From the UHGV virus genome UHGV-0390817: DNA of 42,021 nucleotides. The stretch is one strand, 5' to 3'. The notes below the pieces were generated by a model. It ran no database searches, was not told the origin of the DNA, and saw nothing but the letters and a program-made list of their open reading frames with translations. Positions 1 to 42,021 of this stretch are shown piece after piece. Each line of letters starts with the position of its first letter. Positions within the stretch are counted from its first letter, which is position 1. Source of the DNA: a virus. Made by a program: the position numbers and the translations under genes.

Positions 1-18
1 CCTGCGCCCGCATACGCG

Positions 19-32
19 TATATATATATATA
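19..32. repeat. (TA)7 dinucleotide tract in the AT-rich region upstream of the first gene; part of the putative origin region if the sequence is circular
   Basis: The sequence tatatatatatata is read directly at 19-32. Confidence 0.6.
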
Positions 33-79
33 GAATGCTGTAGCCCGTTGTTGCCAAGGGATAAAGAGGAGGCGCCAAA

Positions 80-436
80 ATGCTAGAAAAAGAGCTTGAA
101 AAGAAATTCACGGAAGCAGTGAAGAAATGTGGCGGTATCGCATTCAAATTTGTCTCCCCCGGTAATGCCGGCGTGCCGGACCGGCTGGTGGTCCTTCCTG
201 GAGGCCGCATCGGGTTCGTGGAGCTTAAACAGGAGGGGAAGAAAGCGACAGTACTGCAGAGTAAAAGGATACATGCCCTAAGGGAACTGGGGTGCGCAGC
301 TTGTGTGCTTGACCGGGAGCCAGATATAGGCAGGGCAATCATGTACATAGCGTCAGATGCGGGAAAGGATCCGGCCTGGCAGGACTGGAAACTGAAGGAA
401 TTCCTTGAGGAATCGAGAAAGCGGGAGCAGCCATGA
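80..436 (+). CDS. VRR-NUC domain nuclease (PD-(D/E)XK fold)
   Basis: 118 aa with the motif GVPDRLVVLPGGRIGFVELK, typical of the VRR-NUC family. The RBS aagaggagg lies upstream of the ATG. The gene sits immediately upstream of, and translationally coupled to, an SNF2 helicase, as is common in phage replication modules. Confidence 0.7.
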   Translation: MLEKELEKKFTEAVKKCGGIAFKFVSPGNAGVPDRLVVLPGGRIGFVELKQEGKKATVLQSKRIHALRELGCAACVLDREPDIGRAIMYIASDAGKDPAWQDWKLKEFLEESRKREQP

Positions 437-1806
437 AGTTTGTACCGCACGATTACCAGAGATACTGCATCAACCGTATGATAACGGACCCTGCCCTGGG
501 GCTGTTTCTGGACATGGGCCTTGGGAAGACCGTGATTACCCTGACCGCGGTCAATGACCTTCGGTATAACCGTTTTGAGGTCGGGAAGTCGTTGGTAATA
601 GCACCCAAGAAAGTGGCGGAGGATACCTGGACCCGAGAGGCCGGGAAATGGGACCATCTGAAACTGCTTCGGATTATCCCCGTGCTTGGCAGCAGAGAAA
701 AGCGGATAAAGGCCCTTAATACCCCGGGAGATGTGTATGTGCTGAGCCGGGATAACGTGCAATGGCTTGTGGACCATTACCGCAACGCCTGGCCGTTTGA
801 CACGGTAATCATAGATGAGCTGTCCAGTTTCAAGAATCCGCAGGCCAAGCGTTTCAAGAGCCTGTGCCTGGTGAGGAACCACATACGCCGAATTTATGGG
901 CTGACCGGTACACCGGCGCCAAACGGCCTTCTGGACCTGTGGTCACAGATATACCTGCTTGACCAGGGACAGCGGCTGGGGACAAGGATAGGCCAATACA
1001 GGGATGAATACTTCTCCCCGGCATCCAGGAACCGGGACACCATCTTTTCATACGCGCCATTGCCAGGGGCCGACCAAGTGATCCAACAGCAGATAGCGGA
1101 TATCTGTATTAGCCTCCAGGCTAAGGATTACCTGCAGCTTCCGGAGCGCATCGATAATATCATACACGTCCGGTTAAACGCCAAGGAGCAGGTAGCCTAT
1201 GAGAAGTTTGAGCAGGAGATGCTTCTGGAGGTGGACGAGGCCACGCTGGATGCGGGATCCGCGGCTGTGCTGACCGGGAAGCTCCTCCAGTTCTGTAATG
1301 GCGCGGTATATGACGATGACAAGAATGCAGTGGAGGTCCATGGTGAGAAGCTGGAGGCATTCAAGGAGATTGTGGAAGGCAGCCAGGGGAAACCGATACT
1401 GGTATTCTACAACTTCCAGCATGACAAGTCCCGTATCATCAAGTGCCTTCCGAAGGGACTTAGGGTAGCGGAACTTAAGGGCCCGGGCGTAATCAGCCAG
1501 TGGAATGAGCGGAAGATAGATGTACTCCTGGCGCATCCGGCAAGTGCCGCTTACGGACTCAATCTCCAGGCGGGTGGAAACATCATAGTATGGTTTGGCC
1601 TTAATTGGTCCCTGGAACTGTATCAACAGGCAAATGCCAGGCTGCACAGGCAGGGACAGACGGATAATGTTATCATACACCATTTGATTGTATCCGGATG
1701 CATGGATGAGGATGTCATGGCAGCCCTGCAGAATAAGCAGGTTACCCAGGATTCATTGCTTACGGCCCTTAAAGCCAGAATAAGCAGAGTGAAAGGGGAA
1801 AAGTGA
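433..1806 (+). CDS. SNF2-family (DEAD/DEAH-like) phage helicase
   Basis: 457 aa. Walker A-like LDMGLGKTV, the DEAH-like box IIDELSSFKN and C-terminal helicase motifs (LLAHPASAAYGLNLQ, HRQGQT) are present. The start overlaps the VRR-NUC stop. Confidence 0.85.
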   Translation: MKFVPHDYQRYCINRMITDPALGLFLDMGLGKTVITLTAVNDLRYNRFEVGKSLVIAPKKVAEDTWTREAGKWDHLKLLRIIPVLGSREKRIKALNTPGDVYVLSRDNVQWLVDHYRNAWPFDTVIIDELSSFKNPQAKRFKSLCLVRNHIRRIYGLTGTPAPNGLLDLWSQIYLLDQGQRLGTRIGQYRDEYFSPASRNRDTIFSYAPLPGADQVIQQQIADICISLQAKDYLQLPERIDNIIHVRLNAKEQVAYEKFEQEMLLEVDEATLDAGSAAVLTGKLLQFCNGAVYDDDKNAVEVHGEKLEAFKEIVEGSQGKPILVFYNFQHDKSRIIKCLPKGLRVAELKGPGVISQWNERKIDVLLAHPASAAYGLNLQAGGNIIVWFGLNWSLELYQQANARLHRQGQTDNVIIHHLIVSGCMDEDVMAALQNKQVTQDSLLTALKARISRVKGEK

Positions 1807-2264
1807 TGGAGGAAGTTAAGAAAACAGGATTGACCTTTATAGATACCAGGCGGCTGGCCAATATAGCCTACAAGGATATCAAAAATGGTTTTGTAGGCTT
1901 CGGTTATTACCTGAAAATCATCCGGGATGAAAAGCTGTGGCAGGGACAAGGTTACGACAGCTTTAACGAGTTTTTGGGTGATGAATATGGCAAGGACAAG
2001 TCCTGGGCGTCCAGGTGCATCAACCTGTACGATAAGTTCGGCATTCCGATAGAGCCGGGGGAGCTGCCCAGGTTGGAAGAACAGTATGAGGTGTACAACG
2101 TCAGTCAGCTGATAGAGATGCTCCCCATGAGTGAGGAGCTGAGGGAGCAGGTCACCCCTGATATGAAGATACCTGTTATCAGGGCAATGAAGCCGAAAAA
2201 AGAGAAAAAAGTTGCTCCGGAAGAAAAAGATACTGGTGGCAGCTCTTGCGGGTATGCTGTGTAA
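1806..2264 (+). CDS. hypothetical phage protein
   Basis: ORF with the RBS aaagggga and an ATG overlapping the helicase stop. No motif is recognised. Confidence 0.45.
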   Translation: MEEVKKTGLTFIDTRRLANIAYKDIKNGFVGFGYYLKIIRDEKLWQGQGYDSFNEFLGDEYGKDKSWASRCINLYDKFGIPIEPGELPRLEEQYEVYNVSQLIEMLPMSEELREQVTPDMKIPVIRAMKPKKEKKVAPEEKDTGGSSCGYAV

Positions 2265-2628
2265 TCTGGAAGAACCGGAGCCAGAAGAACCCAAACAGCC
2301 AGCGCTTCCGGTGCTTAAGAACAATGACCAACGGGCTGCCTTTGTGGATGCATATGAGACGTGGCCGTTATGGATTGAAACAGAGCAGACCGGGGAGCGG
2401 TACTACCGGTATGACCTGGAGGACGGCACCAGCATGGTGGTGAAGGTATACCACGCAAGGATATTCGATGGATATGCGTCAGGAAGCTATGAGGCCAAAT
2501 ATCATGATGGTTACGGCCGGCATGAGTACTATATGCTGCGGGATGGGAAGTTATTCCGGGATTGTGAGACGAACCGGGGATTATTGATTGAGAAACTGAA
2601 AGAGATTCAGAAGGTGAAGAAAGGATAG
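2212..2628 (+). CDS. hypothetical protein with a signal-peptide-like N-terminus (MLRKKKILVAALAGMLC). The start is uncertain and the gene overlaps the previous ORF by 53 nt.
   Basis: ORF track. A K-rich n-region is followed by a hydrophobic stretch and a Cys. The TTG start has only a weak purine-rich RBS. Confidence 0.35.
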   Translation: MLRKKKILVAALAGMLCNLEEPEPEEPKQPALPVLKNNDQRAAFVDAYETWPLWIETEQTGERYYRYDLEDGTSMVVKVYHARIFDGYASGSYEAKYHDGYGRHEYYMLRDGKLFRDCETNRGLLIEKLKEIQKVKKG

Positions 2629-2636
2629 GATGTACT

Positions 2637-3284
2637 ATGTCAGAAAAAATGATTGAAAACAACAAGGTAAGTGTAATTGGTGAGATTGTATCGGAATTTA
2701 CCTTTAGCCATGAGGCTTTTGGAGAAGGCTTTTATATGGTGGATGTTGCTGTGAGGCGGCTCAGTGGCCAGGAGGATATCCTACCGTTAATGGTGTCCGA
2801 ACGTCTGCTGGATGTGCGCCGGGATTATTCCGGGGGTACGATGGAGGCCATTGGCCAGTTCCGTTCCTATAACCGCCATGAGGGCATCAGAAACCGCCTG
2901 GAGTTGTCCGTTTTTGTCCGGGAAGTCCGTTTCATGGAAGAATTTACAGATTATACAAAAACAAACAGGATATCCCTGGACGGCTATATCTGTAAGCCGC
3001 CGGTTTATCGCAGGACTCCCCTGGGACGAGAGATTGCGGACATCCTTCTGGCCGTCAACCGACCATATGGCAAGTCTGATTACATACCATGCATTAGCTG
3101 GGCCCGGAATGCCCGGTATGCATCCGGTCTTGAGGTGGGGAGTAGGGTCAGGACATGGGGCCGGGTACAGAGTAGGGAATATGTGAAGCAACTAAGTGAG
3201 GCCGAGTGTGAGAAACGGATTGCGTATGAAGTCTCAATCAGCAGACTGGAGGAGGTTAAGGATTATGTTCGTGAAACAGATTGA
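2637..3284 (+). CDS. putative ssDNA-binding or OB-fold protein with two repeated OB-like segments
   Basis: 215 aa. The N-terminus NNKVSVIGEIVSEFTF...MVDVAVRR resembles SSB or PriB-type OB folds, and a second similar segment lies in the C-terminal half. The gene is in the replication module. Confidence 0.4.
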   Translation: MSEKMIENNKVSVIGEIVSEFTFSHEAFGEGFYMVDVAVRRLSGQEDILPLMVSERLLDVRRDYSGGTMEAIGQFRSYNRHEGIRNRLELSVFVREVRFMEEFTDYTKTNRISLDGYICKPPVYRRTPLGREIADILLAVNRPYGKSDYIPCISWARNARYASGLEVGSRVRTWGRVQSREYVKQLSEAECEKRIAYEVSISRLEEVKDYVRETD

Positions 3285-3702
3285 TATGATAGAGGCCTTG
3301 CGGCTGGCTGCCGTAGGCCAGGAGATTAATATTATGGCGCCGAATACCTCGGAGCCGAAACGATGGGCGGACTATTCCCCGGATACACTGCAAAACCTGC
3401 TGGAGGGCTGCCTGTTCTTCCGGAACGAACCTGCAATGGATAATTTCGAGCTTGAACGTATGATGCGTGGTGCCCCCCCCATTGACAAAAATAAAAGCGG
3501 ATCCAGGGATTCCGGCGTGGAAGATAGGTCCGCAGTGGACGGTCATCCCAAACGGGCCAAGAGGGTAGACAAAGGCAAGGTGATGGCGCTGCATGAAGCA
3601 GGCCGGAGCAACCGGTGGATTGCGGATGATATGGGGCTGCATGAAGGGACAGTGTGCAGAGTTCTAAAGGAGATGAAGGAGGAGAACCGTGAGAAAGATT
3701 AA
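3265..3702 (+). CDS. hypothetical protein with a C-terminal helix-turn-helix
   Basis: The RBS aggagg precedes the ATG at 3265. The C-terminus KVMALHEAGRSNRWIADDMGLHEGTVCRVLKE looks like an HTH. Confidence 0.5.
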   Translation: MFVKQIDMIEALRLAAVGQEINIMAPNTSEPKRWADYSPDTLQNLLEGCLFFRNEPAMDNFELERMMRGAPPIDKNKSGSRDSGVEDRSAVDGHPKRAKRVDKGKVMALHEAGRSNRWIADDMGLHEGTVCRVLKEMKEENREKD

Positions 3703-3940
3703 ATTATTCCCGGCGCCGCATACGGAGCTGCGCCTGGATGTGTCGGACGAGATGGAGAAGGATTACCAGGAGTGCCGAAGGATGGCACAGTCGTGGGATG
3801 ATGGTAAGGACTGCGATACCTGCAGCTGGAGAACAGTGGCGATAGAGGACACCGGGTTGTGTGAGTGGCCCGAGGTAATAAGGCAGATGGACAAGGAACT
3901 TGTGAAGGAACCTGGGGATGCCGGTTGTAATCAGAATTAG
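3689..3940 (+). CDS. hypothetical protein
   Basis: 83-aa ORF overlapping the upstream stop and on the same strand as its neighbours. Confidence 0.4.
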   Translation: MRKIKLFPAPHTELRLDVSDEMEKDYQECRRMAQSWDDGKDCDTCSWRTVAIEDTGLCEWPEVIRQMDKELVKEPGDAGCNQN

Positions 3941-3961
3941 AATTTGGAGGAGGAAAAATAA

Positions 3962-4162
3962 ATGAAATTATATCAGGGCAACGCAAAAGACCTTGTGGGT
4001 AAAAAAATCGACTGCAAAGTACGAAGATTTGGCTATTATCCCATGACTGTCATAGAAATTAACGGTGAACTATACGTGAAAGATGCGGTGGGTGCCTGTA
4101 TGTCAATTCCGGAAAAAGAGACAGATTTTAACTGTCACTGGTTTGATTTTGTTATCGACTAG
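3962..4162 (+). CDS. hypothetical protein
   Basis: The RBS ggaggagg precedes the ATG. 66 aa. Confidence 0.45.
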   Translation: MKLYQGNAKDLVGKKIDCKVRRFGYYPMTVIEINGELYVKDAVGACMSIPEKETDFNCHWFDFVID

Positions 4163-4191
4163 ATACTTTGATACGAAAGGAGAAGCAGGAG

Positions 4192-4332
4192 ATGTGCAAG
4201 GAGTGTATTAAAAAGGTACTTGAATGGTACAGCTTTGGCATCATCGTAGGAGCAGGATTTTATATAGGACTGAATCTTGCAGTACAGCTCCTAAAGGTGG
4301 TAACAGACGTAATGAGGCAGTGGTGCCTATGA
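4192..4332 (+). CDS. small single-TM protein (46 aa) translationally coupled to the next gene
   Basis: The RBS aaaggagaagcaggag precedes the ATG at 4192. A hydrophobic segment FGIIVGAGFYIGLNLAVQLL is present. The stop overlaps the next ATG as ATGA. This ORF is not in the track because it is under 60 aa. Confidence 0.3.
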   Translation: MCKECIKKVLEWYSFGIIVGAGFYIGLNLAVQLLKVVTDVMRQWCL

Positions 4333-4547
4333 GAAAGAAAAGCAGTAAGCAGTCCAAGGTCAGCCGCATCGACCGCAGCAAGGCCCTGGCCGCCCAGGCG
4401 GACGAGGCAATCAAGGAGCGTATCCGAACGGCGCCAGCCTACATGTACACCAGCCTGTGCCCGGTTCCGGGACTGCGCAGGCTGCCGAAGGGAGTGATAC
4501 GGTACTATGAGACAATGCTACATAGACAACGGGCATCACGGGTGTGA
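4329..4547 (+). CDS. small basic hypothetical protein
   Basis: Internal ATG of the track ORF 4224..4547, coupled to the upstream small ORF. Confidence 0.4.
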   Translation: MRKKSSKQSKVSRIDRSKALAAQADEAIKERIRTAPAYMYTSLCPVPGLRRLPKGVIRYYETMLHRQRASRV

Positions 4548-4621
4548 TGGCCAGCGCAACAACAAGGGCAGGATACGGTACGGGTGCTGGGCGTGCCCGT
4601 ACCTGGATGCGGGAGGAGGTG

Positions 4622-5128
4622 ATGCCGGTGAAACAGACGGTAGCATTGGAGGAAGTGGCCAGGCTGGCCGCAAGGGAAGCCCTTAAGGAGCATGAGAAGC
4701 AACTCCGGAGGGAAAAGAGAATAAAGGTATTCCAGAACACCAAGAAGCTGATGGAGAATTATAACCGCATCTGTCAGAGCGTGGAGGAGGGAGTGGCAGA
4801 ACTGTCCGACATGGATAATGGCGATGAACTGGAGGAGTTCACAGAGGAAGATATCTTTATCAACAGTATCCTCAAGAGCAAGCTCCGGAGTATTGTCATG
4901 ATAGGACACATAGACAAGTGCTTGAGGCTCCTGGAGGATGAGGAGTGTCGGAAGAATACGCATGAGAAGTATCTGGCATTCAAGTATTTCTATCTGGATG
5001 GGATGACATACGAAAGTATTGCAGAGATTTACGGATATGGGGAGCGGACAGCCAGGCGGTGGATAACGGAACTTACGGGGATTCTTAGTGTATATCTCTT
5101 TGGGGCTGATGCCCTCATGCTGGATTAG
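4622..5128 (+). CDS. ArpU/RinA-like phage late transcriptional regulator with a sigma-70 region-4-like HTH
   Basis: The C-terminus YLDGMTYESIAEIYGYGERTARRWITEL is a region-4-type HTH. Its position, upstream of the packaging genes, is typical of ArpU-family activators in Firmicutes phages. The start is taken at the ATG after the RBS gggaggaggtg; the track ORF begins at 4544. Confidence 0.55.
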   Translation: MPVKQTVALEEVARLAAREALKEHEKQLRREKRIKVFQNTKKLMENYNRICQSVEEGVAELSDMDNGDELEEFTEEDIFINSILKSKLRSIVMIGHIDKCLRLLEDEECRKNTHEKYLAFKYFYLDGMTYESIAEIYGYGERTARRWITELTGILSVYLFGADALMLD

Positions 5129-5132
5129 ATAC

Positions 5133-5150
5133 TTGACAGGAGCGTGTCAA
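5133..5150. promoter_or_regulatory. palindrome TTGACA-N6-TGTCAA, followed by further TGTC repeats; a possible operator overlapping a promoter
   Basis: The sequence is read directly, and TGTCC, TTGTCA and TGTCC follow at 5156-5170. Confidence 0.35.
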
Positions 5151-5160
5151 AATCGTGTCC

Positions 5161-5189
5161 TTGTCATGTCCGTTTGGATGATTTATAAT
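5161..5189 (+). promoter_or_regulatory. sigma-A-like promoter: -35 TTGTCA, 17-bp spacer, -10 TATAAT
   Basis: Near-consensus hexamers with 17-bp spacing, just downstream of the late regulator gene. Confidence 0.4.
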
Positions 5190-5254
5190 TGTAATATGCA
5201 GAATTGGATGAAGCGGAAAGCTGATTGATTTTGCACCCTCCCCCACAAATAGCG

Positions 5255-5296
5255 GCTACCAGGCGTTACAGCCTGGTGGCTGATTAGCCGGTTTTT
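5255..5296 (+). terminator. putative intrinsic terminator after the late regulator gene
   Basis: A 10-bp stem GCTACCAGGC/GCCTGGTGGC with one G-U pair and a 6-nt loop. A small GGCT/AGCC hairpin and GGTTTTT follow. Confidence 0.4.
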
Positions 5297-5468
5297 GTGT
5301 AATCCCTCATAAGACAGGCCTGTACTTTAACGGGACAATGCCGCAGGGTATGCAAGCAGTGATGTATCTGGTTTTATCCCCCATGACGTTTTCCAGATAC
5401 GATTAGGGCATCCTAGAGATAGGGTGTCCTTTTATTATGAGTAGCTTATACTCATTAAATATTCTAAT

Positions 5469-5497
5469 TTGACAGAATCGAACATTTGTTCTATACT
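5469..5497 (+). promoter_or_regulatory. promoter of the accessory island: -35 TTGACA, 17-bp spacer, -10 TATACT
   Basis: Consensus -35, exact 17-bp spacer and a 5/6 match at -10. A second extended -10 TGaTATAAT lies at 5586-5594, just before the RBS gggggac and the ATG at 5626. Confidence 0.55.
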
Positions 5498-5625
5498 GTG
5501 GTTACGAAGAGAAGATGTGGATGTGTTTTTGTAAGATTTGTGGAATTGGGAGGGGGATATTTGTATATTCTTTCCATTCGGTGTGTGATATAATGTAAGA
5601 AAAACGTCGAATTGGGGGACATAAA

Positions 5626-6609
5626 ATGGATAAAAAGCAAAGTGCAAATAATGAGAAAAAGGTATCAGTGGCTAATTTTAATGTAGTTTTTATGGGGGAC
5701 AAAGATGAGAGTCCGTTACTGGATTATTTTGACACTATTTTAATGCCGGCTTTGAAAAGTGGAATTACAAGAAGCCAAGGGGATAATACCTATTTGCTTA
5801 TGGATATTGAAGTTAATCAGGATACGGATTGTGAATATATATTGACAGGGTTGATTGTTAAAAGTACAGTTCTTGAAGTTAAATCTATGTTTGATGAGAA
5901 CGGGAATTTGGTCGAAAGAAATGATGTTTATCCAACGGCTCCATTTTCTACTTTTATAATTTACCTAAAAAATCATAGAATGATTTTAGTTGAAAATCAA
6001 AAAGGAAGTCCATCTTTGGACAGCTTCCGCTCAACTGTTAAGTATGTTTTAGATACGTACGTTGCAAGAGAGAACCATGCAAGAATGGAGCAGGAGAAAG
6101 AGCAGCTTCCAATTCCTCTTGTCAGTGTCGTGGGAATACCGCCTAAGGGTGGCATGATAGCGGCATTAAAACAGGTAGAAAAAATTTCAACATTGACTTT
6201 GAAGTTTTATCCGTTGAATGGTGATGGAGATATAGATTTATCTGAGATAATGAGCGGGATATCAAAAGAATTGCGTAGAAAAATAGGAAGTGATCGGGGA
6301 TCGGTAACATACCGATCACCAAAGAATATTAATGGAGTTATAGAGGTAGTAGAGGCAGCGGAAGGTACAGTTGAGCCTATTGTGGTGGCGAAGTATCCAG
6401 GAAGAAAAGGGGAATCCACGATTAAGTATAATGAAATATCTGATAGGAGAAAAATGCGCGTACCCGATGGAGAGAGAAATGCAGAGTTATCCAGCATGAT
6501 TAATCAGGGAAAAGAAATTGACAGTATAAATTATACTAGTGAGGAAAATAATAAAATATATTTGAGAAATCAAGGGAAAATAATAAAATTTGTTCGTAAG
6601 GAAAAATAA
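5626..6609 (+). CDS. unknown 327-aa cytoplasmic protein, first gene of the AT-rich accessory operon; candidate defence or abortive-infection component
   Basis: Clear RBS and ATG. GC content is far lower than the surrounding phage genes (roughly 33% against about 52%, estimated by eye). No recognisable catalytic motif. It is co-operonic with a 4-TM protein. Confidence 0.75.
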   Translation: MDKKQSANNEKKVSVANFNVVFMGDKDESPLLDYFDTILMPALKSGITRSQGDNTYLLMDIEVNQDTDCEYILTGLIVKSTVLEVKSMFDENGNLVERNDVYPTAPFSTFIIYLKNHRMILVENQKGSPSLDSFRSTVKYVLDTYVARENHARMEQEKEQLPIPLVSVVGIPPKGGMIAALKQVEKISTLTLKFYPLNGDGDIDLSEIMSGISKELRRKIGSDRGSVTYRSPKNINGVIEVVEAAEGTVEPIVVAKYPGRKGESTIKYNEISDRRKMRVPDGERNAELSSMINQGKEIDSINYTSEENNKIYLRNQGKIIKFVRKEK

Positions 6610-6631
6610 ACAATTTTGGAGGGGGATGATT

Positions 6632-7264
6632 ATGGATAATTTAAATCTTGATAATATTGAACAATTACTTCAATCTGAACCTTCTGAAAAGTTACTTTTT
6701 AAAGCAATCAAAGCTCTTAAAGTTGAAAAGAAGAATAGGAAATCACGATGGATATTAGTAGTTATATGTTGTATCCTCGGTTCCATAGTCGGAATTCATA
6801 AAGAAACAGTCACTATTTTCAGAGAAAGTATAGATGCTATTTTAAATGTTTCACTAGCACTTTTCGGAGTAATTTTCACTGGATATTCCTTGCTACAAGC
6901 CTTTATGAATAAACAGATGTTACTTCAACTTCTAAAAGACACAAAAGTATGTGACGGAGGAGAAAAGAGTAGATTACAAGATATCAATGAGAATTTTGTA
7001 TATTTAATGCTATTGTATGTTATTGCGATAATTGTAACATTGATTATGAAAATAGTGATGTTTTGTTTGCCTGACAGTTTTACATTATTTTTAAACATGA
7101 TAGTAAATAATGTGATTGCAGTAAGTTTAATTGCGGTTTATTTTATTTTTATTGGAATAATACTGTGGAGGACAGTTAGTTTCGTTTCTACAATTTTTCA
7201 ACTGTTCAATATATATGCTGTGACAAGAGTTCTTGAAATGATAGATGAGGAAGAAAAGCCATAA
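6632..7264 (+). CDS. small 4-TM membrane protein (about 210 aa), second gene of the accessory operon; candidate membrane effector
   Basis: The RBS ggaggggg precedes the ATG at 6632, 22 nt after the upstream stop. Four hydrophobic helices are present (ILVVICCILGSIVGI, NVSLALFGVIFTGYSLL, VYLMLLYVIAIIVTLIMKIVMF, VIAVSLIAVYFIFIGIILW). Confidence 0.7.
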   Translation: MDNLNLDNIEQLLQSEPSEKLLFKAIKALKVEKKNRKSRWILVVICCILGSIVGIHKETVTIFRESIDAILNVSLALFGVIFTGYSLLQAFMNKQMLLQLLKDTKVCDGGEKSRLQDINENFVYLMLLYVIAIIVTLIMKIVMFCLPDSFTLFLNMIVNNVIAVSLIAVYFIFIGIILWRTVSFVSTIFQLFNIYAVTRVLEMIDEEEKP

Positions 7265-7289
7265 TTTATCATATAAAAGGCGATGATTA

Positions 7290-7319
7290 GGGGCCACCTC
7301 CGGGCGGCTCTTTTTCTTT
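7290..7319 (+). terminator. putative intrinsic terminator closing the accessory operon
   Basis: A stem GGCCACC/GGCGGC(T)C with one A-C mismatch, followed by TTTTTCTTT. Confidence 0.4.
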
Positions 7320-7344
7320 ACCAAAACGATTGGAGGTGAGCCAG

Positions 7345-7920
7345 ATGGCATTAACGCCAAAACAGAAGATATTTGCAGATGAATACCTGATTGACCTTAA
7401 TGCCACCAGGGCTTACAAGGTTGCGTATCCGAGCTGCAAGAAGGATGAGGCCGCGGCGGTCAACGGTAGTAAGCTGCTAAGAAATACTAAGGTTGCGGAA
7501 TATATCCAGGAGCGCATGAAGGACCGGGAAAAGCGTACTGAGATTACCCAAGATTGGGTGCTGGAGGAGCTGCGGAAGATTGCCAGTGCAAACGGCACCG
7601 ATTTTGCACATGTTGTGCGGGAGCCGGTTATCCGGAACAACTCTTATGTTGTGGATCCAGATACCGGTCAGATGCAGACAAGGGATGTGGTTCGAATAAT
7701 CCCGACCGAAGAACTGCCAGAGGAGAAGCGGGCGGCTATCTCCGCAATCAAAGAAACTAAGTTTGGAATAAACGTGAAAACCTATGATAGGGTAAGAGCC
7801 CTGGAGCTCCTGGGGCGCCATCTGGGGATGTTTAAGGATAAGGTGGAGCTGTCCGGTGGCCTCGATATCGAAAAGACCAAACTGGATGACCTGCTCCAGC
7901 AGATGCGTGGCGGTGGCTAA
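7345..7920 (+). CDS. terS: terminase small subunit (Terminase_2-like)
   Basis: The N-terminus MALTPKQKIFADEYLIDLNATRAYKVAY is characteristic of this family. The RBS ggaggtg is present, and the gene immediately precedes the large terminase. Confidence 0.85.
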   Translation: MALTPKQKIFADEYLIDLNATRAYKVAYPSCKKDEAAAVNGSKLLRNTKVAEYIQERMKDREKRTEITQDWVLEELRKIASANGTDFAHVVREPVIRNNSYVVDPDTGQMQTRDVVRIIPTEELPEEKRAAISAIKETKFGINVKTYDRVRALELLGRHLGMFKDKVELSGGLDIEKTKLDDLLQQMRGGG

Positions 7921-9269
7921 TGAGTGCGGAGAGATTGCTGCTGTCGGATAAGTACAAGGCGTTCCTGCGCTGTGACGCCCCGGTGGAGTTCCTGGAAGGT
8001 ACCACGGCTGCCGGCAAGACTACAGTAGGGTTGTTTAAATTTATGCTCAAGGTAGCCGAATCGCCCAAAAAGCTGCACATCCTGGCTGCGGATGATACAG
8101 GCGCCGCTGAAAAAAACATCATCCAGAAGGACCTGGGCATCCTGGATGACTTCGGCGTACTGGTGGAGTACAAGGGCAACGGCGGCGGTGGATATGACAT
8201 GCCTCACATCCTCTTCCACACATCCGGCGGCGATAAGATTATCTTTGTTGTCGGCTACGGCAACAAGCGCAAGTGGAAGGATGCACTGGGCGGCCAGTAC
8301 GGATGCTTGTACATTGATGAGATTAACACGGCAGACATTGAGTTTGTGCGTGAGGCCGCCATGAGAAGCGATTACCTGATGGCCACGCTCAACCCGGATG
8401 ACCCGGGCCTGGATGTGTATAAGGAGTATATCAACTGTTCCAGGCCACTGCCTGAGTGGGAAGATGAAACACCAAAAGAGATAATGGATGAATTACAGGA
8501 GGAACCAAAACCCGGCTGGGTGCATTGGTTCTTTTCTTTTGTCCATAACCTGGGCCTGAGTAAGGAGAAGCTGGACCAGATTATGACGAACACGCCCAAA
8601 GGAACGAAAATCTGGAAGAATAAGATTCAAGGCCTGCGTGGTAAGGCAACCGGCCTTATTTTCTCCAACTTTGAGCGGTCTAAGCATGTCATCACAGTCC
8701 AGCAGGCCAAGACACTGAAATTCAAGAAGTTCACAGCAGCCCTGGATACGTCCTATTCTAGCAAGTCCCCGGATACCATAGCCATGATATTTCAGGGGAT
8801 TACGGATGACCGGAAGCTTGTCACTCTGGCTGAGAAGGTCTATAACAACGCCAAACTGGATGTCCCGCTGGCCCCCAGTGATACAGCGGTTAAGTTTGTG
8901 TCTTTCCTGGAGCAGTGCCGCAAGGACTGGGGTTTTGCCAAGGATGTGTATATAGACAATGCGGACCAGGCAACCATCACGGAGCTGCGTAAGTATAAAC
9001 GGCTTAAAGGCTGTCTGTATAACTTCTGGGATGCATATAAACAGCTGGAAATCATTGACCGTATCAACCTGCAGCTGGGCTGGATACAACAGGGCTGTTA
9101 CCTGGTGGTGGATACCTGCGTGGAACATCTATCCGAACTGGATCGGTACAGCTGGGATGACGAGAAGGACAAGCCGGAGGACCGAAATGACCATACCATT
9201 AATGCCAATCAGTATGCATGGATACCATACCGGAACCTGATTGGATTTGAGGAGGCTGAGAAGAAATGA
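7920..9269 (+). CDS. terL: terminase large subunit (PBSX/XtmB-like ATPase plus nuclease)
   Basis: 449 aa. Walker A GTTAAGKTT is present. Its size and its position between the small terminase and the portal support the call. Confidence 0.9.
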   Translation: MSAERLLLSDKYKAFLRCDAPVEFLEGTTAAGKTTVGLFKFMLKVAESPKKLHILAADDTGAAEKNIIQKDLGILDDFGVLVEYKGNGGGGYDMPHILFHTSGGDKIIFVVGYGNKRKWKDALGGQYGCLYIDEINTADIEFVREAAMRSDYLMATLNPDDPGLDVYKEYINCSRPLPEWEDETPKEIMDELQEEPKPGWVHWFFSFVHNLGLSKEKLDQIMTNTPKGTKIWKNKIQGLRGKATGLIFSNFERSKHVITVQQAKTLKFKKFTAALDTSYSSKSPDTIAMIFQGITDDRKLVTLAEKVYNNAKLDVPLAPSDTAVKFVSFLEQCRKDWGFAKDVYIDNADQATITELRKYKRLKGCLYNFWDAYKQLEIIDRINLQLGWIQQGCYLVVDTCVEHLSELDRYSWDDEKDKPEDRNDHTINANQYAWIPYRNLIGFEEAEKK

Positions 9270-10888
9270 GGTGGCTGAACAACATGAATGAGACTATCAA
9301 GCGGGGCATCCGCAGCTGGCTGAACGTGGTGCCGGCCAGCGGGAACTGCATCCAGATTAACGAGGTCCTGGACTTCGAGGCCAATGCCATCCGAAATCGC
9401 ATCTGGTACCGTGGTGATGGTAACGAGCTGGAGCAGATGTATCAGCAGGCTCCAGAGTACGCTGACAAATACAAGTTCTGGGCCAGTAGGTGTACACCGG
9501 GTATGGAGATGCGCAAGATACATACCGGCCTGCCCGGGCTGATTATCCGTATCCTGTCGGCTATCGTCCTGAATGACATGAACGATTTTGATTTTGCAGG
9601 TAACGACCAGCAGCGGCAGCTGTGGGAGGACATTGCAAAGGATAATAAGTTCGCTCGTAAGCTGGAGAAGGCCTTGAAGGAGGTCCTGTACATCGGGGAC
9701 GGCGCCTTCAAGGTCACGGTTGACACGACCGTCAGTGAGTATCCAATCCTGGAGTGGTATCCAGGAGAGCGGGTTGAGATTGTCCGGAACCGGGACCGGG
9801 TGAAGGAAGTTGTTTTCAAGACCCCCTACAAATCCGGGTATCAGCAGTATGTCCTGTATGAGCACTATGGATATGGCTACATCAAGAATGAGCTATGCAA
9901 GGGTGACACGCCGGTGCCCCTTAATGCCATCGATGCCACAAAGGGAATAAAAGATACGATGTTTGATGATACAGTCATGCTGGCCGTACCCTTGCAAGTC
10001 TATGAATCCACCAAATACGAGGGACGCGGTGGCAGCATTTTTGATGGTAAGCTGGACAGTTTTGATGCCTTTGACGAGGCCTGGTCCCAGTGGATGGATG
10101 CGCTGCGTGCTGGTCGGGCCAAGACGTACATACCGGACTGCCTGGTGCCACACGACCCGGAGACAGGGAAGGTCATCCGGCCGAACCCATTTGACGACCG
10201 ATATTTTGCTTCTGATAATGATATGTCAGAGGATGCAGATAACAAGGTCAATGTGGTGCAGCCAACTATCCCCCACGATAGTTATCTGGCGTCCTATTGT
10301 ACAGCTTTGGACCTGTGCCTGCAGGGCGTTATCAGCCCATCCACTCTGGGGATTGATGTCAAGAAGCTGGACAACGCCGAAGCGCAGCGCGAAAAGGAAA
10401 AAGCTACCCTGTACACCCGGAATGCTATTGTGGAGGCTCTGCAGGAGACTCTTCCGGAGCTGGTCAGCGCGGCAATCAACGCCTGCAATATCCTTCATGG
10501 TAAGGGGGTGGAGGAGGTCAAAGTGGATATCCCCTTCGGTGAGTACGCAAACCCATCCTTTGAGAGCCAGGTGGAGACCCTGGCCAAGGCTCGGCCTGGT
10601 GCCCCCATGATGAGTATTGAGGCCCAGGTAGAGGAGCTGTATGGGGACACCAAGGACGAGAAGTGGAAGCAGGAGGAGACAGCACGGCTGAAAGAGGAGC
10701 AGGGGATTGCGAAAGTGGAAGAACCCGGAATCAATACGGCTGCTGGCAGTTTTCGACTTAACATGAAGGGAGGAAAGCCAGATGAAGGTCAAGGTAATGA
10801 ACCGTCTGTACCAGATGAGCCAGAAGGAGTACCAGGGGCTGCTGCAGGTGGCAAAGGAACAGGTGCCATTGGGAATCTACGCAATTGA
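9266..10888 (+). CDS. portal protein (SPP1 gp6-like)
   Basis: 540 aa directly after the large terminase. The C-terminal tail is rich in Gly, Pro and Glu and looks disordered. Confidence 0.8.
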   Translation: MRWLNNMNETIKRGIRSWLNVVPASGNCIQINEVLDFEANAIRNRIWYRGDGNELEQMYQQAPEYADKYKFWASRCTPGMEMRKIHTGLPGLIIRILSAIVLNDMNDFDFAGNDQQRQLWEDIAKDNKFARKLEKALKEVLYIGDGAFKVTVDTTVSEYPILEWYPGERVEIVRNRDRVKEVVFKTPYKSGYQQYVLYEHYGYGYIKNELCKGDTPVPLNAIDATKGIKDTMFDDTVMLAVPLQVYESTKYEGRGGSIFDGKLDSFDAFDEAWSQWMDALRAGRAKTYIPDCLVPHDPETGKVIRPNPFDDRYFASDNDMSEDADNKVNVVQPTIPHDSYLASYCTALDLCLQGVISPSTLGIDVKKLDNAEAQREKEKATLYTRNAIVEALQETLPELVSAAINACNILHGKGVEEVKVDIPFGEYANPSFESQVETLAKARPGAPMMSIEAQVEELYGDTKDEKWKQEETARLKEEQGIAKVEEPGINTAAGSFRLNMKGGKPDEGQGNEPSVPDEPEGVPGAAAGGKGTGAIGNLRN

Positions 10889-11060
10889 GAAACAGGGGTA
10901 TGCGGAGCTGCGCTGTGATAAGTGCAGCAGCGTGACCCAGCTTAAGGACCTGACCAGACAGTTCAAGGCGCAGGGATTCAGGGTACATGCCAACAAAGGT
11001 GGCCAACTGATGGAGGGTGGAGCTGATGGAGCGGAAGGGGCGCTGATGAGTGCGACATAA
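10782..11060 (+). CDS. hypothetical 92-aa protein whose 5' end overlaps the portal 3' end by 107 nt in another frame
   Basis: A strong RBS aagggagga precedes the ATG at 10782, and the composition is coding-like. The long overlap leaves its reality uncertain. Confidence 0.35.
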   Translation: MKVKVMNRLYQMSQKEYQGLLQVAKEQVPLGIYAIEKQGYAELRCDKCSSVTQLKDLTRQFKAQGFRVHANKGGQLMEGGADGAEGALMSAT

Positions 11061-12537
11061 TGAGTATGATATAGGTGCTGCCTTCCAGGCCATAGAGGAT
11101 GAGCTTATAAAGTCTATGATACGGAACATGGACCGCCATCGCGCCGAGGAGACTAAGGAGGGTATTGAGTGGTCCATGTGGCAAACGGAACAGTTGAAGG
11201 CCCTGGAGAAGTATAAGAAGGATAACCAAAAGCGATACCGAAAGCAATTCCAGGACCTTAACAAGGAAATGGGTGAACTGATACGGATATCCAGGCAAAG
11301 AGGCAACATGCAGCAGGAAATCCAGATTCTGAATGCAATCCGCAAAGGATTTCCGGCCAGGAAAATCAACAAGGGAGCCACTGCAGAGTTCTTCCGGCTG
11401 AATGACCGTAAGCTGGAAGCGCTTATCAAGGCCACTACCAATGACATGGAGCGGGCTGAGACCGCAGTTCTCCGCATGGCTAACGACCAGTATCGGAAGG
11501 CCATTTTTAATGCCCAGGTATATGCCAATTCAGGCGCCGGTACCTATGAAAAAGCCGTGGATATGGCCACCAGGGATATGCTCTCACGGGGCCTTAACTG
11601 TGTGGAGTATGCCAATGGTGCCCGCCATACCCTATCAGATTATGCCGACATGGCCATCCGGACGGCCAGCAAGCGGGCGTATCTGCAAGGAGAAGGAGAG
11701 AAGCGTCAAGAATGGGGGATTACTACCGTGATTGTCAACAAGCGCGGGAACCCGTGTCCGAAGTGCCTGCCATTTGTCGGTAAGGTCCTGATTGACGACG
11801 TTTGGTCCGGCGGAAAGAAATCCGATGGGCCGTATCCTCTCATGAGTAAGGCCATTGCAGCCGGCCTGTACCATCCCAGATGTAAGGACAGCCACGCAAC
11901 ATACCTTCCTGGGATTTCCACAGCAGATGATACTTGGACGAGGGAGGAACTGGATGCCGTTGAACGGGCAAATCAGAAGGAGACAAAGCGGCAGTATGCA
12001 GAGCGTCAGGCTGAAAAGTTCAGGCGGCTGGTAGCTTATTCGCTGGACAAGGAAAATCAGGAACGGTATATGGCAAAGAGAGAAGAATGGGGAACTATTG
12101 CAAAAGATACAGAACCTGATATAATAAAGCCAATAGACACAGAAGAGGAAATACAGGTGCATCCAGTCGGAAAGATAGACAAAGAGGTATATAAGTGTAT
12201 TACGGAAGACATAGTCACAGACGAAGTTATTATAACAGATGAGCGTATCGGACATATTAAAGAACGCCATCCCAATGATTACGAAAAATACTGTGAGTAT
12301 TTGAAACTAATTGTGGAGGAACCGGACTATATTGTTGAAACAAAGAAACCCAACACAGCGTTAATCCTAAAAGAAATAAAGGAATCTAACGAACGGCAGT
12401 TTAAAACTGTGCTTAGATTGACAACATCAACGGATAATCCAGGATTTAAGAATTCCATCATAACATTTATGAAAATAGATGAAAAGGAATGGAATAGATT
12501 GCTTAGAAATAAGCTAATCCTTTACAAAAAGGAATAA
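11050..12537 (+). CDS. MuF-family (SPP1 gp7-like) minor head / head morphogenesis protein with an extra AT-rich C-terminal domain of about 150 aa that looks toxin- or nuclease-like
   Basis: Its position after the portal is typical. The central region containing GNPCPKCLPFVGKVLIDD is MuF-like. The C-terminal tail from about 12060 has a compositional shift and the motif ITDERIGHIKERHP. The start is a GTG; an alternative ATG lies at 11116. Confidence 0.7.
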   Translation: MRHNEYDIGAAFQAIEDELIKSMIRNMDRHRAEETKEGIEWSMWQTEQLKALEKYKKDNQKRYRKQFQDLNKEMGELIRISRQRGNMQQEIQILNAIRKGFPARKINKGATAEFFRLNDRKLEALIKATTNDMERAETAVLRMANDQYRKAIFNAQVYANSGAGTYEKAVDMATRDMLSRGLNCVEYANGARHTLSDYADMAIRTASKRAYLQGEGEKRQEWGITTVIVNKRGNPCPKCLPFVGKVLIDDVWSGGKKSDGPYPLMSKAIAAGLYHPRCKDSHATYLPGISTADDTWTREELDAVERANQKETKRQYAERQAEKFRRLVAYSLDKENQERYMAKREEWGTIAKDTEPDIIKPIDTEEEIQVHPVGKIDKEVYKCITEDIVTDEVIITDERIGHIKERHPNDYEKYCEYLKLIVEEPDYIVETKKPNTALILKEIKESNERQFKTVLRLTTSTDNPGFKNSIITFMKIDEKEWNRLLRNKLILYKKE

Positions 12538-12697
12538 AAATGATACAATGTGAGTAACATAAAAGAGAAGTTATCTGAGGTGGAAGATTTCGTACCCGTC
12601 CACACGCCGATGGTTTGACAGGGGAAACCCGAGAGATGCAGGAGCATGGTACGCCTGCCAGATAACTTCTTGATTATGTGAATTTATAGAATTTTAA

Positions 12698-12729
12698 TAC
12701 CACCAGTCAGTAATGGCTGGTGGTATTTT
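12698..12729 (+). terminator. strong rho-independent terminator after the MuF gene
   Basis: A perfect 9-bp stem TACCACCAG/CTGGTGGTA with a 10-nt loop, followed by TTTTATTT. Confidence 0.7.
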
Positions 12730-12733
12730 ATTT

Positions 12734-12749
12734 GTTGCGATATCGCAAC
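12734..12749. promoter_or_regulatory. perfect 16-bp palindrome GTTGCGATATCGCAAC (copy 1), 8 nt upstream of the RBS of gene 12764
   Basis: The sequence is read directly. An identical copy occurs at 27154-27169. Confidence 0.6.
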
Positions 12750-12763
12750 GGAAAGGAGCATAA

Positions 12764-13105
12764 ATGAAGTACAGGAAAAAACCAGTGGTAATTGAGGCAT
12801 TCCAGTGGACGGGAGGGCCGGAGCAGGAGGATGACCCTGAGTGGATTATCGAGGCAGTCAGGAATGGGAGTGCCTGGTTTGAAAACGAGGGAACCCCAGA
12901 AGTGAAATTCATGATTCGGACACTGGAAGGGGTACACGAAGCCAGTATCGGGGATTACATTATCCGTGGTATAGCTGGGGAGATATATCCATGTAAGCCG
13001 GATATCTTTCTTGCAACTTACGAGCCGGCAGTGACGAAAGTTTCCATGAATGTTACGGCACATCTGGATGAAGATGAAATCAAACATGAAACGGACGGGT
13101 TATAA
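12764..13105 (+). CDS. small acidic hypothetical protein; candidate immunity partner of the MuF C-terminal domain
   Basis: The RBS aaaggagc precedes the ATG. The gene sits between the MuF and scaffold genes, where structural modules are normally contiguous. 113 aa, rich in Glu and Asp. Confidence 0.5.
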   Translation: MKYRKKPVVIEAFQWTGGPEQEDDPEWIIEAVRNGSAWFENEGTPEVKFMIRTLEGVHEASIGDYIIRGIAGEIYPCKPDIFLATYEPAVTKVSMNVTAHLDEDEIKHETDGL

Positions 13106-13253
13106 TTTGCGATAAGCACGCGGGATTATCCTGGGTGCTATTTTTACGCCCAAACACGAGCATGGCTTTAAACGGCTGCGTGGCCAGTGACACTGATGAC
13201 AATGGATGAAACGAAAATCACAGGGTGACACCCTTAAAATGGAGGTATGGATT

Positions 13254-13886
13254 ATGAAACGTATGAACTTACAGTTATTTGCTGAGCCCACGGGTGGAGC
13301 GGGAGGAACTGAGCCGCCAGCAGGAGGTCAGAACCAGCAGCAGACACAGACCCAAACGGGACAGCAGGCATCCCTTGCAATTGATTATGCCAAAATCCAG
13401 CAGATGCTGGAGGGAACCCTGGCAGCTAAGGAGGACACGGCCCTGAAAGCCTACTTCAAGCAGCAGGGGCTCAGCCAGGAAGAAGTAGAGCAGGCGATTG
13501 CTGCATTCAAGCAGCAGAAGGCGGCATCGCAACCAGATGTGGCTGCGTTACAGCAGCAGGCCACTCAAGCCCAGGCCCTCGCCCAACAGGCACAGATGCA
13601 GGCCGCGGCAACCATGGCCGCGGTATCCCTGGGAATTGACGCCAAGACAATCCCTTATGTCCTCAAGATGGCTGATTTAAGTCAGGTCATGGGACAGGAT
13701 GGGAAAATCAATGATGAGGCACTTAAGGCAGCCCTGAACAAGGTGCTGGAGGACGTGCCGGCACTGAAACCCCAGGCACCAGGAACCACCGGATTCATCC
13801 AGGTGGGCGTAGCCAGTGGGCAGCAACAGACAGCCAATGAACCAATGACGCTGAAAGACGCTATTTCAGCAGCACTTAAAAAATAA
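13254..13886 (+). CDS. head scaffolding protein
   Basis: The N-terminus MKRMNLQLFAE is the hallmark LQLFA motif of Firmicutes siphovirus scaffold proteins. The protein is rich in Gln and Ala with coiled-coil character and directly precedes the major capsid gene. Confidence 0.7.
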   Translation: MKRMNLQLFAEPTGGAGGTEPPAGGQNQQQTQTQTGQQASLAIDYAKIQQMLEGTLAAKEDTALKAYFKQQGLSQEEVEQAIAAFKQQKAASQPDVAALQQQATQAQALAQQAQMQAAATMAAVSLGIDAKTIPYVLKMADLSQVMGQDGKINDEALKAALNKVLEDVPALKPQAPGTTGFIQVGVASGQQQTANEPMTLKDAISAALKK

Positions 13887-13903
13887 GAAAAGAGGTATAG
13901 GAT

Positions 13904-14869
13904 ATGGCAGTAACATTAGCACAGGCAAAGCTTAAGACACAGGACAAATTGTCTATGGCGGTCATTGATGAATTCCGTAAGTCCAGTTTTTTAATGGATC
14001 ATATGATTTTTGATGACTGCGTATCTCCTGTAGGTAGTGGGGCAACCATGACTTATGGGTATTACCGCGTGATCACACCATCTACAGCCAGCTTCCGCGC
14101 AGTTAATGCGGAATATACGGCGGACGAGGCCAAGAAACAGAAGTACACCACAGATATTAAGATTTTTGGAGGCGCATTCGAGATTGACCGTGTGATTGCG
14201 GATATGGGAGGCGTGGATGATGAGGTGACCTTCCAGATGCAGCAGAAGATAAAGTCTGCATCCGCACTGTTTTCAGAGACACTAATTATTGGTGATTCCA
14301 GCAAGAATGAAAAGAGTTTTGACGGTTTGGATGTGGCTGTAACTGGAAGCTCCACAGAGTACAAGCCCAGCGCGGCAATTGACCTTTCCACTACAGCCAA
14401 GGTGACCGAAAATTATCAGCTGTTTCTGGACCAGTTGGACGAGTTCCTGATGGGCCTGGACGGCAAGCCGGATTTTATTGGCGGTAATCTGAAATTGATT
14501 GCGAAAATTCGGGCATGCGCTCGCAGAGCCGGTATGTACCAGGTAACAAAGAATGATTTCGGCCAGCAGATTGAAAGCTACGGAGATATCCCACTGGTAG
14601 ATTTCGGCGCAAAGAGCGGTTCCAACGATCCGATTGTATCCATCGATACGGCATCCGGCACAAAAGGAGAGACATCCCTGTATGCGGCAAGGATCGGGCT
14701 GGATGGATTCCACGCGGTTTCTCCTTCTGGAGGACTCCCTGTTAAGCAGTGGCTGCCGAAATTTGAGGAAGCCGGCGCGGTAAAGAAGGGTGAGGTAGAG
14801 ATGCTGGCAACAGCGGCTCTTAAGGCAACCAAAGCGGCCGGTATTATGCGCAAAATCAAGGTGCAGTAA
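13904..14869 (+). CDS. major capsid protein
   Basis: 321 aa immediately after the scaffold gene, with a strong RBS. The size is typical for an HK97-fold capsid protein. Confidence 0.7.
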   Translation: MAVTLAQAKLKTQDKLSMAVIDEFRKSSFLMDHMIFDDCVSPVGSGATMTYGYYRVITPSTASFRAVNAEYTADEAKKQKYTTDIKIFGGAFEIDRVIADMGGVDDEVTFQMQQKIKSASALFSETLIIGDSSKNEKSFDGLDVAVTGSSTEYKPSAAIDLSTTAKVTENYQLFLDQLDEFLMGLDGKPDFIGGNLKLIAKIRACARRAGMYQVTKNDFGQQIESYGDIPLVDFGAKSGSNDPIVSIDTASGTKGETSLYAARIGLDGFHAVSPSGGLPVKQWLPKFEEAGAVKKGEVEMLATAALKATKAAGIMRKIKVQ

Positions 14870-14880
14870 GGAGGAGCATT

Positions 14881-15285
14881 ATGCCAAACGAAATGAAATA
14901 TGGAAATGGGGATTGGCCTTCCGATTCCCCCATCAGCGGGGAGCGGCTGTCCACGTCCGGGGAATATACAGGACAACACAAAGGGACCGTCATTCAGGAT
15001 AGCCTTTATGACGCAGATAACGGGGCATATCTCAGAGCACGGGAGACAGTCCGGTATGGAACACTCACGCCAGATGCTGGGGATAGCAACTTCCCAGACA
15101 GACTTATTACTGTTGGATATACCGCCACGGGAGCAGTTAAGGAAATCTCCTTATCTGGAGTGACTTACAATACTAAAGACAAGGTATTTGAGAACGTCCC
15201 AAGCAAGACGGAATCATTTACATTTAAGGACGGGGAGACGCCTAAGACAGCAACTAATGTAGACGGTACATGGTCTGTTACATAG
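14881..15285 (+). CDS. hypothetical head protein, possibly a decoration protein
   Basis: Position in the head module only. Confidence 0.4.
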   Translation: MPNEMKYGNGDWPSDSPISGERLSTSGEYTGQHKGTVIQDSLYDADNGAYLRARETVRYGTLTPDAGDSNFPDRLITVGYTATGAVKEISLSGVTYNTKDKVFENVPSKTESFTFKDGETPKTATNVDGTWSVT

Positions 15286-15295
15286 GAGGTGCCTT

Positions 15296-15682
15296 ATGTC
15301 TTATGAACCCTATGTCACCTATGAGTACTACTGTGACGCATACAAGGGTAATGTAATCCCCATGGACGAGTTGGACAAGGCTCTTAAGCAGGCCAGCCGT
15401 CACATTGATTCCCTGACCTACAACCGCATTGTAGGTCGGGGATTTTCTAATCTGACGGCCTTTCAGCAGGAAACCATACAGGAAGTGGTCTGCCAGCAGG
15501 CGGACTTTGAGTATGAGAACACAGACGAGATAAACACCATCCTGCAGAGCTACAGCATCAATGGTGTGTCGGCACAGTTCGGCAGCAGCTGGAATGTATT
15601 TACAGACAAGGGTGTAGCCATGAAGCGCGATGTGTACGCCCTGCTGTCCCAGACGGGTCTGTGCTGCCGGTTAGCGAGGTGA
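15296..15682 (+). CDS. head-tail connector / adaptor (gp6 or gp15-like)
   Basis: 128 aa. Its position and size fit the Phage_connect_1 family. Confidence 0.5.
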   Translation: MSYEPYVTYEYYCDAYKGNVIPMDELDKALKQASRHIDSLTYNRIVGRGFSNLTAFQQETIQEVVCQQADFEYENTDEINTILQSYSINGVSAQFGSSWNVFTDKGVAMKRDVYALLSQTGLCCRLAR

Positions 15683-15686
15683 GGCT

Positions 15687-16025
15687 ATGAAATATCCATG
15701 CTTAGTACCAAAACGGCTATGTAAGACAGATATACATGTCCATCTGGAGTCGGAGGACACGGATAACCACGGTAAGCCGGAGAAGGTGCTGGACCTGAAA
15801 CTGAAGTGCAACTTCCAGGACAGGGCTAAGACCATTCTTACCGCGGAAAAGAAGCTGGTGCAGATAACCGGTGCAGCCCTGTTCCCCGGGGACATTGCCC
15901 CAGACTTCCCAACCTTAAGCGGAGGTACCGTAACTGTATTTGGAGAAGAGCGGAGGATTGAACAGGGGATGAAAGCCAGGAACCCGGATGGGACAGTGAA
16001 CTATTGCCAACTGGAGGTGGTTTGA
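15687..16025 (+). CDS. head closure / head-tail joining protein
   Basis: Position and size only. Confidence 0.45.
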   Translation: MKYPCLVPKRLCKTDIHVHLESEDTDNHGKPEKVLDLKLKCNFQDRAKTILTAEKKLVQITGAALFPGDIAPDFPTLSGGTVTVFGEERRIEQGMKARNPDGTVNYCQLEVV

Positions 16026-16405
16026 TGCAGGTTAAATCAACTGTAAAGATGAACTTCCCGCGGATTAAGCAGCTGACACAGGCAGCAGTGACCGCCCTGG
16101 AAATGACAGCGGAAGCCCTGCACACAGAGGTGGTGCAGGCGCAGGTGATGCCATTTGATACTGGACGCCTAGAGGAGGACAGTTTCTTTGCGGATTACAG
16201 CCATTCCAGACAGGAGAAGGCAACTCTGGTAGTAAGTACACCTTATGCGCGCCGCCTCTATTACCATCCAGAGTATGACTTCCAGACGGACGAGAACCCG
16301 TTTGCCGGCGGAGAATGGTACGAACCGTGGCTACCTGGTGGAGTAAGCCAGGATTTTGCCAGGAACGCATTTAAGCGGTTTTACAAGAAAGTAGGTGGTG
16401 TATGA
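16004..16405 (+). CDS. HK97 gp10-like tail component
   Basis: 133 aa. Position and N-terminal character support the call. Confidence 0.45.
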   Translation: MPTGGGLMQVKSTVKMNFPRIKQLTQAAVTALEMTAEALHTEVVQAQVMPFDTGRLEEDSFFADYSHSRQEKATLVVSTPYARRLYYHPEYDFQTDENPFAGGEWYEPWLPGGVSQDFARNAFKRFYKKVGGV

Positions 16406-16809
16406 TGCTGACCTTGGATGACATCCGGGGATACATAGGAGGCCTTGGGATTGCAGCTGACAGCAATGTCTATATCGGGAAACTGAACAGTAAGAAAGAC
16501 CATTCCATAGGCGTGTATCACCGGCAGGGCAGTGGTCCTCCCGTGATGGCCCTGGGTGGCCATGATTACAGCAGCTATGATGTCCGGCGTATATCACTGC
16601 TGGTCCATTGGGACAAGGATGTGCAGGCATCAGAGCGGTCCGCCTATGAGTTATATGAGAAACTTAAAAACGTATCCAGCCTATCCATAGGGGATACGCC
16701 CATCAACTGCATCATCCTTCAGGTCCCGGAACCGGTGGACGTGGGGACGGATGATAAGGGTGTCTACGAATATGTGATATGGCTGGATTTTGTATATCAG
16801 AGAAAGTGA
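16402..16809 (+). CDS. tail completion or tail terminator protein
   Basis: Position before the major tail gene. Confidence 0.4.
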   Translation: MMLTLDDIRGYIGGLGIAADSNVYIGKLNSKKDHSIGVYHRQGSGPPVMALGGHDYSSYDVRRISLLVHWDKDVQASERSAYELYEKLKNVSSLSIGDTPINCIILQVPEPVDVGTDDKGVYEYVIWLDFVYQRK

Positions 16810-16819
16810 GGTATAAGAG

Positions 16820-17269
16820 ATGGCAGATGCAGCAAAGGGAAAAGTGTATCCCGTGCATAACAATGTGTTTAAGTTTGGCACTGCGGGCCTTGAGAGTACA
16901 GATGAACAGATGGTGATGCCAGCCGATCTAGAGAACTTTGCACCATCCATAGACGGTACCGTTGAGGAGTGGTATTCCATGGATGCTGCCGGATGGGCCA
17001 AGGCTGCCATGACCGGTAAGAAACTTGGGTTCAGCTTCAAGGGAAAACGGTCGGTTGGGGACCCGGGGAATGATTATATTGCCGGCCTGGCGTGGAAGTT
17101 TGGACAGGACGTGATGACCAAGTTTGAGTGGACCATGGTCAGCGGAGCAAAGCTGGCCTGTAACGTAGTCGTTAATGTGACGACGCCCGGAGGTGGTGAC
17201 ACGACAAATATTGACGGTCTGGAGTTTGAGGTGACGGGTTATGGTAAGCCAACTTTCACTCCAGCGTAA
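16820..17269 (+). CDS. major tail protein
   Basis: 149 aa with a strong RBS, immediately upstream of the chaperone pair and the tape measure gene. No sheath gene is present, so the tail is siphovirus-type. Confidence 0.5.
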   Translation: MADAAKGKVYPVHNNVFKFGTAGLESTDEQMVMPADLENFAPSIDGTVEEWYSMDAAGWAKAAMTGKKLGFSFKGKRSVGDPGNDYIAGLAWKFGQDVMTKFEWTMVSGAKLACNVVVNVTTPGGGDTTNIDGLEFEVTGYGKPTFTPA

Positions 17270-17297
17270 TCATTAACAGTATAAGGAGGGTTAAACA

Positions 17298-17597
17298 ATG
17301 GCGAGAAAAGTAGATATCACGGATAAGCTGAGTTTTGAGGAAAACCCATCCCTTGTCATTAAGGGTGAGGTGCTGGAGGTCAATGCAGATGCCCCGACCA
17401 TGCTTAAGGTCATGGGACTGATGTCGGCAGATGCCCCCGGAATGGATGAAGTTCTGCAGGCCTACAACCTGATGTTCCCCGAAGAGTCCAAGAAGAAGAT
17501 TGAAAAGCTGAAAATCGGATTTAAGGATTTGGTTACAGTCATTATGGAATCCATACAGCTGATTACCGATGAGGTAGACAGCCCGGGAGAGCAGTGA
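17298..17597 (+). CDS. tail assembly chaperone (G-like)
   Basis: Small acidic protein directly upstream of the tape measure gene. Confidence 0.5.
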   Translation: MARKVDITDKLSFEENPSLVIKGEVLEVNADAPTMLKVMGLMSADAPGMDEVLQAYNLMFPEESKKKIEKLKIGFKDLVTVIMESIQLITDEVDSPGEQ

Positions 17598-17610
17598 CCC
17601 GTACTACGAC

Positions 17611-17925
17611 ATGTTCGAGGACTGGGACCTGATAGTTTCCAGCTTCCTGTCGCAGTACGGGTTGCGTATACGAACGAAGGAATTTGAGTCAGTCTCTTGG
17701 GACGAGTTCAGGGCGCTGATTGCCGGCCTGTCCCCGGAGACTGCCTTGGGACGGGTGGTGGCCATCCGGTCAGAGACGGATAAGGACATTATCAAGCATT
17801 ATACAAAGGACCAGCGCCGGATATATGATGACTGGCGTAACCGGGAAATGAAAGAAATGGATGAGAAAACCTTCGAGAAGGAAATGGCCAACCTGGAGAA
17901 GATGTTCGCAGCCATGTGTGGATAG
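17611..17925 (+). CDS. second tail assembly chaperone (T-like), in the +1 frame relative to the first
   Basis: Position. A 13-nt gap separates it from the first chaperone, and no obvious slippery site is seen. Confidence 0.4.
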   Translation: MFEDWDLIVSSFLSQYGLRIRTKEFESVSWDEFRALIAGLSPETALGRVVAIRSETDKDIIKHYTKDQRRIYDDWRNREMKEMDEKTFEKEMANLEKMFAAMCG

Positions 17926-17936
17926 GAGGTGGTACC

Positions 17937-20900
17937 GTGGCTGACAGCGTAGGCCAGATTGGCCTTGACCTTGTGGTCAACCAGAATCAATTCAAGCAGC
18001 AGATGGCGGGCATCCAGGGGCTGGCCAAAAAGGCAGGTGCCGCCCTGGCGGCGGCATTTGCGGTAAAAAAAATCATAGACTTCGGTGCAAAATGCATTGA
18101 ATTGGGTTCCGACCTTTCGGAAGTCCAGAATGTGGTGGATGTCACATTCCCACGGATGTCCAAACAGGTGGATGACTTCGCTAAGAATGCCATAACCTCT
18201 TTCGGTTTGTCAGAGACCATGGCCAAGAAGTTTACCGGAACGTTCGGGGCAATGGCCAAGGCTTTTGGCTTTGGTGAACAGGCAGCCTATGAGATGTCCA
18301 CGGCCTTGACTGGCCTGGCCGGTGATGTGGCATCCTTCTACAACATTAGCCAGGACGAGGCCTACACCAAATTAAAATCTGTATTTACGGGTGAGACGGA
18401 GACCCTTAAGGACCTGGGCATCGTCATGACCCAGAGCGCCCTGGACAGTTACGCCCTGGCGAACGGCTATGGCAAGGTAACGGCCAAGATGTCTGAGGCT
18501 GAGAAGGTGGCCCTGCGGTATAAGTTTGTGCAGGACCAGCTGTCACTGGCATCCGGGGACTTCATACGGACGGCTGACGGCTGGGCAAACCAGGTTAGGG
18601 TCCTTAAGCTCCAATTTGACAGCCTTAAAGCCACAATCGGTCAGGGCCTTATAAATGTACTGACCCCGGTCATTCAGGTAATCAACCGTATCATCAGCAA
18701 GCTGATGAGCCTGGCCAATGCCTTTAAGGCTTTTACCGAAATGGTGACAGGTAAGAAGGGCTCGGGAGGAGCATCTACCGCCGCCGCAGGAATGGAGGCA
18801 GTGGCACAGGCCGCTGACAAGGCCGGAGCAGCTGCCGGAGGGGCAGGAGGTGCCGCTAAAAAGGCCGCCAAGGACATGAAAAGTGTCAGCACAGGCATTG
18901 ATGAACTCAATATCATCAACCCGGAGACAGACTCCGGTAGCGGTGGTTCCGGAGGCGGTACGGATGGTGGGTACTCTGCGGATGAGTTCGACATGGGCGA
19001 ACTTGATACATCGGCCGTGGATGAGATGGACAGCAAGTATGCAGGGCTAATTGAAAAGGCAAAGGAACTTGCTGGGTTGTTCAAAGAAGGCTTCTGGGAT
19101 GGTTTTGGAGATACATCCGTATTTGACAGCATTCAAGCCTCCATAGACAGCATCAAGGGAAGCCTGAGGGATATATTCACATCGCCGGAGGTGTTGGCTT
19201 CGGCTAATTCATTTGCTGACCAGATGGCCTATAGCCTGGGGCAGGTTGCAGGTTCCATGGCGAGCGTAGGGGCGTCCATAGCGGATAACCTGCTGGGCGG
19301 TATCAGCCTGTTCCTGCAGCAAAATAAAGACCGAATCAAGGAATATCTCGTGTCCATTTTCGACATAGGCTCACGGATGGCAGAAATAAGCGGGAATTTT
19401 TCCAAAGCACTTGCAACGGTATTTTCATCCCTCAGGAGTAACAGCGCGAAGCAGATTACAGCAGATATTATCGGAATATTTTCCGAGGCCTTCATGGGGG
19501 CCACGGAATTGGCTGGGACATTTGCGGCAGATGTGCTGGACACCATTACAGCCCCATTCGTAGAAAATGCGGATTATATCAGGACAACCCTGGAGGATAC
19601 ATTCAGCGCGGTTGAACCTATCTTTTCTACAATCAAAGATTTGGTTGCGGAGACTTTTGAAAAGATTGGCACAACATATGATGAACATGTGGCGCCAATG
19701 CTGGCAACCTTCAAACAAGGGTTCACGGAAATCGGAACACTGTTGCTTGATGTCTATAACACATATTTCCTTCCAGTATTGCAGAACCTATCCACACGAT
19801 TTGTGGAATTCAAAGACCAGTACCTCAGTCCATTAATTGATAAATTTATGGAATTTGGCGGAAAAGTGGCTGATGCAGTCACCAAATTGTGGACGGGGGC
19901 CATACAGCCATTCATCGAATGGTTTATTACAAATGTAGCGCCAGTTATAGCTTTATGTTTGCAGAGCGCCATTGACACATTCTTCGGATTCTGGGAATCC
20001 GTTTCCGGCATCATAGAGGGATTGCTCACGGCGCTAGGTGGTGTGATTGACTTCATTGTCGGCGTATTCACTGGTGACTGGAGTCTTGCTTGGGAAGGAA
20101 TCAAGGAGATATTCTCCGGTATCTGGGAGGCATTGAAGGAGCTTGTATCTGGTGCCGTAACATTCATCCAAAACGTTGTTAACATGGCTTGGACTGCCAT
20201 ATCCGGGGCAACCAGTACCATCTGGAACGGAATTAAGGCACTCTTGAATACTCTTTGGAATTGGCTTAAGTCTCTGGCCAATACATTGTTCAATGCTATC
20301 AAGGCATCCATCAGCACAGCCTGGGAGAATGTCAAGAGTAAGACATCAGAAATATGGGAAAGTATCAAGGAATTTGTTTCAGGCCTGTGGGATACAATTA
20401 AGACGGCAGTGGATGAGAAGTTCACGGCTATGAAAGACGCGATTACCGGCGCATGGGACACGGTGAAGGAAAAGACAAAAGAAACCTGGGACGGTATCTG
20501 GGCAGATATAAAGGGCATTATCAACATGATTATTGATGGTGTGGAGAACATGGCCAACAGGGTTATTGATGCGATTAATGCCATGATAGACGCCGTAAAT
20601 GAGGTGGCGGATAAGATACCGGGCATCGGCGCCGATTTTATCCCGAATATACCAAACATCCACCTTCCACGTCTGGCCCAGGGCGGTTTCGTCCGCGCCA
20701 ACACCCCGCAGCTGGCCATGATTGGTGACAACAGGCACTATGGTGAGATTGTGGCGCCTGAGGATAAGATGCAGGAAATGGTGGACCGGGCGGTGGCTTT
20801 AGCGTCCCAAACAAGCAGTAATGGCATGAGTGAGCAGTATCTTTCCGTCATGGCAGACCTGCTGCAGCGTATCATTGACCTGATAGAACAGATGGATTTA

Positions 20901-20984
20901 ACGGTCAACATAGATATCAGGGAAATTAAAAAGAAACTTGTTGAACTGGATAAGCGTAACGGATACACGCTGCGCACAACGTAA
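17937..20984 (+). CDS. tail tape measure protein
   Basis: About 1015 aa. It contains Ala/Gly-rich coiled regions and 13 tandem 11-residue repeats with Trp at a fixed position. The start is a GTG after the RBS ggaggtgg. Confidence 0.85.
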   Translation: MADSVGQIGLDLVVNQNQFKQQMAGIQGLAKKAGAALAAAFAVKKIIDFGAKCIELGSDLSEVQNVVDVTFPRMSKQVDDFAKNAITSFGLSETMAKKFTGTFGAMAKAFGFGEQAAYEMSTALTGLAGDVASFYNISQDEAYTKLKSVFTGETETLKDLGIVMTQSALDSYALANGYGKVTAKMSEAEKVALRYKFVQDQLSLASGDFIRTADGWANQVRVLKLQFDSLKATIGQGLINVLTPVIQVINRIISKLMSLANAFKAFTEMVTGKKGSGGASTAAAGMEAVAQAADKAGAAAGGAGGAAKKAAKDMKSVSTGIDELNIINPETDSGSGGSGGGTDGGYSADEFDMGELDTSAVDEMDSKYAGLIEKAKELAGLFKEGFWDGFGDTSVFDSIQASIDSIKGSLRDIFTSPEVLASANSFADQMAYSLGQVAGSMASVGASIADNLLGGISLFLQQNKDRIKEYLVSIFDIGSRMAEISGNFSKALATVFSSLRSNSAKQITADIIGIFSEAFMGATELAGTFAADVLDTITAPFVENADYIRTTLEDTFSAVEPIFSTIKDLVAETFEKIGTTYDEHVAPMLATFKQGFTEIGTLLLDVYNTYFLPVLQNLSTRFVEFKDQYLSPLIDKFMEFGGKVADAVTKLWTGAIQPFIEWFITNVAPVIALCLQSAIDTFFGFWESVSGIIEGLLTALGGVIDFIVGVFTGDWSLAWEGIKEIFSGIWEALKELVSGAVTFIQNVVNMAWTAISGATSTIWNGIKALLNTLWNWLKSLANTLFNAIKASISTAWENVKSKTSEIWESIKEFVSGLWDTIKTAVDEKFTAMKDAITGAWDTVKEKTKETWDGIWADIKGIINMIIDGVENMANRVIDAINAMIDAVNEVADKIPGIGADFIPNIPNIHLPRLAQGGFVRANTPQLAMIGDNRHYGEIVAPEDKMQEMVDRAVALASQTSSNGMSEQYLSVMADLLQRIIDLIEQMDLTVNIDIREIKKKLVELDKRNGYTLRTT
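20088..20516 (+). repeat. 13 tandem 33-nt (11-aa) hendecad repeats inside the tape measure gene (xWxxIKxxxxG)
   Basis: Seen in the translation: AWEGIKEIFSG, IWEALKELVSG, ..., TWDGIWADIKG. Confidence 0.7.
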
Positions 20985-20997
20985 GGAGGTGGCCGGA

Positions 20998-21372
20998 GTG
21001 CCTATTTATATTAATGGACATGAATATCCAAACTATGACCGGGGGCCTGGCTTAACCATTGCTACGAACGTGAACCAGGGCAAGAATGCCCTGGGGGAAT
21101 TCGTAGGGCAGCGCGTGGGCCGTGACCAGGATAAGATTGACGGCCTGCAGTGGTCCTATCTGGATGCGGCGACCTGGAGCAGTATCCTTAAAGAGTTTGA
21201 GGAGTTTGTGGTGACGGTCAAGTTTCCGGACATGAAAAACAACTGCTGGAAGACGGAGCGGATGTATCCGGGGAACCGGACGGCCAAGATAGACGAGATA
21301 GGTCCGGATGGGCTGCCCACCATGTATAAAGACTGTAAGGTGAATCTGATAGACTGCGGGGTGATGGAGTAG
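20998..21372 (+). CDS. small tail protein, a possible distal-tail (Dit-like) component
   Basis: The RBS aaggaggtgg precedes the GTG. Its position after the tape measure gene supports the call, but it is unusually small. Confidence 0.3.
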   Translation: MPIYINGHEYPNYDRGPGLTIATNVNQGKNALGEFVGQRVGRDQDKIDGLQWSYLDAATWSSILKEFEEFVVTVKFPDMKNNCWKTERMYPGNRTAKIDEIGPDGLPTMYKDCKVNLIDCGVME

Positions 21373-24137
21373 TGCAGGCGGCAAGCAATGAATATAAGGA
21401 CATGATGCGCAGGAAGTGGAGGAACCCACTGTCTCATCTGCGTGTCACCATCGGCCTGATTAACCAACAGGCCCAGGCATCCGCCTACATACCTGAGCCG
21501 GATATGTATACTTATTATTCCGACCTAGTGAAGCCCATGGATAACTACAAGGTACAGGAGCTGTATGCAACCTGTGACCAGGATTATACCACGGTGGATG
21601 GCAGTATGTACTTCCTTCCCAGGGATGCAGCAGACGTGGTGCTCAACCAGGGAATCGTGACGGATGGCCTTCAGGGGGCAATTGAAATCCAGTTTCCCGT
21701 TCAATACGACATTAAAGGGCTGACCGTGGAATTTGGCAAGGCATATCCCATAGAATTTACCATCATTTCAGACAACCGGACTATGGACGTGGCTGGAAAT
21801 ATGAGTGGCCATTATGTGACGGAGGAAATTTTTGAGGGAGCTACCTTCTTACGGTTTGTTCCGGTTGCCATGGTCAACGGACAAAGCCGGTTCCGCATCA
21901 ATCAAATTACAATGGGTATTGGTATCTATTTTGACAGCAAAAAAATACTGTCTGCAACCAAAAAGGAACATATCAGTCCTATATCGGAGGAGTTGCCAAC
22001 CATAGATTTTTCCGTAACGGTGGATAATAAGGACCGGGCCTATGATGTGGAGAATGAAGAAAGTACAGTGAACTTCTTGGAAATTGGTCAGAGTATCGAG
22101 GCGCTTTACGGCCAGGCCATGGATGATGGAACGATTGAGTGGATACCGGGAACGTCACTTGCACTGAAATCATGGTCAGCTGATGATACGGAGATGGACT
22201 TCCAGGCATCAGACTGTTTTGAGGGGATGGACGGCACATATTACCGTGGTCAGTATCATCCGGACGGTATGAGCCTGTATGACATGGCTGTGGATGTTCT
22301 CACGGATGCCCAAGTGGATTACAGGGACTACTGGATAGATCCATATCTTAAGAATGTTCTAGTGGTTAATCCGATGCCGGTGGTAGCGCATAAGGAAGCC
22401 CTGCAGCTGATTGCTAATGCCGGCAGATGTATCCTGTACCAGGACCGGACCGGCAGGATAATCCTTAAGTCCAGTTTTGTACCGGATATGGAGGCGGCGT
22501 CTGATAACGAGACATACTTTTCCCACGCGTCAGCTATACTTGACCACGCGGAAAAGGAAGTGTATGCCCTGCCTGGTCAGGATTACACAGGCACATCCGG
22601 CGCACAGTATTTCCTTCCCAGGCAGACGACCAATGGAGCCACTTATCTCAATACGGGCTATGTGTCTGAGGCCGTCGCCAAAGAAGACGGACTGTTTGCG
22701 GACAATCCCACAGTGGAAATAACTACGGAGGCGGCATACAAGTGTTTTGGACTAACCCTGGAATTTGGTCGCAACTGGCCGGATACAGTTATCTTCCATG
22801 CCTACTACAATAACGCGGCTATGGAAGATTATACAGTCCCTGGATTGACACAGACTTACGTGGTCAGCCATGAGTTCCCAGAGTTTGACCGGTTGGTGCT
22901 GGAATTTTCCAAGGGATGTCCCAATAACCGTGTAGTGCTGGACAATATAATCTTCGGCGACAGCACTGATTATGTCCTGGAATATGGTGTAGAGTTGACC
23001 AAGACCCCAAAGGGCACGCAACTGACCAAGGTTAGGGAACTGCAGGTCGTACGCACCATATACAATCTCAGTACAGAGGATGCAAAGGAGCTGGCAAGGG
23101 AGACCATAAGTGTAACCGCTTTAGACAACCGATATACGTTTTATTTTTCTAATCCATCCTATGATTTAAAGACATACGTCCCGGTTTATGTGGAGGCAAC
23201 CAATATGGTTCAGAACGGGTCTTTTGATACCGGCGTGACCGGATGGATCAACGCACAGTATGACGCAGCCAGAAAATGCACATACGTTGTCTCGGAAGAT
23301 GGAAACGCAGTCCACATAGTACAAACTGTGCAGATGATATCCGGACATAAATATTACTTGCGGGGGAATTTCATGCGGGAGGAATCACCCGGTGAGTATT
23401 CGGGAAATGATGAATGCGATTTGGTCAGGGCGATTGCCAATAGAGAATCATTTAATATTAATCTACGTCCAGAGACTATTGCGCCAGATGGAGTGTGGCA
23501 TACCAAATCAGCCATTGACACGGTTGAGGCAACAGGAGAGTGGGACCTAAGGATTTATACCTATGGAAACAAAAGGCTTTATATAGATTCACTTCTTTTG
23601 GTAGATTTGACAGCAGCTTGGGGAATCGGGAATGAACCGGATATAGAGTGGTGTGATAAGTTCATCGGCTATTTCACTGGTATTGCAAGTATCCCGAAAT
23701 ATGGGTGTGAGATTGTAGATAGTAGTGCCTATTACGCAACGGTGGAGCTTACAGGAATCACAGGGCCGACAGAGGTGGTCGTGACAGGCAGGGAATATGT
23801 TACTACCCAGTCCAAGGTAAGCAGACAGCTAAATCCTACCGGCAGCCTGGAGGCGTGGAATAATCCGCTTGTGTCCGACACGGTCCATGCCGCGAACCTG
23901 GCGGATTGGATTGGGGACTACATGAAATCAGACCGGGAATATGACCTGTCATACCGGGGAGAGCCACGGATTGATGCCAACGACATAGCATTCCTGGAAA
24001 ATAAGTATGTGCCTGACCTGCTGATACGGGTAACGGACCATACCCTGAAATTTAATGGCGGGCTTAGCGGTACCATCAAGGCAAGGAGGGACATGAGTTA
24101 TGTGGCAACAGCCAAAAACAGACTGGCAGGCCAGTGA
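21372..24137 (+). CDS. large tail tip / tail-associated protein with an internal CBM4_9-like carbohydrate-binding module
   Basis: 921 aa after the tape measure and Dit genes. The segment NGSFDTGVTGWINAQ...YIDSLLLVDLTAAWG resembles the N-terminal signature of CBM_4_9, and it is more AT-rich than its flanks. Confidence 0.55.
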   Translation: MQAASNEYKDMMRRKWRNPLSHLRVTIGLINQQAQASAYIPEPDMYTYYSDLVKPMDNYKVQELYATCDQDYTTVDGSMYFLPRDAADVVLNQGIVTDGLQGAIEIQFPVQYDIKGLTVEFGKAYPIEFTIISDNRTMDVAGNMSGHYVTEEIFEGATFLRFVPVAMVNGQSRFRINQITMGIGIYFDSKKILSATKKEHISPISEELPTIDFSVTVDNKDRAYDVENEESTVNFLEIGQSIEALYGQAMDDGTIEWIPGTSLALKSWSADDTEMDFQASDCFEGMDGTYYRGQYHPDGMSLYDMAVDVLTDAQVDYRDYWIDPYLKNVLVVNPMPVVAHKEALQLIANAGRCILYQDRTGRIILKSSFVPDMEAASDNETYFSHASAILDHAEKEVYALPGQDYTGTSGAQYFLPRQTTNGATYLNTGYVSEAVAKEDGLFADNPTVEITTEAAYKCFGLTLEFGRNWPDTVIFHAYYNNAAMEDYTVPGLTQTYVVSHEFPEFDRLVLEFSKGCPNNRVVLDNIIFGDSTDYVLEYGVELTKTPKGTQLTKVRELQVVRTIYNLSTEDAKELARETISVTALDNRYTFYFSNPSYDLKTYVPVYVEATNMVQNGSFDTGVTGWINAQYDAARKCTYVVSEDGNAVHIVQTVQMISGHKYYLRGNFMREESPGEYSGNDECDLVRAIANRESFNINLRPETIAPDGVWHTKSAIDTVEATGEWDLRIYTYGNKRLYIDSLLLVDLTAAWGIGNEPDIEWCDKFIGYFTGIASIPKYGCEIVDSSAYYATVELTGITGPTEVVVTGREYVTTQSKVSRQLNPTGSLEAWNNPLVSDTVHAANLADWIGDYMKSDREYDLSYRGEPRIDANDIAFLENKYVPDLLIRVTDHTLKFNGGLSGTIKARRDMSYVATAKNRLAGQ

Positions 24138-24501
24138 TTATTTTAATATTGGTGACTACAACCGCATCAAGGGCAACATCAATGAGATACGGACCCAGGC
24201 GCTTACTCTGTGGCCGGACTTTAAGTTTGAGGAGATGGGAGAGGATAAGACCTATCAGGATTATGGGTTTTATGCCGATGAAATTAACCGCTTTGAGGCC
24301 AATATAGACCATGTCTGCGTAGGGACATTCCCCTTCGATGTAGGAGAAAGGCAGTTTTATCATGACAACGGTCCATTCATCGACTGGCAAGAGCTGAACC
24401 GTATTGAATCCGCCTGCCTGAAGATATACAGGAACATATTAGGAAGGGCCGAAGGAATCAGACGCCTGGCTTTCACGCTTAATGGAGGTGCATTTGAATA
24501 A
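24100..24501 (+). CDS. hypothetical tail protein
   Basis: The RBS aaggaggga is present. Position in the tail-fibre region. Confidence 0.45.
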   Translation: MWQQPKTDWQASDYFNIGDYNRIKGNINEIRTQALTLWPDFKFEEMGEDKTYQDYGFYADEINRFEANIDHVCVGTFPFDVGERQFYHDNGPFIDWQELNRIESACLKIYRNILGRAEGIRRLAFTLNGGAFE

Positions 24502-24977
24502 TGAGTTTAAAAACAGATTATAGGGATGATATGTATGAGGGTTCCAGACGATGGAGGTTGACCCAGAACGAGGATGGCACCTATAACATATCAGATGTCA
24601 CTGCCTATACACAAAAAGGCGACAGTTTTGGTCAGAATGACATTAACGCTACGAATAGGGCAGTGAATGCCCTGAGGAATGACAAACAAATTACCATCCC
24701 TGCATTCACGCAGTCCGCTGCGCCATACACAGCAGACATAAAAGTGCAACATCTTAAGACAACAGATGCGATTGAGCTGTATGCGGGACTGATAAAGAGC
24801 GACAGCAAACTCACGGTGGAGCAGAAGGCAGAAAAAATAAAAATGCGAAGAAAATACCTGAACATGATTGATGATGCAGAGTGTAATACAGATGGCATAT
24901 TGACGGTAACCTCCTACAGCAAGAAACCGGCCACGGAATTTGCTGTATGGTTAAGGGGCTGCTCAGAGGAGGAATAG
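24501..24977 (+). CDS. hypothetical tail protein
   Basis: Translationally coupled to the upstream gene (ATGA overlap). Confidence 0.45.
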   Translation: MSLKTDYRDDMYEGSRRWRLTQNEDGTYNISDVTAYTQKGDSFGQNDINATNRAVNALRNDKQITIPAFTQSAAPYTADIKVQHLKTTDAIELYAGLIKSDSKLTVEQKAEKIKMRRKYLNMIDDAECNTDGILTVTSYSKKPATEFAVWLRGCSEEE

Positions 24978-24980
24978 GAA

Positions 24981-26186
24981 TTGAAAGCAATTATACACGG
25001 CAGTGGAGGAGCAGATACAGATGGTTTGACCGCTATTGCCACTCACGTACTGAACGGAGAAATATTTTATGGAGCTAATAGCGACGAACCTCAGACCGGA
25101 ACCATGACAGTAAATAGTATACTGTCTTTTAACGTAGCCGCATATAGTGGACGCCGAGTACTTTTGAAATGGCAGAATCCGTATGCGGCTCCTGGAAAAC
25201 CTTATTGCGGAGTAATAATAAAAGCCAGTACGGGTGGATATCCAGCTTGGAATGCGTCTGCTTGGGATGCAATTTATGTAGGAGCAGGAGACAATGTTAC
25301 TCCTGGAGGCTGGTCACAAGCATTTATGGATTTACCAGCATTAAATACCACTTATTATTTTACATGCTTTGGGTATGCCACAACAAGCTTTGGAGAGATA
25401 TACAGTCCGGTATATGACCCATCGTCAGTTAAAAATGCTGTATATACGACCGTAGGACCTTCGTTGGTTACGATAGCCGGAACGCAGGATTACGTAATTC
25501 CAGATGGATTTACATCTGCGGATATATTTTGCGTAGGCGGCGGAGGTGCCGGTGGTAACGGATACCGATTTACAAAAGTAGCCTATCAACAAGGCGGCGG
25601 TGGAGGCGGCGGTGGATATACTGCTACTGTTTATAATATTGGCGTGGCGGCCGGACAAGTATTAAATTGTGTAGTAGGTGCCGGAGGCGCACCCAATGGG
25701 GCGTTGTCTGGTGCAGGCGGTACAGGAGGTACAACATTAGTATCAAGAAGCGGTGCTGTCTTATGTACGGCTAATGGCGGATACGGAGGTCTCAACGCTA
25801 ATTCAGGCAGCGGTGCGTCCGGCGGTTCTGCTGGTGGTCGTGGTGGGTATAATGACTTAGACACAAGGCCGATCATAAAAGCCGGTGAAAATGGATTTTC
25901 AGACGGTAGCGGATGGAGCATCACCCCGGGCCAGGGTTTCACAACAAGAGCTTTTGGCGAAGCCGGAAACACTTTATATGCTGGCGGTGGTGGCGGTGGT
26001 GGAGTAACTCACGGTGGTCCCGGCGCTGGTGGTGCTGGCGGCGGCGGAGCAGGCAGTTATGATACAGGTAATCCCGGCATTGCTAACACTGGCGGAGGCG
26101 GCGGCGGAGGAGGCGGCGATCTTTACGGAACCGCCGAGTGGGGCGGTACTGGCGGCTCAGGAGTTATTTTAATCAGATTAAAATAG
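24981..26186 (+). CDS. glycine-rich tail fibre-like protein
   Basis: 401 aa. The C-terminal half is dominated by poly-Gly tracts (GGGGAGGNGY, GGGGGGGG). Position before the lysis genes. Confidence 0.5.
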   Translation: MKAIIHGSGGADTDGLTAIATHVLNGEIFYGANSDEPQTGTMTVNSILSFNVAAYSGRRVLLKWQNPYAAPGKPYCGVIIKASTGGYPAWNASAWDAIYVGAGDNVTPGGWSQAFMDLPALNTTYYFTCFGYATTSFGEIYSPVYDPSSVKNAVYTTVGPSLVTIAGTQDYVIPDGFTSADIFCVGGGGAGGNGYRFTKVAYQQGGGGGGGGYTATVYNIGVAAGQVLNCVVGAGGAPNGALSGAGGTGGTTLVSRSGAVLCTANGGYGGLNANSGSGASGGSAGGRGGYNDLDTRPIIKAGENGFSDGSGWSITPGQGFTTRAFGEAGNTLYAGGGGGGGVTHGGPGAGGAGGGGAGSYDTGNPGIANTGGGGGGGGGDLYGTAEWGGTGGSGVILIRLK

Positions 26187-26196
26187 GAGGATTAAT

Positions 26197-26499
26197 ATGG
26201 CAGCACACGAAGTATTCGCAATGATATCTGGCGAAACGGTACAGAATGTGGTGGTAGGACAATATGAAGAAACCAACCGAGTAGCACGGTGCGTATATGG
26301 TGACGATGCCTTTGCGGTGGATTGCACGCAATATCCCTGTGAGATAGGAGATAAGTACATAAACGGCGTATTTTACAAGGCCGATGGGACAACACCAATC
26401 AATAGACTACCGACTGACAAAGAAGAGATTCAGCAGTTAAAGGCAGATAATGCACAGTTAACAGTAGCAATGGCAGACATGATAGGAGGTGCAATGTAA
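26197..26499 (+). CDS. hypothetical protein (XkdW-like position)
   Basis: The RBS aggagg is present. 100 aa. Confidence 0.45.
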   Translation: MAAHEVFAMISGETVQNVVVGQYEETNRVARCVYGDDAFAVDCTQYPCEIGDKYINGVFYKADGTTPINRLPTDKEEIQQLKADNAQLTVAMADMIGGAM

Positions 26500-26645
26500 T
26501 GTTATCCAATATACAGCGCAACATCATTATCCGGGCCCTGCAGATTCGGAAAAATCAGGGAGAGGAACCGGCAGACATCCTGGAGGGTTACAAGAACCTG
26601 ACAGATGAGGAAAAGGCAGAGCTGTTGGAAGCCTTAGAAGAATAG
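26499..26645 (+). CDS. small XkdX-like protein (48 aa)
   Basis: An ATG overlapping the upstream stop (TAATG), a charged helical peptide, and a position just before the holin gene. Not in the ORF track. Confidence 0.3.
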   Translation: MLSNIQRNIIIRALQIRKNQGEEPADILEGYKNLTDEEKAELLEALEE

Positions 26646-26659
26646 GAAAGGTGAGGTAA

Positions 26660-27109
26660 ATGAAGATGGATAAGGTGAAAGCAGCGTTTGTTGCAGCATT
26701 TAGCATGATTTTTGGGTGGCTGGGAATTCTGGCAGTTCCAGTGTTGATACTGGCCGGATTGAATTTCACAGACTACATAACCGGCATCCTGGCATCAAAA
26801 CGGCGCAATGAGCTGGTGACCAGTGACAAGGGACTGTGGGGCATCGTCAAGAAGATAGGTATGTGGATATTGGTAGGTTTAGGATGGGCTATGGACGTGC
26901 TGATTAATTACGCCAGCCAGTATGTAGGACTGTCTATTAAACTGCCCTTCGTGGTTGCTACCATCGTGGCCGTGTGGCTAATATGTAATGAGATTATTTC
27001 TATCCTGGAGAATCTGCTGGATATCGGTGTGGCCATGCCACCGTTTTTAATGCCGCTGGCCAAGATGATTAAGGGTCAAGTGGAGGATAAGACAAAAATG
27101 GATGCCTGA
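26660..27109 (+). CDS. holin (TcdE/phage_holin_4_1-like)
   Basis: 149 aa with three hydrophobic TM segments and a charged C-terminus, directly upstream of the endolysin gene. Confidence 0.8.
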   Translation: MKMDKVKAAFVAAFSMIFGWLGILAVPVLILAGLNFTDYITGILASKRRNELVTSDKGLWGIVKKIGMWILVGLGWAMDVLINYASQYVGLSIKLPFVVATIVAVWLICNEIISILENLLDIGVAMPPFLMPLAKMIKGQVEDKTKMDA

Positions 27110-27153
27110 GAGAAGGTGGTCCGTATATCTCCCGGTCACGGGGTTAAGCGGGT

Positions 27154-27183
27154 GTTGCGATATCGCAACTTGTGACGTCACAA
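27154..27183. promoter_or_regulatory. copy 2 of the 16-bp palindrome GTTGCGATATCGCAAC, immediately followed by a related 14-bp palindrome TTGTGACGTCACAA
   Basis: Read directly. The two share the pattern TTGyGA-yr-TCrCAA. Confidence 0.6.
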
Positions 27184-27191
27184 CTTTTCAT

Positions 27192-27222
27192 GGCCTGGGA
27201 GTGGTCCCGGGCCTTATTTTTT
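27192..27222 (+). terminator. strong intrinsic terminator between the holin and endolysin genes, ending 5 nt before the endolysin RBS
   Basis: A 9-bp stem GGCCTGGGA/TCCCGGGCC with one G-U pair and the loop GTGG, followed by TTATTTTTT. Confidence 0.6.
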
Positions 27223-27239
27223 AATTGGAGGAAAACACT

Positions 27240-28013
27240 ATGAGTAAAACATCAGCAGGATTAATACAGCACTGTAAGGGTAAACTGGGAACTCCCTATG
27301 TCTACGGCGCCAAAGGCGAGGTCCTTACCCCGACCATCCTGGACAGGCTCGCCCGGGAGAACCCAGGCACATACACATCCGCCTACAAGGCCAAGGCGGC
27401 CAGGTACATAGGCCAGCGCTGCACGGACTGTTCTGGCCTCATCAGCTGGTACACCGGACGTATCCGCGGCAGCTATAACTACCATGACACAGCCGTGGAG
27501 CGGGTAGATATCGACCACCTGAATGAGTCCATGACCGGCTGGGCGCTCTGGAAGCCGGGGCATATCGGGGTATACATAGGTGATGGATACTGCATTGAGG
27601 CCAAGGGCATCAATTACGGGACCATCAAGTCCAGAGTGGCGGTCACACCCTGGCAGAAGGTCCTAAAGCTCTGCGACATCGACTATACCCCGGTCCCAGT
27701 GACATACACCCAGGGCTTCCAGTCGGCCGCAGACGGCCAGCGCTGGTGGTATCAGTTTACAGACGGCAGCTATGCGGCCAATGGCTGGTACTGGCTCCGG
27801 GAGGCCACGGACGGTACCTGCGGCTGGTATCTGTTTGACAGCGAGGGCTATATGCTGACCGGCTACCAGGTGGACCCTGCTGGTGAGGCCTTCCTGCTCT
27901 GTCCAGTCAAGGGGTCTGACGAGGGGAAGTGCATGATTACGGATGCCAGAGGAGCTCTCCGGATTGCGGAGGAGTACGACATGGTAAATCGACGGTACGT
28001 GTTTAATTGGTAG
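27240..28013 (+). CDS. endolysin: N-terminal NlpC/P60 (C40) peptidase plus C-terminal CW_binding_1-type cell-wall-binding repeats
   Basis: The catalytic Cys motif CTDCSGLISWY and the His motif GHIGVYIGDGY are present. C-terminal repeats ANGWYWL and GWYLFDSEGYMLTG follow. The RBS ggagga precedes the ATG at 27240. Confidence 0.85.
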   Translation: MSKTSAGLIQHCKGKLGTPYVYGAKGEVLTPTILDRLARENPGTYTSAYKAKAARYIGQRCTDCSGLISWYTGRIRGSYNYHDTAVERVDIDHLNESMTGWALWKPGHIGVYIGDGYCIEAKGINYGTIKSRVAVTPWQKVLKLCDIDYTPVPVTYTQGFQSAADGQRWWYQFTDGSYAANGWYWLREATDGTCGWYLFDSEGYMLTGYQVDPAGEAFLLCPVKGSDEGKCMITDARGALRIAEEYDMVNRRYVFNW

Positions 28014-28022
28014 ATTACCGAA

Positions 28023-28041
28023 GGGCGCTGCAATAGCGCCC
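28023..28041. terminator. hairpin GGGCGCT-gcaat-AGCGCCC between the convergent endolysin and Spo0A_C genes; a possible bidirectional terminator
   Basis: A perfect 7-bp GC-rich stem. The flanking T-runs are weak. Confidence 0.35.
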
Positions 28042-28049
28042 TGACTTCC

Positions 28050-28391
28050 TCAATCATAATAATGGAGTACAACATAATGAGCCAGCGCATCAATAAAGGC
28101 GCCGTTCCGCGGCTTTTGTGCCAACTCAAAGCCGAAAACCTGGTTTAAAAGATTCCGGTCTCCATGGAGCCAAATAGTATTAATGATGGTGCGTATATTG
28201 CGTTCTACACATCCCACAGATGTTTGGTAGCGGGCGGCAATTTCTACGTATAGCCCTTTGGATATGTAGGTAAGCAGTTCTGGGTTCGCAATAGCGCGGA
28301 TTACACCATAAATAGTATAGCGGAATCCTACGTAGGAATTATTGACGCCAAGCCGTCGAAGCAAGTTACTGGTTTCTCTTTCGTATTTCAT
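28050..28391 (-). CDS. stand-alone Spo0A C-terminal (DNA-binding, Spo0A_C) domain protein with no receiver domain
   Basis: The 113-aa product LLRRLGVNNSYVGFRYTIYGVIRAIANPELLTYISKGLYVEIAARYQTSVGCVERNIRTIINTIWLHGDRNLLNQVFG...KPRNGAFIDA aligns motif-by-motif with the B. subtilis Spo0A effector domain (GVPAHIKGY...ELLGSITK.LYPDIAKK..TTASRVERAIRHAIEVAW..G...FG...KP.N.EFIA). A strong RBS ggaggg precedes the ATG at 28391; the track ORF extends further upstream without an RBS. Confidence 0.75.
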   Translation of the reverse strand: MKYERETSNLLRRLGVNNSYVGFRYTIYGVIRAIANPELLTYISKGLYVEIAARYQTSVGCVERNIRTIINTIWLHGDRNLLNQVFGFELAQKPRNGAFIDALAHYVVLHYYD

Positions 28392-28615
28392 GCTAGCCCT
28401 CCTAAAATTTTTTACATTATAAAAGTAACTATTAGGAGGGGGACTATCAAGGGAAGGGGGACAACAAAAAGTTACAAAAGGTATCATAAAATGCGGGAAG
28501 ATAAATGGGGAATGATTCTTTTGGGGTAGGCCGGCATACATAGGGTCTGGTTCAGATAGATTTCCAAAAAAACATACTGACATTGCCTTAATGCCATGCT
28601 ATAATAAAACCAGAA

Positions 28616-28645
28616 AAGCCTCCGGAACCATGATTCCAGGGGCTT
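28616..28645 (-). terminator. imperfect hairpin followed by a T-rich run on the minus strand; likely the integrase terminator
   Basis: AAGCCTCCGGAA...TTCCAGGGGCTT, with TTCTGGTTTTATTAT following on the minus strand. Confidence 0.3.
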
Positions 28646-28692
28646 AATCTAATCATATGTTATTGACATCCGGCGGGCCGGACTGTAATAAC

Positions 28693-30153
28693 CTATGATA
28701 TATAAAAATGAATATGTAAATGCCCTTGACTGCGGTCAAAAACAATCTCTTTGACTATCTTGCGGAGGGCATTCCCTTTTATCTCATAACTGATATTTGG
28801 GTCTGCCAGGATCTCATGCACATGCGCAATCTGGCGCATGATATCTTCCTTGCTTGGAACCTTGGCAGGAGACTGTTCTGCCTGCCTGCGGAGTCTTTCG
28901 GCATCAGCCATGAGTTCTTCCCTTTCAGCCTTCAGACGGAGCTTATTCTGCTTATATTCCTCCAGGGTGTCAATTTCATTCTCGTAAGCTTCCCTGATAC
29001 GCCGCTCCTTGACTTCTAAGCGGGCAAGTGCCTCCTGAATGGCGACTTCTTCGGCGTTTACAGCATCATCGGTTTTTTGGATGTATTCATATTCCAGTTC
29101 ATTTGTTTCAAGGACTTCTTCCAGAGATTCAATCACAGCTTTTTCCGCCAGGTGTACGGCCAGGCAGCAGGAACCCGGATGCATCCCCTTTGCATACTTC
29201 CAGCACTGGAAGAAGTCAGGCCGCTTCTTCTGGTCATTGGAACGATTGTAGCCAAGGCTGCCGCCGCATATGCTGCATTTGAGCAAACCGGAAAGCCAGT
29301 GGACATTGTTGGAAACCTCCCGGCGTTTCTGGGGCCGGTATTCCTTTTCAATCCGCTTCTGAACATCGTCAAATAGGGAGGTGACGGAGGAACGTACCTC
29401 GTGGGTGCCCTGGAAGGAATACCCATTCCATATGACCTCGCCAATATAAAAGCGGTTGGCAAGAATCCGGTTAATGCCCCGGCGGTCGAATAGGTTGCCG
29501 CGGCGGGTCCGGTATCCTCTGGCATTGGCAGCCCTGGCCGTGGCGGTCATATCCTTCCCGCTATGGTAGGTCTGGAAAATATATTCAACGATGGCATATG
29601 ATTTTTCCTCCACGACGAAAGGCTTGCCTTCCCCCACAGCCCGGTAGCCGAGGCAGGGGGTGGCCTGATAGCCTTCGCGGAGGGCCTTTTCCGTCATACC
29701 GCGCAACACTTCGCCGGAGAGGTTGATGGAATAATATTCGTCAAACCATTCTATTATGGTTTCGATTAGCCGGCCAAACATGCCCTCCATGATGGGTTCC
29801 GATACGCTCTTAATTTCTACATCACATTTTTTTCTCAGGATGCCTTTGTAGAAGGTGCTTTCCTCCTGGTTTCTGGCGAACCGGGAGAACTTCCAGAGAT
29901 AGAGCCGCTTAAATGGGGCCGGCTTCTGTGATTTGGCAATGGCTATCATGCGCTGGAACTCTGGCCGGTTGTCTGCTTTGCGGCCGGAGATTCCTTTCTT
30001 CTCAATAAATATGTATTCTTTGGGAATTATAAAACCGTCCGCCTTGGCAGCGTCCATGATGACGCGTATCTGGGCATCCGGAGACAGCTCTGTCTGATCG
30101 TCTGTGCTGACACGAACGTAGGCGGCGCCGATTTCTAGTGGTGTTGCTGGCAT
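28693..30153 (-). CDS. large serine recombinase (phage integrase)
   Basis: The N-terminal resolvase catalytic domain IGAAYVRVSTDDQ carries the catalytic Ser. A recombinase domain, a zinc-ribbon (CSICGG...C) and a C-terminal coiled coil follow. The start is taken at the Met after the RBS aggagatga; the track ORF starts at 30210. Confidence 0.9.
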   Translation of the reverse strand: MPATPLEIGAAYVRVSTDDQTELSPDAQIRVIMDAAKADGFIIPKEYIFIEKKGISGRKADNRPEFQRMIAIAKSQKPAPFKRLYLWKFSRFARNQEESTFYKGILRKKCDVEIKSVSEPIMEGMFGRLIETIIEWFDEYYSINLSGEVLRGMTEKALREGYQATPCLGYRAVGEGKPFVVEEKSYAIVEYIFQTYHSGKDMTATARAANARGYRTRRGNLFDRRGINRILANRFYIGEVIWNGYSFQGTHEVRSSVTSLFDDVQKRIEKEYRPQKRREVSNNVHWLSGLLKCSICGGSLGYNRSNDQKKRPDFFQCWKYAKGMHPGSCCLAVHLAEKAVIESLEEVLETNELEYEYIQKTDDAVNAEEVAIQEALARLEVKERRIREAYENEIDTLEEYKQNKLRLKAEREELMADAERLRRQAEQSPAKVPSKEDIMRQIAHVHEILADPNISYEIKGNALRKIVKEIVFDRSQGHLHIHFYIS

Positions 30154-30376
30154 TATATCATCTCCTGTTCCTATCATGTATATGAGTTTAGGGGATGTTT
30201 CAATTCTCATTTCGGTCCATATTATAACCCATATTACAGCCTGTAAGATTTTGGTGAGCTTTGAAAAAAGGGTATAAAAAATACGCCCCTTGCCAGGACG
30301 CTCCAGGAATGATATAATTTACTTGCTTAGGGTAATTATATCTTCCAGGCGTACCTGGTAAGAGAAAATCTATGTG

Positions 30377-30409
30377 AAAAGCTTCTGTGTTCCCGCACAG
30401 GGGCTTTTT
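30377..30409. terminator. bidirectional intrinsic terminator (A-tract, 13-bp stem, T-tract)
   Basis: AAAAGCTTCTGTG-ttcccg-CACAGGGGCTTTTT. It lies immediately downstream of the minus-strand gene 30419..31099. Confidence 0.6.
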
Positions 30410-30418
30410 GCTTACTAT

Positions 30419-31099
30419 TTATTTTGTGGCAACAAATGTGGCCGATTTATTAGACCAGAAACTCGGAGAAAATTTAATCTCAAGAGTTTTCCAATCTTCA
30501 GGAACCTGATATGCTATAACGCCGTTCATTTTTTTACCTGCAGCAACAGAACCATCTAATTGGTTCTTTCCTTTTCCTTCAGGAGCCTGCAAGCCAAGAA
30601 TATCTTGAGTGACAGAATAGTCATCACAATATGCCTCGAAGCTCATCATTGAGCTTACGGATATATCCTTATCTGAATTATTGGATATTTCAAATTCACA
30701 TAAGACAAAAATATTTCCTTCGTCTGGTTTTAAGAAGTCTGAGCCTTTTGATTCTGTTGTTCCAAGCAGTGATACTTGAACGCCCTTAATGTCTGCAACT
30801 TCACCCACATCAAAATTGGTTTTTTCGGCAACTGTAGATTCGGGGGCAGTTGTTTCTTCTTTTTGGTTTGAATTGTTGCTTGGGGTTGTGGTAGCAGTGG
30901 CATTGGAAGGGGTTTCCTCTTTGCTTTTACTGCCGCCAAAGCAAGAGCCAATCAAACCAATCACAACTACTATAATAATAGCCGTAAGACACCCTCCTGG
31001 ACCTTGTTTTTTTCTGCACTGTGGACATATCTTTGCTCCATAAGGTATCTCAGTTTTACAGTGCTTACAGATTTTTGTTGTTGGTTTTTCTTTTCCCAT
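30419..31099 (-). CDS. membrane-anchored protein: N-terminal zinc ribbon (CKHCK...CPQC), one TM helix, Ser/Thr-rich linker and a DUF4352-like beta-sandwich domain; a lysogeny-module moron
   Basis: The motifs are read from the translation. The region is AT-rich and lies on the same strand as the integrase and repressor. Confidence 0.6.
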   Translation of the reverse strand: MGKEKPTTKICKHCKTEIPYGAKICPQCRKKQGPGGCLTAIIIVVVIGLIGSCFGGSKSKEETPSNATATTTPSNNSNQKEETTAPESTVAEKTNFDVGEVADIKGVQVSLLGTTESKGSDFLKPDEGNIFVLCEFEISNNSDKDISVSSMMSFEAYCDDYSVTQDILGLQAPEGKGKNQLDGSVAAGKKMNGVIAYQVPEDWKTLEIKFSPSFWSNKSATFVATK

Positions 31100-31164
31100 A
31101 CTCTTTTCCTCTTTTCATTTGTTTTATTAAAAGCCATAGGCTCTTTAATCATAAATCATTCCCA

Positions 31165-31905
31165 TTATGAATTTAATAACTGTTTTTTCTTGGTTTCAAA
31201 CTCTTCTTCGGATATGGCTCCCATATCCAATAATTCTTTTAGGGCTTTAATGCCCTTGAGGGCATCTGTGGTATTTTTAGATACTTCGGCAACTGATTGT
31301 TCTTTTTTAATTTGAAAACACCTTATTTGAGCATCTATTTCAGTAGTGCAGGCTATGGAAATAGGGAATATCATTCCATCATCAATGCGCCGAAGTTTCA
31401 AAACCGCGGTTCCGGCTTGCTCAAAATGCTGTGTCATTTGTCTGGAGTTAGATGACATATTTCCCTGTGTAGTAGATTTACCTTTACTTCCGGCGCCGAT
31501 TGCTGCCCCTACTGCTGTTCCGATTCCAGGCATCAATAAAGTACCTACGACAGCCCCCGCTGTCATTTTTCCGGCCTTTCCTTTTTTGACTGTCTGACTG
31601 CTACTGATTCCGGTGGTTTGTGTATTCGTCATGGAGCCATAAAGAGGTCCGTCCCAAGAATAATCTAGCAATTCATAAAGTCTATTTTCATCAACTCCAA
31701 AATAAATCAGGCCGTCTTCCTGGCGTTGTCGGATGGTGCAGGCTCCATTCATGCCAGCAGGCCCATTTTTAATAGTGATGAACGCGCTGACCTGGCTTTG
31801 TCTTCTAGTAGCCAGCTGTCTTTCTGAATCCTTCTTTGCTAATTCATTTTTTACCAAACCCGTTGCACCATCGGCGGCGCTTTTCATCAAATCTTTAAAT
31901 CCCAT
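31165..31905 (-). CDS. SHOCT-domain protein with a glycine-zipper membrane segment
   Basis: The C-terminus ALKELLDMGAISEEEFETKKKQLL matches the SHOCT motif. A central hydrophobic segment GAVVGTLLMPGIGTAVGAAIGAG is present. Confidence 0.55.
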   Translation of the reverse strand: MGFKDLMKSAADGATGLVKNELAKKDSERQLATRRQSQVSAFITIKNGPAGMNGACTIRQRQEDGLIYFGVDENRLYELLDYSWDGPLYGSMTNTQTTGISSSQTVKKGKAGKMTAGAVVGTLLMPGIGTAVGAAIGAGSKGKSTTQGNMSSNSRQMTQHFEQAGTAVLKLRRIDDGMIFPISIACTTEIDAQIRCFQIKKEQSVAEVSKNTTDALKGIKALKELLDMGAISEEEFETKKKQLLNS

Positions 31906-31930
31906 AACGAACCCTCCTCAATGTATAATA

Positions 31931-32641
31931 TTACAATGACTGTGCTCTCAAAGAACCCAGAATTATTCTCGTTGGTGACAGCAAATCATTAAATGGATAT
32001 GGTTCCTGGCTGGCCTTAGCATCGCATATAGGACAGATACAATCACCAGGTCGGTTATAAAAAGTCCGTCCACAGTAGAAACATTCGGTCTCAGCACAAA
32101 TAAACCTTTTAGACTTGGTTTTATAAAAGTAGCTATACATCGCCCAATCAACTGGATACATTTTGTGTGTGGCTCTGCTATACCATCTACGGTAAGCGGC
32201 AAAGGCATTATGAGCAGCTTCGTCCGACAATCCGAAATGTCTATGCACATCCCAAGCACTTTCGCAATGGCAGTAATGGATTACCATACTGGGAGCTAAT
32301 ACGTAGCTTGCAAAACAATTGGCTTCTTTCTCATAATAGTCCGCTTTGTAAGGATGCTCAAGCACTATATGACCCAGCTCATGGGCCAGTGAGAAGATAA
32401 TTCTATCTGATGGTTTATCTTCATTGTAAGCAACTGTCCGGCTAAATGGCTCAGTATATGCCTCGTCAGAACAGGAGGCACATAGTTCATATACTTCTGG
32501 ATTCTTTTCTTTCAATTCGCTGTATGTATAGACGTGATATCCATACTTTCTAATAGCTGAAATACAGTCAAATGGAAATTTCTTAAATTCACAAAAGGTA
32601 TATGTTTCTAGTACTTTTTTCAGTATAAAATCGTGATTCAA
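31931..32641 (-). CDS. ImmA/IrrE-family metalloprotease (anti-repressor protease)
   Basis: The HEXXH motif HELGHIVLEH is present. The gene lies directly downstream of, and on the same strand as, the XRE repressor, a classic ImmR-ImmA arrangement. Confidence 0.8.
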   Translation of the reverse strand: MNHDFILKKVLETYTFCEFKKFPFDCISAIRKYGYHVYTYSELKEKNPEVYELCASCSDEAYTEPFSRTVAYNEDKPSDRIIFSLAHELGHIVLEHPYKADYYEKEANCFASYVLAPSMVIHYCHCESAWDVHRHFGLSDEAAHNAFAAYRRWYSRATHKMYPVDWAMYSYFYKTKSKRFICAETECFYCGRTFYNRPGDCICPICDAKASQEPYPFNDLLSPTRIILGSLRAQSL

Positions 32642-32646
32642 TCAAA

Positions 32647-32970
32647 TCAGTCCTCATTATTTATTTCGGACAGTAGTTTGATTAGACGCATTTTCTGTTC
32701 AACAGACATCTGCTTACCATTTCTGGCCACAAGGCGTTCCACATCCGCATAAGTGGGTTCTGGAACCACCTTCTTTTCTCTATCGTCGAAGTCATCAAGC
32801 GACAACCCAAGAACATGAGCGATAGATTTAAGCGTTTCAAGTTTTGGGTCTTTTGTGGCACCGCTTAATATCTTATTCAACGTTCCCAGAGGGACTCCAG
32901 ATTTTTCAGATAATTCCTCCGTGGTTAATCCTAACTTTTTTTTGTATTCTGCAATTTTCTCCAGTCCCAT
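32647..32970 (-). CDS. XRE-family HTH repressor (cI / ImmR-like)
   Basis: HTH LTTEELSEKSGVPLGTLNKILSG. Transcribed divergently from a Cro-like gene across an operator-rich intergenic region. Confidence 0.85.
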   Translation of the reverse strand: MGLEKIAEYKKKLGLTTEELSEKSGVPLGTLNKILSGATKDPKLETLKSIAHVLGLSLDDFDDREKKVVPEPTYADVERLVARNGKQMSVEQKMRLIKLLSEINNED

Positions 32971-32992
32971 CCTTAATCCCTCCTACGGTAAT

Positions 32993-33021
32993 ATTTTACC
33001 GCCAAACGGTTTTTAAGTCAA
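32993..33021 (-). promoter_or_regulatory. leftward repressor promoter: -35 TTGACT, 17-bp spacer, -10 TAAAAT, read on the minus strand
   Basis: Reverse complements are found at 33016-33021 and 32993-32998. The RBS ggaggga lies 5 nt before the repressor ATG. Confidence 0.5.
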
Positions 33022-33031
33022 GCAAAATTTA

Positions 33032-33041
33032 CCGTTAACGG
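33032..33041. promoter_or_regulatory. operator O1: perfect 10-bp palindrome CCGTTAACGG
   Basis: Read directly. Confidence 0.6.
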
Positions 33042-33062
33042 AAAGAAAATGTAAAAAATGGG

Positions 33063-33091
33063 TTGACTTTTACCGTTAAAGGATATATACT
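33063..33091 (+). promoter_or_regulatory. rightward early promoter: -35 TTGACT, 17-bp spacer, -10 TATACT, with operator O2 CCGTTAAAGG (33073-33082) inside the spacer
   Basis: Hexamers and spacing are read directly. Confidence 0.6.
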
Positions 33092-33103
33092 TTCAATAAA
33101 TAA

Positions 33104-33113
33104 CCGTTAACGG
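33104..33113. promoter_or_regulatory. operator O3: CCGTTAACGG, between the -10 and the RBS of the Cro-like gene
   Basis: Read directly. Confidence 0.6.
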
Positions 33114-33130
33114 ATAGAAAGGAGGATAAC

Positions 33131-33340
33131 ATGTACTACCGTTTGAAGTTTGAAATTAGCAAAAGGGGATTTACAATAGAAAAATTTTCACTTTTGCTTA
33201 ATATTTCGGAAAAATCATTGCGGAATAAAATTAAGGGGTCAACAGAGTTTTCCTGGTCGGAAGTACTAAGGATTCGGGATTTGATTGACCCCACAATGTC
33301 CTTGGAGGAGTTATTTAAAAAAGAGGACAAAATTGCCTAA
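33131..33340 (+). CDS. Cro-like small HTH regulator
   Basis: 69 aa. HTH FTIEKFSLLLNISEKSLRNKIKG, divergent from the repressor. RBS ggagga. Confidence 0.7.
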   Translation: MYYRLKFEISKRGFTIEKFSLLLNISEKSLRNKIKGSTEFSWSEVLRIRDLIDPTMSLEELFKKEDKIA

Positions 33341-33348
33341 GCAAACAC

Positions 33349-33564
33349 ATGTTCGATAAAACAACTATACCACTATTACGTATGTGTGTCAATGAGAAAA
33401 GGAGGCGAGAGGGGATGAAGAGCATAGATAAAGTAATCAATTCTATTTGTGATTGGATTCAGGGTGAATTAAAACAGACAGGAAGCACGGAAGATTCAAT
33501 GATTCTTCCAGAAATGATAAAGGCGCTGGCCGAATTGGTGTCGGCCAGCTCGCAGGATTACTAA
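33349..33564 (+). CDS. hypothetical early protein
   Basis: 71-aa ORF. Confidence 0.4.
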   Translation: MFDKTTIPLLRMCVNEKRRREGMKSIDKVINSICDWIQGELKQTGSTEDSMILPEMIKALAELVSASSQDY

Positions 33565-33734
33565 ACAGCTTCTTCTTTAGAAGCAATTTCATAGATTTTG
33601 TTGTAAATAGACTCATACATCTTTGCTATATTATCGCCAGTTTCATCATTAGTTCTTCCAGGAGCGGAATTTGATAATTTAGCAACAACAATATCTTTGG
33701 CTATTTGCATAGCGTAGTCTTGTGTTTGTGTCAT
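33561..33734 (-). CDS. small 57-aa protein encoded antisense to the early operon
   Basis: The RBS aaagggga precedes the ATG on the minus strand, and the composition is coding-like. Not in the ORF track. Confidence 0.3.
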   Translation of the reverse strand: MTQTQDYAMQIAKDIVVAKLSNSAPGRTNDETGDNIAKMYESIYNKIYEIASKEEAV

Positions 33735-33966
33735 GTGACTTTCCCCTTTCTATGTACTCGGCTCTGGCAGGGGCCTGTAAGTACAGTATACCAAGGAGGG
33801 GGACAAGACGCAACGAGGGAGGCGGTACATATCAACACGACATGCAAAACCTGCCGGTATAGCCAGTGCCCAGAACGGACACGGTGGTATCCGTGCAAGG
33901 ACTATGAGAGGATGGAAACAAGTACAACCGGTACCGCATACAATCTACCAGGGAGGGGTGGTGATA

Positions 33967-34122
33967 GTGCAGAAATTAAAAGTATTCAAATACATAGAAA
34001 TTGATGGTCAGGATGTTCCGATGGAATCACTGACTGATGAAGAAAAAAGGCGCATTGCCTATGCGCTGCAGGACAATCTAATGCTTCCACTGGGATTTCG
34101 TAGGAAGAGAAAGACCGCCTAA
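33967..34122 (+). CDS. small hypothetical protein
   Basis: The RBS gggaggggtgg precedes the GTG. Confidence 0.3.
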   Translation: MQKLKVFKYIEIDGQDVPMESLTDEEKRRIAYALQDNLMLPLGFRRKRKTA

Positions 34123-34164
34123 GGGCGGCCATGGAGGACAAGCATAGAAAGGAGAGACAAGCCA

Positions 34165-34437
34165 ATGAGAGCTAAAACATTTGCGGAGCACCGCATCCGC
34201 GCCAAAGCAGCGGTCCAGTATCCCGGCTGGCGCGTGGACATCACCGGGCCAGGAACAGCGGTACTCACCAACATCATGGGGCACAGGCGTATGGTGACCT
34301 TCAGACACCGCAGGAGACGCCGGGACGGCCCAATCATGAGGGCAGCTAAATGGATTGTGCCGGCGGTCATTTGGCTGCTGGTGATGTGGATGGTATCTAT
34401 AGTGGTCATGGCGCTGGCCATGGGTGTGAGACTTTGA
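34165..34437 (+). CDS. hypothetical protein with an Arg-rich stretch and a C-terminal TM helix
   Basis: A strong RBS aaaggagag is present. Hydrophobic segment IVPAVIWLLVMWMVSIVVMALAMG. Confidence 0.45.
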   Translation: MRAKTFAEHRIRAKAAVQYPGWRVDITGPGTAVLTNIMGHRRMVTFRHRRRRRDGPIMRAAKWIVPAVIWLLVMWMVSIVVMALAMGVRL

Positions 34438-34453
34438 AAGGAGGAAGGGGAAA

Positions 34454-34639
34454 GTGATTAAAGGTGCAAAGAGCATCGCGGAGTACGCAATCCGCAAGTG
34501 GCTGCAGTCAGAGGGTTTTGAGATGCGCTATTTTAAATTGACCGTACATAACAACGAGGCCATGATTGTGGATAGTGCCGGCGACACGCTGCGGCTGGTA
34601 TATGACAACGATACCAAGTCTGTCTATGCCAAGGAGTAG
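34454..34639 (+). CDS. hypothetical protein
   Basis: The RBS aaggaggaagggg precedes the GTG. Confidence 0.4.
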   Translation: MIKGAKSIAEYAIRKWLQSEGFEMRYFKLTVHNNEAMIVDSAGDTLRLVYDNDTKSVYAKE

Positions 34640-34651
34640 GGAGGTGTCAGG

Positions 34652-34819
34652 ATGTTTGATATATCAAGACGTATAACGGCCCTGGAGTTTGCCCTTGATT
34701 ACACACCAGGACAAGATGACAACCACAGCCACAGTGTACTGTTGGAGATGTTGGACGAGCTTAGGGCAAAAGAGATGGACCCCAGCGGCGGCAACCGCAA
34801 GAGGCCCATGGACAAATAG
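34652..34819 (+). CDS. small hypothetical protein (55 aa)
   Basis: The RBS gggaggtg precedes the ATG. Not in the ORF track. Confidence 0.3.
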   Translation: MFDISRRITALEFALDYTPGQDDNHSHSVLLEMLDELRAKEMDPSGGNRKRPMDK

Positions 34820-34883
34820 TTTAGCACATTCTTATTGTAAGGGATTATGGCTGAAAAATCAACCATAAAAGGAGGCACGCCGC

Positions 34884-35021
34884 ATGAGCTATTATATCCG
34901 ATGCCCTCATTGTGGGGCCTATCTTGACCCGGGGGAGAAATGCTCCTGCAGGGAAGAGAATACAACGGAAACCATGAATATGAAAACGGAGGAAAACGAA
35001 GATGGCAAACATGAACATTAA
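34884..35021 (+). CDS. small zinc-ribbon protein (45 aa; CPHCG...CSC)
   Basis: The RBS aaaggaggc precedes the ATG. It overlaps the next gene by 20 nt. Confidence 0.3.
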   Translation: MSYYIRCPHCGAYLDPGEKCSCREENTTETMNMKTEENEDGKHEH

Positions 35022-35481
35022 TATTACAGGACTCGATACAATCGCACAGGCAATCAATAACCTGGCGCAGGCGTTAGGAAAGGGAGGAATGACTGCTTCC
35101 TTTAGTGAATCTACTCCTGCCGGCCCGCAGTCAACGCAGATGGCTGGGAACTATCAGAACCCAGGACCGGTAACTTCGGGGCCGCAGCAGTCAGGCCTTC
35201 CTGGTACTGGTACTGCAGCTGCAGGACAGCCGGGTATGATGCAATACCAACAGCCTTTCACGGGCCAGGCCGGTCAGGGAGCACTGCCAACGACAGCCAC
35301 CACACAATCCTATACCCAGGACCAGATAGCCATTGCACTGACCGGACTCATCGACCAGGGCAAGCGGGACTATGTGACGCAGATACTGGGACAGTTTGGC
35401 GCAATGTCCCTTATGCAAGTGCCGGTTGAACGGTATCCGGAACTTGTGACGCAGTTGAGAGGGGCAGGTGCAAACATCTAA
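35002..35481 (+). CDS. Gln/Gly-rich hypothetical early protein
   Basis: The RBS acggagga precedes the ATG. 159 aa. Confidence 0.5.
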   Translation: MANMNINITGLDTIAQAINNLAQALGKGGMTASFSESTPAGPQSTQMAGNYQNPGPVTSGPQQSGLPGTGTAAAGQPGMMQYQQPFTGQAGQGALPTTATTQSYTQDQIAIALTGLIDQGKRDYVTQILGQFGAMSLMQVPVERYPELVTQLRGAGANI

Positions 35482-36704
35482 TGGCAGAAGAGAGGAAACA
35501 CGCGTTGTTGTCGGCATCCAGTGCCAAACGATGGATAAACTGCCCGCCATCTGCGAGACTGTCCGAAGCATTTCCGGAATCAACCTCTGACTACGCGGAA
35601 GAAGGTACGCTGGCTCACGATATCTGTGAGTTGAAGCTGCGGAAATTGTTCATTGAGCCGGGTATGCCAGAAAAGACATTCAAAACTGCACACAATCAAT
35701 TAAAGAAGCACGGGCAGTATGACCCTGAGATGGAGCGCTATACGGACGAATATGTGGACTACATACAGAAGATAGCCTACAGCTATCCGGTGCCGCCTAA
35801 GATTGTGATTGAAAAGGAAGTCCATTACGGGCATGTTGCCCGGGATGGCTACGGCTTCTCTGACTGTATCATTCTGAGCGGTACAGACTGCCATGTGGTG
35901 GATTTCAAGTATGGTAAGGGCATTACAGTCAGTGCGGAGGAAAATCCGCAGATGATGCTGTATGCGGTCGGGGCTATTGCTGAGTACGGAATTGTATTTC
36001 CTGTAGAACGGGTCATCCTGCATATTGTGCAGCCACGGACAAAGAATTTCTCCCGATGGGAACTTTCAGCCAGTCGGCTCCACACCTGGTCAGAGCAGAC
36101 CGTAAAGCCTGCAGCGGAACTGGCCTGGGAAGGCAAGGGAGATTTTAGGCAGGGCTCCTGGTGTGACGACTGCTTCTGTCCTGCCGCGGGAACCTGCCGG
36201 TTCCGGATGGAGGAAAACATGGCGGCCCTGCAGAAACATACGGACCCAATTACAGGGAAGATGATACCCGCAGAACTCCTGACCAATGATGAAATTGGCT
36301 CCCTCCTTCCCCTTCTCGAATTCGTAGCACCCTGGATCAAGAAGGTCCGCGCGGCCGCTCTCGACAAACTGCTGGCGGATGAGGATGTTCCAGGGTGGAA
36401 ACTGGTGGAGGGCAGGAGCAACCGGGAGCTCCCCGACCCAGATAAGGCGTATGCCGCGTTGGTGGAGGCCGGATATAAGAAGGCCCTGTTTTACGAGCGG
36501 ATTCCGGTAACACTGACTGAGGCGGAGAAACTGATCAATAAGGATGACTACAACACAATCCTTATGCCGTTTATTGTGAAACCAAAAGGAAAACCCACGC
36601 TTGCACCTAAGGAGGACAAGCGTCCACCATACCAAAAGGACACTACCCCACAGGAGGATTTCGGTGGGGAGAATCAATATAAGGAGGAAGAAAAAACATG
36701 TTAG
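35481..36704 (+). CDS. PD-(D/E)XK nuclease (DUF2800 or Cas4-like, with a C-terminal Cys cluster)
   Basis: The N-terminus LSASSAKRWINCPPSARL is typical of DUF2800. The Cys cluster CDDCFCPAAGTC is present. Confidence 0.7.
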   Translation: MAEERKHALLSASSAKRWINCPPSARLSEAFPESTSDYAEEGTLAHDICELKLRKLFIEPGMPEKTFKTAHNQLKKHGQYDPEMERYTDEYVDYIQKIAYSYPVPPKIVIEKEVHYGHVARDGYGFSDCIILSGTDCHVVDFKYGKGITVSAEENPQMMLYAVGAIAEYGIVFPVERVILHIVQPRTKNFSRWELSASRLHTWSEQTVKPAAELAWEGKGDFRQGSWCDDCFCPAAGTCRFRMEENMAALQKHTDPITGKMIPAELLTNDEIGSLLPLLEFVAPWIKKVRAAALDKLLADEDVPGWKLVEGRSNRELPDPDKAYAALVEAGYKKALFYERIPVTLTEAEKLINKDDYNTILMPFIVKPKGKPTLAPKEDKRPPYQKDTTPQEDFGGENQYKEEEKTC

Positions 36705-37453
36705 TTGGAAGATTCAGGGCAAGTTACGCCCATGTGTTTGAGCCATCTACACCGCCAGGTGGTGGGGAGGCCAAATATCAGATAACCATGCTTATCCCAA
36801 AATCCGATGTGAATACATACAATGCAATTGTGGCAGAAATGAACCGTGCTCTTCAGGAGGGGCTGCAGAAAACGTTTGGCGGCCAGATGCCGGCAAGGCC
36901 ATCCATGCCCCTGTATGACGGTGACGGGACCAAACAGAACGGAGAGCCCTGGGGAGAGGAGTGCCGGGGCCATTGGGTACTGCGTGCATCAAGCAGGACC
37001 AGGCCTTCCGTGGTGGATATCAACATCCAGCCAATCCTTGACCCAAATGCATTTTATTCCGGCTGCTATGCCCGGGCAACCGTCAACTTTTATCCATACA
37101 ATACAAATGGTAACCGCGGAGTGGGATGCGGACTTAACAACGTGCAGAAAATTGCCGACGGGGAACCCCTGTCCGGCAGGACGACAGCAGAAGAAGACTT
37201 CGGCGGGTCCAATGCGTATGCAGGTTCCGCGGCAGCCCCGAACGGGTACGGCCAGCCGGCATATCAGGCTATGGGGTATTCCCAACCTGCACAGCAAATG
37301 CAGCCATACCAGCAGCCAGCAATGGGCGGATATCCTTCCGCAATGGCGTCTGGGTATTCAGCACCGCAGCCGGGGGCCCTGCCGCAGTACCAGCAGGCGA
37401 TTGACCCGGTGACGGGAAGGCCGCTGCCAGCCGGGGGAGTGATGGGGATTTGA
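36698..37453 (+). CDS. DUF2815-like phage ssDNA-binding protein
   Basis: The N-terminus MLVGRFRASYAHVFEP and a Gln/Pro/Tyr-rich tail are present. It is paired with a DUF2800 protein and a polA gene, a known cassette. Confidence 0.6.
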   Translation: MLVGRFRASYAHVFEPSTPPGGGEAKYQITMLIPKSDVNTYNAIVAEMNRALQEGLQKTFGGQMPARPSMPLYDGDGTKQNGEPWGEECRGHWVLRASSRTRPSVVDINIQPILDPNAFYSGCYARATVNFYPYNTNGNRGVGCGLNNVQKIADGEPLSGRTTAEEDFGGSNAYAGSAAAPNGYGQPAYQAMGYSQPAQQMQPYQQPAMGGYPSAMASGYSAPQPGALPQYQQAIDPVTGRPLPAGGVMGI

Positions 37454-39414
37454 GGACCCTGAGTATTGACATAGAAACATATAGCAGTGTAGACATCCGG
37501 AAATCAGGGCTGTACAAATATGTACAGTCCCCTGATTTTGAAATCCTTCTGTTTGCCTATGCTTATGACGATAATCCGGTACAGGTCGTAGACCTGGCAC
37601 AGGGGGAGAAAATCCCGTATTTCACGGTCATGGATCTGCACAGGCCCGAAGTCATGAAGACGGCATTCAATGCAGCATTTGAATATTACTGCCTCAGTAA
37701 GTTCTTTGAGACACATCTGGAGCAATGGCAATGCACCATGGTCCATGCCTGGTACTGCGGATATGCAGGAGGGCTGGACGCCATCGGCAGGGCCATGGAA
37801 TTTCCCGAAGACAAGCGGAAACTGTCTACTGGTAAGTCCCTGATTAAATATTTCTGTACCCCATGCGCCCGTACGAAACGGAACGGTGGGCGTACCAGGA
37901 ATCTTCCGGAACATGCCCCGGATAAGTGGAAGCTGTTTAAGGAATACTGTGGCCAGGATGTGGTGACCGAACGGGAAATCAAGAACCGGCTGGCGGAATA
38001 TCCCGTGCCTGCATTTGAGCATCAGTTATGGGTGATTGACCAGACCATTAACATCGGCGGGGTGGCCCTCGATACGGTCCTGATAGACGGAGCATTGGCA
38101 ATCAGTGCCCAAATGACGGAGGAACTCACGGAAAAGGCCCGGGATATCACAGGGCTGGAGAATCCGAACAGCGTAGCCCAGCTCAAACAATGGGTCATAG
38201 ACAATGCGGACGTGGAGATAGAGAGCCTGAACAAGCAGACGGTTGCAGACCTCCTGGCTCAGGAATCCGGAACCGATGACGTACAGGCTATGCTTCGGAT
38301 ACGTCAGGAGATGGCAAAGACCTCGGTGAAGAAGTACCAGGCCATGCAGGATGCGTTGTGTGATGATGGCCGGGTGCGCGGGCTCCTGCAGTTCTATGGG
38401 GCCTGCCGTACGGGAAGATGGGCCGGAAGGCTCGTGCAGGTGCAGAACCTGCCGCGTAACTATATTGACAGCCTGGATACGGCCAGGGAGCTTGTACAGA
38501 AACAAAAAATGGATGCCCTCCGGGTTATATATGGGAATGTGCCTGACACGCTCTCTCAGCTTATACGCACGGCCTTTATACCGGGAGACGGGTATATGTT
38601 CGCCGTGGCCGATTTCTCAGCCATAGAAGCGCGTGTGATTGCCTGGCTGGCCGGGGAGGAATGGCGTCTGGAGGTGTTCCGGACACACGGGAAGATTTAC
38701 GAGGCTTCGGCCAGTACCATGTTCGGGGTACCGATAGAGAAGATAAGGAAGGGGAACCCGGAGTACGCCCTGCGCAGTAAGGGAAAGGTCGCAGAGCTTG
38801 CCCTGGGATACCAGGGAGCCGCCGGAGCACTTATCCAGATGGGCGCCCTGCGGATGGGCCTTCATGAGGAAGAACTGCCGGACATCGTACAGAGATGGCG
38901 GGCATCAAACAAACGGATTGTGGACCTGTGGTACAGCATAGAGCGGCACGCGGCGGAATGCGTGGAATATGGTGTGATATCATCCCTGCCGAACGGCATT
39001 TCCTTCTCAAGGGACGCAGACCGGATGATGATCACTCTGCCGAGCGGCCGTAAGCTGTTCTACCTTAAACCCCGGATGATTCCGGACGAGAGGAATTACA
39101 AGCGGATATATTTCATGGGGCAGAATCAAAAGAGCCATAAGTGGGATCTGCTCCCGACCTACGGCGGCAAGCTCACGGAGAATATCGTACAGGCCGTGGC
39201 AAGAGACTGCCTGGCCAACGCCATGGTGAACCTGCATACGGCAGGATACCGGATTAACTTCCACATCCATGACGAGGTGATACTGGAAATTCCCAAGGGC
39301 GGCAGGCAGAGTCTGGAGGAGGCAATAAGCCTCATGTGCAGGCCTCCGGCATGGGCTGAGGGGCTTCCTCTGAATGCGGATGGATTCACAGGAGATTATT
39401 ACAAAAAGGAGTAG
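37450..39414 (+). CDS. family A DNA polymerase (3'-5' exonuclease plus polymerase domains)
   Basis: The N-terminal exonuclease motif LSIDIETYS is present. Polymerase motif B RSKGKVAELALGYQG and motif C HIHDEVILE are present. Confidence 0.9.
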   Translation: MRTLSIDIETYSSVDIRKSGLYKYVQSPDFEILLFAYAYDDNPVQVVDLAQGEKIPYFTVMDLHRPEVMKTAFNAAFEYYCLSKFFETHLEQWQCTMVHAWYCGYAGGLDAIGRAMEFPEDKRKLSTGKSLIKYFCTPCARTKRNGGRTRNLPEHAPDKWKLFKEYCGQDVVTEREIKNRLAEYPVPAFEHQLWVIDQTINIGGVALDTVLIDGALAISAQMTEELTEKARDITGLENPNSVAQLKQWVIDNADVEIESLNKQTVADLLAQESGTDDVQAMLRIRQEMAKTSVKKYQAMQDALCDDGRVRGLLQFYGACRTGRWAGRLVQVQNLPRNYIDSLDTARELVQKQKMDALRVIYGNVPDTLSQLIRTAFIPGDGYMFAVADFSAIEARVIAWLAGEEWRLEVFRTHGKIYEASASTMFGVPIEKIRKGNPEYALRSKGKVAELALGYQGAAGALIQMGALRMGLHEEELPDIVQRWRASNKRIVDLWYSIERHAAECVEYGVISSLPNGISFSRDADRMMITLPSGRKLFYLKPRMIPDERNYKRIYFMGQNQKSHKWDLLPTYGGKLTENIVQAVARDCLANAMVNLHTAGYRINFHIHDEVILEIPKGGRQSLEEAISLMCRPPAWAEGLPLNADGFTGDYYKKE

Positions 39415-39418
39415 GCTT

Positions 39419-41881
39419 ATGTTCGTGAATGACAGGAAAATCAGAATATCAGTAGGTACGAGCAGGAAAGCCACGTCATGGCACCGGCAGGAGCTCCTGT
39501 GGTCGGACTTCGTCCAACGGATATCCAGGCCGGAACGCACGGGTGAAACCTTTGCGGAGTATAAAGGGCTTACGAAGGCGCGTCAGGATGAATTAAAGGA
39601 TGTCGGAGGCTTTGTCGGCGGGGAACTGAACGGGGAGGCCCGCAGGAATGAGAACGCCGGTGACAGGCACCTGGTGACACTGGATGCGGACAACATCATC
39701 CCGGGAGGGACACAGGCGGTTCTGAATGCCGTGGAGGCACTGGGGTGTTCCTATGCCGTATATTCCACAAGGAAACATGAGGGCGCGGCCCCCAGGCTGC
39801 GCATCATCCTCCCGTTGGACGTGGCATGCACGGCCGATGAATATGAGCCTATAGCCCGGAAGGTGGCGGCTTTCCTGGGGATACAGATATTTGACCCTAC
39901 CACGTTTGAGCCGGTCCGGCTCATGTACTGGCCAAGCTGCAGCGCGGACAGCGAGTATGTATTTCTTTATGGGGATAAGCCATTCCTGTCAAAGGACGGG
40001 GTTCTAAGGCTCTACCAAAACTGGCGCAACGTGGCAGAATGGCCTGAGGTACCGGGGGCCGCAAAGCTCCGCGACCGGTCGGCAAAGAAACAGGGTAACC
40101 CGCTGGAAAAGCAGGGGGTGGTAGGCGCGTTCTGCCGGGCATACGATGTGACGGAAGCCATCGCACAGTTTATACCGGATGCGTACATCCCCTGCGGGGA
40201 GGGCCGGTATACATACAGCGAGGGATCAACCATGGGCGGCGCCGTATTATATGACGGCGGGAACTTCCTGTACAGCCACCATGCCACGGATCCGGCCAGC
40301 GGGAAACTCTGCAACGCGTTCGACCTGGTCCGCCTCCATAAATTCAACGAGGAGGATTATGACGCGAAACCGGAAACCCCAGTGACACAGCTGCCATCAT
40401 TTAAGGCCATGTGTGAGTTTGCCCTGCAGCAGGAGCCGGTATCCAAGGCAATGGCCCTGGAGCGGTACAGGAAGGCTCAGGAGGACTTTTCACAGCCTGA
40501 CCAGGGGGAGACAGAGGTAGTCCCGGATTTTGAATGGATGGGAGAGCTTAAGTGCAGCTCACGGACAGGGCAGCCCCTCAATACCATCGACAATGTCCTC
40601 ATTATACTGAACCATGACCCAAAACTGAACGGGCGGTTCTGGCATGATGAGTTCGCAAACAGGGCGGTTGTTGGACAGGCCATGCCTTGGGAGGCGCCGA
40701 AGGACAATTACAAGCTGAGAGCCTGGGCGGACGAGGATGACTCCGGGCTCAGGCATTATATAGAGAAAGTATACGGGATAACCGGGAAAGAGAGGATATA
40801 TGATGCAATGGCTGTATATGCGACAAACCATAAGCAGCATAAGATAAGGGAATATCTGACCGGGCTGGTCTGGGATGGTATTCCTCGTATTGATACCCTG
40901 CTGACTGATTATTTTGGGGCGGAGGACAGTACCTATACAAGGGAAGCCATGCGCAAGACATTGACGGCAGCCGTGGCCAGGGCAATGGTTCCGGGAATTA
41001 AGTTTGACAGCATGCTGATACTGTCAGGAGCCCAGGGAGTGGGAAAGAGTACCTTCTTCCGCTTCCTGGGAAGGGACTGGTATTCTGACAGCCTGGCAAC
41101 GTTTGAGGGCAAAGACGCCGCGGAGCTCATACAGGGATATTGGATTATAGAAGCCGGGGAACTGGCCGGTATGAATAAGTCAGAAATGAACACAGTCAAA
41201 CAGTTCATGAGTAAAACAGAAGATGTCTACAGGGAGCCGTACGGAAGGCGGACGAAGCCATTTCCGCGTTCCTGCATCATCGTAGGAACAACCAATGACA
41301 AAGAGTTCTTGAAAGACCAGACAGGCAACAGGCGGTTCTGGCCGATTGACCTTGGAAAAATCCCCAGCAGAAAAAATGTGTTTGGGCAGCTGCCGGGTGA
41401 GGTGGACCAGATTTGGGCGGAGGCCTTTATGAGATGGCAGTGCGGCGAGAAGCTGTTTCTGGAGGGAGCCGTGGCGGAAGAAGCGGTACGCCAGCAGGAG
41501 GAGCATAAGGAAAGCAATCCTAAGGAGGGTATCATCCGGGAGTTCCTGGGCAGAAAGATACCGGTTGACTGGAGCCGGAAGGACCTGGCAGCCAGGAGAG
41601 AGTTCTGGAACTTTGCGGGGCGGGATTATGATGAGAACCTGCTTTTGCCGCGTGACAGGGTGTGCGCAGCAGAGATATGGTGTGAATGCTTTTATGGGGA
41701 TTTGAAGATGATGAAGAAGTCGGATGCCCATGAAATCAACAGCATACTATCCGGTCTGCCTGGATGGGAACGGAGCTCCGGAGCCATTCCATTCGGCCCA
41801 TACTATGGAAAACAGAGGGGACATGTCTTAAGCCAGGAGGCAAGATTAGATTGTCGCCCGGCAACATTCCAAAAATTGTAA
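39419..41881 (+). CDS. primase/helicase (primase-polymerase N-terminus, P-loop D5/VirE-like C-terminus)
   Basis: Walker A GAQGVGKST is present. The protein is about 820 aa and adjacent to the polymerase gene. The start is taken at the ATG after the RBS aaaaaggag. Confidence 0.75.
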   Translation: MFVNDRKIRISVGTSRKATSWHRQELLWSDFVQRISRPERTGETFAEYKGLTKARQDELKDVGGFVGGELNGEARRNENAGDRHLVTLDADNIIPGGTQAVLNAVEALGCSYAVYSTRKHEGAAPRLRIILPLDVACTADEYEPIARKVAAFLGIQIFDPTTFEPVRLMYWPSCSADSEYVFLYGDKPFLSKDGVLRLYQNWRNVAEWPEVPGAAKLRDRSAKKQGNPLEKQGVVGAFCRAYDVTEAIAQFIPDAYIPCGEGRYTYSEGSTMGGAVLYDGGNFLYSHHATDPASGKLCNAFDLVRLHKFNEEDYDAKPETPVTQLPSFKAMCEFALQQEPVSKAMALERYRKAQEDFSQPDQGETEVVPDFEWMGELKCSSRTGQPLNTIDNVLIILNHDPKLNGRFWHDEFANRAVVGQAMPWEAPKDNYKLRAWADEDDSGLRHYIEKVYGITGKERIYDAMAVYATNHKQHKIREYLTGLVWDGIPRIDTLLTDYFGAEDSTYTREAMRKTLTAAVARAMVPGIKFDSMLILSGAQGVGKSTFFRFLGRDWYSDSLATFEGKDAAELIQGYWIIEAGELAGMNKSEMNTVKQFMSKTEDVYREPYGRRTKPFPRSCIIVGTTNDKEFLKDQTGNRRFWPIDLGKIPSRKNVFGQLPGEVDQIWAEAFMRWQCGEKLFLEGAVAEEAVRQQEEHKESNPKEGIIREFLGRKIPVDWSRKDLAARREFWNFAGRDYDENLLLPRDRVCAAEIWCECFYGDLKMMKKSDAHEINSILSGLPGWERSSGAIPFGPYYGKQRGHVLSQEARLDCRPATFQKL

Positions 41882-41972
41882 AAGGCAACAACGGGAACAG
41901 GATGCAACAATCCAATGTTGCTGTAAAAACCCTTGATTTTCAAGGCTTAAGCCCTTAAGCAACAGTAGCAAC
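41861..41972. repeat. cluster of GCAACA iteron-like repeats (five direct copies, one inverted), a CCTTGA-ttt-TCAAGG hairpin and a GGCTTAAGCC palindrome; a putative replication origin
   Basis: Direct copies at 41861, 41884, 41903, 41958 and 41967. The inverted copy TGTTGC is at 41916. The hairpin lies at 41930-41944. AT-rich sequence follows. Confidence 0.45.
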
Positions 41973-42021
41973 ATTCTTATATATAAAAATATAAAATAAA
42001 GGGTAATGTATATATAATACC

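Follow-up and report, generated by a model that had tools for sequence, protein, structure and literature searches.

Two described schemes come closest to the locus studied here. In MuF polymorphic toxins (Jamet et al. 2017, PMC5576092; (p)ppApp-synthetase MuF toxins, PMC12226406) a variable C-terminal toxin is carried on a conserved scaffold with a MuF1 or MuF2 N-terminus, a MuF-superfamily domain of PF04233 or PF06152. The genes have the portal gene as a neighbor and belong to temperate phages, with occurrence in human-gut Firmicutes. For 89% of the MuF toxin genes in that set a small downstream ORF (<150 aa) stands as immunity gene (PMC5576092). The second scheme is that of the polyvalent proteins (Iyer, Burroughs, Anand, de Souza and Aravind 2017, PMC5512222), in which PBECR2 was reported only in phage-type proteins. 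The fusion of MuF and PBECR is described there as the simplest architecture with PBECR, and its injection was predicted. In the searchable literature we found no experimental characterization of any PBECR2 protein. A third element is the skipping-rope RNA of Weinberg et al. 2017 (PMC5737381). No self-cleavage was found for this RNA and a trans-acting function was proposed, and an association with a nearby protein is referred to its supplementary text.

The gene described here lies on a stretch of viral DNA of 42,021 nt (UHGV-0390817), below called the window. Its 495-aa product is an ordinary further example of both schemes, and the architecture is already known (Jamet 2017, Iyer 2017) and common in Enterocloster prophages. 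The link between PBECR2 and an RNA gene, the position of the RNA promoter inside the last codons of the toxin, and the constancy of the link (182 of 182 loci) come from the present analysis.

The MuF-PBECR2 gene and its predicted product

The ORF and its surroundings in the window comprise the following features; the encoded protein contains VIITDERIGHIKERHP.

7330, terS; 7920, terL; 9266-10888, portal; from 11050, MuF
11050-12537, plus strand: MuF2-PBECR2 fusion gene (ORF with GTG start; stop TAA at 12535-12537)
11077-12033, plus strand: Phage_min_cap2/MuF2 head-morphogenesis domain, aa 10-328 (Pfam PF06152, E 3e-35)
12034-12159, plus strand: linker, in which the domain-swap junction (about aa 347, nt ~12090) is placed and GC begins to fall
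12160-12528, plus strand: PBECR2, predicted BECR-fold endoRNase domain, aa 371-493 (Pfam PF18810)
28693-30210: serine recombinase, elsewhere in the window

The gene is carried by a temperate phage and is located in the packaging and head module after the portal gene, in the order terS, terL, portal, a 92-aa ORF, MuF, scaffold and major head protein. Its product also matched the minor head protein family phrog_581 (E 7e-76). Homologues of the gene sit in bacterial chromosomes, and more than 120 variants with 94-100% identity were found in Enterocloster clostridioformis/bolteae assemblies, where they are annotated as 'phage minor capsid protein'. The host of the prophage is a gut Clostridium-like bacterium. 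Deposited phage genomes have almost no homologue, with a single weak match among 50,697 records.

The sequence-only reading of this DNA had described the last 150 residues or so as a distinct Lys/Glu/Ile-rich module outside the MuF fold, with a toxin-like character and a MuF polymorphic-toxin architecture. The analysis bears this out. Phage_min_cap2 ends at residue 328, and the C-terminal part contains 14% Glu, 13% Ile and 13% Lys, the N-terminal part being rich in Ala, Arg, Glu and Lys. The C-terminal domain is PBECR2, one of the families that had been named as candidates, with 60.5 bits for the whole protein and 63.9 bits for the domain alone against a Pfam cut-off of 27.1. A temperate phage with a MuF2-type protein encoded next after its portal, and a C-terminal domain of predicted BECR/RelE-like fold, agree with the proposed architecture.

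A structure prediction of the full protein from its single sequence was not usable (AlphaFold, pLDDT 38.7), and an AF2 model of the domain based on an alignment of 39 sequences reached a pLDDT of 93.4. The predicted fold, an N-terminal helix followed by a sheet of four to five strands, fits the RNase toxins of the BECR/RelE type. Neither a profile search against PDB sequences (E > 0.3) nor Foldseek against the PDB gave a significant match. In the model, helix 44-53 bears the invariant His49, which is His402 of the full protein (codon 12253-12255), and strand 115-123 bears Ser116 and Thr119. His402 was invariant in alignments of 33, 39 and 66 sequences. Residues His407, Arg456, Asp462 and Lys467-Asn468-Ser469 were near-invariant, with at least 90% conservation for Ser469, and Thr472 was conserved, being invariant in the close set and Thr/Ser-variable in the diverse set. 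Conservation and position in the predicted secondary structure together suggest a putative active site with His402 and Ser469/Thr472.

At 50% identity the proteins with PBECR2 form 876 clusters, and the domain was C-terminal in every match listed. The 66 long representatives comprise 36 proteins with Phage_Mu_F, 24 with Phage_min_cap2 and one with a portal domain. Most PBECR2 genes that seemed to stand alone proved to be artefacts, several of them gene calls on truncated or frameshifted fusions. For one (P0001, 155 aa, 100% identical) the gene was called at the 3' end of a truncated MuF gene, to which reversed HTH/M78 genes are joined. Another (P0017, 126 aa) covers the 3' portion of a MuF-PBECR2 frame that is broken at a CCCTTTT site. 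Stop-to-stop PBECR2 ORFs of only about 125-146 aa are present at some other loci and possibly represent stand-alone genes. In the present gene an internal Shine-Dalgarno-like GAGGA with a GTG at 12157 is found just 5' of the domain. DUF3800 was also considered as a relative of PBECR2 and rejected, as there is no sequence signal and DUF3800 was reported to be RNase H-like (PMC10910872).

Base composition and exchange of C-terminal domains

From the MuF part to the C-terminal part of the gene the GC content shifts from 0.52 to 0.34 and GC3 from 0.60 to 0.36. Computed over 200-nt windows, GC falls from 0.54-0.56 at 11500-11900 to 0.31-0.37 at 12100-12600. The segment 12137-12537 has a GC of 0.344, with a z of -2.3 when all 42 kb are taken in 400-nt windows. 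GC3 is 0.36, and 0.24 in the linker, compared to 0.60-0.65 in terL, portal and the N-terminal part of MuF. With the amino acids of the segment and the codon usage of its neighbors a GC of 0.434 was expected, and only about half of the drop is accounted for by amino-acid composition. The segment is one of four low-GC islands in the window, of which 5300-7100 is even lower.

The sharp drop had been taken as a sign of acquisition by recombination. The drop is real, but a low GC of the PBECR2 domain was found in 20 of the 20 phage loci examined, at a flank GC of 0.35-0.64. Since it is shared by the PBECR2 domains of every phage examined, it does not mark a recent event in the present phage. Acquisition by recombination is instead supported by the scaffolds. 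A MuF protein from another locus (L150) is 62% identical over residues 3-347, unrelated beyond, and continues with ADPrib_exo_Tox, and a further one (L124) combines Phage_Mu_F with DUF6883. Orthologous scaffolds that carry other toxin domains from the same junction on are a hallmark of polymorphic toxins. The C-terminus of MuF thereby appears to be a swappable effector slot, with PBECR2 as one of its alleles.

The RNA gene downstream of PBECR2

Between the fusion gene and the next ORF a complete RNA transcription unit was found.

12521-12549, plus strand: sigma-70-type promoter of the sRNA (-35 TTTACA at 12521-12526, 17-nt spacer, extended -10 TGaTACAAT at 12541-12549)
12570-12666, plus strand: skipping-rope sRNA (Rfam RF02924, covariance model); the outer stem reaches about 12557-12679
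12696-12737, plus strand: intrinsic terminator of the sRNA (14-bp stem, then a T-run)
12764-13105, plus strand: 113-aa ORF, phrog_419; not a conserved partner

The RNA matched RF02924 over the full model length with 48.2 bits (GA threshold 36.7, E 1.5e-8). In the alignment 98.3% of cells were paired and 15 of 22 pairs showed compensatory changes on both sides, including the loop-loop pseudoknot of 12578-12583 with 12645-12650; none of 500 shuffles reached such values. The z-score of the fold was -6.2. The -35 box falls inside codons for Leu-Tyr-Lys, among the last of the toxin. A promoter of the type TTTACA-17-TATAAT-like was present in 106 of 114 unique upstream contexts; in 102 the last letter of the stop codon lies 11 nt downstream of the end of the -35 box, and an equivalent hairpin with T-run follows the RNA in most aligned loci.

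The distance from stop codon to RNA is 29-43 nt across the PBECR2 loci, so no ORF fits there. The link is inseparable in one direction: PBECR2 was never seen without the RNA (182 loci), and the RNA was found without PBECR2 at 31 of 75 informative loci. One of these (L116) keeps the promoter block (…ACTTTACAAATCTGAATAA…) without any PBECR2 ORF, which indicates that the RNA gene is a self-contained module from -35 box to terminator. Tandem arrays of two to three divergent RNA copies occur at seven loci (L059, L070, L076, L278, L293, L296, L297). In ~160-kb phages a DUF3800 gene lies 650 nt from a skipping-rope RNA.

The first downstream ORF varies widely, with 95 protein families over 146 loci. 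As judged from these comparisons the PBECR2 gene appears to have no protein immunity gene and the RNA seems to be its only conserved neighbor, which we take to be functionally tied to the domain. The missing small ORF could mean that the domain is harmless to the producer or is no toxin at all. Late expression in a cell about to lyse needs no immunity by itself, and absence of an immunity gene is therefore uninformative on injection.

Possible functions and relation to known systems

We consider that the protein is probably a MuF2 minor head protein with a swappable PBECR2 effector, a capsid-delivered RNase, with the sRNA as its sole constant neighbor. The domain identities, the predicted fold, the conserved residues, the swapping on an orthologous scaffold and the temperate-phage context were established here, and from these we infer the following course. 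By way of the portal the MuF part would carry a small number of copies into the capsid, in the manner known from SPP1 gp7, and the protein would exit the capsid together with the DNA. PBECR2, predicted to be a small metal-independent BECR-fold endoRNase whose first long helix bears a His and whose last strand a Ser/Thr, would then cut an RNA of the newly infected cell. The pseudoknotted sRNA would be transcribed independently, from the promoter that overlaps the last codons of the toxin.

It is conceivable, though rather less than probable, that the RNA is a general sRNA of phages or morons and just fills the slot after MuF. Its linkage would then reflect shared ancestry and a chance promoter overlap, and PBECR2 would act late in a doomed cell where no immunity is needed. 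The RNA indeed comes after MuF genes whose C-terminal domains are of at least four kinds, occurs in non-MuF contexts, and in L116 stands as a module of its own; the lack of self-cleavage and the trans-acting function proposed in PMC5737381 are also in line with this. The complete co-occurrence with PBECR2 is more difficult to reconcile with such a role, because it holds down to ~43-55% PBECR2 identity, in two MuF families, with the ORFs of 125-146 aa and across the 95 downstream families, and is stronger than synteny alone usually yields. PBECR2 is moreover the sole toxin type at the MuF slot that has no intervening small ORF.

A more doubtful reading extends, rather than replaces, the capsid-delivered RNase; in it the skipping-rope RNA is the immunity factor of PBECR2, as an RNA antitoxin or pseudo-substrate inhibitor. 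Made constitutively in lysogens from its own promoter, it would protect lysogens and the producer from the RNase of sibling virions. That the RNA accompanies PBECR2 at every locus agrees with this, as do the lack of room for an ORF, the hypervariable first downstream ORF and a near-consensus promoter that is independent of late transcription. Where a different toxin domain occupies this position of a MuF gene, a small ORF precedes the RNA (72 aa in L124, 53 aa in L110, 105 aa in L150). Structured RNAs such as tRNAs are targets of BECR RNases, the RNA is found on its own as well, like orphan immunity genes, and it forms tandem arrays of divergent copies. That the RNA is the cognate inhibitor of MuF-borne PBECR2, with the stand-alone and tandem copies serving as orphan immunity against PBECR2-armed virions, is a tentative proposal that we regard as unlikely on balance. 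RNAs of this same subtype (98-103 bits, model R1) are found after the genes for MuF-ADP-ribosyltransferase and MuF-DUF6883, which have their own putative immunity ORFs, and in unrelated phages the RNA adjoins DUF3800, Bro-N and terminase genes. The linkage could also be mere co-inheritance inside one Clostridia phage group, and an RNA inhibitor of a BECR toxin is without precedent.

An action of PBECR2 in the producing cell is quite improbable. The domain would process transcripts of phage or host, as T4 RegB does, mature the sRNA, or, as a non-catalytic RNA-binding module of the kind proposed for the C-terminal part of Mu gp30 MuF, tether it to the procapsid. Iyer et al. considered mRNA as a target, and RNA binding as a role of inactive versions (PMC5512222). 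The ligand or substrate might be the adjacent RNA, the internal GAGGA and GTG precede the domain, and the short ORFs occur at other loci. The invariant His402 and the conserved Arg456, Lys467, Ser469 and Thr472 (39-66 diverse sequences) argue against an inactive domain. C-terminal fusion to a portal-associated MuF protein fits delivery better than cytoplasmic housekeeping, and several of the apparent stand-alone genes are gene-calling artefacts.

The 113-aa gene, which the sequence-only reading had brought in as a possible immunity gene, is on the same strand ~230 nt downstream, and an ORF of <150 aa comes after most MuF toxin genes (PMC5576092). As a cognate immunity gene it is a highly improbable candidate: the sRNA unit with its strong terminator lies in between, loci with identical toxin and RNA have a Tad2-like or a 71-aa gene instead, its family is at this position in only 2 of 146 loci, a homologue is present at a locus where no PBECR2 was detected (L174), and the protein gave no Pfam or PADLOC match. 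A role of the RNA as put-like processive antiterminator, with promoter, RNA, terminator and late genes in this order, was judged unlikely since the near-consensus constitutive promoter would drive capsid genes in lysogens.

Like the proteins of Iyer et al. (PMC5512222), the present one is a head protein of MuF type that ends in a PBECR2 domain, with an identical pattern of conserved His and Ser/Thr. The conserved RNA neighbor is without mention there, and the N-terminal part belongs to the Phage_min_cap2 branch. With the MuF polymorphic toxins the locus shares the scaffold, portal neighbor, temperate phage, variable C-terminal toxin and gut Firmicutes occurrence, the difference being an sRNA gene where their small immunity ORF stands. 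Relative to colicin D, colicin E5, CdiA-CT of E. coli NC101 and EC869, BrnT and RelE, PBECR2 has 5-14% identity, extra N-terminal strands and a C-terminal helix. Those BECR toxins have protein inhibitors and use the colicin, CDI or TA routes, whereas delivery via the phage capsid is proposed here.

The protein itself changes little; the RNA neighbor is the part worth testing, possibly as an RNA immunity factor. The PBECR2 effector and the orphan RNA overlap in sequence through the promoter within the codons. If the RNA neutralizes or guides the RNase, polymorphic toxins would have a novel type of immunity or partner, and a 'sophisticated' orphan RNA would have a function. RNA-based immunity in a polymorphic toxin system would in that case come from an RNA class known since 2017 and be expressed from a promoter inside the toxin's last codons.

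The RNA at 12570-12666 is a skipping-rope member (PMC5737381; RF02924) by its score above threshold, its stems, the 3' terminator and the phage context. A predicted endoRNase gene beside a small structured RNA gene, with transcription signals between them and occasional tandem RNA copies, resembles the type III toxin-antitoxin systems ToxIN and CptIN. Membership in that type is ruled out by architecture and toxin family. The RNA is downstream and is a single pseudoknotted fold of ~100 nt with its own promoter, whereas the ToxIN antitoxin is an upstream array of 36-nt repeats with a terminator in between, and the domain is of the PBECR2/BECR fold rather than the ToxN/Kid fold or the ToxN, CptN and TenpN families.

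Architecture and composition of the toxin gene

The gene order for head and tail proteins, together with a serine recombinase, identifies the element as a temperate siphovirus-type prophage in which the toxin gene follows the portal gene.

Genes and protein domains of the window
7330-7920, terS
7920-9269, terL
9266-10888, portal
between portal and MuF gene, 92-aa ORF
11050..12537, + strand, MuF2-PBECR2 ORF (GTG start, 495 aa; contains the motif VIITDERIGHIKERHP)
aa 10-328 of its product, Phage_min_cap2 (PF06152; Pfam, E 3e-35)
aa 371-493 of its product, PBECR2 (PF18810; Pfam, 60.5 bits against a cut-off of 27.1)
13206-13886, scaffold
13904-14869, major head protein
17916-20984, tape measure
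28693-30210, serine recombinase

The sequence-only reading had described a MuF protein with a compositionally distinct C-terminal module that is not part of the MuF fold, and Pfam indeed separates the two domains. It also gave a weaker PBECR3 match. With PHROGs, aa 5-347 were assigned to a minor head protein family and aa 354-495 to a 146-aa family of unassigned function. Identical or near-identical proteins (>120 variants, 94-100% identity) occur in assemblies of Enterocloster clostridioformis and E. bolteae, annotated as 'phage minor capsid protein'.

The motif, the GC drop and the composition shift were all found as described. The C-terminal 142 aa contain 14% E, 13% I and 13% K, and the GC content of 200-nt windows is 0.54-0.56 at 11500-11900 but 0.31-0.37 at 12100-12600. 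Four low-GC islands are present, among them the segment 12137-12537, whose GC of 0.344 corresponds to z = -2.3 when compared with every 400-nt window across the 42 kb. The PBECR2 domain has a GC3 of 0.36 and the linker one of 0.24, as compared to 0.60-0.65 in terL, portal and the N-terminal part of MuF. Since the codon usage of the neighbours would give a domain GC of 0.434, amino-acid composition accounts for about half of the drop.

The strongest low-GC island is at 5300-7100 (GC 0.285-0.37 as compared to a mean of 0.49). Within it, immediately upstream of terS, are a 327-aa ORF (5626..6609) and a 224-aa ORF (6590..7264), neither of which had a match in Pfam, PHROGs or PADLOC. Further islands at 30350-33300 adjoin the serine recombinase, and a 225-aa ORF there (30419..31099, minus strand) has a weak Sie-like (superinfection exclusion) PHROG match.

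Modeling of the whole protein from its single sequence failed (pLDDT 38.7). The C-terminal 142 aa with a 39-sequence alignment gave a model with pLDDT 93.4 and pTM 0.83. It has two strands at its N-terminus, helices 44-53 and 57-70, a sheet of four strands and, at the C-terminus, a further helix. A Foldseek search with this model returned no significant E-value, the highest-probability matches being BrnT and 7vd7, and a sequence search of PDB chains found nothing. Three alignments (33, 39 and 66 sequences) all show an invariant His402, which lies in ERIGH on the first long helix; His407, Arg456, Asp462 and Lys467-Asn468-Ser469 are conserved to at least 90%, and Thr472 is conserved as Thr/Ser. 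The candidate active site is placed by conservation and secondary structure.

When 1.84 billion cluster representatives were searched exhaustively with HMMER, PBECR2 was found in 876 clusters (529 at E <= 1e-10), always C-terminal among the matches listed. The 66 listed representatives of at least 300 aa included 36 with Phage_Mu_F, 24 with Phage_min_cap2, two with VG15 and one with a portal domain. A MuF protein encoded at locus L150 shares 62% identity with that of the window over aa 3-347 (…YSLDKENQERYMAKREEW) and is unrelated thereafter, ending in an ADP-ribosyltransferase (ADPrib_exo_Tox). At the same position other loci have MuF genes ending in an unassigned domain or in DUF6883, a BECR-type toxin family (2026 preprint, 10.64898/2026.08.28.747851). 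Such swapping of C-termini on a MuF scaffold is the defining behaviour of polymorphic toxins. The N-terminal domains MuF1 (PF04233) and MuF2 (PF06152) are those by which Jamet et al. defined MuF toxins, which in their study occurred solely in temperate phages (PMC5576092), and Iyer et al. described MuF-PBECR as the simplest PBECR architecture, predicting packaging and injection (PMC5512222). The data show the proposed MuF polymorphic-toxin architecture, the fold class and the swappable C-terminus on a conserved MuF part.

The GC drop had further been taken as a sign of acquisition by recombination. The drop is real and begins at the swap junction (~nt 12090), but it does not mark a recent transfer into the window phage: domain GC was 6-24 points below that of the flanks (0.35-0.64) in 20/20 diverse loci, so that low GC is a standing property of the cassette. 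It is compatible with circulation among phages, constraints from the embedded promoter, or both.

In the lineage of L009 (~3822-3830) and L010-L014, the MuF and PBECR2 frames are one base apart at CAC CCT TTT GTC, a perfect -1 slippery heptamer (C_CCT_TTT), and the conserved motif …PPMHPF/CRC… spans the shift. The sequence is identical in independent assemblies and suggests either a 1-nt deletion in the T run or programmed -1 frameshifting that would yield a short MuF and a long MuF-PBECR2 protein. In L002, L005 and L007 identity to the window starts at ~11908. Of the MuF core these contigs keep the final ~54 codons, fused to HTH_3 and Peptidase_M78 genes in reverse orientation, and their toxin domain, RNA, scaffold and capsid genes are intact; they are either satellite-like elements or derivatives that arose by deletion or rearrangement.

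The skipping-rope RNA gene

Elements of the RNA gene
12521-12737, complete sRNA transcription unit inside the late structural operon, directly 3' of the MuF gene
12521-12549, sigma-70-type promoter (TTTACA, 17 nt, TGaTACAAT), upstream of the RNA
12570-12666, skipping-rope RNA (RF02924; 48.2 bits against 36.7), the sole Rfam family found in the whole window
12696-12727, strong terminator with a hairpin of 14 bp, downstream of the RNA

With its own promoter and terminator the RNA, which the sequence-only reading had not described, forms an independent transcription unit that overlaps the toxin gene. Folding of the region gave z = -6.2, the outer stem reaching ~12557-12679. When RNAs from 35 loci were compared, pairing was 98.3% over stems P1, P2 and P4 plus a loop-loop pseudoknot, with compensatory changes at 15 of the 22 RNA pairs; 0/500 shuffles came up to this level. 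The same promoter occurs in 106 of 114 unique upstream contexts (-35 TTTACA in 105, 17-nt spacer in all, extended TG in 78, -10 TATAAT or one mismatch off). In 102 contexts the distance from the 3' edge of the -35 box to the last base of the toxin stop codon is 11 nt, so that the box coincides with the codons for the conserved Leu-Tyr-Lys in the C-terminal …ILYKKE*.

In L022 an insertion sequence (3440-5560; 623-aa transposase on the minus strand) lies just past the -10 box, with a ~140-nt duplication of the toxin 3' end and a toxin-RNA gap of 2.27 kb. Elsewhere the RNA is followed after ~330 nt by a tRNA gene (L052 3849-3920, L053 3890-3961) or after ~250 nt by a GP20-b RNA motif (RF03003; L092 3790-3850).

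Association of PBECR2 with the RNA

In loci retrieved by peptide patterns of the window PBECR2 subfamily, near-duplicates included, the RNA is an obligate neighbour of PBECR2. It was found just downstream on the same strand in all of them: 14/14 metagenome loci, 80/80 IMG/VR loci (domain identity 55-99%; one cut by the contig end, L022 split by the IS), 80/80 genome loci (Lachnospiraceae, Oscillospiraceae, Ruminococcus, Butyricicoccus, Eubacterium, Phascolarctobacterium and others) and 8/8 relatives of a more distant member.

An RNA-first scan of IMG/VR, using a pattern built from PBECR2-linked RNAs, gave at least 80 loci, 79 of which were confirmed by the covariance model. Among the matches listed, PBECR2 ends 25-48 nt upstream of the RNA in 43 loci and was not found in 31; one has a weak opposite-strand match and four are uninformative. 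Among the PBECR2-negative loci are MuF-ART, MuF-DUF6883 and MuF-unassigned genes, all separated from the RNA by a small ORF, loci upstream of terminase in which the RNA follows a Cys-rich ORF of 72 aa, phages of ~160 kb with the RNA between Bro-N and DUF3800 genes, and others. L116 has kept the promoter block …ACTTTACAAATCTGAATAA… without a PBECR2 ORF. The Bro-N/DUF3800 placement, seen in L129 (4903-6402) and ~10 similar loci on phage contigs of ~150-165 kb, may be the 'possible relationship' with DUF3800 mentioned in a passage of Weinberg et al. (PMC5737381). It is conceivable that the RNA is a general phage sRNA of the MuF slot, linked to PBECR2 by descent.

A role as immunity factor or inhibitor of PBECR2 appears rather unlikely to us. 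Several observations favor it: the toxin was never seen without the RNA, whereas the RNA was seen alone; PBECR2 is the sole toxin type at the MuF slot without a small ORF; and the promoter looks constitutive. Two or three tandem RNA copies, often of divergent subtypes, occur in L059, L070, L076, L239, L278, L293, L296 and L297 (in L239 and L293 one copy is upstream of PBECR2), and the divergent copies in all of these except L239 also favor such a role. It is weakened, however, by the same RNA subtype following other toxins that have their own ORFs. It is improbable that the domain acts in the producer cell with the RNA as its ligand or substrate.

The 113-aa gene (12764-13105), earlier suggested as the partner of the toxin, is very unlikely to encode an immunity protein. 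In contigs with toxin and RNA identical to the window its slot holds a 71-aa gene or a Tad2-like gene (PF11195, anti-Thoeris family, 164 aa; L001, L003, L004). The first ORF past the toxin-RNA unit belongs to 95 sequence families over 146 loci; the largest, a scaffold protein, accounts for 11 loci and the 113-aa family for 2. The 113-aa protein had no Pfam or PADLOC match, and a homologue is present in L174, where PBECR2 was not detected. The slot seems to be a preferred site for accessory or anti-defence genes. The toxin stop codon and the next conserved element are only 29-43 nt apart.

Proposed mechanism and relation to known systems

From what is established for SPP1 gp7 and from published work on MuF and PBECR proteins, we propose that the fusion would enter the capsid in a few copies by way of the portal and exit together with the DNA, after which the PBECR2 RNase domain would cleave an RNA of the infected cell. 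We consider this mechanism as a whole probable.

The literature searched contained no functional study of PBECR2 or of skipping-rope RNA; the RNA-protein association may have been noticed earlier, but with the protein not recognized as a nuclease. Their partnership gives experimental access to both. A type III toxin-antitoxin system is ruled out by architecture and toxin family, though the toxin-RNA pair might work like one. The window protein belongs to PBECR2 and to the MuF polymorphic toxins, but the locus differs from the latter in that the usual downstream immunity ORF is missing. The RNA unit shares the layout of morons, as a moron within the late operon.

Follow-up and report, generated by a model that had tools for sequence, protein, structure and literature searches.

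The 16-bp perfect palindrome GTTGCGATATCGCAAC, called P1 here, is on sequence grounds a member of a previously undescribed family of palindromes which, in prophages of gut Lachnospiraceae, occupy the short spaces separating swappable genes. Comparison of its many occurrences firmly indicates that P1, a conserved and dyad-symmetric duplex-DNA element, belongs to portable intergenic cassettes, made up of a terminator, the palindrome and an SD sequence, which bound exchangeable modules in these prophages. The window, by which the whole analysed stretch of 42,021 nucleotides is meant, is a temperate siphovirus-like genome in which terS is located at 7345-7920 and the head and tail genes come after a small cargo ORF that directly follows one of the P1 copies. 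Its closest cultured relatives are phages of Anaerostipes and Enterocloster, with low coverage. No phage in GenBank or INPHARED matched either of the P1 intergenic regions, and a literature search on the 16-mer, the 14-mers or the adjoining palindrome P2 returned no relevant publication.

A window-wide search located exactly two copies of P1, at 12734-12749 (copy 1) and at 27154-27169 (copy 2). No further match was obtained in the window even upon allowing three mismatches, the expectation from shuffles being 0.18. At a minimum length of 14 bp, no perfect palindromes are present in the window other than P1, TTGTGACGTCACAA (27170-27183) and one (TA)n run. The preliminary description of this DNA, which was made from the letters alone, had pointed to the two identical copies, had considered chance an unlikely cause and had placed each copy beside an intrinsic terminator. 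These observations are borne out by the exact positions, by the shuffles together with the presence of the 16-mer at 119 or more IMG/VR loci, and by the terminators T1 at copy 1 and T3 at copy 2. Extending the search to related phages, as had been suggested there, showed that many of them carry the same 16-mer. The two copies have only 1 nt in common beyond the palindrome (a T on the left) and are thus not part of a longer duplication, so that an origin of P1 in a larger duplicated segment or mobile-element scar inside the window is ruled out. This possibility, which the preliminary description had held against its own reading, is thereby dismissed within this genome; across phages something of it stands, as P1 is there part of portable intergenic modules at mosaic breakpoints.

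Copy 1 lies between a small RNA unit and a variable gene slot. The MuF gene (11050-12537) encodes a Phage_min_cap2 domain and a C-terminal PBECR2 nuclease domain. The RNA unit has its own sigma70-like promoter (12521-12549, TTTACA-17-TACAAT) and specifies the skipping-rope sRNA (RF02924; 12570-12666, plus strand), which scored 48.2 bits where the gathering score is 36.7 and is the sole Rfam match above the gathering score in the window. No function has been assigned to the skipping-rope class (PMC5737381). The gene for the MuF-PBECR2 nuclease fusion is located directly 5' of the skipping-rope unit (12521-12733, plus strand), a pairing that may be informative. The intrinsic terminator T1 (12696-12733, plus strand), with a 14-bp stem and TTTTATTT, lies directly upstream of copy 1; its stem-loop (12696-12727) is followed by TTATTT and then, without a gap, by P1. 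T1 had been taken for the MuF terminator and the RBS had been placed 8 nt after copy 1. Neither assignment can be upheld: the MuF ORF ends at 12537 and T1 terminates the skipping-rope sRNA, while the SD GGAAAGGAG (12750-12758) abuts P1 and is followed by the ATG at 12764. The same order of terminator, P1 and SD is repeated at many IMG/VR and genome loci.

The slot downstream of copy 1 is occupied in the window by this SD and a 113-aa cargo ORF (12764-13105; phrog_419, function unknown), which together extend from 12750 to 13105 on the plus strand. It is closed by the terminator-like hairpin T2 (13116-13148, plus strand; hairpin at 13116-13138), which reads GCACGCGGG-ATTAT-CCTGGGTGC followed by TATTTTT and is kept at the 3' end of all slot variants. 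The slot is empty in the closest relatives L026, L303 and L333, the first two of which lack the cargo ORF and read P1-GGAAA-T2, and it contains one of at least seven cargos in others. Its contents in relatives are a Tad2-like anti-Thoeris domain protein, a DUF4406 protein, a DUF6275 protein, a 25-aa membrane peptide, or none. In L006 the slot holds two cassettes with P1 ahead of each, a double occupancy that is confined to one lineage (L006 and its relatives). At the place where L006 has a complete TTTGCGATATCGCAAC, with an SD and another small ORF after it, the window has TTTGCGATAA (13106-13115, plus strand), which resembles the left half-site of a further P1 copy, joined to T2. A direct repeat, TTGCGATA, was considered as a possible target-site duplication of the cargo gene and rejected: only the phrog_419 cassette has the repeat, and a truncated second P1 explains it better. 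This MuF-scaffold slot, at 12750-13115 in the window and present also in L020, L045, L057, L069, L070 and L006, is an accessory-gene hotspot.

Copy 2 sits, as had been described, between a Phage_holin_4_1 gene (26660-27109) and an endolysin gene starting at 27240, the latter being putative in view of an NlpC/P60 match that is weak and under the Pfam cut-off. Of 45 distinct regions collected upstream of endolysin homologues, approximately 33 have P1 at this position; these regions, like those of the cargo homologues, were gathered without conditioning on P1. Copy 2 is abutted by the P2 unit, TTGTGACGTCACAA(C) (27170-27184), a second member of the family GTTG-N8-CAAC. The kinship previously suspected between P1 and the adjoining TTGTGACGTCACAA is thus real, both being units of one palindrome family, and a terminator does follow P2. 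This intrinsic terminator, T3 (27192-27223, plus strand), has a 9-bp stem with 7 GC pairs and TTATTTTTT, and is located between P2 and the endolysin SD, its stem-loop (27192-27213) lying 8 nt past P2. Among relatives the T3 stem covaries where P1 and P2 are invariant. P2 is precisely missing in L234 and L257, and other unit types replace or supplement it in L247-L250, L253 and L305.

A recurrent, structured-looking motif (27110-27153, plus strand) abuts copy 2 on its upstream side and consists of the extended SD-like sequence GAAGGTGGTCC, ATCTCCC, a hairpin and GGGGTTAAGC. It starts directly after a stop codon and is found also in L022, L035, L051, L056, L112, L113, L336, L360, L372 and others. 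The motif is upstream of P1 in the window and downstream of it in L051, L056, L336 and L456. Its general order is AGGAGGTG(A/G)TCC, 3-5 nt, ATCTCCC and a variable helix around a conserved RGGGTNAN loop, the first element being a near-perfect complement of the 3' tail of 16S rRNA. In the 32-35 distinct versions collected, the second helix covaries by eye. Owing to misalignment of the second helix, RNAalifold on a rough alignment returned no more than a helix of 5 pairs that lacked covariation, and no match to the motif was found in Rfam. A mini-ORF running through P1 or through this motif was rejected upon manual reading, as the frames are not conserved.

Outside the window, the exact 16-mer was found at no fewer than 119 loci in IMG/VR. 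Complete scans with one-substitution neighbours gave 45 loci in one case and 72 for two sequences combined (36-45 per neighbour); many of the neighbour matches lie inside unrelated coding regions. In 596 Gb of genomes about 139 matches to P1 are expected by chance, and many matches were indeed obtained in unrelated phyla. Matches set in phage-type contexts belong to Enterocloster, Hungatella, Lacrimispora, Clostridium and further Lachnospiraceae, each genome having 2-3 of them; Hungatella hathewayi DSM 13479, Enterocloster aldenensis and [Clostridium] clostridioforme AGR2157 are examples of strains with prophages of this kind, and the Lachnospiraceae sites that were inspected are in the same phage or integrative-element contexts. 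Among 73 dereplicated viral contexts, some 24 have the order terminator-P1-(SD-gene), some 19 the order stop codon-P1-(P2)-terminator-SD-endolysin and some 9 the order stop-P1-SD-gene, with some 19 resembling chance or coding matches. A terminator lies within 40 nt of P1 in about 43 of the approximately 54 family-type contexts. As the layouts with a terminator dominate, the association noticed in this genome can be regarded as a general property of P1.

In the family-type contexts P1 is always located in a short intergenic gap, 0-11 nt from an SD or 0-10 nt from a stop codon. The genes that start 13-25 nt downstream are diverse and comprise several tyrosine integrase genes, an Xis-like HTH gene, an ORF6N antirepressor-like gene, a DUF2213 head gene and a tail-region gene, as well as cargo ORFs for the Tad2-like anti-Thoeris, DUF4406, DUF6275 and phrog_419 proteins and the 25-aa membrane peptide. 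In the stop-P1-terminator layout, the endolysin position is held by five or six unrelated, presumed lysis genes. P1 is even located in the early operon of an integrative element (L363). The earlier proposal, that late genes are gated by both sites, fails as a general rule, P1 preceding int, Xis-like, ORF6N, anti-defence and early-operon genes in relatives, and this spread of the neighbours over expression classes argues against a regulator specific for late genes.

Several 16-bp units with the constant arms GTTG-N8-CAAC were distinguished, P1 being the most frequent. The unit types are GTTGCGATATCGCAAC, (C/G)TTGTGACGTCACAAC, GTTGTAATAT(C/T)ACAAC, GTTGCACCGGTGCAA(C/T) and GTTGTAACGTTACAAC. They occur in arrays of 0, 1, 2 or 3 units whose centres are 15-18 bp apart. 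Close relatives such as L211 and L234 can differ by the precise presence or absence of one unit, and no duplication was seen at sites where a unit or a cargo is present or absent. Junctions of a terminator and an SD also exist without P1: upstream of terS (7291-7345), at the integrase-side terminator (30283-30301), and in L218 and L023. The sequence upstream of terS consists of a terminator-like hairpin, TTTTTCTTTACCAAAACGA and an SD, and thus has the layout of a P1 junction minus the palindrome. The integrase-side terminator, GCGTCCTGGCAAGGGGCGT with TTTTTTATACCC (30283-30345, minus strand; the terminator itself at 30283-30301), is also present in L040, L047, L076, L276 and L377, and has a TATAAT-like box ahead of it. 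In the window it lies upstream of the serine integrase gene and is followed by a promoter-like stretch and that gene in place of P1, and elsewhere it lies upstream of P1 and unrelated tyrosine integrase genes. The conserved terminator with its TATAAT-like box may represent a small RNA unit.

The shuffling of sequences around P1 was followed in dereplicated pairs of loci with 30 nt or more in common on one side of it. Homology ends at the edge of P1 in 219 of 391 pairs and runs on both sides in 50 of 391, numbers that are to be read beside a shifted-site control which is informative but biased, and asymmetrical because P1 identity was the selection criterion. Across P1, the arm that contains T1 is combined with 10 different partner arms, the P2-T3 arm with 6 and the arm with the integrase-side terminator also with 6.

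Taken together, these observations lead us to favour, albeit tentatively, a role of P1 as a junction or recombination element. P1 would be a portable, short, dyad-symmetric site, read as duplex DNA, at the borders of modules that can be exchanged, among them the accessory slot after MuF, the lysis genes, the integrase and excision genes and genes of the tail-fibre region, in temperate phages and integrative elements of Lachnospiraceae. It would move with its neighbouring terminator or SD, as an intergenic cassette of 60-90 bp that is common to co-circulating elements, and recombination at or beside it would exchange the flanking genes. This could proceed by homologous recombination via the phage exonuclease and single-strand annealing protein, or by cutting or strand exchange by a putative dimeric, palindrome-recognising protein. 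Presumably the recombination occurs at P1 itself, P1 not merely lying where breakpoints are tolerated, and presumably a protein binds to the site.

The junction reading is put first because it explains the diversity of the neighbours, the shuffled arms, the polymorphism of the slot, the stacked cassettes and the half-site. The breaks at the P1 edge (219 of 391 pairs) and the 10 partners of the T1 arm speak for it, and the phage carries recombination genes: 35481-36704 encodes an exonuclease and 36698-37453 a Gp2.5-like annealing protein. It is also consistent with the number of exact P1 loci (119 or more, compared with 36-45 per one-substitution neighbour), with the restricted range of hosts, with a family of perfect palindromes that have a constant arm pattern, with the use of the P1-P2 pair in both orientations and with the invariance of P1 where the adjacent terminator drifts, the latter in spacers selected on a near-exact P1. 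Against it, no P1-specific recombinase or endonuclease was found, a length of 16 bp falls short of typical recombinase core sites and is marginal on its own for homologous recombination, and the double cassette with preceding P1 copies is limited to the lineage of L006. Moreover, breakpoints are expected at gene boundaries regardless, so that a conserved regulatory site at such a boundary would look like a junction too. A version in which P1 is a passive linker leaves its higher conservation than that of the adjacent terminator unexplained.

Precisely such a regulatory site is invoked by the next alternative, which we consider rather unlikely: P1, together with P2 and the like, would be the operator of a dimeric phage or host protein that bars RNA polymerase from the next gene. 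As a roadblock, this protein would form a second lock beside the terminator; in the lysogen it would, for example, keep transcription that reads through from the sigma70-driven sRNA unit out of the cargo and head genes, and likewise stop read-through into the endolysin gene, in a manner resembling that of the phiC31 CIRs and the stoperators. The dyad symmetry, the invariance, the discrete unit types and the tandem arrays of up to 3 units would all fit an operator, and the invariant TTG and CAA triplets are, judging from the sequences, about one helical turn apart, as in operators of helix-turn-helix dimers. The terminator beside P1 in about 43 of about 54 family-type contexts, the position of copy 1 directly after an sRNA unit with its own promoter-like site, and the nature of the genes that follow P1, of which int, xis-like, antirepressor and endolysin genes are life-cycle effectors, point in the same direction. 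The operator reading thus explains symmetry, invariance and terminator placement equally well as the junction reading.

What weighs against an operator is found mainly in the immunity region and in the distribution of P1. The minus strand of the window carries a large serine integrase gene, an ORF with a Spo0A_C domain and an ImmA/HTH_3 immunity module, in which the ImmA/M78 peptidase (31931-32641) lies upstream of the HTH_3 repressor (32647-32970, minus strand). Between this repressor and a cro-like gene (33131-33340, plus strand), three CCGTTAACGG-type repeats are located at 33028-33130. This region is likely to be the immunity switch and is unrelated to P1; no GTTG-N8-CAAC site is present in the immunity region between 32970 and 33131. 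The immunity operators thus are a different palindrome, whereas CIRs and stoperators reuse the operator of the repressor. In addition, there are just 2-3 P1 sites per genome, the spacing of the units varies from 15 to 18 bp, the same site is present in elements with different integrases and regulatory regions, and no regulator co-occurs with P1, the Spo0A_C ORF being present at a minority of P1 loci.

A promoter to go with an operator was not found either, in promoter scans or by manual inspection. The promoter scan detected no sigma70 promoter at P1, where TTGCGA as the -35 sequence would place the -10 sequence over the SD and the start codon. Promoters of the sigma70, sigma54, sigmaD or ECF type in P1 or in the spacer between terminator and P1 were rejected upon manual inspection, as there is no consistent -10 sequence and the spacing of TTGCGA-N-TATAAA on the reverse strand varies from 12 to 20 bp across loci. 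To our knowledge, P1 fits none of the motifs of LexA, CcpA (cre), Rex, CRP/FNR or PadR-type regulators (ATGT-N8-ACAT). It does recall a 4+8+4 geometry that we take to be PadR-like and that may serve as a lead.

The Spo0A_C ORF (28053-28583, minus strand), between the endolysin and serine integrase genes, specifies only the C-terminal DNA-binding domain of Spo0A (PF08769, 1.4e-28) and could be a mimic, carried by the phage, of the master regulator of sporulation. The ORF adjoins the endolysin gene in only a minority of relatives and, at 7-12 loci, does not track with P1. The Spo0A 0A-box (TGTCGAA) was rejected as the identity of P1, since the half-sites differ by an indel and the ORF does not track P1. 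Elsewhere in the genome, two overlapping plus-strand ORFs (1803-2264 and 2212-2628) match the N- and C-terminal parts of a single PHROG family, phrog_15077, and may be a frameshifted or split gene.

Both the junction and the operator reading take P1 as duplex DNA. It is distinctly improbable that P1 acts instead upon transcription, as an RNA hairpin with a 6-bp stem and an AUAU loop just 5' of the SD or 3' of the stop codon, which would process or stabilize the messenger (5' protection after cleavage of the U-rich linker) or would serve in nut/boxB-like antitermination at T2 or T3. P1 is always found in transcribed intergenic spacers near an SD or a stop codon, and each copy has a terminator (T2 or T3) downstream of it in the direction of transcription. 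The P1 hairpin has a predicted stability of -6.9 kcal/mol (z = -4.7), and a series from C-G through U-G to U-A exists in P1, L134 and L133. On the other hand, the hairpin predicted for P2 is weak (-3.2 kcal/mol, z = -1.4), and copy 1, lying downstream of T1, cannot affect termination at T1. No credible Rfam match overlaps either P1 site at E values up to 10, and no N-like antiterminator was recognised in Pfam and PHROG scans of the early ORFs. P1 itself fails as an intrinsic terminator, being followed by GGAAAGG or TTGTGAC in place of a U tract, and terminator scans call T1 and T3 but not P1.

The central tetramers of all unit types (ATAT, ACGT and CCGG) are self-complementary, which a loop in RNA would not need to be. 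When single-transition variants were oriented by their flanking genes, the sense strand had A·C in 8 or more and G·U in 4 contexts at pair 6-11, and A·C in 3 and G·U in 5 contexts at pair 5-12; an independent oriented sample contained 3 A·C and 6 G·U. The sense strand thus has A·C as often as G·U. With respect to transcription the P1-P2 pair can face either way, its orientation in L062 and L117 being opposite to that of the holin-endolysin layout. Across 31 distinct holin-endolysin spacers there is essentially no variation in P1 and P2, a constancy that for P1 is inflated because the spacers were chosen by a near-exact P1 match, while the stem of the adjacent terminator has undergone compensatory substitutions and many aligned positions differ in the endolysin gene. 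Self-complementary centres, the lack of a G·U bias, both orientations and the invariance of P1 and P2 point to a constraint on duplex DNA, and argue that P1 acts as a site read in that form, not as an RNA hairpin. Of the two mechanisms put forward in the preliminary description, RNA antitermination or processing is thus disfavoured by the symmetry and wobble tests. The dimeric DNA-binding regulator survives in part: the symmetry favours a dimer that reads duplex DNA over an RNA hairpin, but none of the proposed binders is linked to P1 and the CI/Cro operators are of the CCGTTAACGG type.

A bolder form of the junction reading, to which we give still less credence than to the hairpin, would make GTTG-N8-CAAC the recombination site of an integron-like, site-specific system for cassette exchange. 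A putative dimeric recombinase or nuclease would cut the centre of the palindrome and move promoterless [P-SD-ORF] cassettes with anti-defence, lysis or integrase genes from one co-resident prophage of gut Lachnospiraceae to another, leaving hybrid sites and the half-site (13106-13115) as its footprints. Least probable of all is that P1 has no function of its own, is kept perfect by template-switch repair and hitch-hikes with widely exchanged terminator and SD modules: P1 is optional, the same terminator-SD junctions existing without it, and neither a binder nor a promoter was found, but the exact sequence is present at 119 or more loci compared with 36-45 for one-substitution neighbours, is invariant while its flanks drift, and recurs beside unrelated terminators and flanks.

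Prophages of gut Lachnospiraceae are abundant and have hardly been studied experimentally, and P1 provides a sequence-defined mark of the places where their accessory, lysis and integration modules join. If it is a recombination site, it would explain the shuffling of anti-defence cargo, such as the Tad2-like gene, and of lysis genes, and would offer a searchable landmark for cargo slots. If it is an operator, there would be a regulon common to many elements, which would point to a regulator that is possibly encoded by the host.

Several known systems share features with P1. With the nut sites (boxB) of phage lambda it has in common that a genome contains two near-identical, short inverted repeats, both located inside an operon with a terminator downstream. 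However, the loop of boxB, which functions as RNA, is asymmetric and conserved, whereas P1 has a symmetric centre, has no wobble bias, is used in both orientations and is also found ahead of integrase and xis genes. Arrays of integron attC sites are comparable in having a palindrome at the cassette boundary, promoterless cargo ORFs with an SD, slots that are empty, single or double, and GTT...AAC as outer bases. The attC sites are 57-141 bp in length, imperfect and active as folded single-stranded DNA, with IntI encoded next to attI; P1 is a perfect palindrome of 16 bp with no IntI-like gene adjacent. In P1, GTTGCGA does not fit GTTRRRY of the attC R''/R' cores (RYYYAAC...GTTRRRY), and the integrase of the window is a large serine recombinase located 1.5 kb away. 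With REP sequences and BIMEs, P1 has in common that short palindromes, single or in tandem, are located just past stop codons and near terminators. REPs are imperfect, measure 20-40 nt and have hundreds of chromosomal copies, whereas P1 has 2-3 copies per Lachnospiraceae genome. No target-site duplication of the MITE type was seen at the sites of presence and absence.

The closest parallels are found in other phages. Mobile regulatory cassettes of T4-type phages, the PeSLs, were reportedly described by Arbiol et al. in 2010, and 'linker/boundary' sequences are said to have been recognised in lambdoid phages by Clark et al. in 2001. In these systems as in that of P1, an intergenic cassette of a few tens of bp with a stem-loop flanks variable ORFs, and homology breaks there. 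PeSLs carry an early promoter, whereas none was found for P1, which belongs to temperate phages of Firmicutes and is a perfect palindrome of 16 bp that comes in discrete allelic types. The conserved inverted repeats (CIRs) of phage phiC31, reportedly reported on by Ingham et al. in 1994, are palindromic, dispersed repressor sites. The stoperators of Cluster A mycobacteriophages such as L5 and Bxb1 are near-identical short sites in intergenic gaps outside the immunity region that are read on duplex DNA (PMC9283540, PMC6550527). P1 is similar to both in that its near-identical copies (two and a related unit) are all intergenic, lie close to gene starts or ends and belong to a temperate phage. 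CIRs and stoperators are the operator of the repressor itself and number approximately 18-30 per genome, in contrast to P1, which differs from the immunity operator and has 2-3 copies. As it is not the immunity operator and has no promoter, P1 departs from the defining feature both of the stoperators and CIRs and of the PeSLs and linkers. Stoperators are asymmetric and orientation-dependent, whereas P1, known here from its sequence, is palindromic like the CIRs. Unlike either of these repressor sites, one and the same P1 16-mer is common to elements with different integrases and regulatory regions.

Follow-up and report, generated by a model that had tools for sequence, protein, structure and literature searches.

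The phage analysed here is an Enterocloster-type prophage, represented by a stretch of 42,021 nucleotides from the virus genome UHGV-0390817 (hereafter the window), for which blastn against cultured phages returned no DNA match. Its lysis region holds a holin-endolysin cassette, in which a holin gene adjoins a peptidoglycan hydrolase gene on the same strand. The holin (26660-27109, + strand, 149 aa), encoded by the last gene before the leader described below, matches the Pfam family Phage_holin_4_1 (PF05105, 3e-25), as well as TIGR01593 and the phrog_199 holins. The evidence for the identity of the next gene (27240-28013, + strand, 257 aa) is weaker than for the holin: its product is probably an endolysin, with a match to phrog_7854 ('endolysin', 2.5e-8) and about 40% identity to proteins that bear a lysin annotation in Enterocloster bolteae phages, and it carries an NlpC/P60-like N-terminus (PF00877, a weak match below the Pfam cut-off) and choline-binding-type repeats (PF19127, also weak). 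These family matches agree with the original prediction, which had placed a terminator between a holin upstream and an endolysin downstream.

Beyond the endolysin stop codon, a hairpin at 28022-28042 (AAGGGCGCUGCAAUAGCGCCCU) lies in a 61-nt region that folds at -19.6 kcal/mol and has a U-tract on neither strand, so that the late operon ends without a canonical terminator, though one precedes its last gene. Convergent with the endolysin gene is a gene (28050-28583, - strand) for a 177-aa protein that contains the Spo0A C-terminal DNA-binding domain (PF08769, 1.4e-28) and lacks the receiver domain. It is present in a minority of related phages, and may reflect a manipulation of host sporulation by the phage.

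The holin and endolysin genes are separated by a hairpin (27192-27213, + strand) made of the arms GGCCTGGGA and TCCCGGGCC around a gtgg loop, and prolonged by the U-tract TTATTTTTT (27214-27222, + strand), a T-rich tail that is common to its variants. Sequence and fold both confirm this placement. The stem comprises nine pairs (seven G-C, one A-U and one G.U), and the tail eight T residues interrupted by a single A: the counts of a 9-bp stem and eight T announced earlier were right, with the corrections that one stem pair is a wobble and that the T-run is broken. In a 41-nt fold, the hairpin reaches -19.2 kcal/mol (z = -3.63), an energy matched by none of 200 dinucleotide shuffles. When every hairpin followed by a T-run was scored on both strands of the whole 42-kb window with a d'Aubenton-Carafa-type score, it came first, with a score of 33.3, the runner-up (30.4) being located at 12698-12725. 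A G+C-rich stem-loop, a U-rich tract directly 3' of it and a structure kept in relatives are the marks of an intrinsic terminator, and a functional Rho-independent terminator is the best explanation for this combination, termination in vivo being deduced from these features. The adjective 'strong' used in the original prediction is borne out by the first rank in the window and by the fold.

The T-run is separated by only 4 nt (AATT) from the endolysin Shine-Dalgarno sequence (SD, GGAGG, 27227-27231, + strand, part of a TTGGAGG that is conserved in the leaders), and the ATG follows at 27240-27242. No sigma-70-like promoter was found on the + strand from 27110 to 27240, that is from the holin stop codon to the endolysin ATG, and a manual reading of the leader and of the terminator region likewise gave none. 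As no promoter fits into the 4-nt gap and none is detectable, the endolysin must be transcribed by read-through past the terminator. Both the lack of space for a promoter and the resulting dependence on read-through had been anticipated, and the anatomy upholds them.

Upstream of the terminator, the leader contains up to two kinds of conserved elements. The first is an optional 5' element of 39 nt (27115-27153, + strand), of the form GGTGGTCC...CTCCC...GGGGTTAAGCGGGT, which is conserved in a subset of loci: it was found after at least five different upstream gene ends (16 distinct leaders), and many lysin loci do not have it. It is predicted to fold into a small hairpin around a conserved GGGGUUAAG (helix columns 37-40/49-52), with two compensatory pairs. 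RNAalifold also pairs its CUCC with the lysin SD (GGAG), a predicted pairing that is invariant and so shows no covariation. The second kind consists of palindromes, present in one to three copies per leader in related loci. In the window, dyad P is a perfect 16-bp palindrome, GTTGCGATATCGCAAC (27154-27169, no strand assigned), near-invariant in related loci; it shares one base with dyad 2, cTTGTGACGTCACAAc (27169-27184, no strand assigned), whose 14-bp core is a perfect palindrome. Both belong to the same GTTGY-N6-RCAAC family, in which the variants GTTGTAATATTACAAC and GTTGTGACGTCACAAC retain the symmetry, and in which GCGATATCGC, GTAATATTAC and GCACCGGTAC represent specificity variants.

The question arises as to how general this arrangement is. 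We compared 72 viral loci with homologues of the endolysin and 80 with homologues of the holin. The hairpin, the T-run and (T)TGGAGG precede the lysin start in all but about 7 of the 72 lysin-homologue loci, and the combination of hairpin, T-tract and SD recurs in more than 60 related phage loci. About 5 to 7 lysin homologues of the 72 loci do without the element, which indicates that it is dispensable for lysin expression and would be an optional regulatory module. The gene upstream of the leader varies, with at least six unrelated C-termini among the 72 lysin loci. The lysin varies as well: the leader precedes lysins of differing catalytic domain, NlpC/P60-like in the window, CHAP, Amidase_2 (two lineages) and Peptidase_M15_4/VanY elsewhere, and is also found before further proteins with choline-binding repeats. 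The element is thus tied, as judged from these homologues, to endolysins rather than to one gene family.

An alignment of 16 distinct full-length leaders was submitted to RNAalifold, which recovered the terminator hairpin. Its helix is 99.3% paired in the 16 leaders (1 unpaired cell of 144), with exchanges between GC and AU at two pairs, in 5 and 7 sequences, and between CG and UG at two more. As a control, the 3' partner was slid by 1 to 3 columns, which lowered the paired fraction of the predicted leader structure as a whole (30 pairs) to 38 to 49%. All wobbles of the terminator helix are G.U on the + strand and would be A.C mismatches on the - strand; as they fit the + strand only, the hairpin is an RNA element of the lysin-sense transcript. 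In a wider harvest of 33 distinct hairpin variants, the first nine bases downstream included six T or more in 31, the T-tract ranging from 4 to 12 T across loci. In a few loci (for example L153 and L166), the hairpin is kept despite a weak T-tract, a hint that it may have a role beyond termination. Rfam scans, of the window at the gathering threshold and of 26900-27400 at E ≤ 10, gave no leader family, and noise only.

Relatives of the holin outside this clade place the arrangement in perspective. In 19 loci that form a sister group, with a holin of 72% identity, the same position, directly before the SD of a GH24 lysozyme, is occupied by a hairpin that is not homologous to the present one (AGGCTTAGG around atat and CCTAAGCCT, followed by TTTTTT). 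An unrelated hairpin at the same spot suggests that the function, beyond the sequence, is under selection. Among distant holin relatives (about 54% identity), no more than a few bases part the holin stop codon from the lysin start, and in the cultured Enterocloster phage PMBT24 the lysin begins 18 nt past the preceding gene, a gap too short for such a leader. The abutting gene pair of these outer relatives supports the claim made beforehand that the locus departs from the usual co-transcribed holin-lysin cassette.

It had also been proposed that regulation might involve the adjacent palindromes or alternative structures of the leader. Neither suggestion survived in its RNA form. The folding check revealed no competing antiterminator fold: blocking the 3' arm of the terminator costs 10 to 17 kcal/mol, by which the terminator is favoured, and the substitute partner is inconsistent across the 16 homologues. 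No described aptamer or leader family was recognised, Rfam giving no match in the leader at the gathering threshold and noise at E values up to 10. An open reading frame that spans the leader (27102-27224) was rejected as a leader peptide, as it lacks a conserved start, an SD and any family match; the dyads are invariant at every one of its codon positions. As for the palindromes, their common forms are symmetric through the centre (ATAT, ACGT, CCGG), a property that an RNA loop does not need. Moreover, their rare mismatches show no G.U bias (3 A.C cells versus 2 G.U cells in the 16-leader alignment), in which they differ from the terminator helix. For these two reasons, both of them indirect, the GTTGY-N6-RCAAC dyads look like DNA-level sites, and it is unlikely that they act as RNA partners of the hairpin.

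The 16-mer of dyad P has a second exact copy in the window (12734-12749, no strand assigned), 6 nt downstream of the second-best terminator (12696-12727, + strand) and abutting the SD of the gene that starts with the ATG at 12764; the dyad sites number three per genome. This gene belongs to phrog_419, and the SD follows the dyad. Dyad P thus lies upstream of the lysin terminator and downstream of the 12696-12727 terminator, and as it is on opposite sides of the two, no single simple geometry covers both. The 16-mer is found unchanged in more than 119 IMG/VR stretches, usually adjoining a terminator and an SD, and repeatedly in Enterocloster, Hungatella and Lacrimispora genomes. Matches in unrelated phyla fit chance, the estimate being about 140 matches in 596 Gb. 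Two contexts dominate. The first is the lysin leader, and the second consists of a conserved hairpin with its T-run, the dyad, and then the SD and ATG, placed before integrases of several kinds, a head-region gene and others. Dyads and terminators thus travel together, in either order. The occurrence of the 16-mer downstream of other terminators and directly before integrase and head-region SDs implies that it is not lysis-specific.

In Lachnospiraceae prophages (loci L153-L271 and L272-L391, for example L177, L228, L276, L283 and L343), we observed the second context as a recurrent composite module, in which a hairpin of the form ATACCACCnG...CnGGTGGTAT, or GCGTCCTGGCAAGGGGCGT, and its T-run are followed by GTTGCGATATCGCAAC, then by the SD and ATG. 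It precedes tyrosine- and serine-type integrases, the MKYRKKPVVIEA... gene and genes for small membrane proteins.

The lysin terminator is not special within this phage. A terminator at 7291-7310 (+ strand, retrieved by the score scan) lies about 20 nt upstream of the SD of terS, which starts at 7330, and the head module is located behind the 12696-12727 terminator, no promoter intervening. The + strand terminators at 7291, 12698 and 27192 are each at most about 40 nt before an SD, without any promoter in between, and the two best terminators of the window each adjoin dyad P. Among terS homologues (58 to 98% identity; L393-L472), a hairpin with a T-run that scores above 0 was found upstream in 25 of 42 distinct contexts, the hairpin sequences being mutually unrelated.

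Several further regulatory sites were recorded in the window. A skipping-rope RNA (Rfam RF02924, 48.2 bits), the sole Rfam match of the window, lies at 12570-12666, within the structural operon, where a 495-aa gene (end at 12537) flanks it on one side and the scaffold and head genes on the other. A sigma-70-like promoter (TTTACA-17-TACAAT, 12521-12549) precedes this RNA, which is closed by its own strong terminator, at 12696-12727. Upstream of the late region, a 500-bp non-coding stretch (5129-5625) contains several strong sigma-70-like promoters, at 5161-5189, at 5469-5497 and, in the form of an extended -10, near 5583. With the two hairpins at 5277-5290 and 5405-5430, which resemble terminators, this stretch could be a promoter-leader-terminator control region for the late genes. 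Beside the serine integrase, a small-RNA-like gene without Rfam match (30283-30411) has a near-consensus promoter with a TG (TTGCCA-17-TATAAT, 30290-30318, + strand) and, some 55 nt further on, a terminator of 17 pairs (30374-30411). Other loci have this promoter sequence next to their integrase genes too, and its -35 region, read on the opposite strand, yields a hairpin with a T-run that lies upstream of the integrase. Another hairpin, of 14 pairs and with TTTTCT behind it (score 16), was noted at 15410-15442, inside an open reading frame of the head-tail region (15296-15682).

How could polymerase reach the endolysin gene? We picture the lysin leader as a non-coding unit devoid of its own promoter, in which the 5' element, where present, is followed by one to three dyads, then by a hairpin of the GGCC type with its U-tract, and finally by the SD. 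The endolysin would be transcribed only by polymerase that arrives from the holin and the late operon and passes the terminator. In the most economical mechanism, late transcription complexes would have been made terminator-resistant, by processive antitermination, so that the lysin terminator would act as a last gate, at which unmodified polymerase, stray or belonging to the prophage state, would halt before the endolysin. A candidate dimeric protein would bind the dyads as DNA sites and act at or near the terminators. We were led to processive antitermination because terS and the head genes, which are essential and highly expressed, also sit behind strong terminators. We infer both the antitermination and the protein binding to the dyads, and have even confidence in the reading as a whole, namely a terminator gate passed by terminator-resistant late transcription, with dyads bound by a putative dimeric protein. 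That the terminator controls the timing of lysis, as was first suggested, is speculation.

Several candidates for the antiterminator, and for the function or the ligand of the dyads, were considered. Pfam, PHROG and NCBIfam scans of about 30 open reading frames revealed no Q, N, AlpA or NusG-like family, and only generic HTH proteins. One frame (4544-5128), considered as a sigma factor or antiterminator, has only sub-threshold similarity to sigma-70 region 4 and to HTH domains, its homologues being annotated 'HTH domain protein' or 'YjcR'. The Spo0A_C-like protein encoded at 28050-28583 was set aside as a dyad binder, since its gene co-occurs in just 8 of the 55 lysin loci with enough downstream sequence. 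The dyads were dismissed as late promoters, the next start codon lying only 14 to 25 nt away at sites where dyad P adjoins an SD, and no dyad being present before terS. ImmR/ImmA-type immunity operators were discarded as well, because the immunity region (31931-32970), which encodes an HTH_3 repressor and an ImmA-like M78 peptidase, has no copy: within 30-35 kb, which includes this region and the early promoters, no dyad was found with at most one mismatch, and the palindromes there differ.

The fact that the scanned frames contain no recognisable antiterminator, and the leader no cis switch, leaves room for a rival explanation. The hairpin may be a constitutive partial terminator, or attenuator, that lets through a fixed fraction of polymerases with no regulated step, and that also serves as a 3'-end stabiliser. 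It would set a low ratio of endolysin to holin mRNA, and shield the long upstream late mRNA from 3' exonucleases. A variation of the T-tract from 4 to 12 T is what tuning of efficiency would produce, a 9-bp hairpin with UUAUUUUUU could be simply leaky, some relatives do not need the element for their lysin, and the true operon end, after the lysin, has a hairpin without a U-tract. However, a fixed attenuator does not account for the near-invariant dyads beside the hairpin and at the other top terminator, and the position of terS and of the head genes behind strong terminators is hard to square with passive leakage alone. We therefore treat this explanation as a serious competitor, and a doubtful one.

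A broader form of our reading extends beyond lysis. The dyads, together with the GGCC-type and ACCACC-type terminators, might constitute a gating system dependent on a trans-acting factor in temperate phages of Lachnospiraceae. If so, a dimeric protein that binds the DNA or the hairpin would toggle termination before endolysin, head-module and integrase genes, and would represent a new class of antiterminator or a 'symmetric stoperator', timing lysis at the level of transcription. This generalisation is tentative, and we consider it rather unlikely as it stands.

The same dyads can also be read as repressor-type operators that block elongating polymerase in the manner of stoperators. Together with the adjacent terminators, they would silence the lysin, head and integrase genes in the lysogen. 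Many phages indeed have such dyads, which look like symmetric DNA-level sites, in the short gaps between genes, immediately 5' of a gene start, and the concept is established for the repressors of L5-type mycobacteriophages (PMC9283540). A repressor of this type would nevertheless be expected to have a site in the immunity or early-promoter region, where no dyad copy exists; the sites are only three per genome, and symmetric instead of oriented; and the neighbouring Spo0A_C-like gene accompanies too few of the loci (8 of 55). Such a lock on the prophage state strikes us as quite improbable.

The combinatorial shuffling seen around the leader, with at least six upstream genes and at least five lysin types, and the fact that the dyads are better conserved than the flanking coding sequence, could also mean that the leader is kept as a patch of homology for the exchange of holin and lysin modules, the terminator being a by-product. 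The covariation of the hairpin and the retention of the T-tract, however, indicate selection on RNA structure, and since the sister clade has a terminator without homology in this very place, it is the function, and not the sequence, that would be selected; we find this hypothesis very improbable. Finally, a riboswitch-like element or leader-peptide attenuator that toggles the terminator on a signal is barely credible, in spite of a 130-nt leader with several hairpins and of the 27102-27224 frame across it, as no fold competes with the terminator, the alternative partners vary between homologues, Rfam gives no match, the 5' element is absent from many loci, and the frame has no conserved start, SD or family.

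The timing of lysis in tailed phages is normally ascribed to holin triggering, holin and endolysin being co-transcribed. Many Lachnospiraceae prophages of the human gut, which make up a large group, instead have conserved dyads and a strong, equally conserved terminator between the two genes, whatever the type of endolysin. If read-through is regulated, the supply of endolysin would form a second, transcriptional checkpoint of lysis, and the dyads would point to a regulator whose reach includes head and integrase genes. The lysin leader is compact, widespread and absent from Rfam, and offers a testable handle on late-gene control in the phages of little-known hosts. For the engineering of these bacteria, it would serve as a terminator or insulator part that can be moved between constructs.

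The logic of a gate before lysis genes has precedents. In phage lambda, the lysis genes S-R-Rz are preceded by the pR'-tR' region, with Q antitermination. A DNA site serves for the loading of Q, the terminator is some 200 nt from the promoter and precedes the whole lysis cassette, and the Q-modified polymerase also ignores later terminators. The present locus shares with tR'/Q an intrinsic terminator placed before lysis genes, which under our reading would be passed only by modified polymerase. It differs from lambda in that the terminator splits the holin from the endolysin, in that there is no nearby promoter, and in that no Q-like gene was found among the scanned open reading frames. In mycobacteriophage Ms6, the leader of the lysis cassette reportedly contains an intrinsic terminator between the promoter and the first lysis gene, and antitermination is said to have been proposed. 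Ms6 resembles our phage in having a terminator ahead of lysis genes and a Gram-positive-type host; here, by contrast, the terminator is located between holin and endolysin, and not between a promoter and the first lysis gene.

Three other systems are comparable in part. A prophage ncRNA of C. difficile, RCd22, is situated between a holin gene and abiF, has its own promoter, belongs to an Rfam family (the abiF motif) and controls a toxin (PMC12373285). In both cases, a prophage holin gene is directly followed by a structured leader that contains a terminator, the next gene being reached via read-through, but the lysin leader has no sequence or Rfam similarity to RCd22, has no promoter of its own, and precedes an endolysin. 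In Pseudomonas aeruginosa, AlpA brings about expression of the alpBCDE lysis genes by bypass of intrinsic terminators, from a specific DNA site that is located inside the promoter, between the -35 and -10 elements (PMC7969949); as in lambda, the whole cassette lies behind the terminator. The logic is alike, with a lysis gene behind an intrinsic terminator, and the dyads are DNA-level candidates just as the AlpA site is DNA. Unlike that site, the dyads have no promoter in their vicinity; the scanned open reading frames include no recognisable AlpA homologue, and the AlpA host is Gram-negative. The stoperators of L5-type phages are protein-binding sites in the short intergenic spaces of late operons, which act on elongating polymerase; they are asymmetric, orientation-dependent 13-mers, of which a genome has more than 20, and their sequence is also that of the operator at the early promoter (PMC9283540). 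The dyads resemble them as short conserved sites in short intergenic spaces of lytic operons (12734 and 27154/27169), and depart from them as symmetric 16-mers that number three per genome and are absent from the immunity region. A literature search retrieved nothing relevant on the dyad sequences, nor on terminators that separate a holin from an endolysin gene. We therefore regard the locus as a variation on these known systems, in which the terminator gate lies inside the cassette, parting holin from endolysin, and is accompanied by a previously undescribed family of dyads.

Follow-up and report, generated by a model that had tools for sequence, protein, structure and literature searches.

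The window analysed here is the whole 42,021-nucleotide stretch of viral DNA UHGV-0390817, and its gene content is that of a complete temperate siphovirus-type genome in the excised configuration. Genes for an SNF2-type helicase, an SSB, and the small and large terminase are accompanied by structural genes for the portal, the capsid/major head protein, and the tape measure; a RecB-like exonuclease, an Enc34-type ssDNA-binding protein, PolA, and a primase-helicase are also encoded. The phage belongs to Enterocloster-type Lachnospiraceae/clostridia, and near-identical prophages were found in Enterocloster clostridioformis and E. bolteae.

The Spo0A_C gene considered here lies on the minus strand at 28050..28391. 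It converges with a plus-strand lysis cassette (26660..28013) composed of a holin (26660-27109) and an endolysin (27225-28013). The interval between the two convergent genes contains a perfect 8-bp inverted repeat (28022..28042; AGGGCGCT/AGCGCCCT with a 5-nt loop), and this hairpin is probably a terminator shared by the endolysin and Spo0A_C genes. On the other side lies the lysogeny module, also on the minus strand. In the order of transcription, an XRE-family repressor (32970..32647), an ImmA-type M78 peptidase, a SHOCT protein, and a DUF4352/DUF5067 Sie-like protein, which together span 30419..32970, are followed by a large serine recombinase (28693..30210) with Resolvase, Recombinase, and Zn_ribbon_recom domains and a match to phrog_95 (E=2.7e-86). 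After this integrase come 300 nt of intergenic DNA and then the Spo0A_C gene.

The reading frame runs from 28391 to 28050, with its stop codon at 28050-28052, and gives a product of 113 aa (MKYERETSNLL...HYYD). A Shine-Dalgarno sequence, AGGAGG, can be read directly at 28398..28403, 6 nt before the ATG, and a GGAGG-type site occupies the same position in the upstream alignment of the relatives. The frame is also open for 177 aa in both the window and a related prophage (L009), and one gene caller chose this longer product (P0001), which the initial annotation had named, if it brought an unrelated N-terminal domain, among the findings that would refute its interpretation. The 64 extra residues, however, have no family match in Pfam, and the stretch that encodes them aligns among relatives as a conserved promoter region and not as coding sequence. 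Moreover, hundreds of homologues share the shorter start and its ribosome-binding site; almost all of them are 111-113 aa long and begin with MKYE/MNYE. On these comparisons the 113-aa start is taken as the real one. The dN/dS of the gene is 0.04-0.22 in comparisons with eight relatives, and the gene is therefore under strong purifying selection. That it is a non-functional, decaying fragment, or that the true product is the 177-aa protein, is extremely improbable.

The proposal that this temperate phage encodes a Spo0A effector domain standing alone was borne out by the profile search suggested with it. PF08769 (Spo0A_C) matches the protein with E=3.8e-29 and 101.2 bits from profile position 2 to 103 of 104, an end-to-end match above the gathering cut-off of 25 bits. 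The protein also matches phrog_24603 (E=9e-24), a group of phage proteins of ~111 aa whose function is unknown. Among PDB sequences searched with phmmer, only the Spo0A C-domains 1fc3 and 1lq1 were matched (E ~1e-9), and the motifs ELL..I.K.LY..IA, VER.IR, FG, and KP.N.FI, all named beforehand, can be seen in this alignment. A structural model built with AF2 from 18 homologues has a mean pLDDT of 92.4 and helices at residues 2-14, 21-35, 38-41, 45-54, 59-76, 79-86, and 96-111. Foldseek matched the model only to chains of 1lq1 and 1fc3 (TM 0.80-0.88, rmsd 1.6-2.1 A), and against 1lq1, a Spo0A-DNA structure, the values were TM 0.88 and rmsd 1.9 A over 111 columns, with 28-29% identity. By profile and predicted fold, the protein is a member of the Spo0A_C domain family.

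The receiver domain is absent, as had been claimed. In the Pfam and TIGR02875 searches the 113-aa protein is Spo0A_C throughout, and no receiver with a phospho-acceptor Asp was found in it. TIGR02875, the Spo0A equivalog model, matches only over model positions 149-253 with 57 bits, against a cut-off of 200. The protein is not an orthologue of Spo0A, since it lacks the receiver and its equivalog score lies below the cut-off. No relative from a cultured phage was found in INPHARED, in which the matches were limited to 15 uncultured human-faecal contigs, all less than 36% identical. Defence-system models (PADLOC) gave no match for the protein or its neighbours.

Conservation of individual residues was compared in B. 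subtilis numbering. E213, R214, and R217 of Spo0A, which we take to be the residues reading the 0A box (numbering as in the 1LQ1 literature), correspond to E63, R64, and R67 of the window protein, where they are retained; they are invariant in the family. Three other positions carry changes that are constant in the family: R211 is C61, A215 is N65, and H218 is T68 in the window protein. Because the recognition helix is changed in this way, the specificity for 0A boxes may differ. The K-P-x-N motif of Spo0A is kept. In helix alphaE, G227, F236, and G237 are kept, and I229, S231, S233, and V240 are replaced by R, L, N, and L, respectively; these are positions implicated in sigma-A activation in the B. 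subtilis mutagenesis literature.

Diverse members of the family share the recognition-helix signature C/S-V-E-R-N/D-I-R-T, where Spo0A has R-V-E-R-A-I-R-H. An exhaustive phmmer search over 1.84 billion representatives found 4276 clusters at 50% identity with E<=1e-3, of which 425 had E<=1e-10. The best 150 of the 4276 clusters are almost all single-domain proteins of 100-190 aa. A few members hold 2-6 tandem Spo0A_C copies, such as P0121 (454 aa, four copies) and P0160 (849 aa, six copies), an arrangement that fits head-to-tail binding to tandem boxes. All hosts named for family loci are Clostridia, and members lie both in the core chromosomes of Lachnospiraceae and at the ends of prophages. 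An origin by clipping of a host spo0A gene, with removal of the receiver, was considered and rejected: the identity to Bacillus Spo0A-C is only 28-29%, and the gene falls instead in this huge stand-alone family with its own signature, C-V-E-R-N-I-R-T. By sequence relationship, the window gene is thus not a recent truncation of a host spo0A but a member of an old stand-alone family common to chromosomes and phages.

The attachment site of the large serine integrase, attP, is a 48-bp inverted repeat at 28652..28699 that overlaps the integrase stop codon; its 23-nt imperfect inverted arms (28652-28674 and 28677-28699) surround a central dinucleotide at 28675-28676. Three prophages ~89% identical to the window, one in [Clostridium] clostridioforme AGR2157 (L009) and two from IMG/VR (L038, L039), are collinear with it from the lysis genes through the Spo0A_C gene to ~28683, where host DNA begins (attR-type junction). 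There the host open reading frame encodes the C-terminal 180 residues of a protein of the Mn-catalase/CotJC type (Pfam Mn_catalase, 1e-34) and, in L009, begins at an ATG supplied by the phage (MLLTSGGPDGE...). At the attL-type junction, found in L042, the integrase stop is followed by GTTATTACAGTCCGGCCC joined to TCCATATTGG... and then by a 37-aa N-terminal fragment of cotJC; in both L042 and L043 an integrase identical to that of the window stands directly against the cotJC 5' fragment, which is followed by CotJB (PF12652) and a cotJA-like gene. From the two junctions attB was predicted to read CATTTCGCCGTCCGGCCCTCCATATTGGCTCAT, and three contigs from gut metagenomes contain precisely this sequence. 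In L055 an empty attB lies at the motif QYGGPDGE inside an intact 219-aa cotJC, downstream of cotJB and a cotJA-like gene, and an ABC-transporter gene beside cotJC is common to L055 and L009. Recovery of both junctions and of the empty site indicates that the phage integrates into the spore-coat gene cotJC, which is cited as a site where phages or transposons insert in spore-forming bacteria (Abe et al. 2013, cited through bioRxiv 10.1101/2021.11.22.469490).

Two other accounts of the region were rejected. Position 28495, a boundary common to many loci, had been a candidate for the attP crossover; it is the edge of a mobile cassette, and attP lies at 28652-28699. Nor is the phage copy a duplicated 3' end of the integration target, for the target is cotJC and not a Spo0A_C gene.

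As reconstructed from these junctions, the Spo0A_C gene is the outermost gene on one side of the integrated prophage, where it and the cotJC 3' fragment diverge, and the integrase occupies the opposite end. The initial annotation had placed the gene on the lysogeny side, next to the integrase and behind a strong ribosome-binding site. The strand shared with the lysogeny genes and the strong site were both found; adjacency to the integrase holds only in the excised phage, because attP separates the two genes. Two overlapping terminator-like hairpins with T-runs (28610..28639, minus strand) lie between attP and the cassette promoter and would insulate the Spo0A_C gene from integrase read-through in the excised form. 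A consensus scan also found a promoter-like site on the plus strand (28577..28605; CTGACA-17-TATAAT with TG). In the lysogen this putative promoter would point outward, into the cotJC 3' fragment.

More than 15 other loci are homologous to the window only over 28009/27111..28495, a segment made up of the gene, its hairpin, and ~104 nt of upstream sequence, and the limits 28009-28495 are common to chromosomal and prophage copies. Several prophages (L005-8, L016, L033-37) carry the cassette immediately behind an endolysin gene at one end, with other sequence beyond. A homologue with 63% identity fills the corresponding position in L049-51, flanked by a VanY-type endolysin/holin and a tyrosine integrase; unrelated prophages whose endolysin differs and whose integrase is of the tyrosine type use this place between lysis genes and att as well. 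A copy with 88% identity is found in the core chromosome (L001-4), where an ABC-transporter operon and NUDIX/infC-rpmI-rplT flank it and no phage genes were found within 10 kb. Other chromosomal copies adjoin dpaA/dpaB-asnB, or melibiase/AraC and signalling genes, and several genomes carry two or three Spo0A_C copies.

These arrangements suggest that the gene is an autonomous, moron-like cassette at the lysis/att end, with a promoter region, a ribosome-binding site, and a hairpin terminator of its own. The cassette limits, the hairpin terminator, the insulating hairpins, and the position at the prophage end were all observed, and the promoter is predicted from its conservation. Since the cassette is found with tyrosine integrases, with other att/int modules, and alone in chromosomes, it is not tied to the window integrase; the co-inheritance with a cognate integrase that characterises an RDF was not found for it.

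The predicted cassette promoter (28416..28450, minus strand) consists of a -35-like TTGATA (28450..28445), a 17-nt spacer, and TACTTT (28427..28422), with an overlapping TATAAT at 28421..28416. TTGATA and TAC(C/T)TT are conserved among relatives; the site scores below the threshold of the consensus scan. Farther upstream, 28460..28495 holds degenerate tandem 0A-type boxes on the minus strand (CGCATTTTATGATAC ... TGTAACT-TTT-TGTTGTC). Position 28495 is the upstream edge of the cassette, and the homology boundary there is seen in more than 15 loci. Over the stretch of the boxes, relatives read TTCGCAT-N3-TTCGACA ... TGTAACT-TTT-TGTCGTC.

A search of the phage for 0A boxes, proposed in the initial annotation, revealed no excess. 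TGTCGAA was found twice (3.2 expected), both times within the tape-measure gene, TGNCGAA 20 times (17.8 expected), and the composite TGTCGAA-N3-TGCGAA with <=3 mismatches eight times (8.7 expected). No 0A-type site was found in the repressor/early switch region (32970-33350) or upstream of the Spo0A_C gene. Any target would therefore be on the host.

The promoters of the relatives present another picture. In six loci with 50-66% identical homologues (L017, L018, L021, L024, L027, L030), whose upstream sequences are otherwise diverged, one block is invariant, TGTC(G)AA-N3-TG(C)GA..-N..-ATTGT.T. It corresponds to tandem 0A-type boxes with 10-bp spacing that abut a TTG -35-like hexamer, ~74 nt before the ATG. 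In closer homologues the pair of boxes is inverted (L012: TTCGCAT-TTT-TTCGACA), and a forward pair, TGTAACT-TTT-TGTCGTC, is also present ~12 nt upstream of the conserved TTGATA; other homologues have GTCGTAT-TTT-GTCGTC or TGTCGGT-AGA-TGTCGGA. A perfect TGTCGAA occurs in 9 of ~21 upstream lineages against 0.012 expected per 160-nt region (binomial P ~1.5e-12), counts that reflect conservation in part and independent recurrence in part, as some of the lineages share ancestry. Among 274 open reading frames of the same loci, 12 have the perfect 7-mer upstream and eight of these are Spo0A_C genes, so that the controls stand at ~4 of ~255. Whether the perfect boxes recur or are conserved across lineages, either implies selection on them. 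The conserved tandem boxes thus tie the family to 0A-box recognition, through autoregulation, host Spo0A~P, or both.

In the lineage of the window itself (window, L009, L038, L039) the boxes are degenerate, reading CCCGCAT-TTT-ATGATAC and TGTTGTC with CG->TG substitutions; the recognition helix is the same as before, and at 28421..28416 a perfect TATAAT has arisen. One reading of this decay is a loss of regulation that would lead to constitutive expression. Because its own upstream boxes are degenerate, the link of the window phage to 0A boxes rests on its relatives.

Our leading interpretation, held tentatively and with slightly less than even confidence, is that the gene is a moron-like cassette whose product would bind 0A-type boxes independently of phosphorylation and disturb the Spo0A regulon of the host, with competition or delay a more probable route than forced sporulation. 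Phosphorylation is not needed for isolated Spo0A DNA-binding domains to bind legitimate targets (PMC3485338). A protein with a fold like that of the Spo0A effector domain, in which E213, R214, and R217 are kept, would be expected to bind in the same manner at TGTCGAA-like boxes in tandem with 10-bp spacing. If made in the lysogen, it would be a signal-independent occupant of host Spo0A-controlled promoters, and such occupancy could shift the entry into sporulation and related stationary-phase programmes. Interference or delay appears more likely than forced sporulation, because most of the alphaE positions for sigma-A activation are changed and because other phage-borne sporulation regulators (Rap, Spo0E, AbrB, and sigma F/G homologues) damp or delay sporulation. 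The manipulation of host development put forward in the initial annotation is, to this extent, plausible. Points against the leading interpretation are the identity of only 28-29% to Spo0A-C, the family-constant changes in the recognition helix, the degenerate boxes of this lineage, and the presence of close chromosomal paralogues in such hosts (88% identical, L001-4); with these, the phage copy may add little, or the family may govern a separate regulon that has nothing to do with sporulation.

The latter possibility, somewhat doubtful but a serious one, would make the protein a generic small transcription factor, outside the sporulation decision, from an old and diversified helix-turn-helix family of Lachnospiraceae. 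The phage copy would then be exchangeable cargo, taken from the chromosome or shared with it, whose targets may be a small number of host genes (lysogenic conversion) or just its own gene. The size and diversity of the family (4276 clusters, with the best 150 almost all single-domain proteins of 100-190 aa), the core chromosomal loci of members without phage genes nearby, the family-specific CVERNIRT signature, and the multiple copies per genome are all consistent with it. However, the boxes upstream of members equal the canonical 0A consensus TGTCGAA, in tandem and with 10-bp spacing; the E/R/R residues that contact bases are retained; one member on a chromosome has the sporulation genes dpaA/dpaB as neighbours; and the hosts named are Clostridia throughout. 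Very unlikely, in our view, is a role inside the phage, whether in the lysis-lysogeny switch or late genes, or as an RDF or excision regulator of the serine integrase that couples excision from cotJC to the state of the host. The gene does lie directly beside attP and the integrase in the excised genome, and the phage splits a sporulation gene, as do SPbeta and skin, whose excision from such genes is developmentally regulated. Nevertheless, the integration modules that accompany the cassette vary widely and include tyrosine integrases, and in chromosomes it is found by itself; 0A-type and composite sites are not above chance in the phage and are absent from 32970-33350; the gene is outside the regulatory modules, in a classical moron slot; and a survey of large-serine-recombinase RDFs does not mention Spo0A or helix-turn-helix proteins.

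A constitutive activator, comparable to B. subtilis sad67 or the free C-domain, might instead force or accelerate sporulation and carry the prophage into spores. We regard this as quite unlikely. The retention of G227, F236, and G237 in alphaE argues for it, but most of the alphaE positions implicated in sigma-A activation carry other residues (I229->R, S231->L, S233->N, V240->L). The 0A boxes of the relatives abut the -35, much as they appear to in Spo0A-activated promoters, and free Spo0A C-domains bypass phosphorylation (PMC3485338; Schwartz 2023). On the other hand, a prophage that splits cotJC would gain little from forced sporulation unless it excised, and the known phage-borne sporulation regulators reduce or delay the process.

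A further and more novel reading is one that we consider improbable on balance. In it, stand-alone Spo0A_C proteins would make up a branch of the clostridial Spo0A circuit that has gone unrecognised and works without phosphorylation, and temperate phages would have captured this module. Their tandem-0A-box promoters would be switched on by host Spo0A~P or by the family proteins, which would then feed back on 0A-box promoters. In the window lineage, with its decayed boxes, the protein would be constitutive in the lysogen, and the host might be held out of sporulation, or biased into it, while the prophage is in cotJC; excision would restore cotJC.

How many gut Firmicutes persist and are transmitted is governed by their formation of spores. 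If the leading interpretation is true, a prophage gene that acts at the DNA sites of Spo0A without the phosphorelay would be a compact rewiring of the sporulation decision. The locus offers a tractable case: the phage genome is complete and excised, its hosts (Enterocloster clostridioformis and E. bolteae) are in culture, attP and the attB in cotJC are mapped, and the promoters of the family itself supply candidate binding sites in their tandem TGTCGAA-type boxes. The literature searched contained no experiments on phage Spo0A-domain proteins and no functional studies of chromosomal stand-alone Spo0A_C proteins.

Both the observation and the hypothesis drawn from it are already in print. Truncated spo0A homologues were described in human-gut phages by Schwartz, Rodriguez-Ramos, Shaffer, Flynn, Daly, Wrighton and Lennon (mBio 2023, PMC10294663). 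The available part of that report presents 29 virome sequences and an alignment only, and proposes that the genes may act without host signals. Those genes and the window gene alike consist of the effector domain only, are carried by gut phages of spore-forming Firmicutes, and have led to the same hypothesis of phosphorylation-independent control of sporulation. The identifiers of the IMG/VR contigs recovered here are not listed in the supplementary text of that report. New in the current work are the corrected evolutionary picture, the promoter boxes of the relatives, and the integration into cotJC; the location of the gene at the att end of the prophage, its paralogues on chromosomes, how large the stand-alone family is, the presence of 0A-type boxes in the promoters of the genes themselves, and the cotJC integration site all go beyond what that part of the report covers. 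The term "truncated spo0A" is a misnomer, for the genes are members of a very large family of stand-alone proteins, which host chromosomes encode as well.

Rap-Phr, Spo0E, AbrB homologues, and sigma F/G-like factors are likewise homologues of sporulation regulators on temperate phages of spore formers. They act on the level of Spo0A~P or on later sigma factors, whereas the window protein would act at the DNA sites of Spo0A. The integration of the phage resembles that of elements which interrupt sporulation genes, such as SPbeta in spsM, skin in sigK, vfbin in spoVFB, and the yabG element of C. botulinum; like the SPbeta/skin type, the phage has a large serine recombinase and an attB inside a sporulation gene, cotJC. 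Unlike these elements, it is a complete excised phage, its host is a gut Lachnospiraceae, and it also bears a Spo0A-domain gene beside attP. With Spo0A itself (B. subtilis, G. stearothermophilus, C. difficile; 1LQ1, 1FC3; TIGR02875) the window protein shares the six-helix effector fold (TM 0.88), the recognition helix V-E-R-x-I-R, and the KP.N motif. It differs from Spo0A in its missing receiver, its identity of 28-29%, its equivalog score of 57 against 200, the changes R211C, A215N, and H218T, a 3-residue deletion before KP.N, and the replacement of most sigma-A-contact positions.

Conserved tandem 0A-type boxes (Spo0A DNA sites) with a spacing of 10 bp, of the form TGTCGAA-N3-TGCGAA and its variants, were found upstream of the stand-alone Spo0A_C genes and are kept across 50-90% protein identity. 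In the homologue loci L017, L018, L021, L024, L027, and L030 they lie at about -74 from the ATG, and at about -112 to -74 in L010-L015, L033-37, and the chromosomal locus L001. In the lineage of the window itself, the upstream boxes are degenerate through CG->TG changes. Some relatives carry 2-6 tandem Spo0A_C domains in a single polypeptide, such as P0121 (454 aa), P0125 (439 aa), P0160 (849 aa), and P0151 (1003 aa). Proteins built in this way would fit 0A-type boxes that occur in tandem arrays; we found no description of proteins of chained Spo0A_C domains.

Where the cassette lies in a chromosome, a short ORF of 63-67 aa comes after it (L001-L004, 10484-10687; just downstream and 63 aa long in L052-54); this ORF has no match in Pfam, and the phage copy of the cassette is without it. 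In the four related prophage ends L005-L008, about 500 bp past the cassette edge are shared (9388-9893), including a 60-aa ORF. Beyond this stretch four distinct gene sets appear: Mrr/ABC transporters; OLD-TOPRIM with a UvrD-type helicase (Gabija-like); ArdA/methyltransferase; and two-component regulators. The divergent region may represent variable cargo or a defence hotspot, or else different insertion sites. A second moron or anti-defence cargo may also be encoded by two ORFs at window 5626-6609 (327 aa) and 6590-7264 (224 aa), neither of which has a match in Pfam, PHROG, or PADLOC. They are located in a low-GC island (5400-7300; 0.37-0.40 versus about 0.50 elsewhere), directly upstream of the small terminase gene.

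The spore-coat gene cotJC is the target of the large serine integrase of the phage, with insertion at the QYGGPDGE codons. The attP (window 28652-28699, with 23-nt inverted arms flanking the central dinucleotide), both prophage junctions (L009 9175-9735, minus strand, with the cotJC 3' fragment; L042 1990-2782), and three exact empty attB sites were recovered, the empty-site locus in L055 lying at 13299-14581. In the lysogen L009, the cotJC 3' fragment gains an in-frame ATG from the phage (MLLTS-GGPDGE...), and the fused ORF retains 186 aa of CotJC, starting at the GGPDGE motif. At the phage end, within window 28577-28675 (plus strand), a strong promoter-like site faces outward, towards this fragment; its sequence is CTGACA-17-TATAAT with TG. 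Given this ATG and promoter-like site, truncated CotJC might still be produced from the prophage; the Shine-Dalgarno spacing of the fused ORF looks poor. In SPbeta and skin, restoration of the interrupted gene by excision of the element in the mother cell is a feature of those elements.

Follow-up and report, generated by a model that had tools for sequence, protein, structure and literature searches.

A candidate SaPI-type replication origin beside the primase-helicase gene of a complete temperate phage genome

Genome closure and gene content

The window, i.e. the whole analysed stretch of 42,021 nucleotides (virus genome UHGV-0390817), carries across its two ends a family-A DNA polymerase gene, a gene for a predicted primase-helicase, a non-coding gap of 219 bp (41882-42021 joined to 1-79), and a gene for a VRR-NUC-like endonuclease (phrog_93 endonuclease, E 4e-25; weak VRR_NUC match). 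The features of this locus are collected in Table 1.

In related contigs, the last base of the window is followed directly by its first (the junction of ATAATACC with CCTGCGCCCG is contiguous, with no base lost or gained, in four IMG/VR contigs of 95-97% identity), so that, by this comparison, the window is the complete genome of a temperate phage, closed into a circle. The functional modules are all present, no host genes were seen among the ORFs scanned, and the window has no terminal direct repeat. The serine integrase gene and an ImmA/XRE module are located mid-window, and the window ends are therefore not the att ends of a prophage. A circular or circularly permuted genome without host genes, as the original prediction had proposed, agrees with these observations. 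GC skew and cumulative GC skew follow gene orientation and transcription, and did not locate the origin.

Megablast searches of the INPHARED phages with both window ends gave no matches; for this reason, relatives were retrieved via an exact 40-mer and via protein searches. At least 8000 homologues were found at E <= 1e-20.

Table 1. Features of the window at and around the putative origin
Feature	Position	Strand	Remark
C-rich element CCTGCGCCC	1-9		CGCCTAAT-type repeats here in relatives
Alternating pyrimidine-purine tract	9-32		24 nt; ends in (TA)7, 19-32
Right-hand inverted iterons	33-55	-	degenerate GAATGCTGT 33-41 (7/9); exact CGTTGTTGC 46-54
12-nt inverted repeat GGCAACAACGGG / CCCGTTGTTGCC	41884-41895 and 44-55		CCCGTTGTTGCC is the reverse complement of 41884-41895
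Ribosome-binding site AGAGGAGG	65-72	+
VRR-NUC-like endonuclease gene	80-436	+	right border of the non-coding region
Serine integrase gene	28693-30210		mid-window
Family-A DNA polymerase gene	37450-39414
Putative initiator gene	39374-41881	+	AEP-type primase ~aa 1-350; helicase aa 380-715; C-terminal domain ~aa 731-820
C-terminal domain coding region	41564-41878	+
Predicted recognition helix SDAHEINSILSGL	41717-41755	+
Beta-hairpin wing (predicted)	~41765-41830	+
Imperfect palindrome ATTGTCGCC/CGGCAACATTC	41850-41869		inside the 3' end of the ORF
Iteron 1 GCAACATTC	41861-41869	+	within the palindrome 41850-41869, beside the degenerate inverted copy 41852-41857
GCAACA, exact copies	starts 41861, 41885, 41904, 41959, 41968	+
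GCAACA, exact copies	41916-41921 and 49-54	-
Degenerate copies	41894-41899; 41852-41857; 33-41		GGAACA; TGTCGC; GAATGCTGT (7/9)
Left iteron cluster	41885-41921		GCAACAACG 41885-41893 (+); GGAACA 41894-41899, degenerate (+); GCAACAATC 41904-41912 (+); GCAACATTG 41913-41921 (-)
Hairpin CCTTGA-TTT-TCAAGG	41931-41945		preceded by an A5 run
Palindrome GGCTTAAGCC	41944-41953		overlaps the hairpin
Tandem iteron pair GCAACAGTA-GCAACATTC	41959-41976	+	9 bp start to start; abuts the AT-rich block
AT-rich block TTCTTATATATAAAAATATAAAATAAAGGGTAATGTATATATAATA	41974-42019		candidate DNA unwinding element
Imperfect palindrome GGGTA...TACCC, left part	42001-42021		spans the window junction, ends at base 1

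The repeat field

The gap contains seven exact copies of GCAACA (five direct, two inverted), counting the copy at 41861, which is still inside the primase-helicase ORF, in its last 21 nt (stop TAA, 41879-41881). The original prediction had placed five direct copies and one inverted copy after the stop codon; the five direct copies are confirmed, with the first of them inside the ORF and with a second inverted copy at 49-54. The feature, to which it had assigned the coordinates 41861-42021, is real and larger, being one 219-bp intergenic region that runs on to base 79. The hairpin, the palindrome GGCTTAAGCC and the (TA)7 tract were found as described, and the two arms of the 12-nt inverted repeat are exact reverse complements, with the first arm one base off in its predicted coordinates.

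The repeat unit exceeds the hexamer and reads approximately GCAACAWTC. Three degenerate copies accompany the seven exact ones, and one of these (TGTCGC) is an exact TGTTGC in close relatives. This number falls within the 6-12 short (5-6 nt) iterons of SaPI origins. Five direct copies and one inverted copy are located left of the centre; on the right there is one exact inverted copy (46-54), which sits within CCCGTTGTTGCC, and one copy matching at seven of nine positions (33-41), against the two or more per side described for SaPI origins.

The whole-genome count of GCAACA is ordinary (31, vs 24.3 +/- 4.9 in shuffled sequences) and it is the clustering that stands out: the densest 120-bp window holds six copies, and every other 120-bp window in the 42 kb holds at most two. 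Seven copies fall within 260 bp vs 24 across the remaining 41.8 kb (Poisson p ~3e-10, uncorrected for the post hoc choice of the motif). No second iteron cluster was found in the 42-kb genome.

The centre of the gap

The AT-rich block coincides with the least stable DNA of the genome: the 30-, 40- and 60-bp duplex windows of lowest stability genome-wide start at 41970, 41978 and 41960, respectively. As in SaPI origins, an AT-rich region lies near the centre of the array. The block hardly varies in sequence among relatives down to 73% protein identity. The 24-nt alternating pyrimidine-purine tract is the longest such run in the genome (the next longest is 14 nt), and the longest alternating run of the locus falls in the same region in 82 of 102 related loci. 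Relatives carry a comparable GGG...CCC palindrome, and in close relatives the stem of the hairpin is conserved with its loop flipped from TTT to AAA. Also part of this origin-like anatomy are the nested inverted repeats, with a single-strand fold z-score of -5.6.

The primase-helicase

The middle part of the protein (aa 380-715) comprises a Rep1-like N-tier and P-loop helicase (Pfam VapE-like domain, E 3e-80), and residues 380-743 match SaPI1 Rep1 (PDB 7PDS, E 6.7e-76). For aa 1-380, an AF2 model gave as best match the AEP domain of the cyanophage S-2L PrimPol (6ZP9, E 4.6e-5), and the primase residues D104, D106 and H135 (DxD plus H) are invariant; the N-terminal part has an AEP primase fold and is a predicted primase.

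For the C-terminal domain, the AF2 model (aa 700-835, 136 aa; pLDDT 85.8) gave significant PDB matches to six 7PDS chains only (E 5e-7 to 1e-5, TM 0.67-0.71, ~130 columns), and the next, non-significant matches include forkhead, IRF and LmrR winged-helix proteins. The tails of related proteins vary in length and sequence after a conserved ...YGxQRGF, and iteron DNA makes up the last ~15 codons of the gene. The protein combines, as in the SaPI type, an AAA+ Rep-type helicase (E 6.7e-76) with a Rep1-like C-terminal fold (TM ~0.7). Like P4 alpha and pRN1 ORF904, it also unites in a single chain a predicted primase, a helicase of the SF3 type and, at the C-terminus, a predicted DNA-binding domain.

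Conservation in related phages

At each of the 33 loci from the first primase search, the primase gene is followed by a gap of 142-412 bp and then by the gene that starts at window position 80; in most of these contigs the primase match is well away from the contig ends. Furthermore, nearly all of 103 distinct downstream regions have a 7-mer with 4-12 copies across both strands, compared with 0-3 in the remaining ~5 kb. In the window, the repeats start shortly before the stop codon, within the final ~30 nt of the ORF (41852-41869), and occupy the gap as far as the next gene; this location of the array, directly downstream of the initiator-helicase ORF, is constant in the 33 loci and the 103 regions.

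Across ~100 distinct relatives the layout is kept and the repeat sequence varies, with lineage-specific repeats such as GCAACA, TGTAAACA, TGTTAACA, TCTAACA, GGAACAT, GGTAACC and others; the same layout was found in Staphylococcus phage phi12 and Paenibacillus phage Pd_22F. In the relatives inspected, the tandem pair (8-9 bp spacing) is in the same place regardless of the iteron sequence, and inverted iterons occur at the right-hand position also in relatives with other iteron sequences, in a copy number that ranges from 0 to 3. In close relatives, substitutions fall mostly in the spacers rather than in the iteron cores or the AT-rich block; the identity of the gap (94.9%) compared with the flanking genes (91.7-94.3%) is weakly informative. 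Absence of the repeats from close relatives, the observation that would have spoken against the original prediction, is not what was seen: the array is kept, and its repeat sequence changes along with the C-terminal domain.

Concerted replacement of C-terminal domain and iterons

Three pairs of near-identical phages (L080/L113, L055/L056 and L086/L085) differ only in the last 60-100 codons of the gene and in the iteron field. Their primase and helicase domains are 97.6-100% identical, their C-terminal domains 64-82%, and the iterons differ within each pair. The valley of nucleotide divergence extends from ~180-300 nt before the stop codon to ~110-170 nt after it, and identity is back at ~97% at the AT-rich block. 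This joint swap could reflect physical linkage alone, since the C-terminal domain and the iterons are adjacent.

The comparison of iterons with C-terminal domains is informative for near-identical pairs only: at 40-90% helicase identity, sharing of iterons was not associated with higher overall identity of the C-terminal domain. The automatic top 7-mer of the window was CTTAAGC (a palindrome, not the iteron), and the window rows were excluded from the pair comparison. A simple recognition code in the predicted helix was considered and rejected (position 4 of SDAxEIN varies, with no one-to-one rule), and no single position of this helix maps simply onto the iteron sequence. A mosaic sub-domain that would link L021 and L027, which have the iteron TGTAAACA in common, was sought in both and none was seen.

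Interpretation as a replication origin

For the origins of SaPIs, the features used here are those of Ubeda et al. (2007 and 2012), taken from the summary by Qiao et al. 2022 (PMC9371898). According to this summary, SaPI Reps bind, via a C-terminal winged helix, 6-12 penta- or hexanucleotide iterons directly downstream of rep, and the AT-rich centre of these origins is flanked by iterons in facing orientation, at least two per side. Deletion of the C-terminal domain of a SaPI Rep abolishes binding to ori, and PDB 7PDS represents SaPI1 Rep1 bound to DNA (PMC9371898).

The gene upstream of the gap is homologous to the SaPI1 initiator-helicase Rep1, whose origin shares position and layout with the gap. 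The 219-bp gap, together with the repeats that overlap the 3' end of the ORF (final ~30 nt), is very probably the replication origin of the phage and of the SaPI type. An iteron-type origin beside the primase gene, as originally predicted, is in this way upheld by computation. Origins of this type are already known, and the present one is a further, ordinary example that is well supported by computation.

By homology to the SaPI Reps, the phage's own primase-helicase would use its winged-helix-like C-terminal domain to bind the GCAACAWTC iterons on either side of the centre, two helicase rings would assemble face to face and melt the AT-rich block, and the N-terminal AEP primase domain would prime the opened strands; the family-A DNA polymerase of the phage may then extend the primers. 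For the single window, this mainly provides annotation, i.e. a complete, circularly closed genome with its putative origin located. More widely, it provides a concrete candidate for origin and initiator in temperate Bacillota phages of a very large family, many of them from gut metagenomes, and the ~100 matched pairs of iterons and C-terminal domains, including the three natural cassette swaps, are a ready data set on how the winged-helix domain reads DNA and on which phages and satellites can share replication proteins.

Among the alternatives, the one that survives best, and which we still regard as unlikely, is that the gap separates two operons and controls their transcription, by way of a terminator for the replication-gene transcript, a promoter for the downstream genes and the repeats as operators of a regulator. 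This reading would fit the non-coding nature of the gap between co-oriented genes, its hairpin (41931-41945) and its AT-rich, TATAAT-like sequence; genes for two HTH or sigma-like proteins lie downstream (3196-3702 and 4544-5128). However, a consensus scan of L009, whose gap is contiguous and 98% identical, found no sigma-70-type promoter on either strand of the gap, and the sole terminator-like site is on the minus strand, where no gene is read. The TATAAT-like strings are absent in relatives such as L041, and up to 12 repeats in both orientations around a stability minimum, which vary jointly with the C-terminal domain of a Rep1 homologue, represent the architecture of an origin rather than of an operator.

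Somewhat less probable still is that the array is bound by the primase-helicase or by another protein in a copy-control, incompatibility/exclusion or partition-like role, with the true origin elsewhere. Plasmid iterons also act in handcuffing and incompatibility, and binding sites alone do not prove initiation; against this role, the genome has its only iteron cluster here, the array encloses the stability minimum of the genome, no ParA- or ParB-like genes were seen among the ORFs scanned, and the same array is a functional ori in the homologous SaPI systems.

We consider it very improbable that the gap is a packaging or genome-end signal (cos, pac or terminal-repeat boundary), which would explain why the window is cut here. 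The window does break inside the central palindrome (GGGTA...TACC, with the last C at base 1), and some cos sites are typically symmetric and AT-rich, but the genes for the small and large terminase are 7.3 kb distant (7330-9269) and the window is without a terminal direct repeat. The primase match, and with it the junction, is well inside most related contigs, which extend past the region on both sides and therefore do not end at the junction, and in every lineage, staphylococcal and Paenibacillus phages included, the array goes with the primase-helicase gene. A break at a (TA)n or palindromic site of low complexity may well represent a common artefact of assembly or rotation.

An equally improbable structured RNA (small RNA, leader or processing site), for which the single-strand fold of the nested inverted repeats (-37.8 vs -20.1 +/- 3.2 kcal/mol when shuffled, z -5.6) and the jointly changing facing iterons, which resemble compensatory pairs, could be cited, is opposed by the lack of Rfam 15 matches (best E 0.62 and 0.89, far below gathering scores), by the mostly direct copies, including the conserved tandem pair, which a stem leaves unexplained, and by a 'stem-loop' centre that is the weakest duplex in the genome.

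Within the putative origin, the centre (AT-rich block, C-rich repeats and alternating tract) might possibly be a separate functional module that is independent of iteron specificity, a suggestion that we make tentatively. In relatives, this module has CGCCTAAT repeated 2-4 times and an alternating tract of 14-32 nt, and it is kept across the lineages examined although the iterons change; in the swap of L080/L113 it stays ~97% identical, with everything to its left replaced. It could represent a fixed start site recognised by the AEP primase, or a structural switch (Z-DNA or cruciform), driven by supercoiling, which would set off melting. The published description of the SaPI origin is without conserved C-rich and alternating tracts, and a primase start site or structural switch is likewise absent from it.

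Comparison with known systems

SaPI1 Rep1 and its ori share with the phage the homologous helicase (E 6.7e-76), the same C-terminal fold and, as far as the SaPI origin is summarised in the source above, a location directly downstream of the gene, 6-12 short iterons, an AT-rich centre and facing iterons. In contrast to SaPI1, a satellite whose primase is encoded by a separate upstream gene, the phage is a complete temperate phage of Clostridia-type hosts with a fused, predicted AEP primase domain. Its putative origin differs further in having only one exact iteron on the right side and in the additional conserved central C-rich repeats and alternating pyrimidine-purine tract.

In SCCmec, iterons downstream of the cch2 gene are bound by Cch2 itself (Bebel et al. 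2020, PMC7581432). It is, similarly, a self-loading helicase whose C-terminal domain binds direct repeats in the downstream gap, and its partner primase starts at the putative origin; it differs in having three AAGTG iterons only, a separate primase of a different kind (CCPol-MP), and a helicase of another subfamily (PMC7581432).

PriRep5 of SaPI5 with ori5 (PDB 7OLA, 7OM0; PMC9371898) resembles the phage system in the fusion of primase and Rep and in the iteron origin just downstream. Its C-terminal domain is required for ori binding (PMC9371898), and the counterpart in the phage is the predicted binding domain. SaPI Reps have been called unrelated at the sequence level (PMC9371898). A phmmer search (E up to 1) found no sequence match between PriRep5 and the window protein.

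The alpha protein of P4 is a primase and SF3-type helicase with an iteron-binding winged helix. The phage protein is like P4 alpha in having primase, SF3-type helicase and C-terminal iteron-binding winged helix, as predicted, in one polypeptide (partly PMC4234260). P4 differs in its Toprim-type bacterial primase and in its two separated iteron regions (ori and crr), whereas the phage has one array that abuts the gene.

For pRN1 ORF904 and the Bordetella phages BIP-1/BPP-1 (Berkner et al. 2014, PMC4234260), the likeness lies in an origin downstream of the own gene and in a large stem-loop potential. The archaeal plasmid pRN1 is without iterons, whereas the stem-loop potential of the phage comes from the facing iterons and the palindromes.

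Genome closure and gene content

The region between the primase-helicase gene and the VRR-NUC-like gene at 80-436 is very likely an initiator-adjacent iteron origin of the staphylococcal pathogenicity island (SaPI) type; the temperate phage has a complete genome, closed into a circle, and a Clostridia-like host. A search of IMG/VR for exact matches to a 40-mer of the repeat region retrieved four contigs, and in all four the window end runs directly into the start (...ATAATACC followed by CCTGCGCCCG...) with no base gained or lost. The primase gene is followed by the gap and then by a homologue of gene 80-436 in 33 of 33 loci fetched with the primase protein. With the junction contiguous and the gene order kept, the feature is a single intergenic region of 219 bp, made up of 41882-42021 and 1-79. 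The circular genome of the original prediction is upheld by this junction and by a full set of modules: replication (DUF2800 nuclease, Enc34-type SSB, family-A polymerase, primase-helicase, VRR-NUC-like nuclease, SNF2 helicase, SSB), packaging and structure (terminase small and large subunits, portal, major head, tape measure and tail proteins), lysis (endolysin) and lysogeny (serine integrase, ImmA/XRE pair). The window has no terminal direct repeat, and its ends are not prophage att ends because the integrase lies mid-window. The home genomes of relatives are Clostridia and other Bacillota, and the source names of homologous proteins point to Lachnospiraceae.

The profile phrog_15077 is matched in its N-terminal part (1-135) by ORF 1803-2264 and in its C-terminal part (405-545) by ORF 2212-2628; the pair may be a single gene, either split, shortened or read with a frameshift. 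GC content drops to 0.37-0.44, versus 0.49 overall, in an island at about 5000-7300 that directly precedes the terminase genes; neither of its two ORFs (5626-6609 and 6590-7264) has a PHROG or Pfam match, and the island may be a recent acquisition of cargo. The 3' part of the VRR-NUC-like gene (window 244-433) has two forms of 118 aa and 98 aa, about 74% identical, as compared in the window and related loci L001, L003, L005, L011, L012, L015, L020 and L035; it resembles a local replacement, since the surrounding DNA matches the window at about 90-99% identity.

Repeats and layout of the intergenic region

The predicted repeats, hairpin, palindrome and (TA)n tract were all located by motif search at both window ends. 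The 12-nt inverted repeat is present, its first coordinate having been off by one base, and so are the five direct and one inverted GCAACA copies, the first direct copy lying within the primase-helicase ORF and not after its stop codon.

Elements of the putative origin and the integrase gene, with positions in the window
Feature	Position	Strand
GCAACA, direct	41861, 41885, 41904, 41959, 41968	+
GCAACA, inverted	41916-41921, 49-54	-
Degenerate iteron copies	41852-41857, 41894-41899, 33-41	
Primase-helicase stop codon	41879-41881	
12-nt inverted repeat	41884-41895 / 44-55	
Layout 1: iteron palindrome within ORF end	41850-41869	
Layout 2: three direct copies, one inverted	41885-41921	
Layout 3: A-run, hairpin, palindrome	41925-41953	
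Hairpin CCTTGA-TTT-TCAAGG	41931-41945	
Palindrome GGCTTAAGCC	41944-41953	
Layout 4: tandem iteron pair, 9-bp spacing	41959-41976	
Layout 5: AT-rich block	41974-42019	
Layout 6: GGGTA...TACCC palindrome	spans window junction	
Layout 7: C-rich element	1-9	
Layout 8: strictly alternating pyrimidine-purine tract, 24 nt	9-32	
(TA)7	19-32	
Layout 9: degenerate, then exact inverted iteron	33-41 and 46-54	
Layout 10: ribosome-binding site and next gene's start	65-82	
Serine integrase	28693-30210	-

The iteron unit is about 9 bases long (GCAACAWTC). The genome-wide total of GCAACA is ordinary (31 versus 24.3 +/- 4.9 in shuffles); six copies fall in one 120-bp window, every other window of the 42 kb holds at most two, and seven copies lie in 260 bp versus 24 in the other 41.8 kb. 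In a nearest-neighbour stability scan the minimum of the whole genome fell at 41960-42019 for window lengths of 30, 40 and 60 bp alike. Single-strand folding of the gap gives -37.8 kcal/mol (shuffles -20.1 +/- 3.2; z -5.6), a low energy due to its nested inverted repeats. The alternating tract (CGCATACGCGTATATATATATATA) is the longest of the genome, the runner-up having 14 nt.

The primase-helicase

Pfam recognised only a VapE-like P-loop domain in the primase-helicase. In a PDB sequence search residues 380-743 matched 7PDS chain A (E 6.7e-76), which is DNA-bound Rep1, the initiator-helicase of SaPI1, according to the data statement of its paper (PMC9371898). The AlphaFold model of residues 700-835 (pLDDT 85.8) has the order helix-helix-helix-hairpin, with SDAHEINSILSGL as third helix and WERSSGAIPF...KQRGHVL as wing; its sole significant matches were six 7PDS chains (E 5e-7 to 1e-5, query TM 0.67-0.71, about 130 columns), and the next, non-significant ones include forkhead, IRF and LmrR winged-helix proteins. 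The model of residues 1-380 (pLDDT 86.6) came closest to the primase-polymerase of cyanophage S-2L, in its primase-fold (AEP) domain (6ZP9, E 4.6e-5), with weaker matches to other AEP enzymes, and D104, D106 and H135 do not vary across 63 homologues. The Rep1-like helicase, C-terminal fold and AEP fold make the label 'primase/helicase' reasonable, and the models suggest a candidate three-part initiator of primase, helicase and DNA-binding domain.

Past the conserved ...YGxQRGF, the C-terminal tail (window 41830-41878; also the ORF ends of L025 and L026) is translated iteron DNA, and its length and sequence vary by lineage (e.g. VTFSENVTENVTKIDTFVTFDTFNVT in L025). In Staphylococcus phage phi12 (L047; NC_004616.1, 15151-17538) the whole primase-helicase gave a single-piece 2.4-kb tblastn match, beneath which RefSeq has only a 174-nt CDS, 'DNA helicase, similar to orf 11 of SaPI-1'; the gene seems largely unannotated in that record.

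SaPI Rep proteins are self-loading helicases that read penta- or hexanucleotide iterons with a C-terminal winged helix; directly downstream of the rep ORF there are six to twelve such iterons, at least two on each side of a central AT-rich region and in opposed directions, and a Rep that lacks the C-terminal domain no longer binds the origin (Qiao et al. 2022, PMC9371898). Likewise, SCCmec Cch2 uses its C-terminal domain to bind AAGTG repeats located downstream of the gene that encodes it (Bebel et al. 2020, PMC7581432), and the pRN1 origin lies in a stem-loop that follows the gene of an AEP-SF3-winged-helix protein on its downstream side, an arrangement also seen in some phages (Berkner et al. 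2014, PMC4234260).

Comparison across relatives

The repeats are not missing in relatives: distant ones keep the layout, with a different repeat sequence. Loci L021 and L038, at 79% and 78% protein identity to the window, carry GTCAAC and TGTAAACA; an Alicyclobacillus locus at 57% (L041) has eight copies of TGTAACTT; at 54%, L030 and L042 have 9-10 copies of TGAAACATT and L031 has 11 of GATACA; L036, at 50%, has 12 of GGTAAC. The same layout occurs in the cultured phages phi12 (repeat TGATGCAACA) and Paenibacillus phage Pd_22F (GTCAACA, 10 copies). A second search added 80 loci, giving 103 distinct downstream regions; in almost all of them a 7-mer is present in 4-12 copies, spread over both strands, in the roughly 440 bp surrounding the stop codon, and in 0-3 copies in the remaining ~5 kb. 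Among close relatives, substitutions fall mostly in spacers.

Whatever the iteron sequence, four elements recur: the tandem pair, the AT block with ...ATAAAATAAAGGG.AAT..., the C-rich repeats and the alternating tract. The C-rich repeats lie between AT block and alternating tract, on a single strand only and independent of iteron type; the window has CCTGCGCCC at 1-9, relatives have 2-4 units of CGCCTAAT type (L031, L036, L037, L041, L048; four in L041, about 240-280 nt past the stop), and Pd_22F has CCCTAATCTCTCTAATCCCCCTAA. The alternating tract varies in sequence with alternation retained (L005-L128). Of 102 distinct related loci (~5.4 kb each), 82 have their longest alternating run within 450 bp past the primase stop (median 17 nt there versus 12 nt elsewhere); such a tract may promote Z-DNA, cruciform formation or easy unstacking.

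At about 97-99% protein identity the hairpin loop (41937-41939) is TTT or AAA on an unchanged CCTTGA/TCAAGG stem, which resembles a loop inversion and would suggest that a hairpin or cruciform forms in vivo. Close relatives differ in the length of the (TA)n tract, from about 6 to 9 units, a microsatellite-like slippage inside the putative origin. In L025, L026 and L037 (gap 401-412 bp) an origin-like core directly follows the primase stop, and the VRR-NUC gene comes only after a further ~200-250 bp that seems to hold a small ORF.

Assignment as an origin

The predicted iteron-type origin beside the primase gene is supported by the Rep1 homology, the gap layout and the repeats kept in relatives; initiator binding, melting and priming would all take place there. 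GC skew was uninformative on origin position. A packaging site is unlikely, as the terminase genes are 7 kb off and, by contig ranges, the primase match sits well within most of the 33 related contigs, which continue well beyond the region on both sides. It is improbable that the repeats are a binding array without initiation, for copy control or exclusion: the genome has no other candidate origin, and no second iteron cluster was found genome-wide, even at one mismatch to the 9-mer. A promoter, operator or terminator region is not supported (no consensus promoter in the gap; the sole terminator-like site is on the - strand), nor is a described RNA family, none of which matches. The putative SaPI-type origin is of a known kind, and only its conserved centre exceeds the published SaPI picture, which is without the C-rich repeats and alternating tract kept in this phage family; this centre and a family-wide catalogue of iteron/C-terminal-domain pairs are worth pursuing.

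C-terminal domain and iteron sequence

Primase, helicase and C-terminal identities of 96 complete proteins were compared with iteron sharing between loci. At moderate divergence nothing notable was found between iteron sharing and domain identity. Among pairs at least 90% identical in the helicase, C-terminal identity was 78% without and 96% with a shared iteron, and primase identity was 96-97% in either case. Three pairs are informative (primase, helicase, C-terminal identity): L080/L113 (99.7%, 100%, 63.6%; TCTAACA versus TGTAACA), L055/L056 (99.1%, 99.1%, 81.6%; TGTAAACA versus TGTTAACA) and L086/L085 (97.6%, 98.7%, 79.5%; TCTAACATTC versus TCTTACATTC). Such joint divergence is what matched specificity would predict; one recombination tract would carry the C-terminal segment and the iterons anyway, because the two adjoin. 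The valley of nucleotide divergence is sharp: it starts 180-300 nt before the stop codon, spans recognition helix and wing, and ends 110-170 nt after the stop, just beyond the last left-hand iteron, with identity back to about 97% at the AT-rich block.
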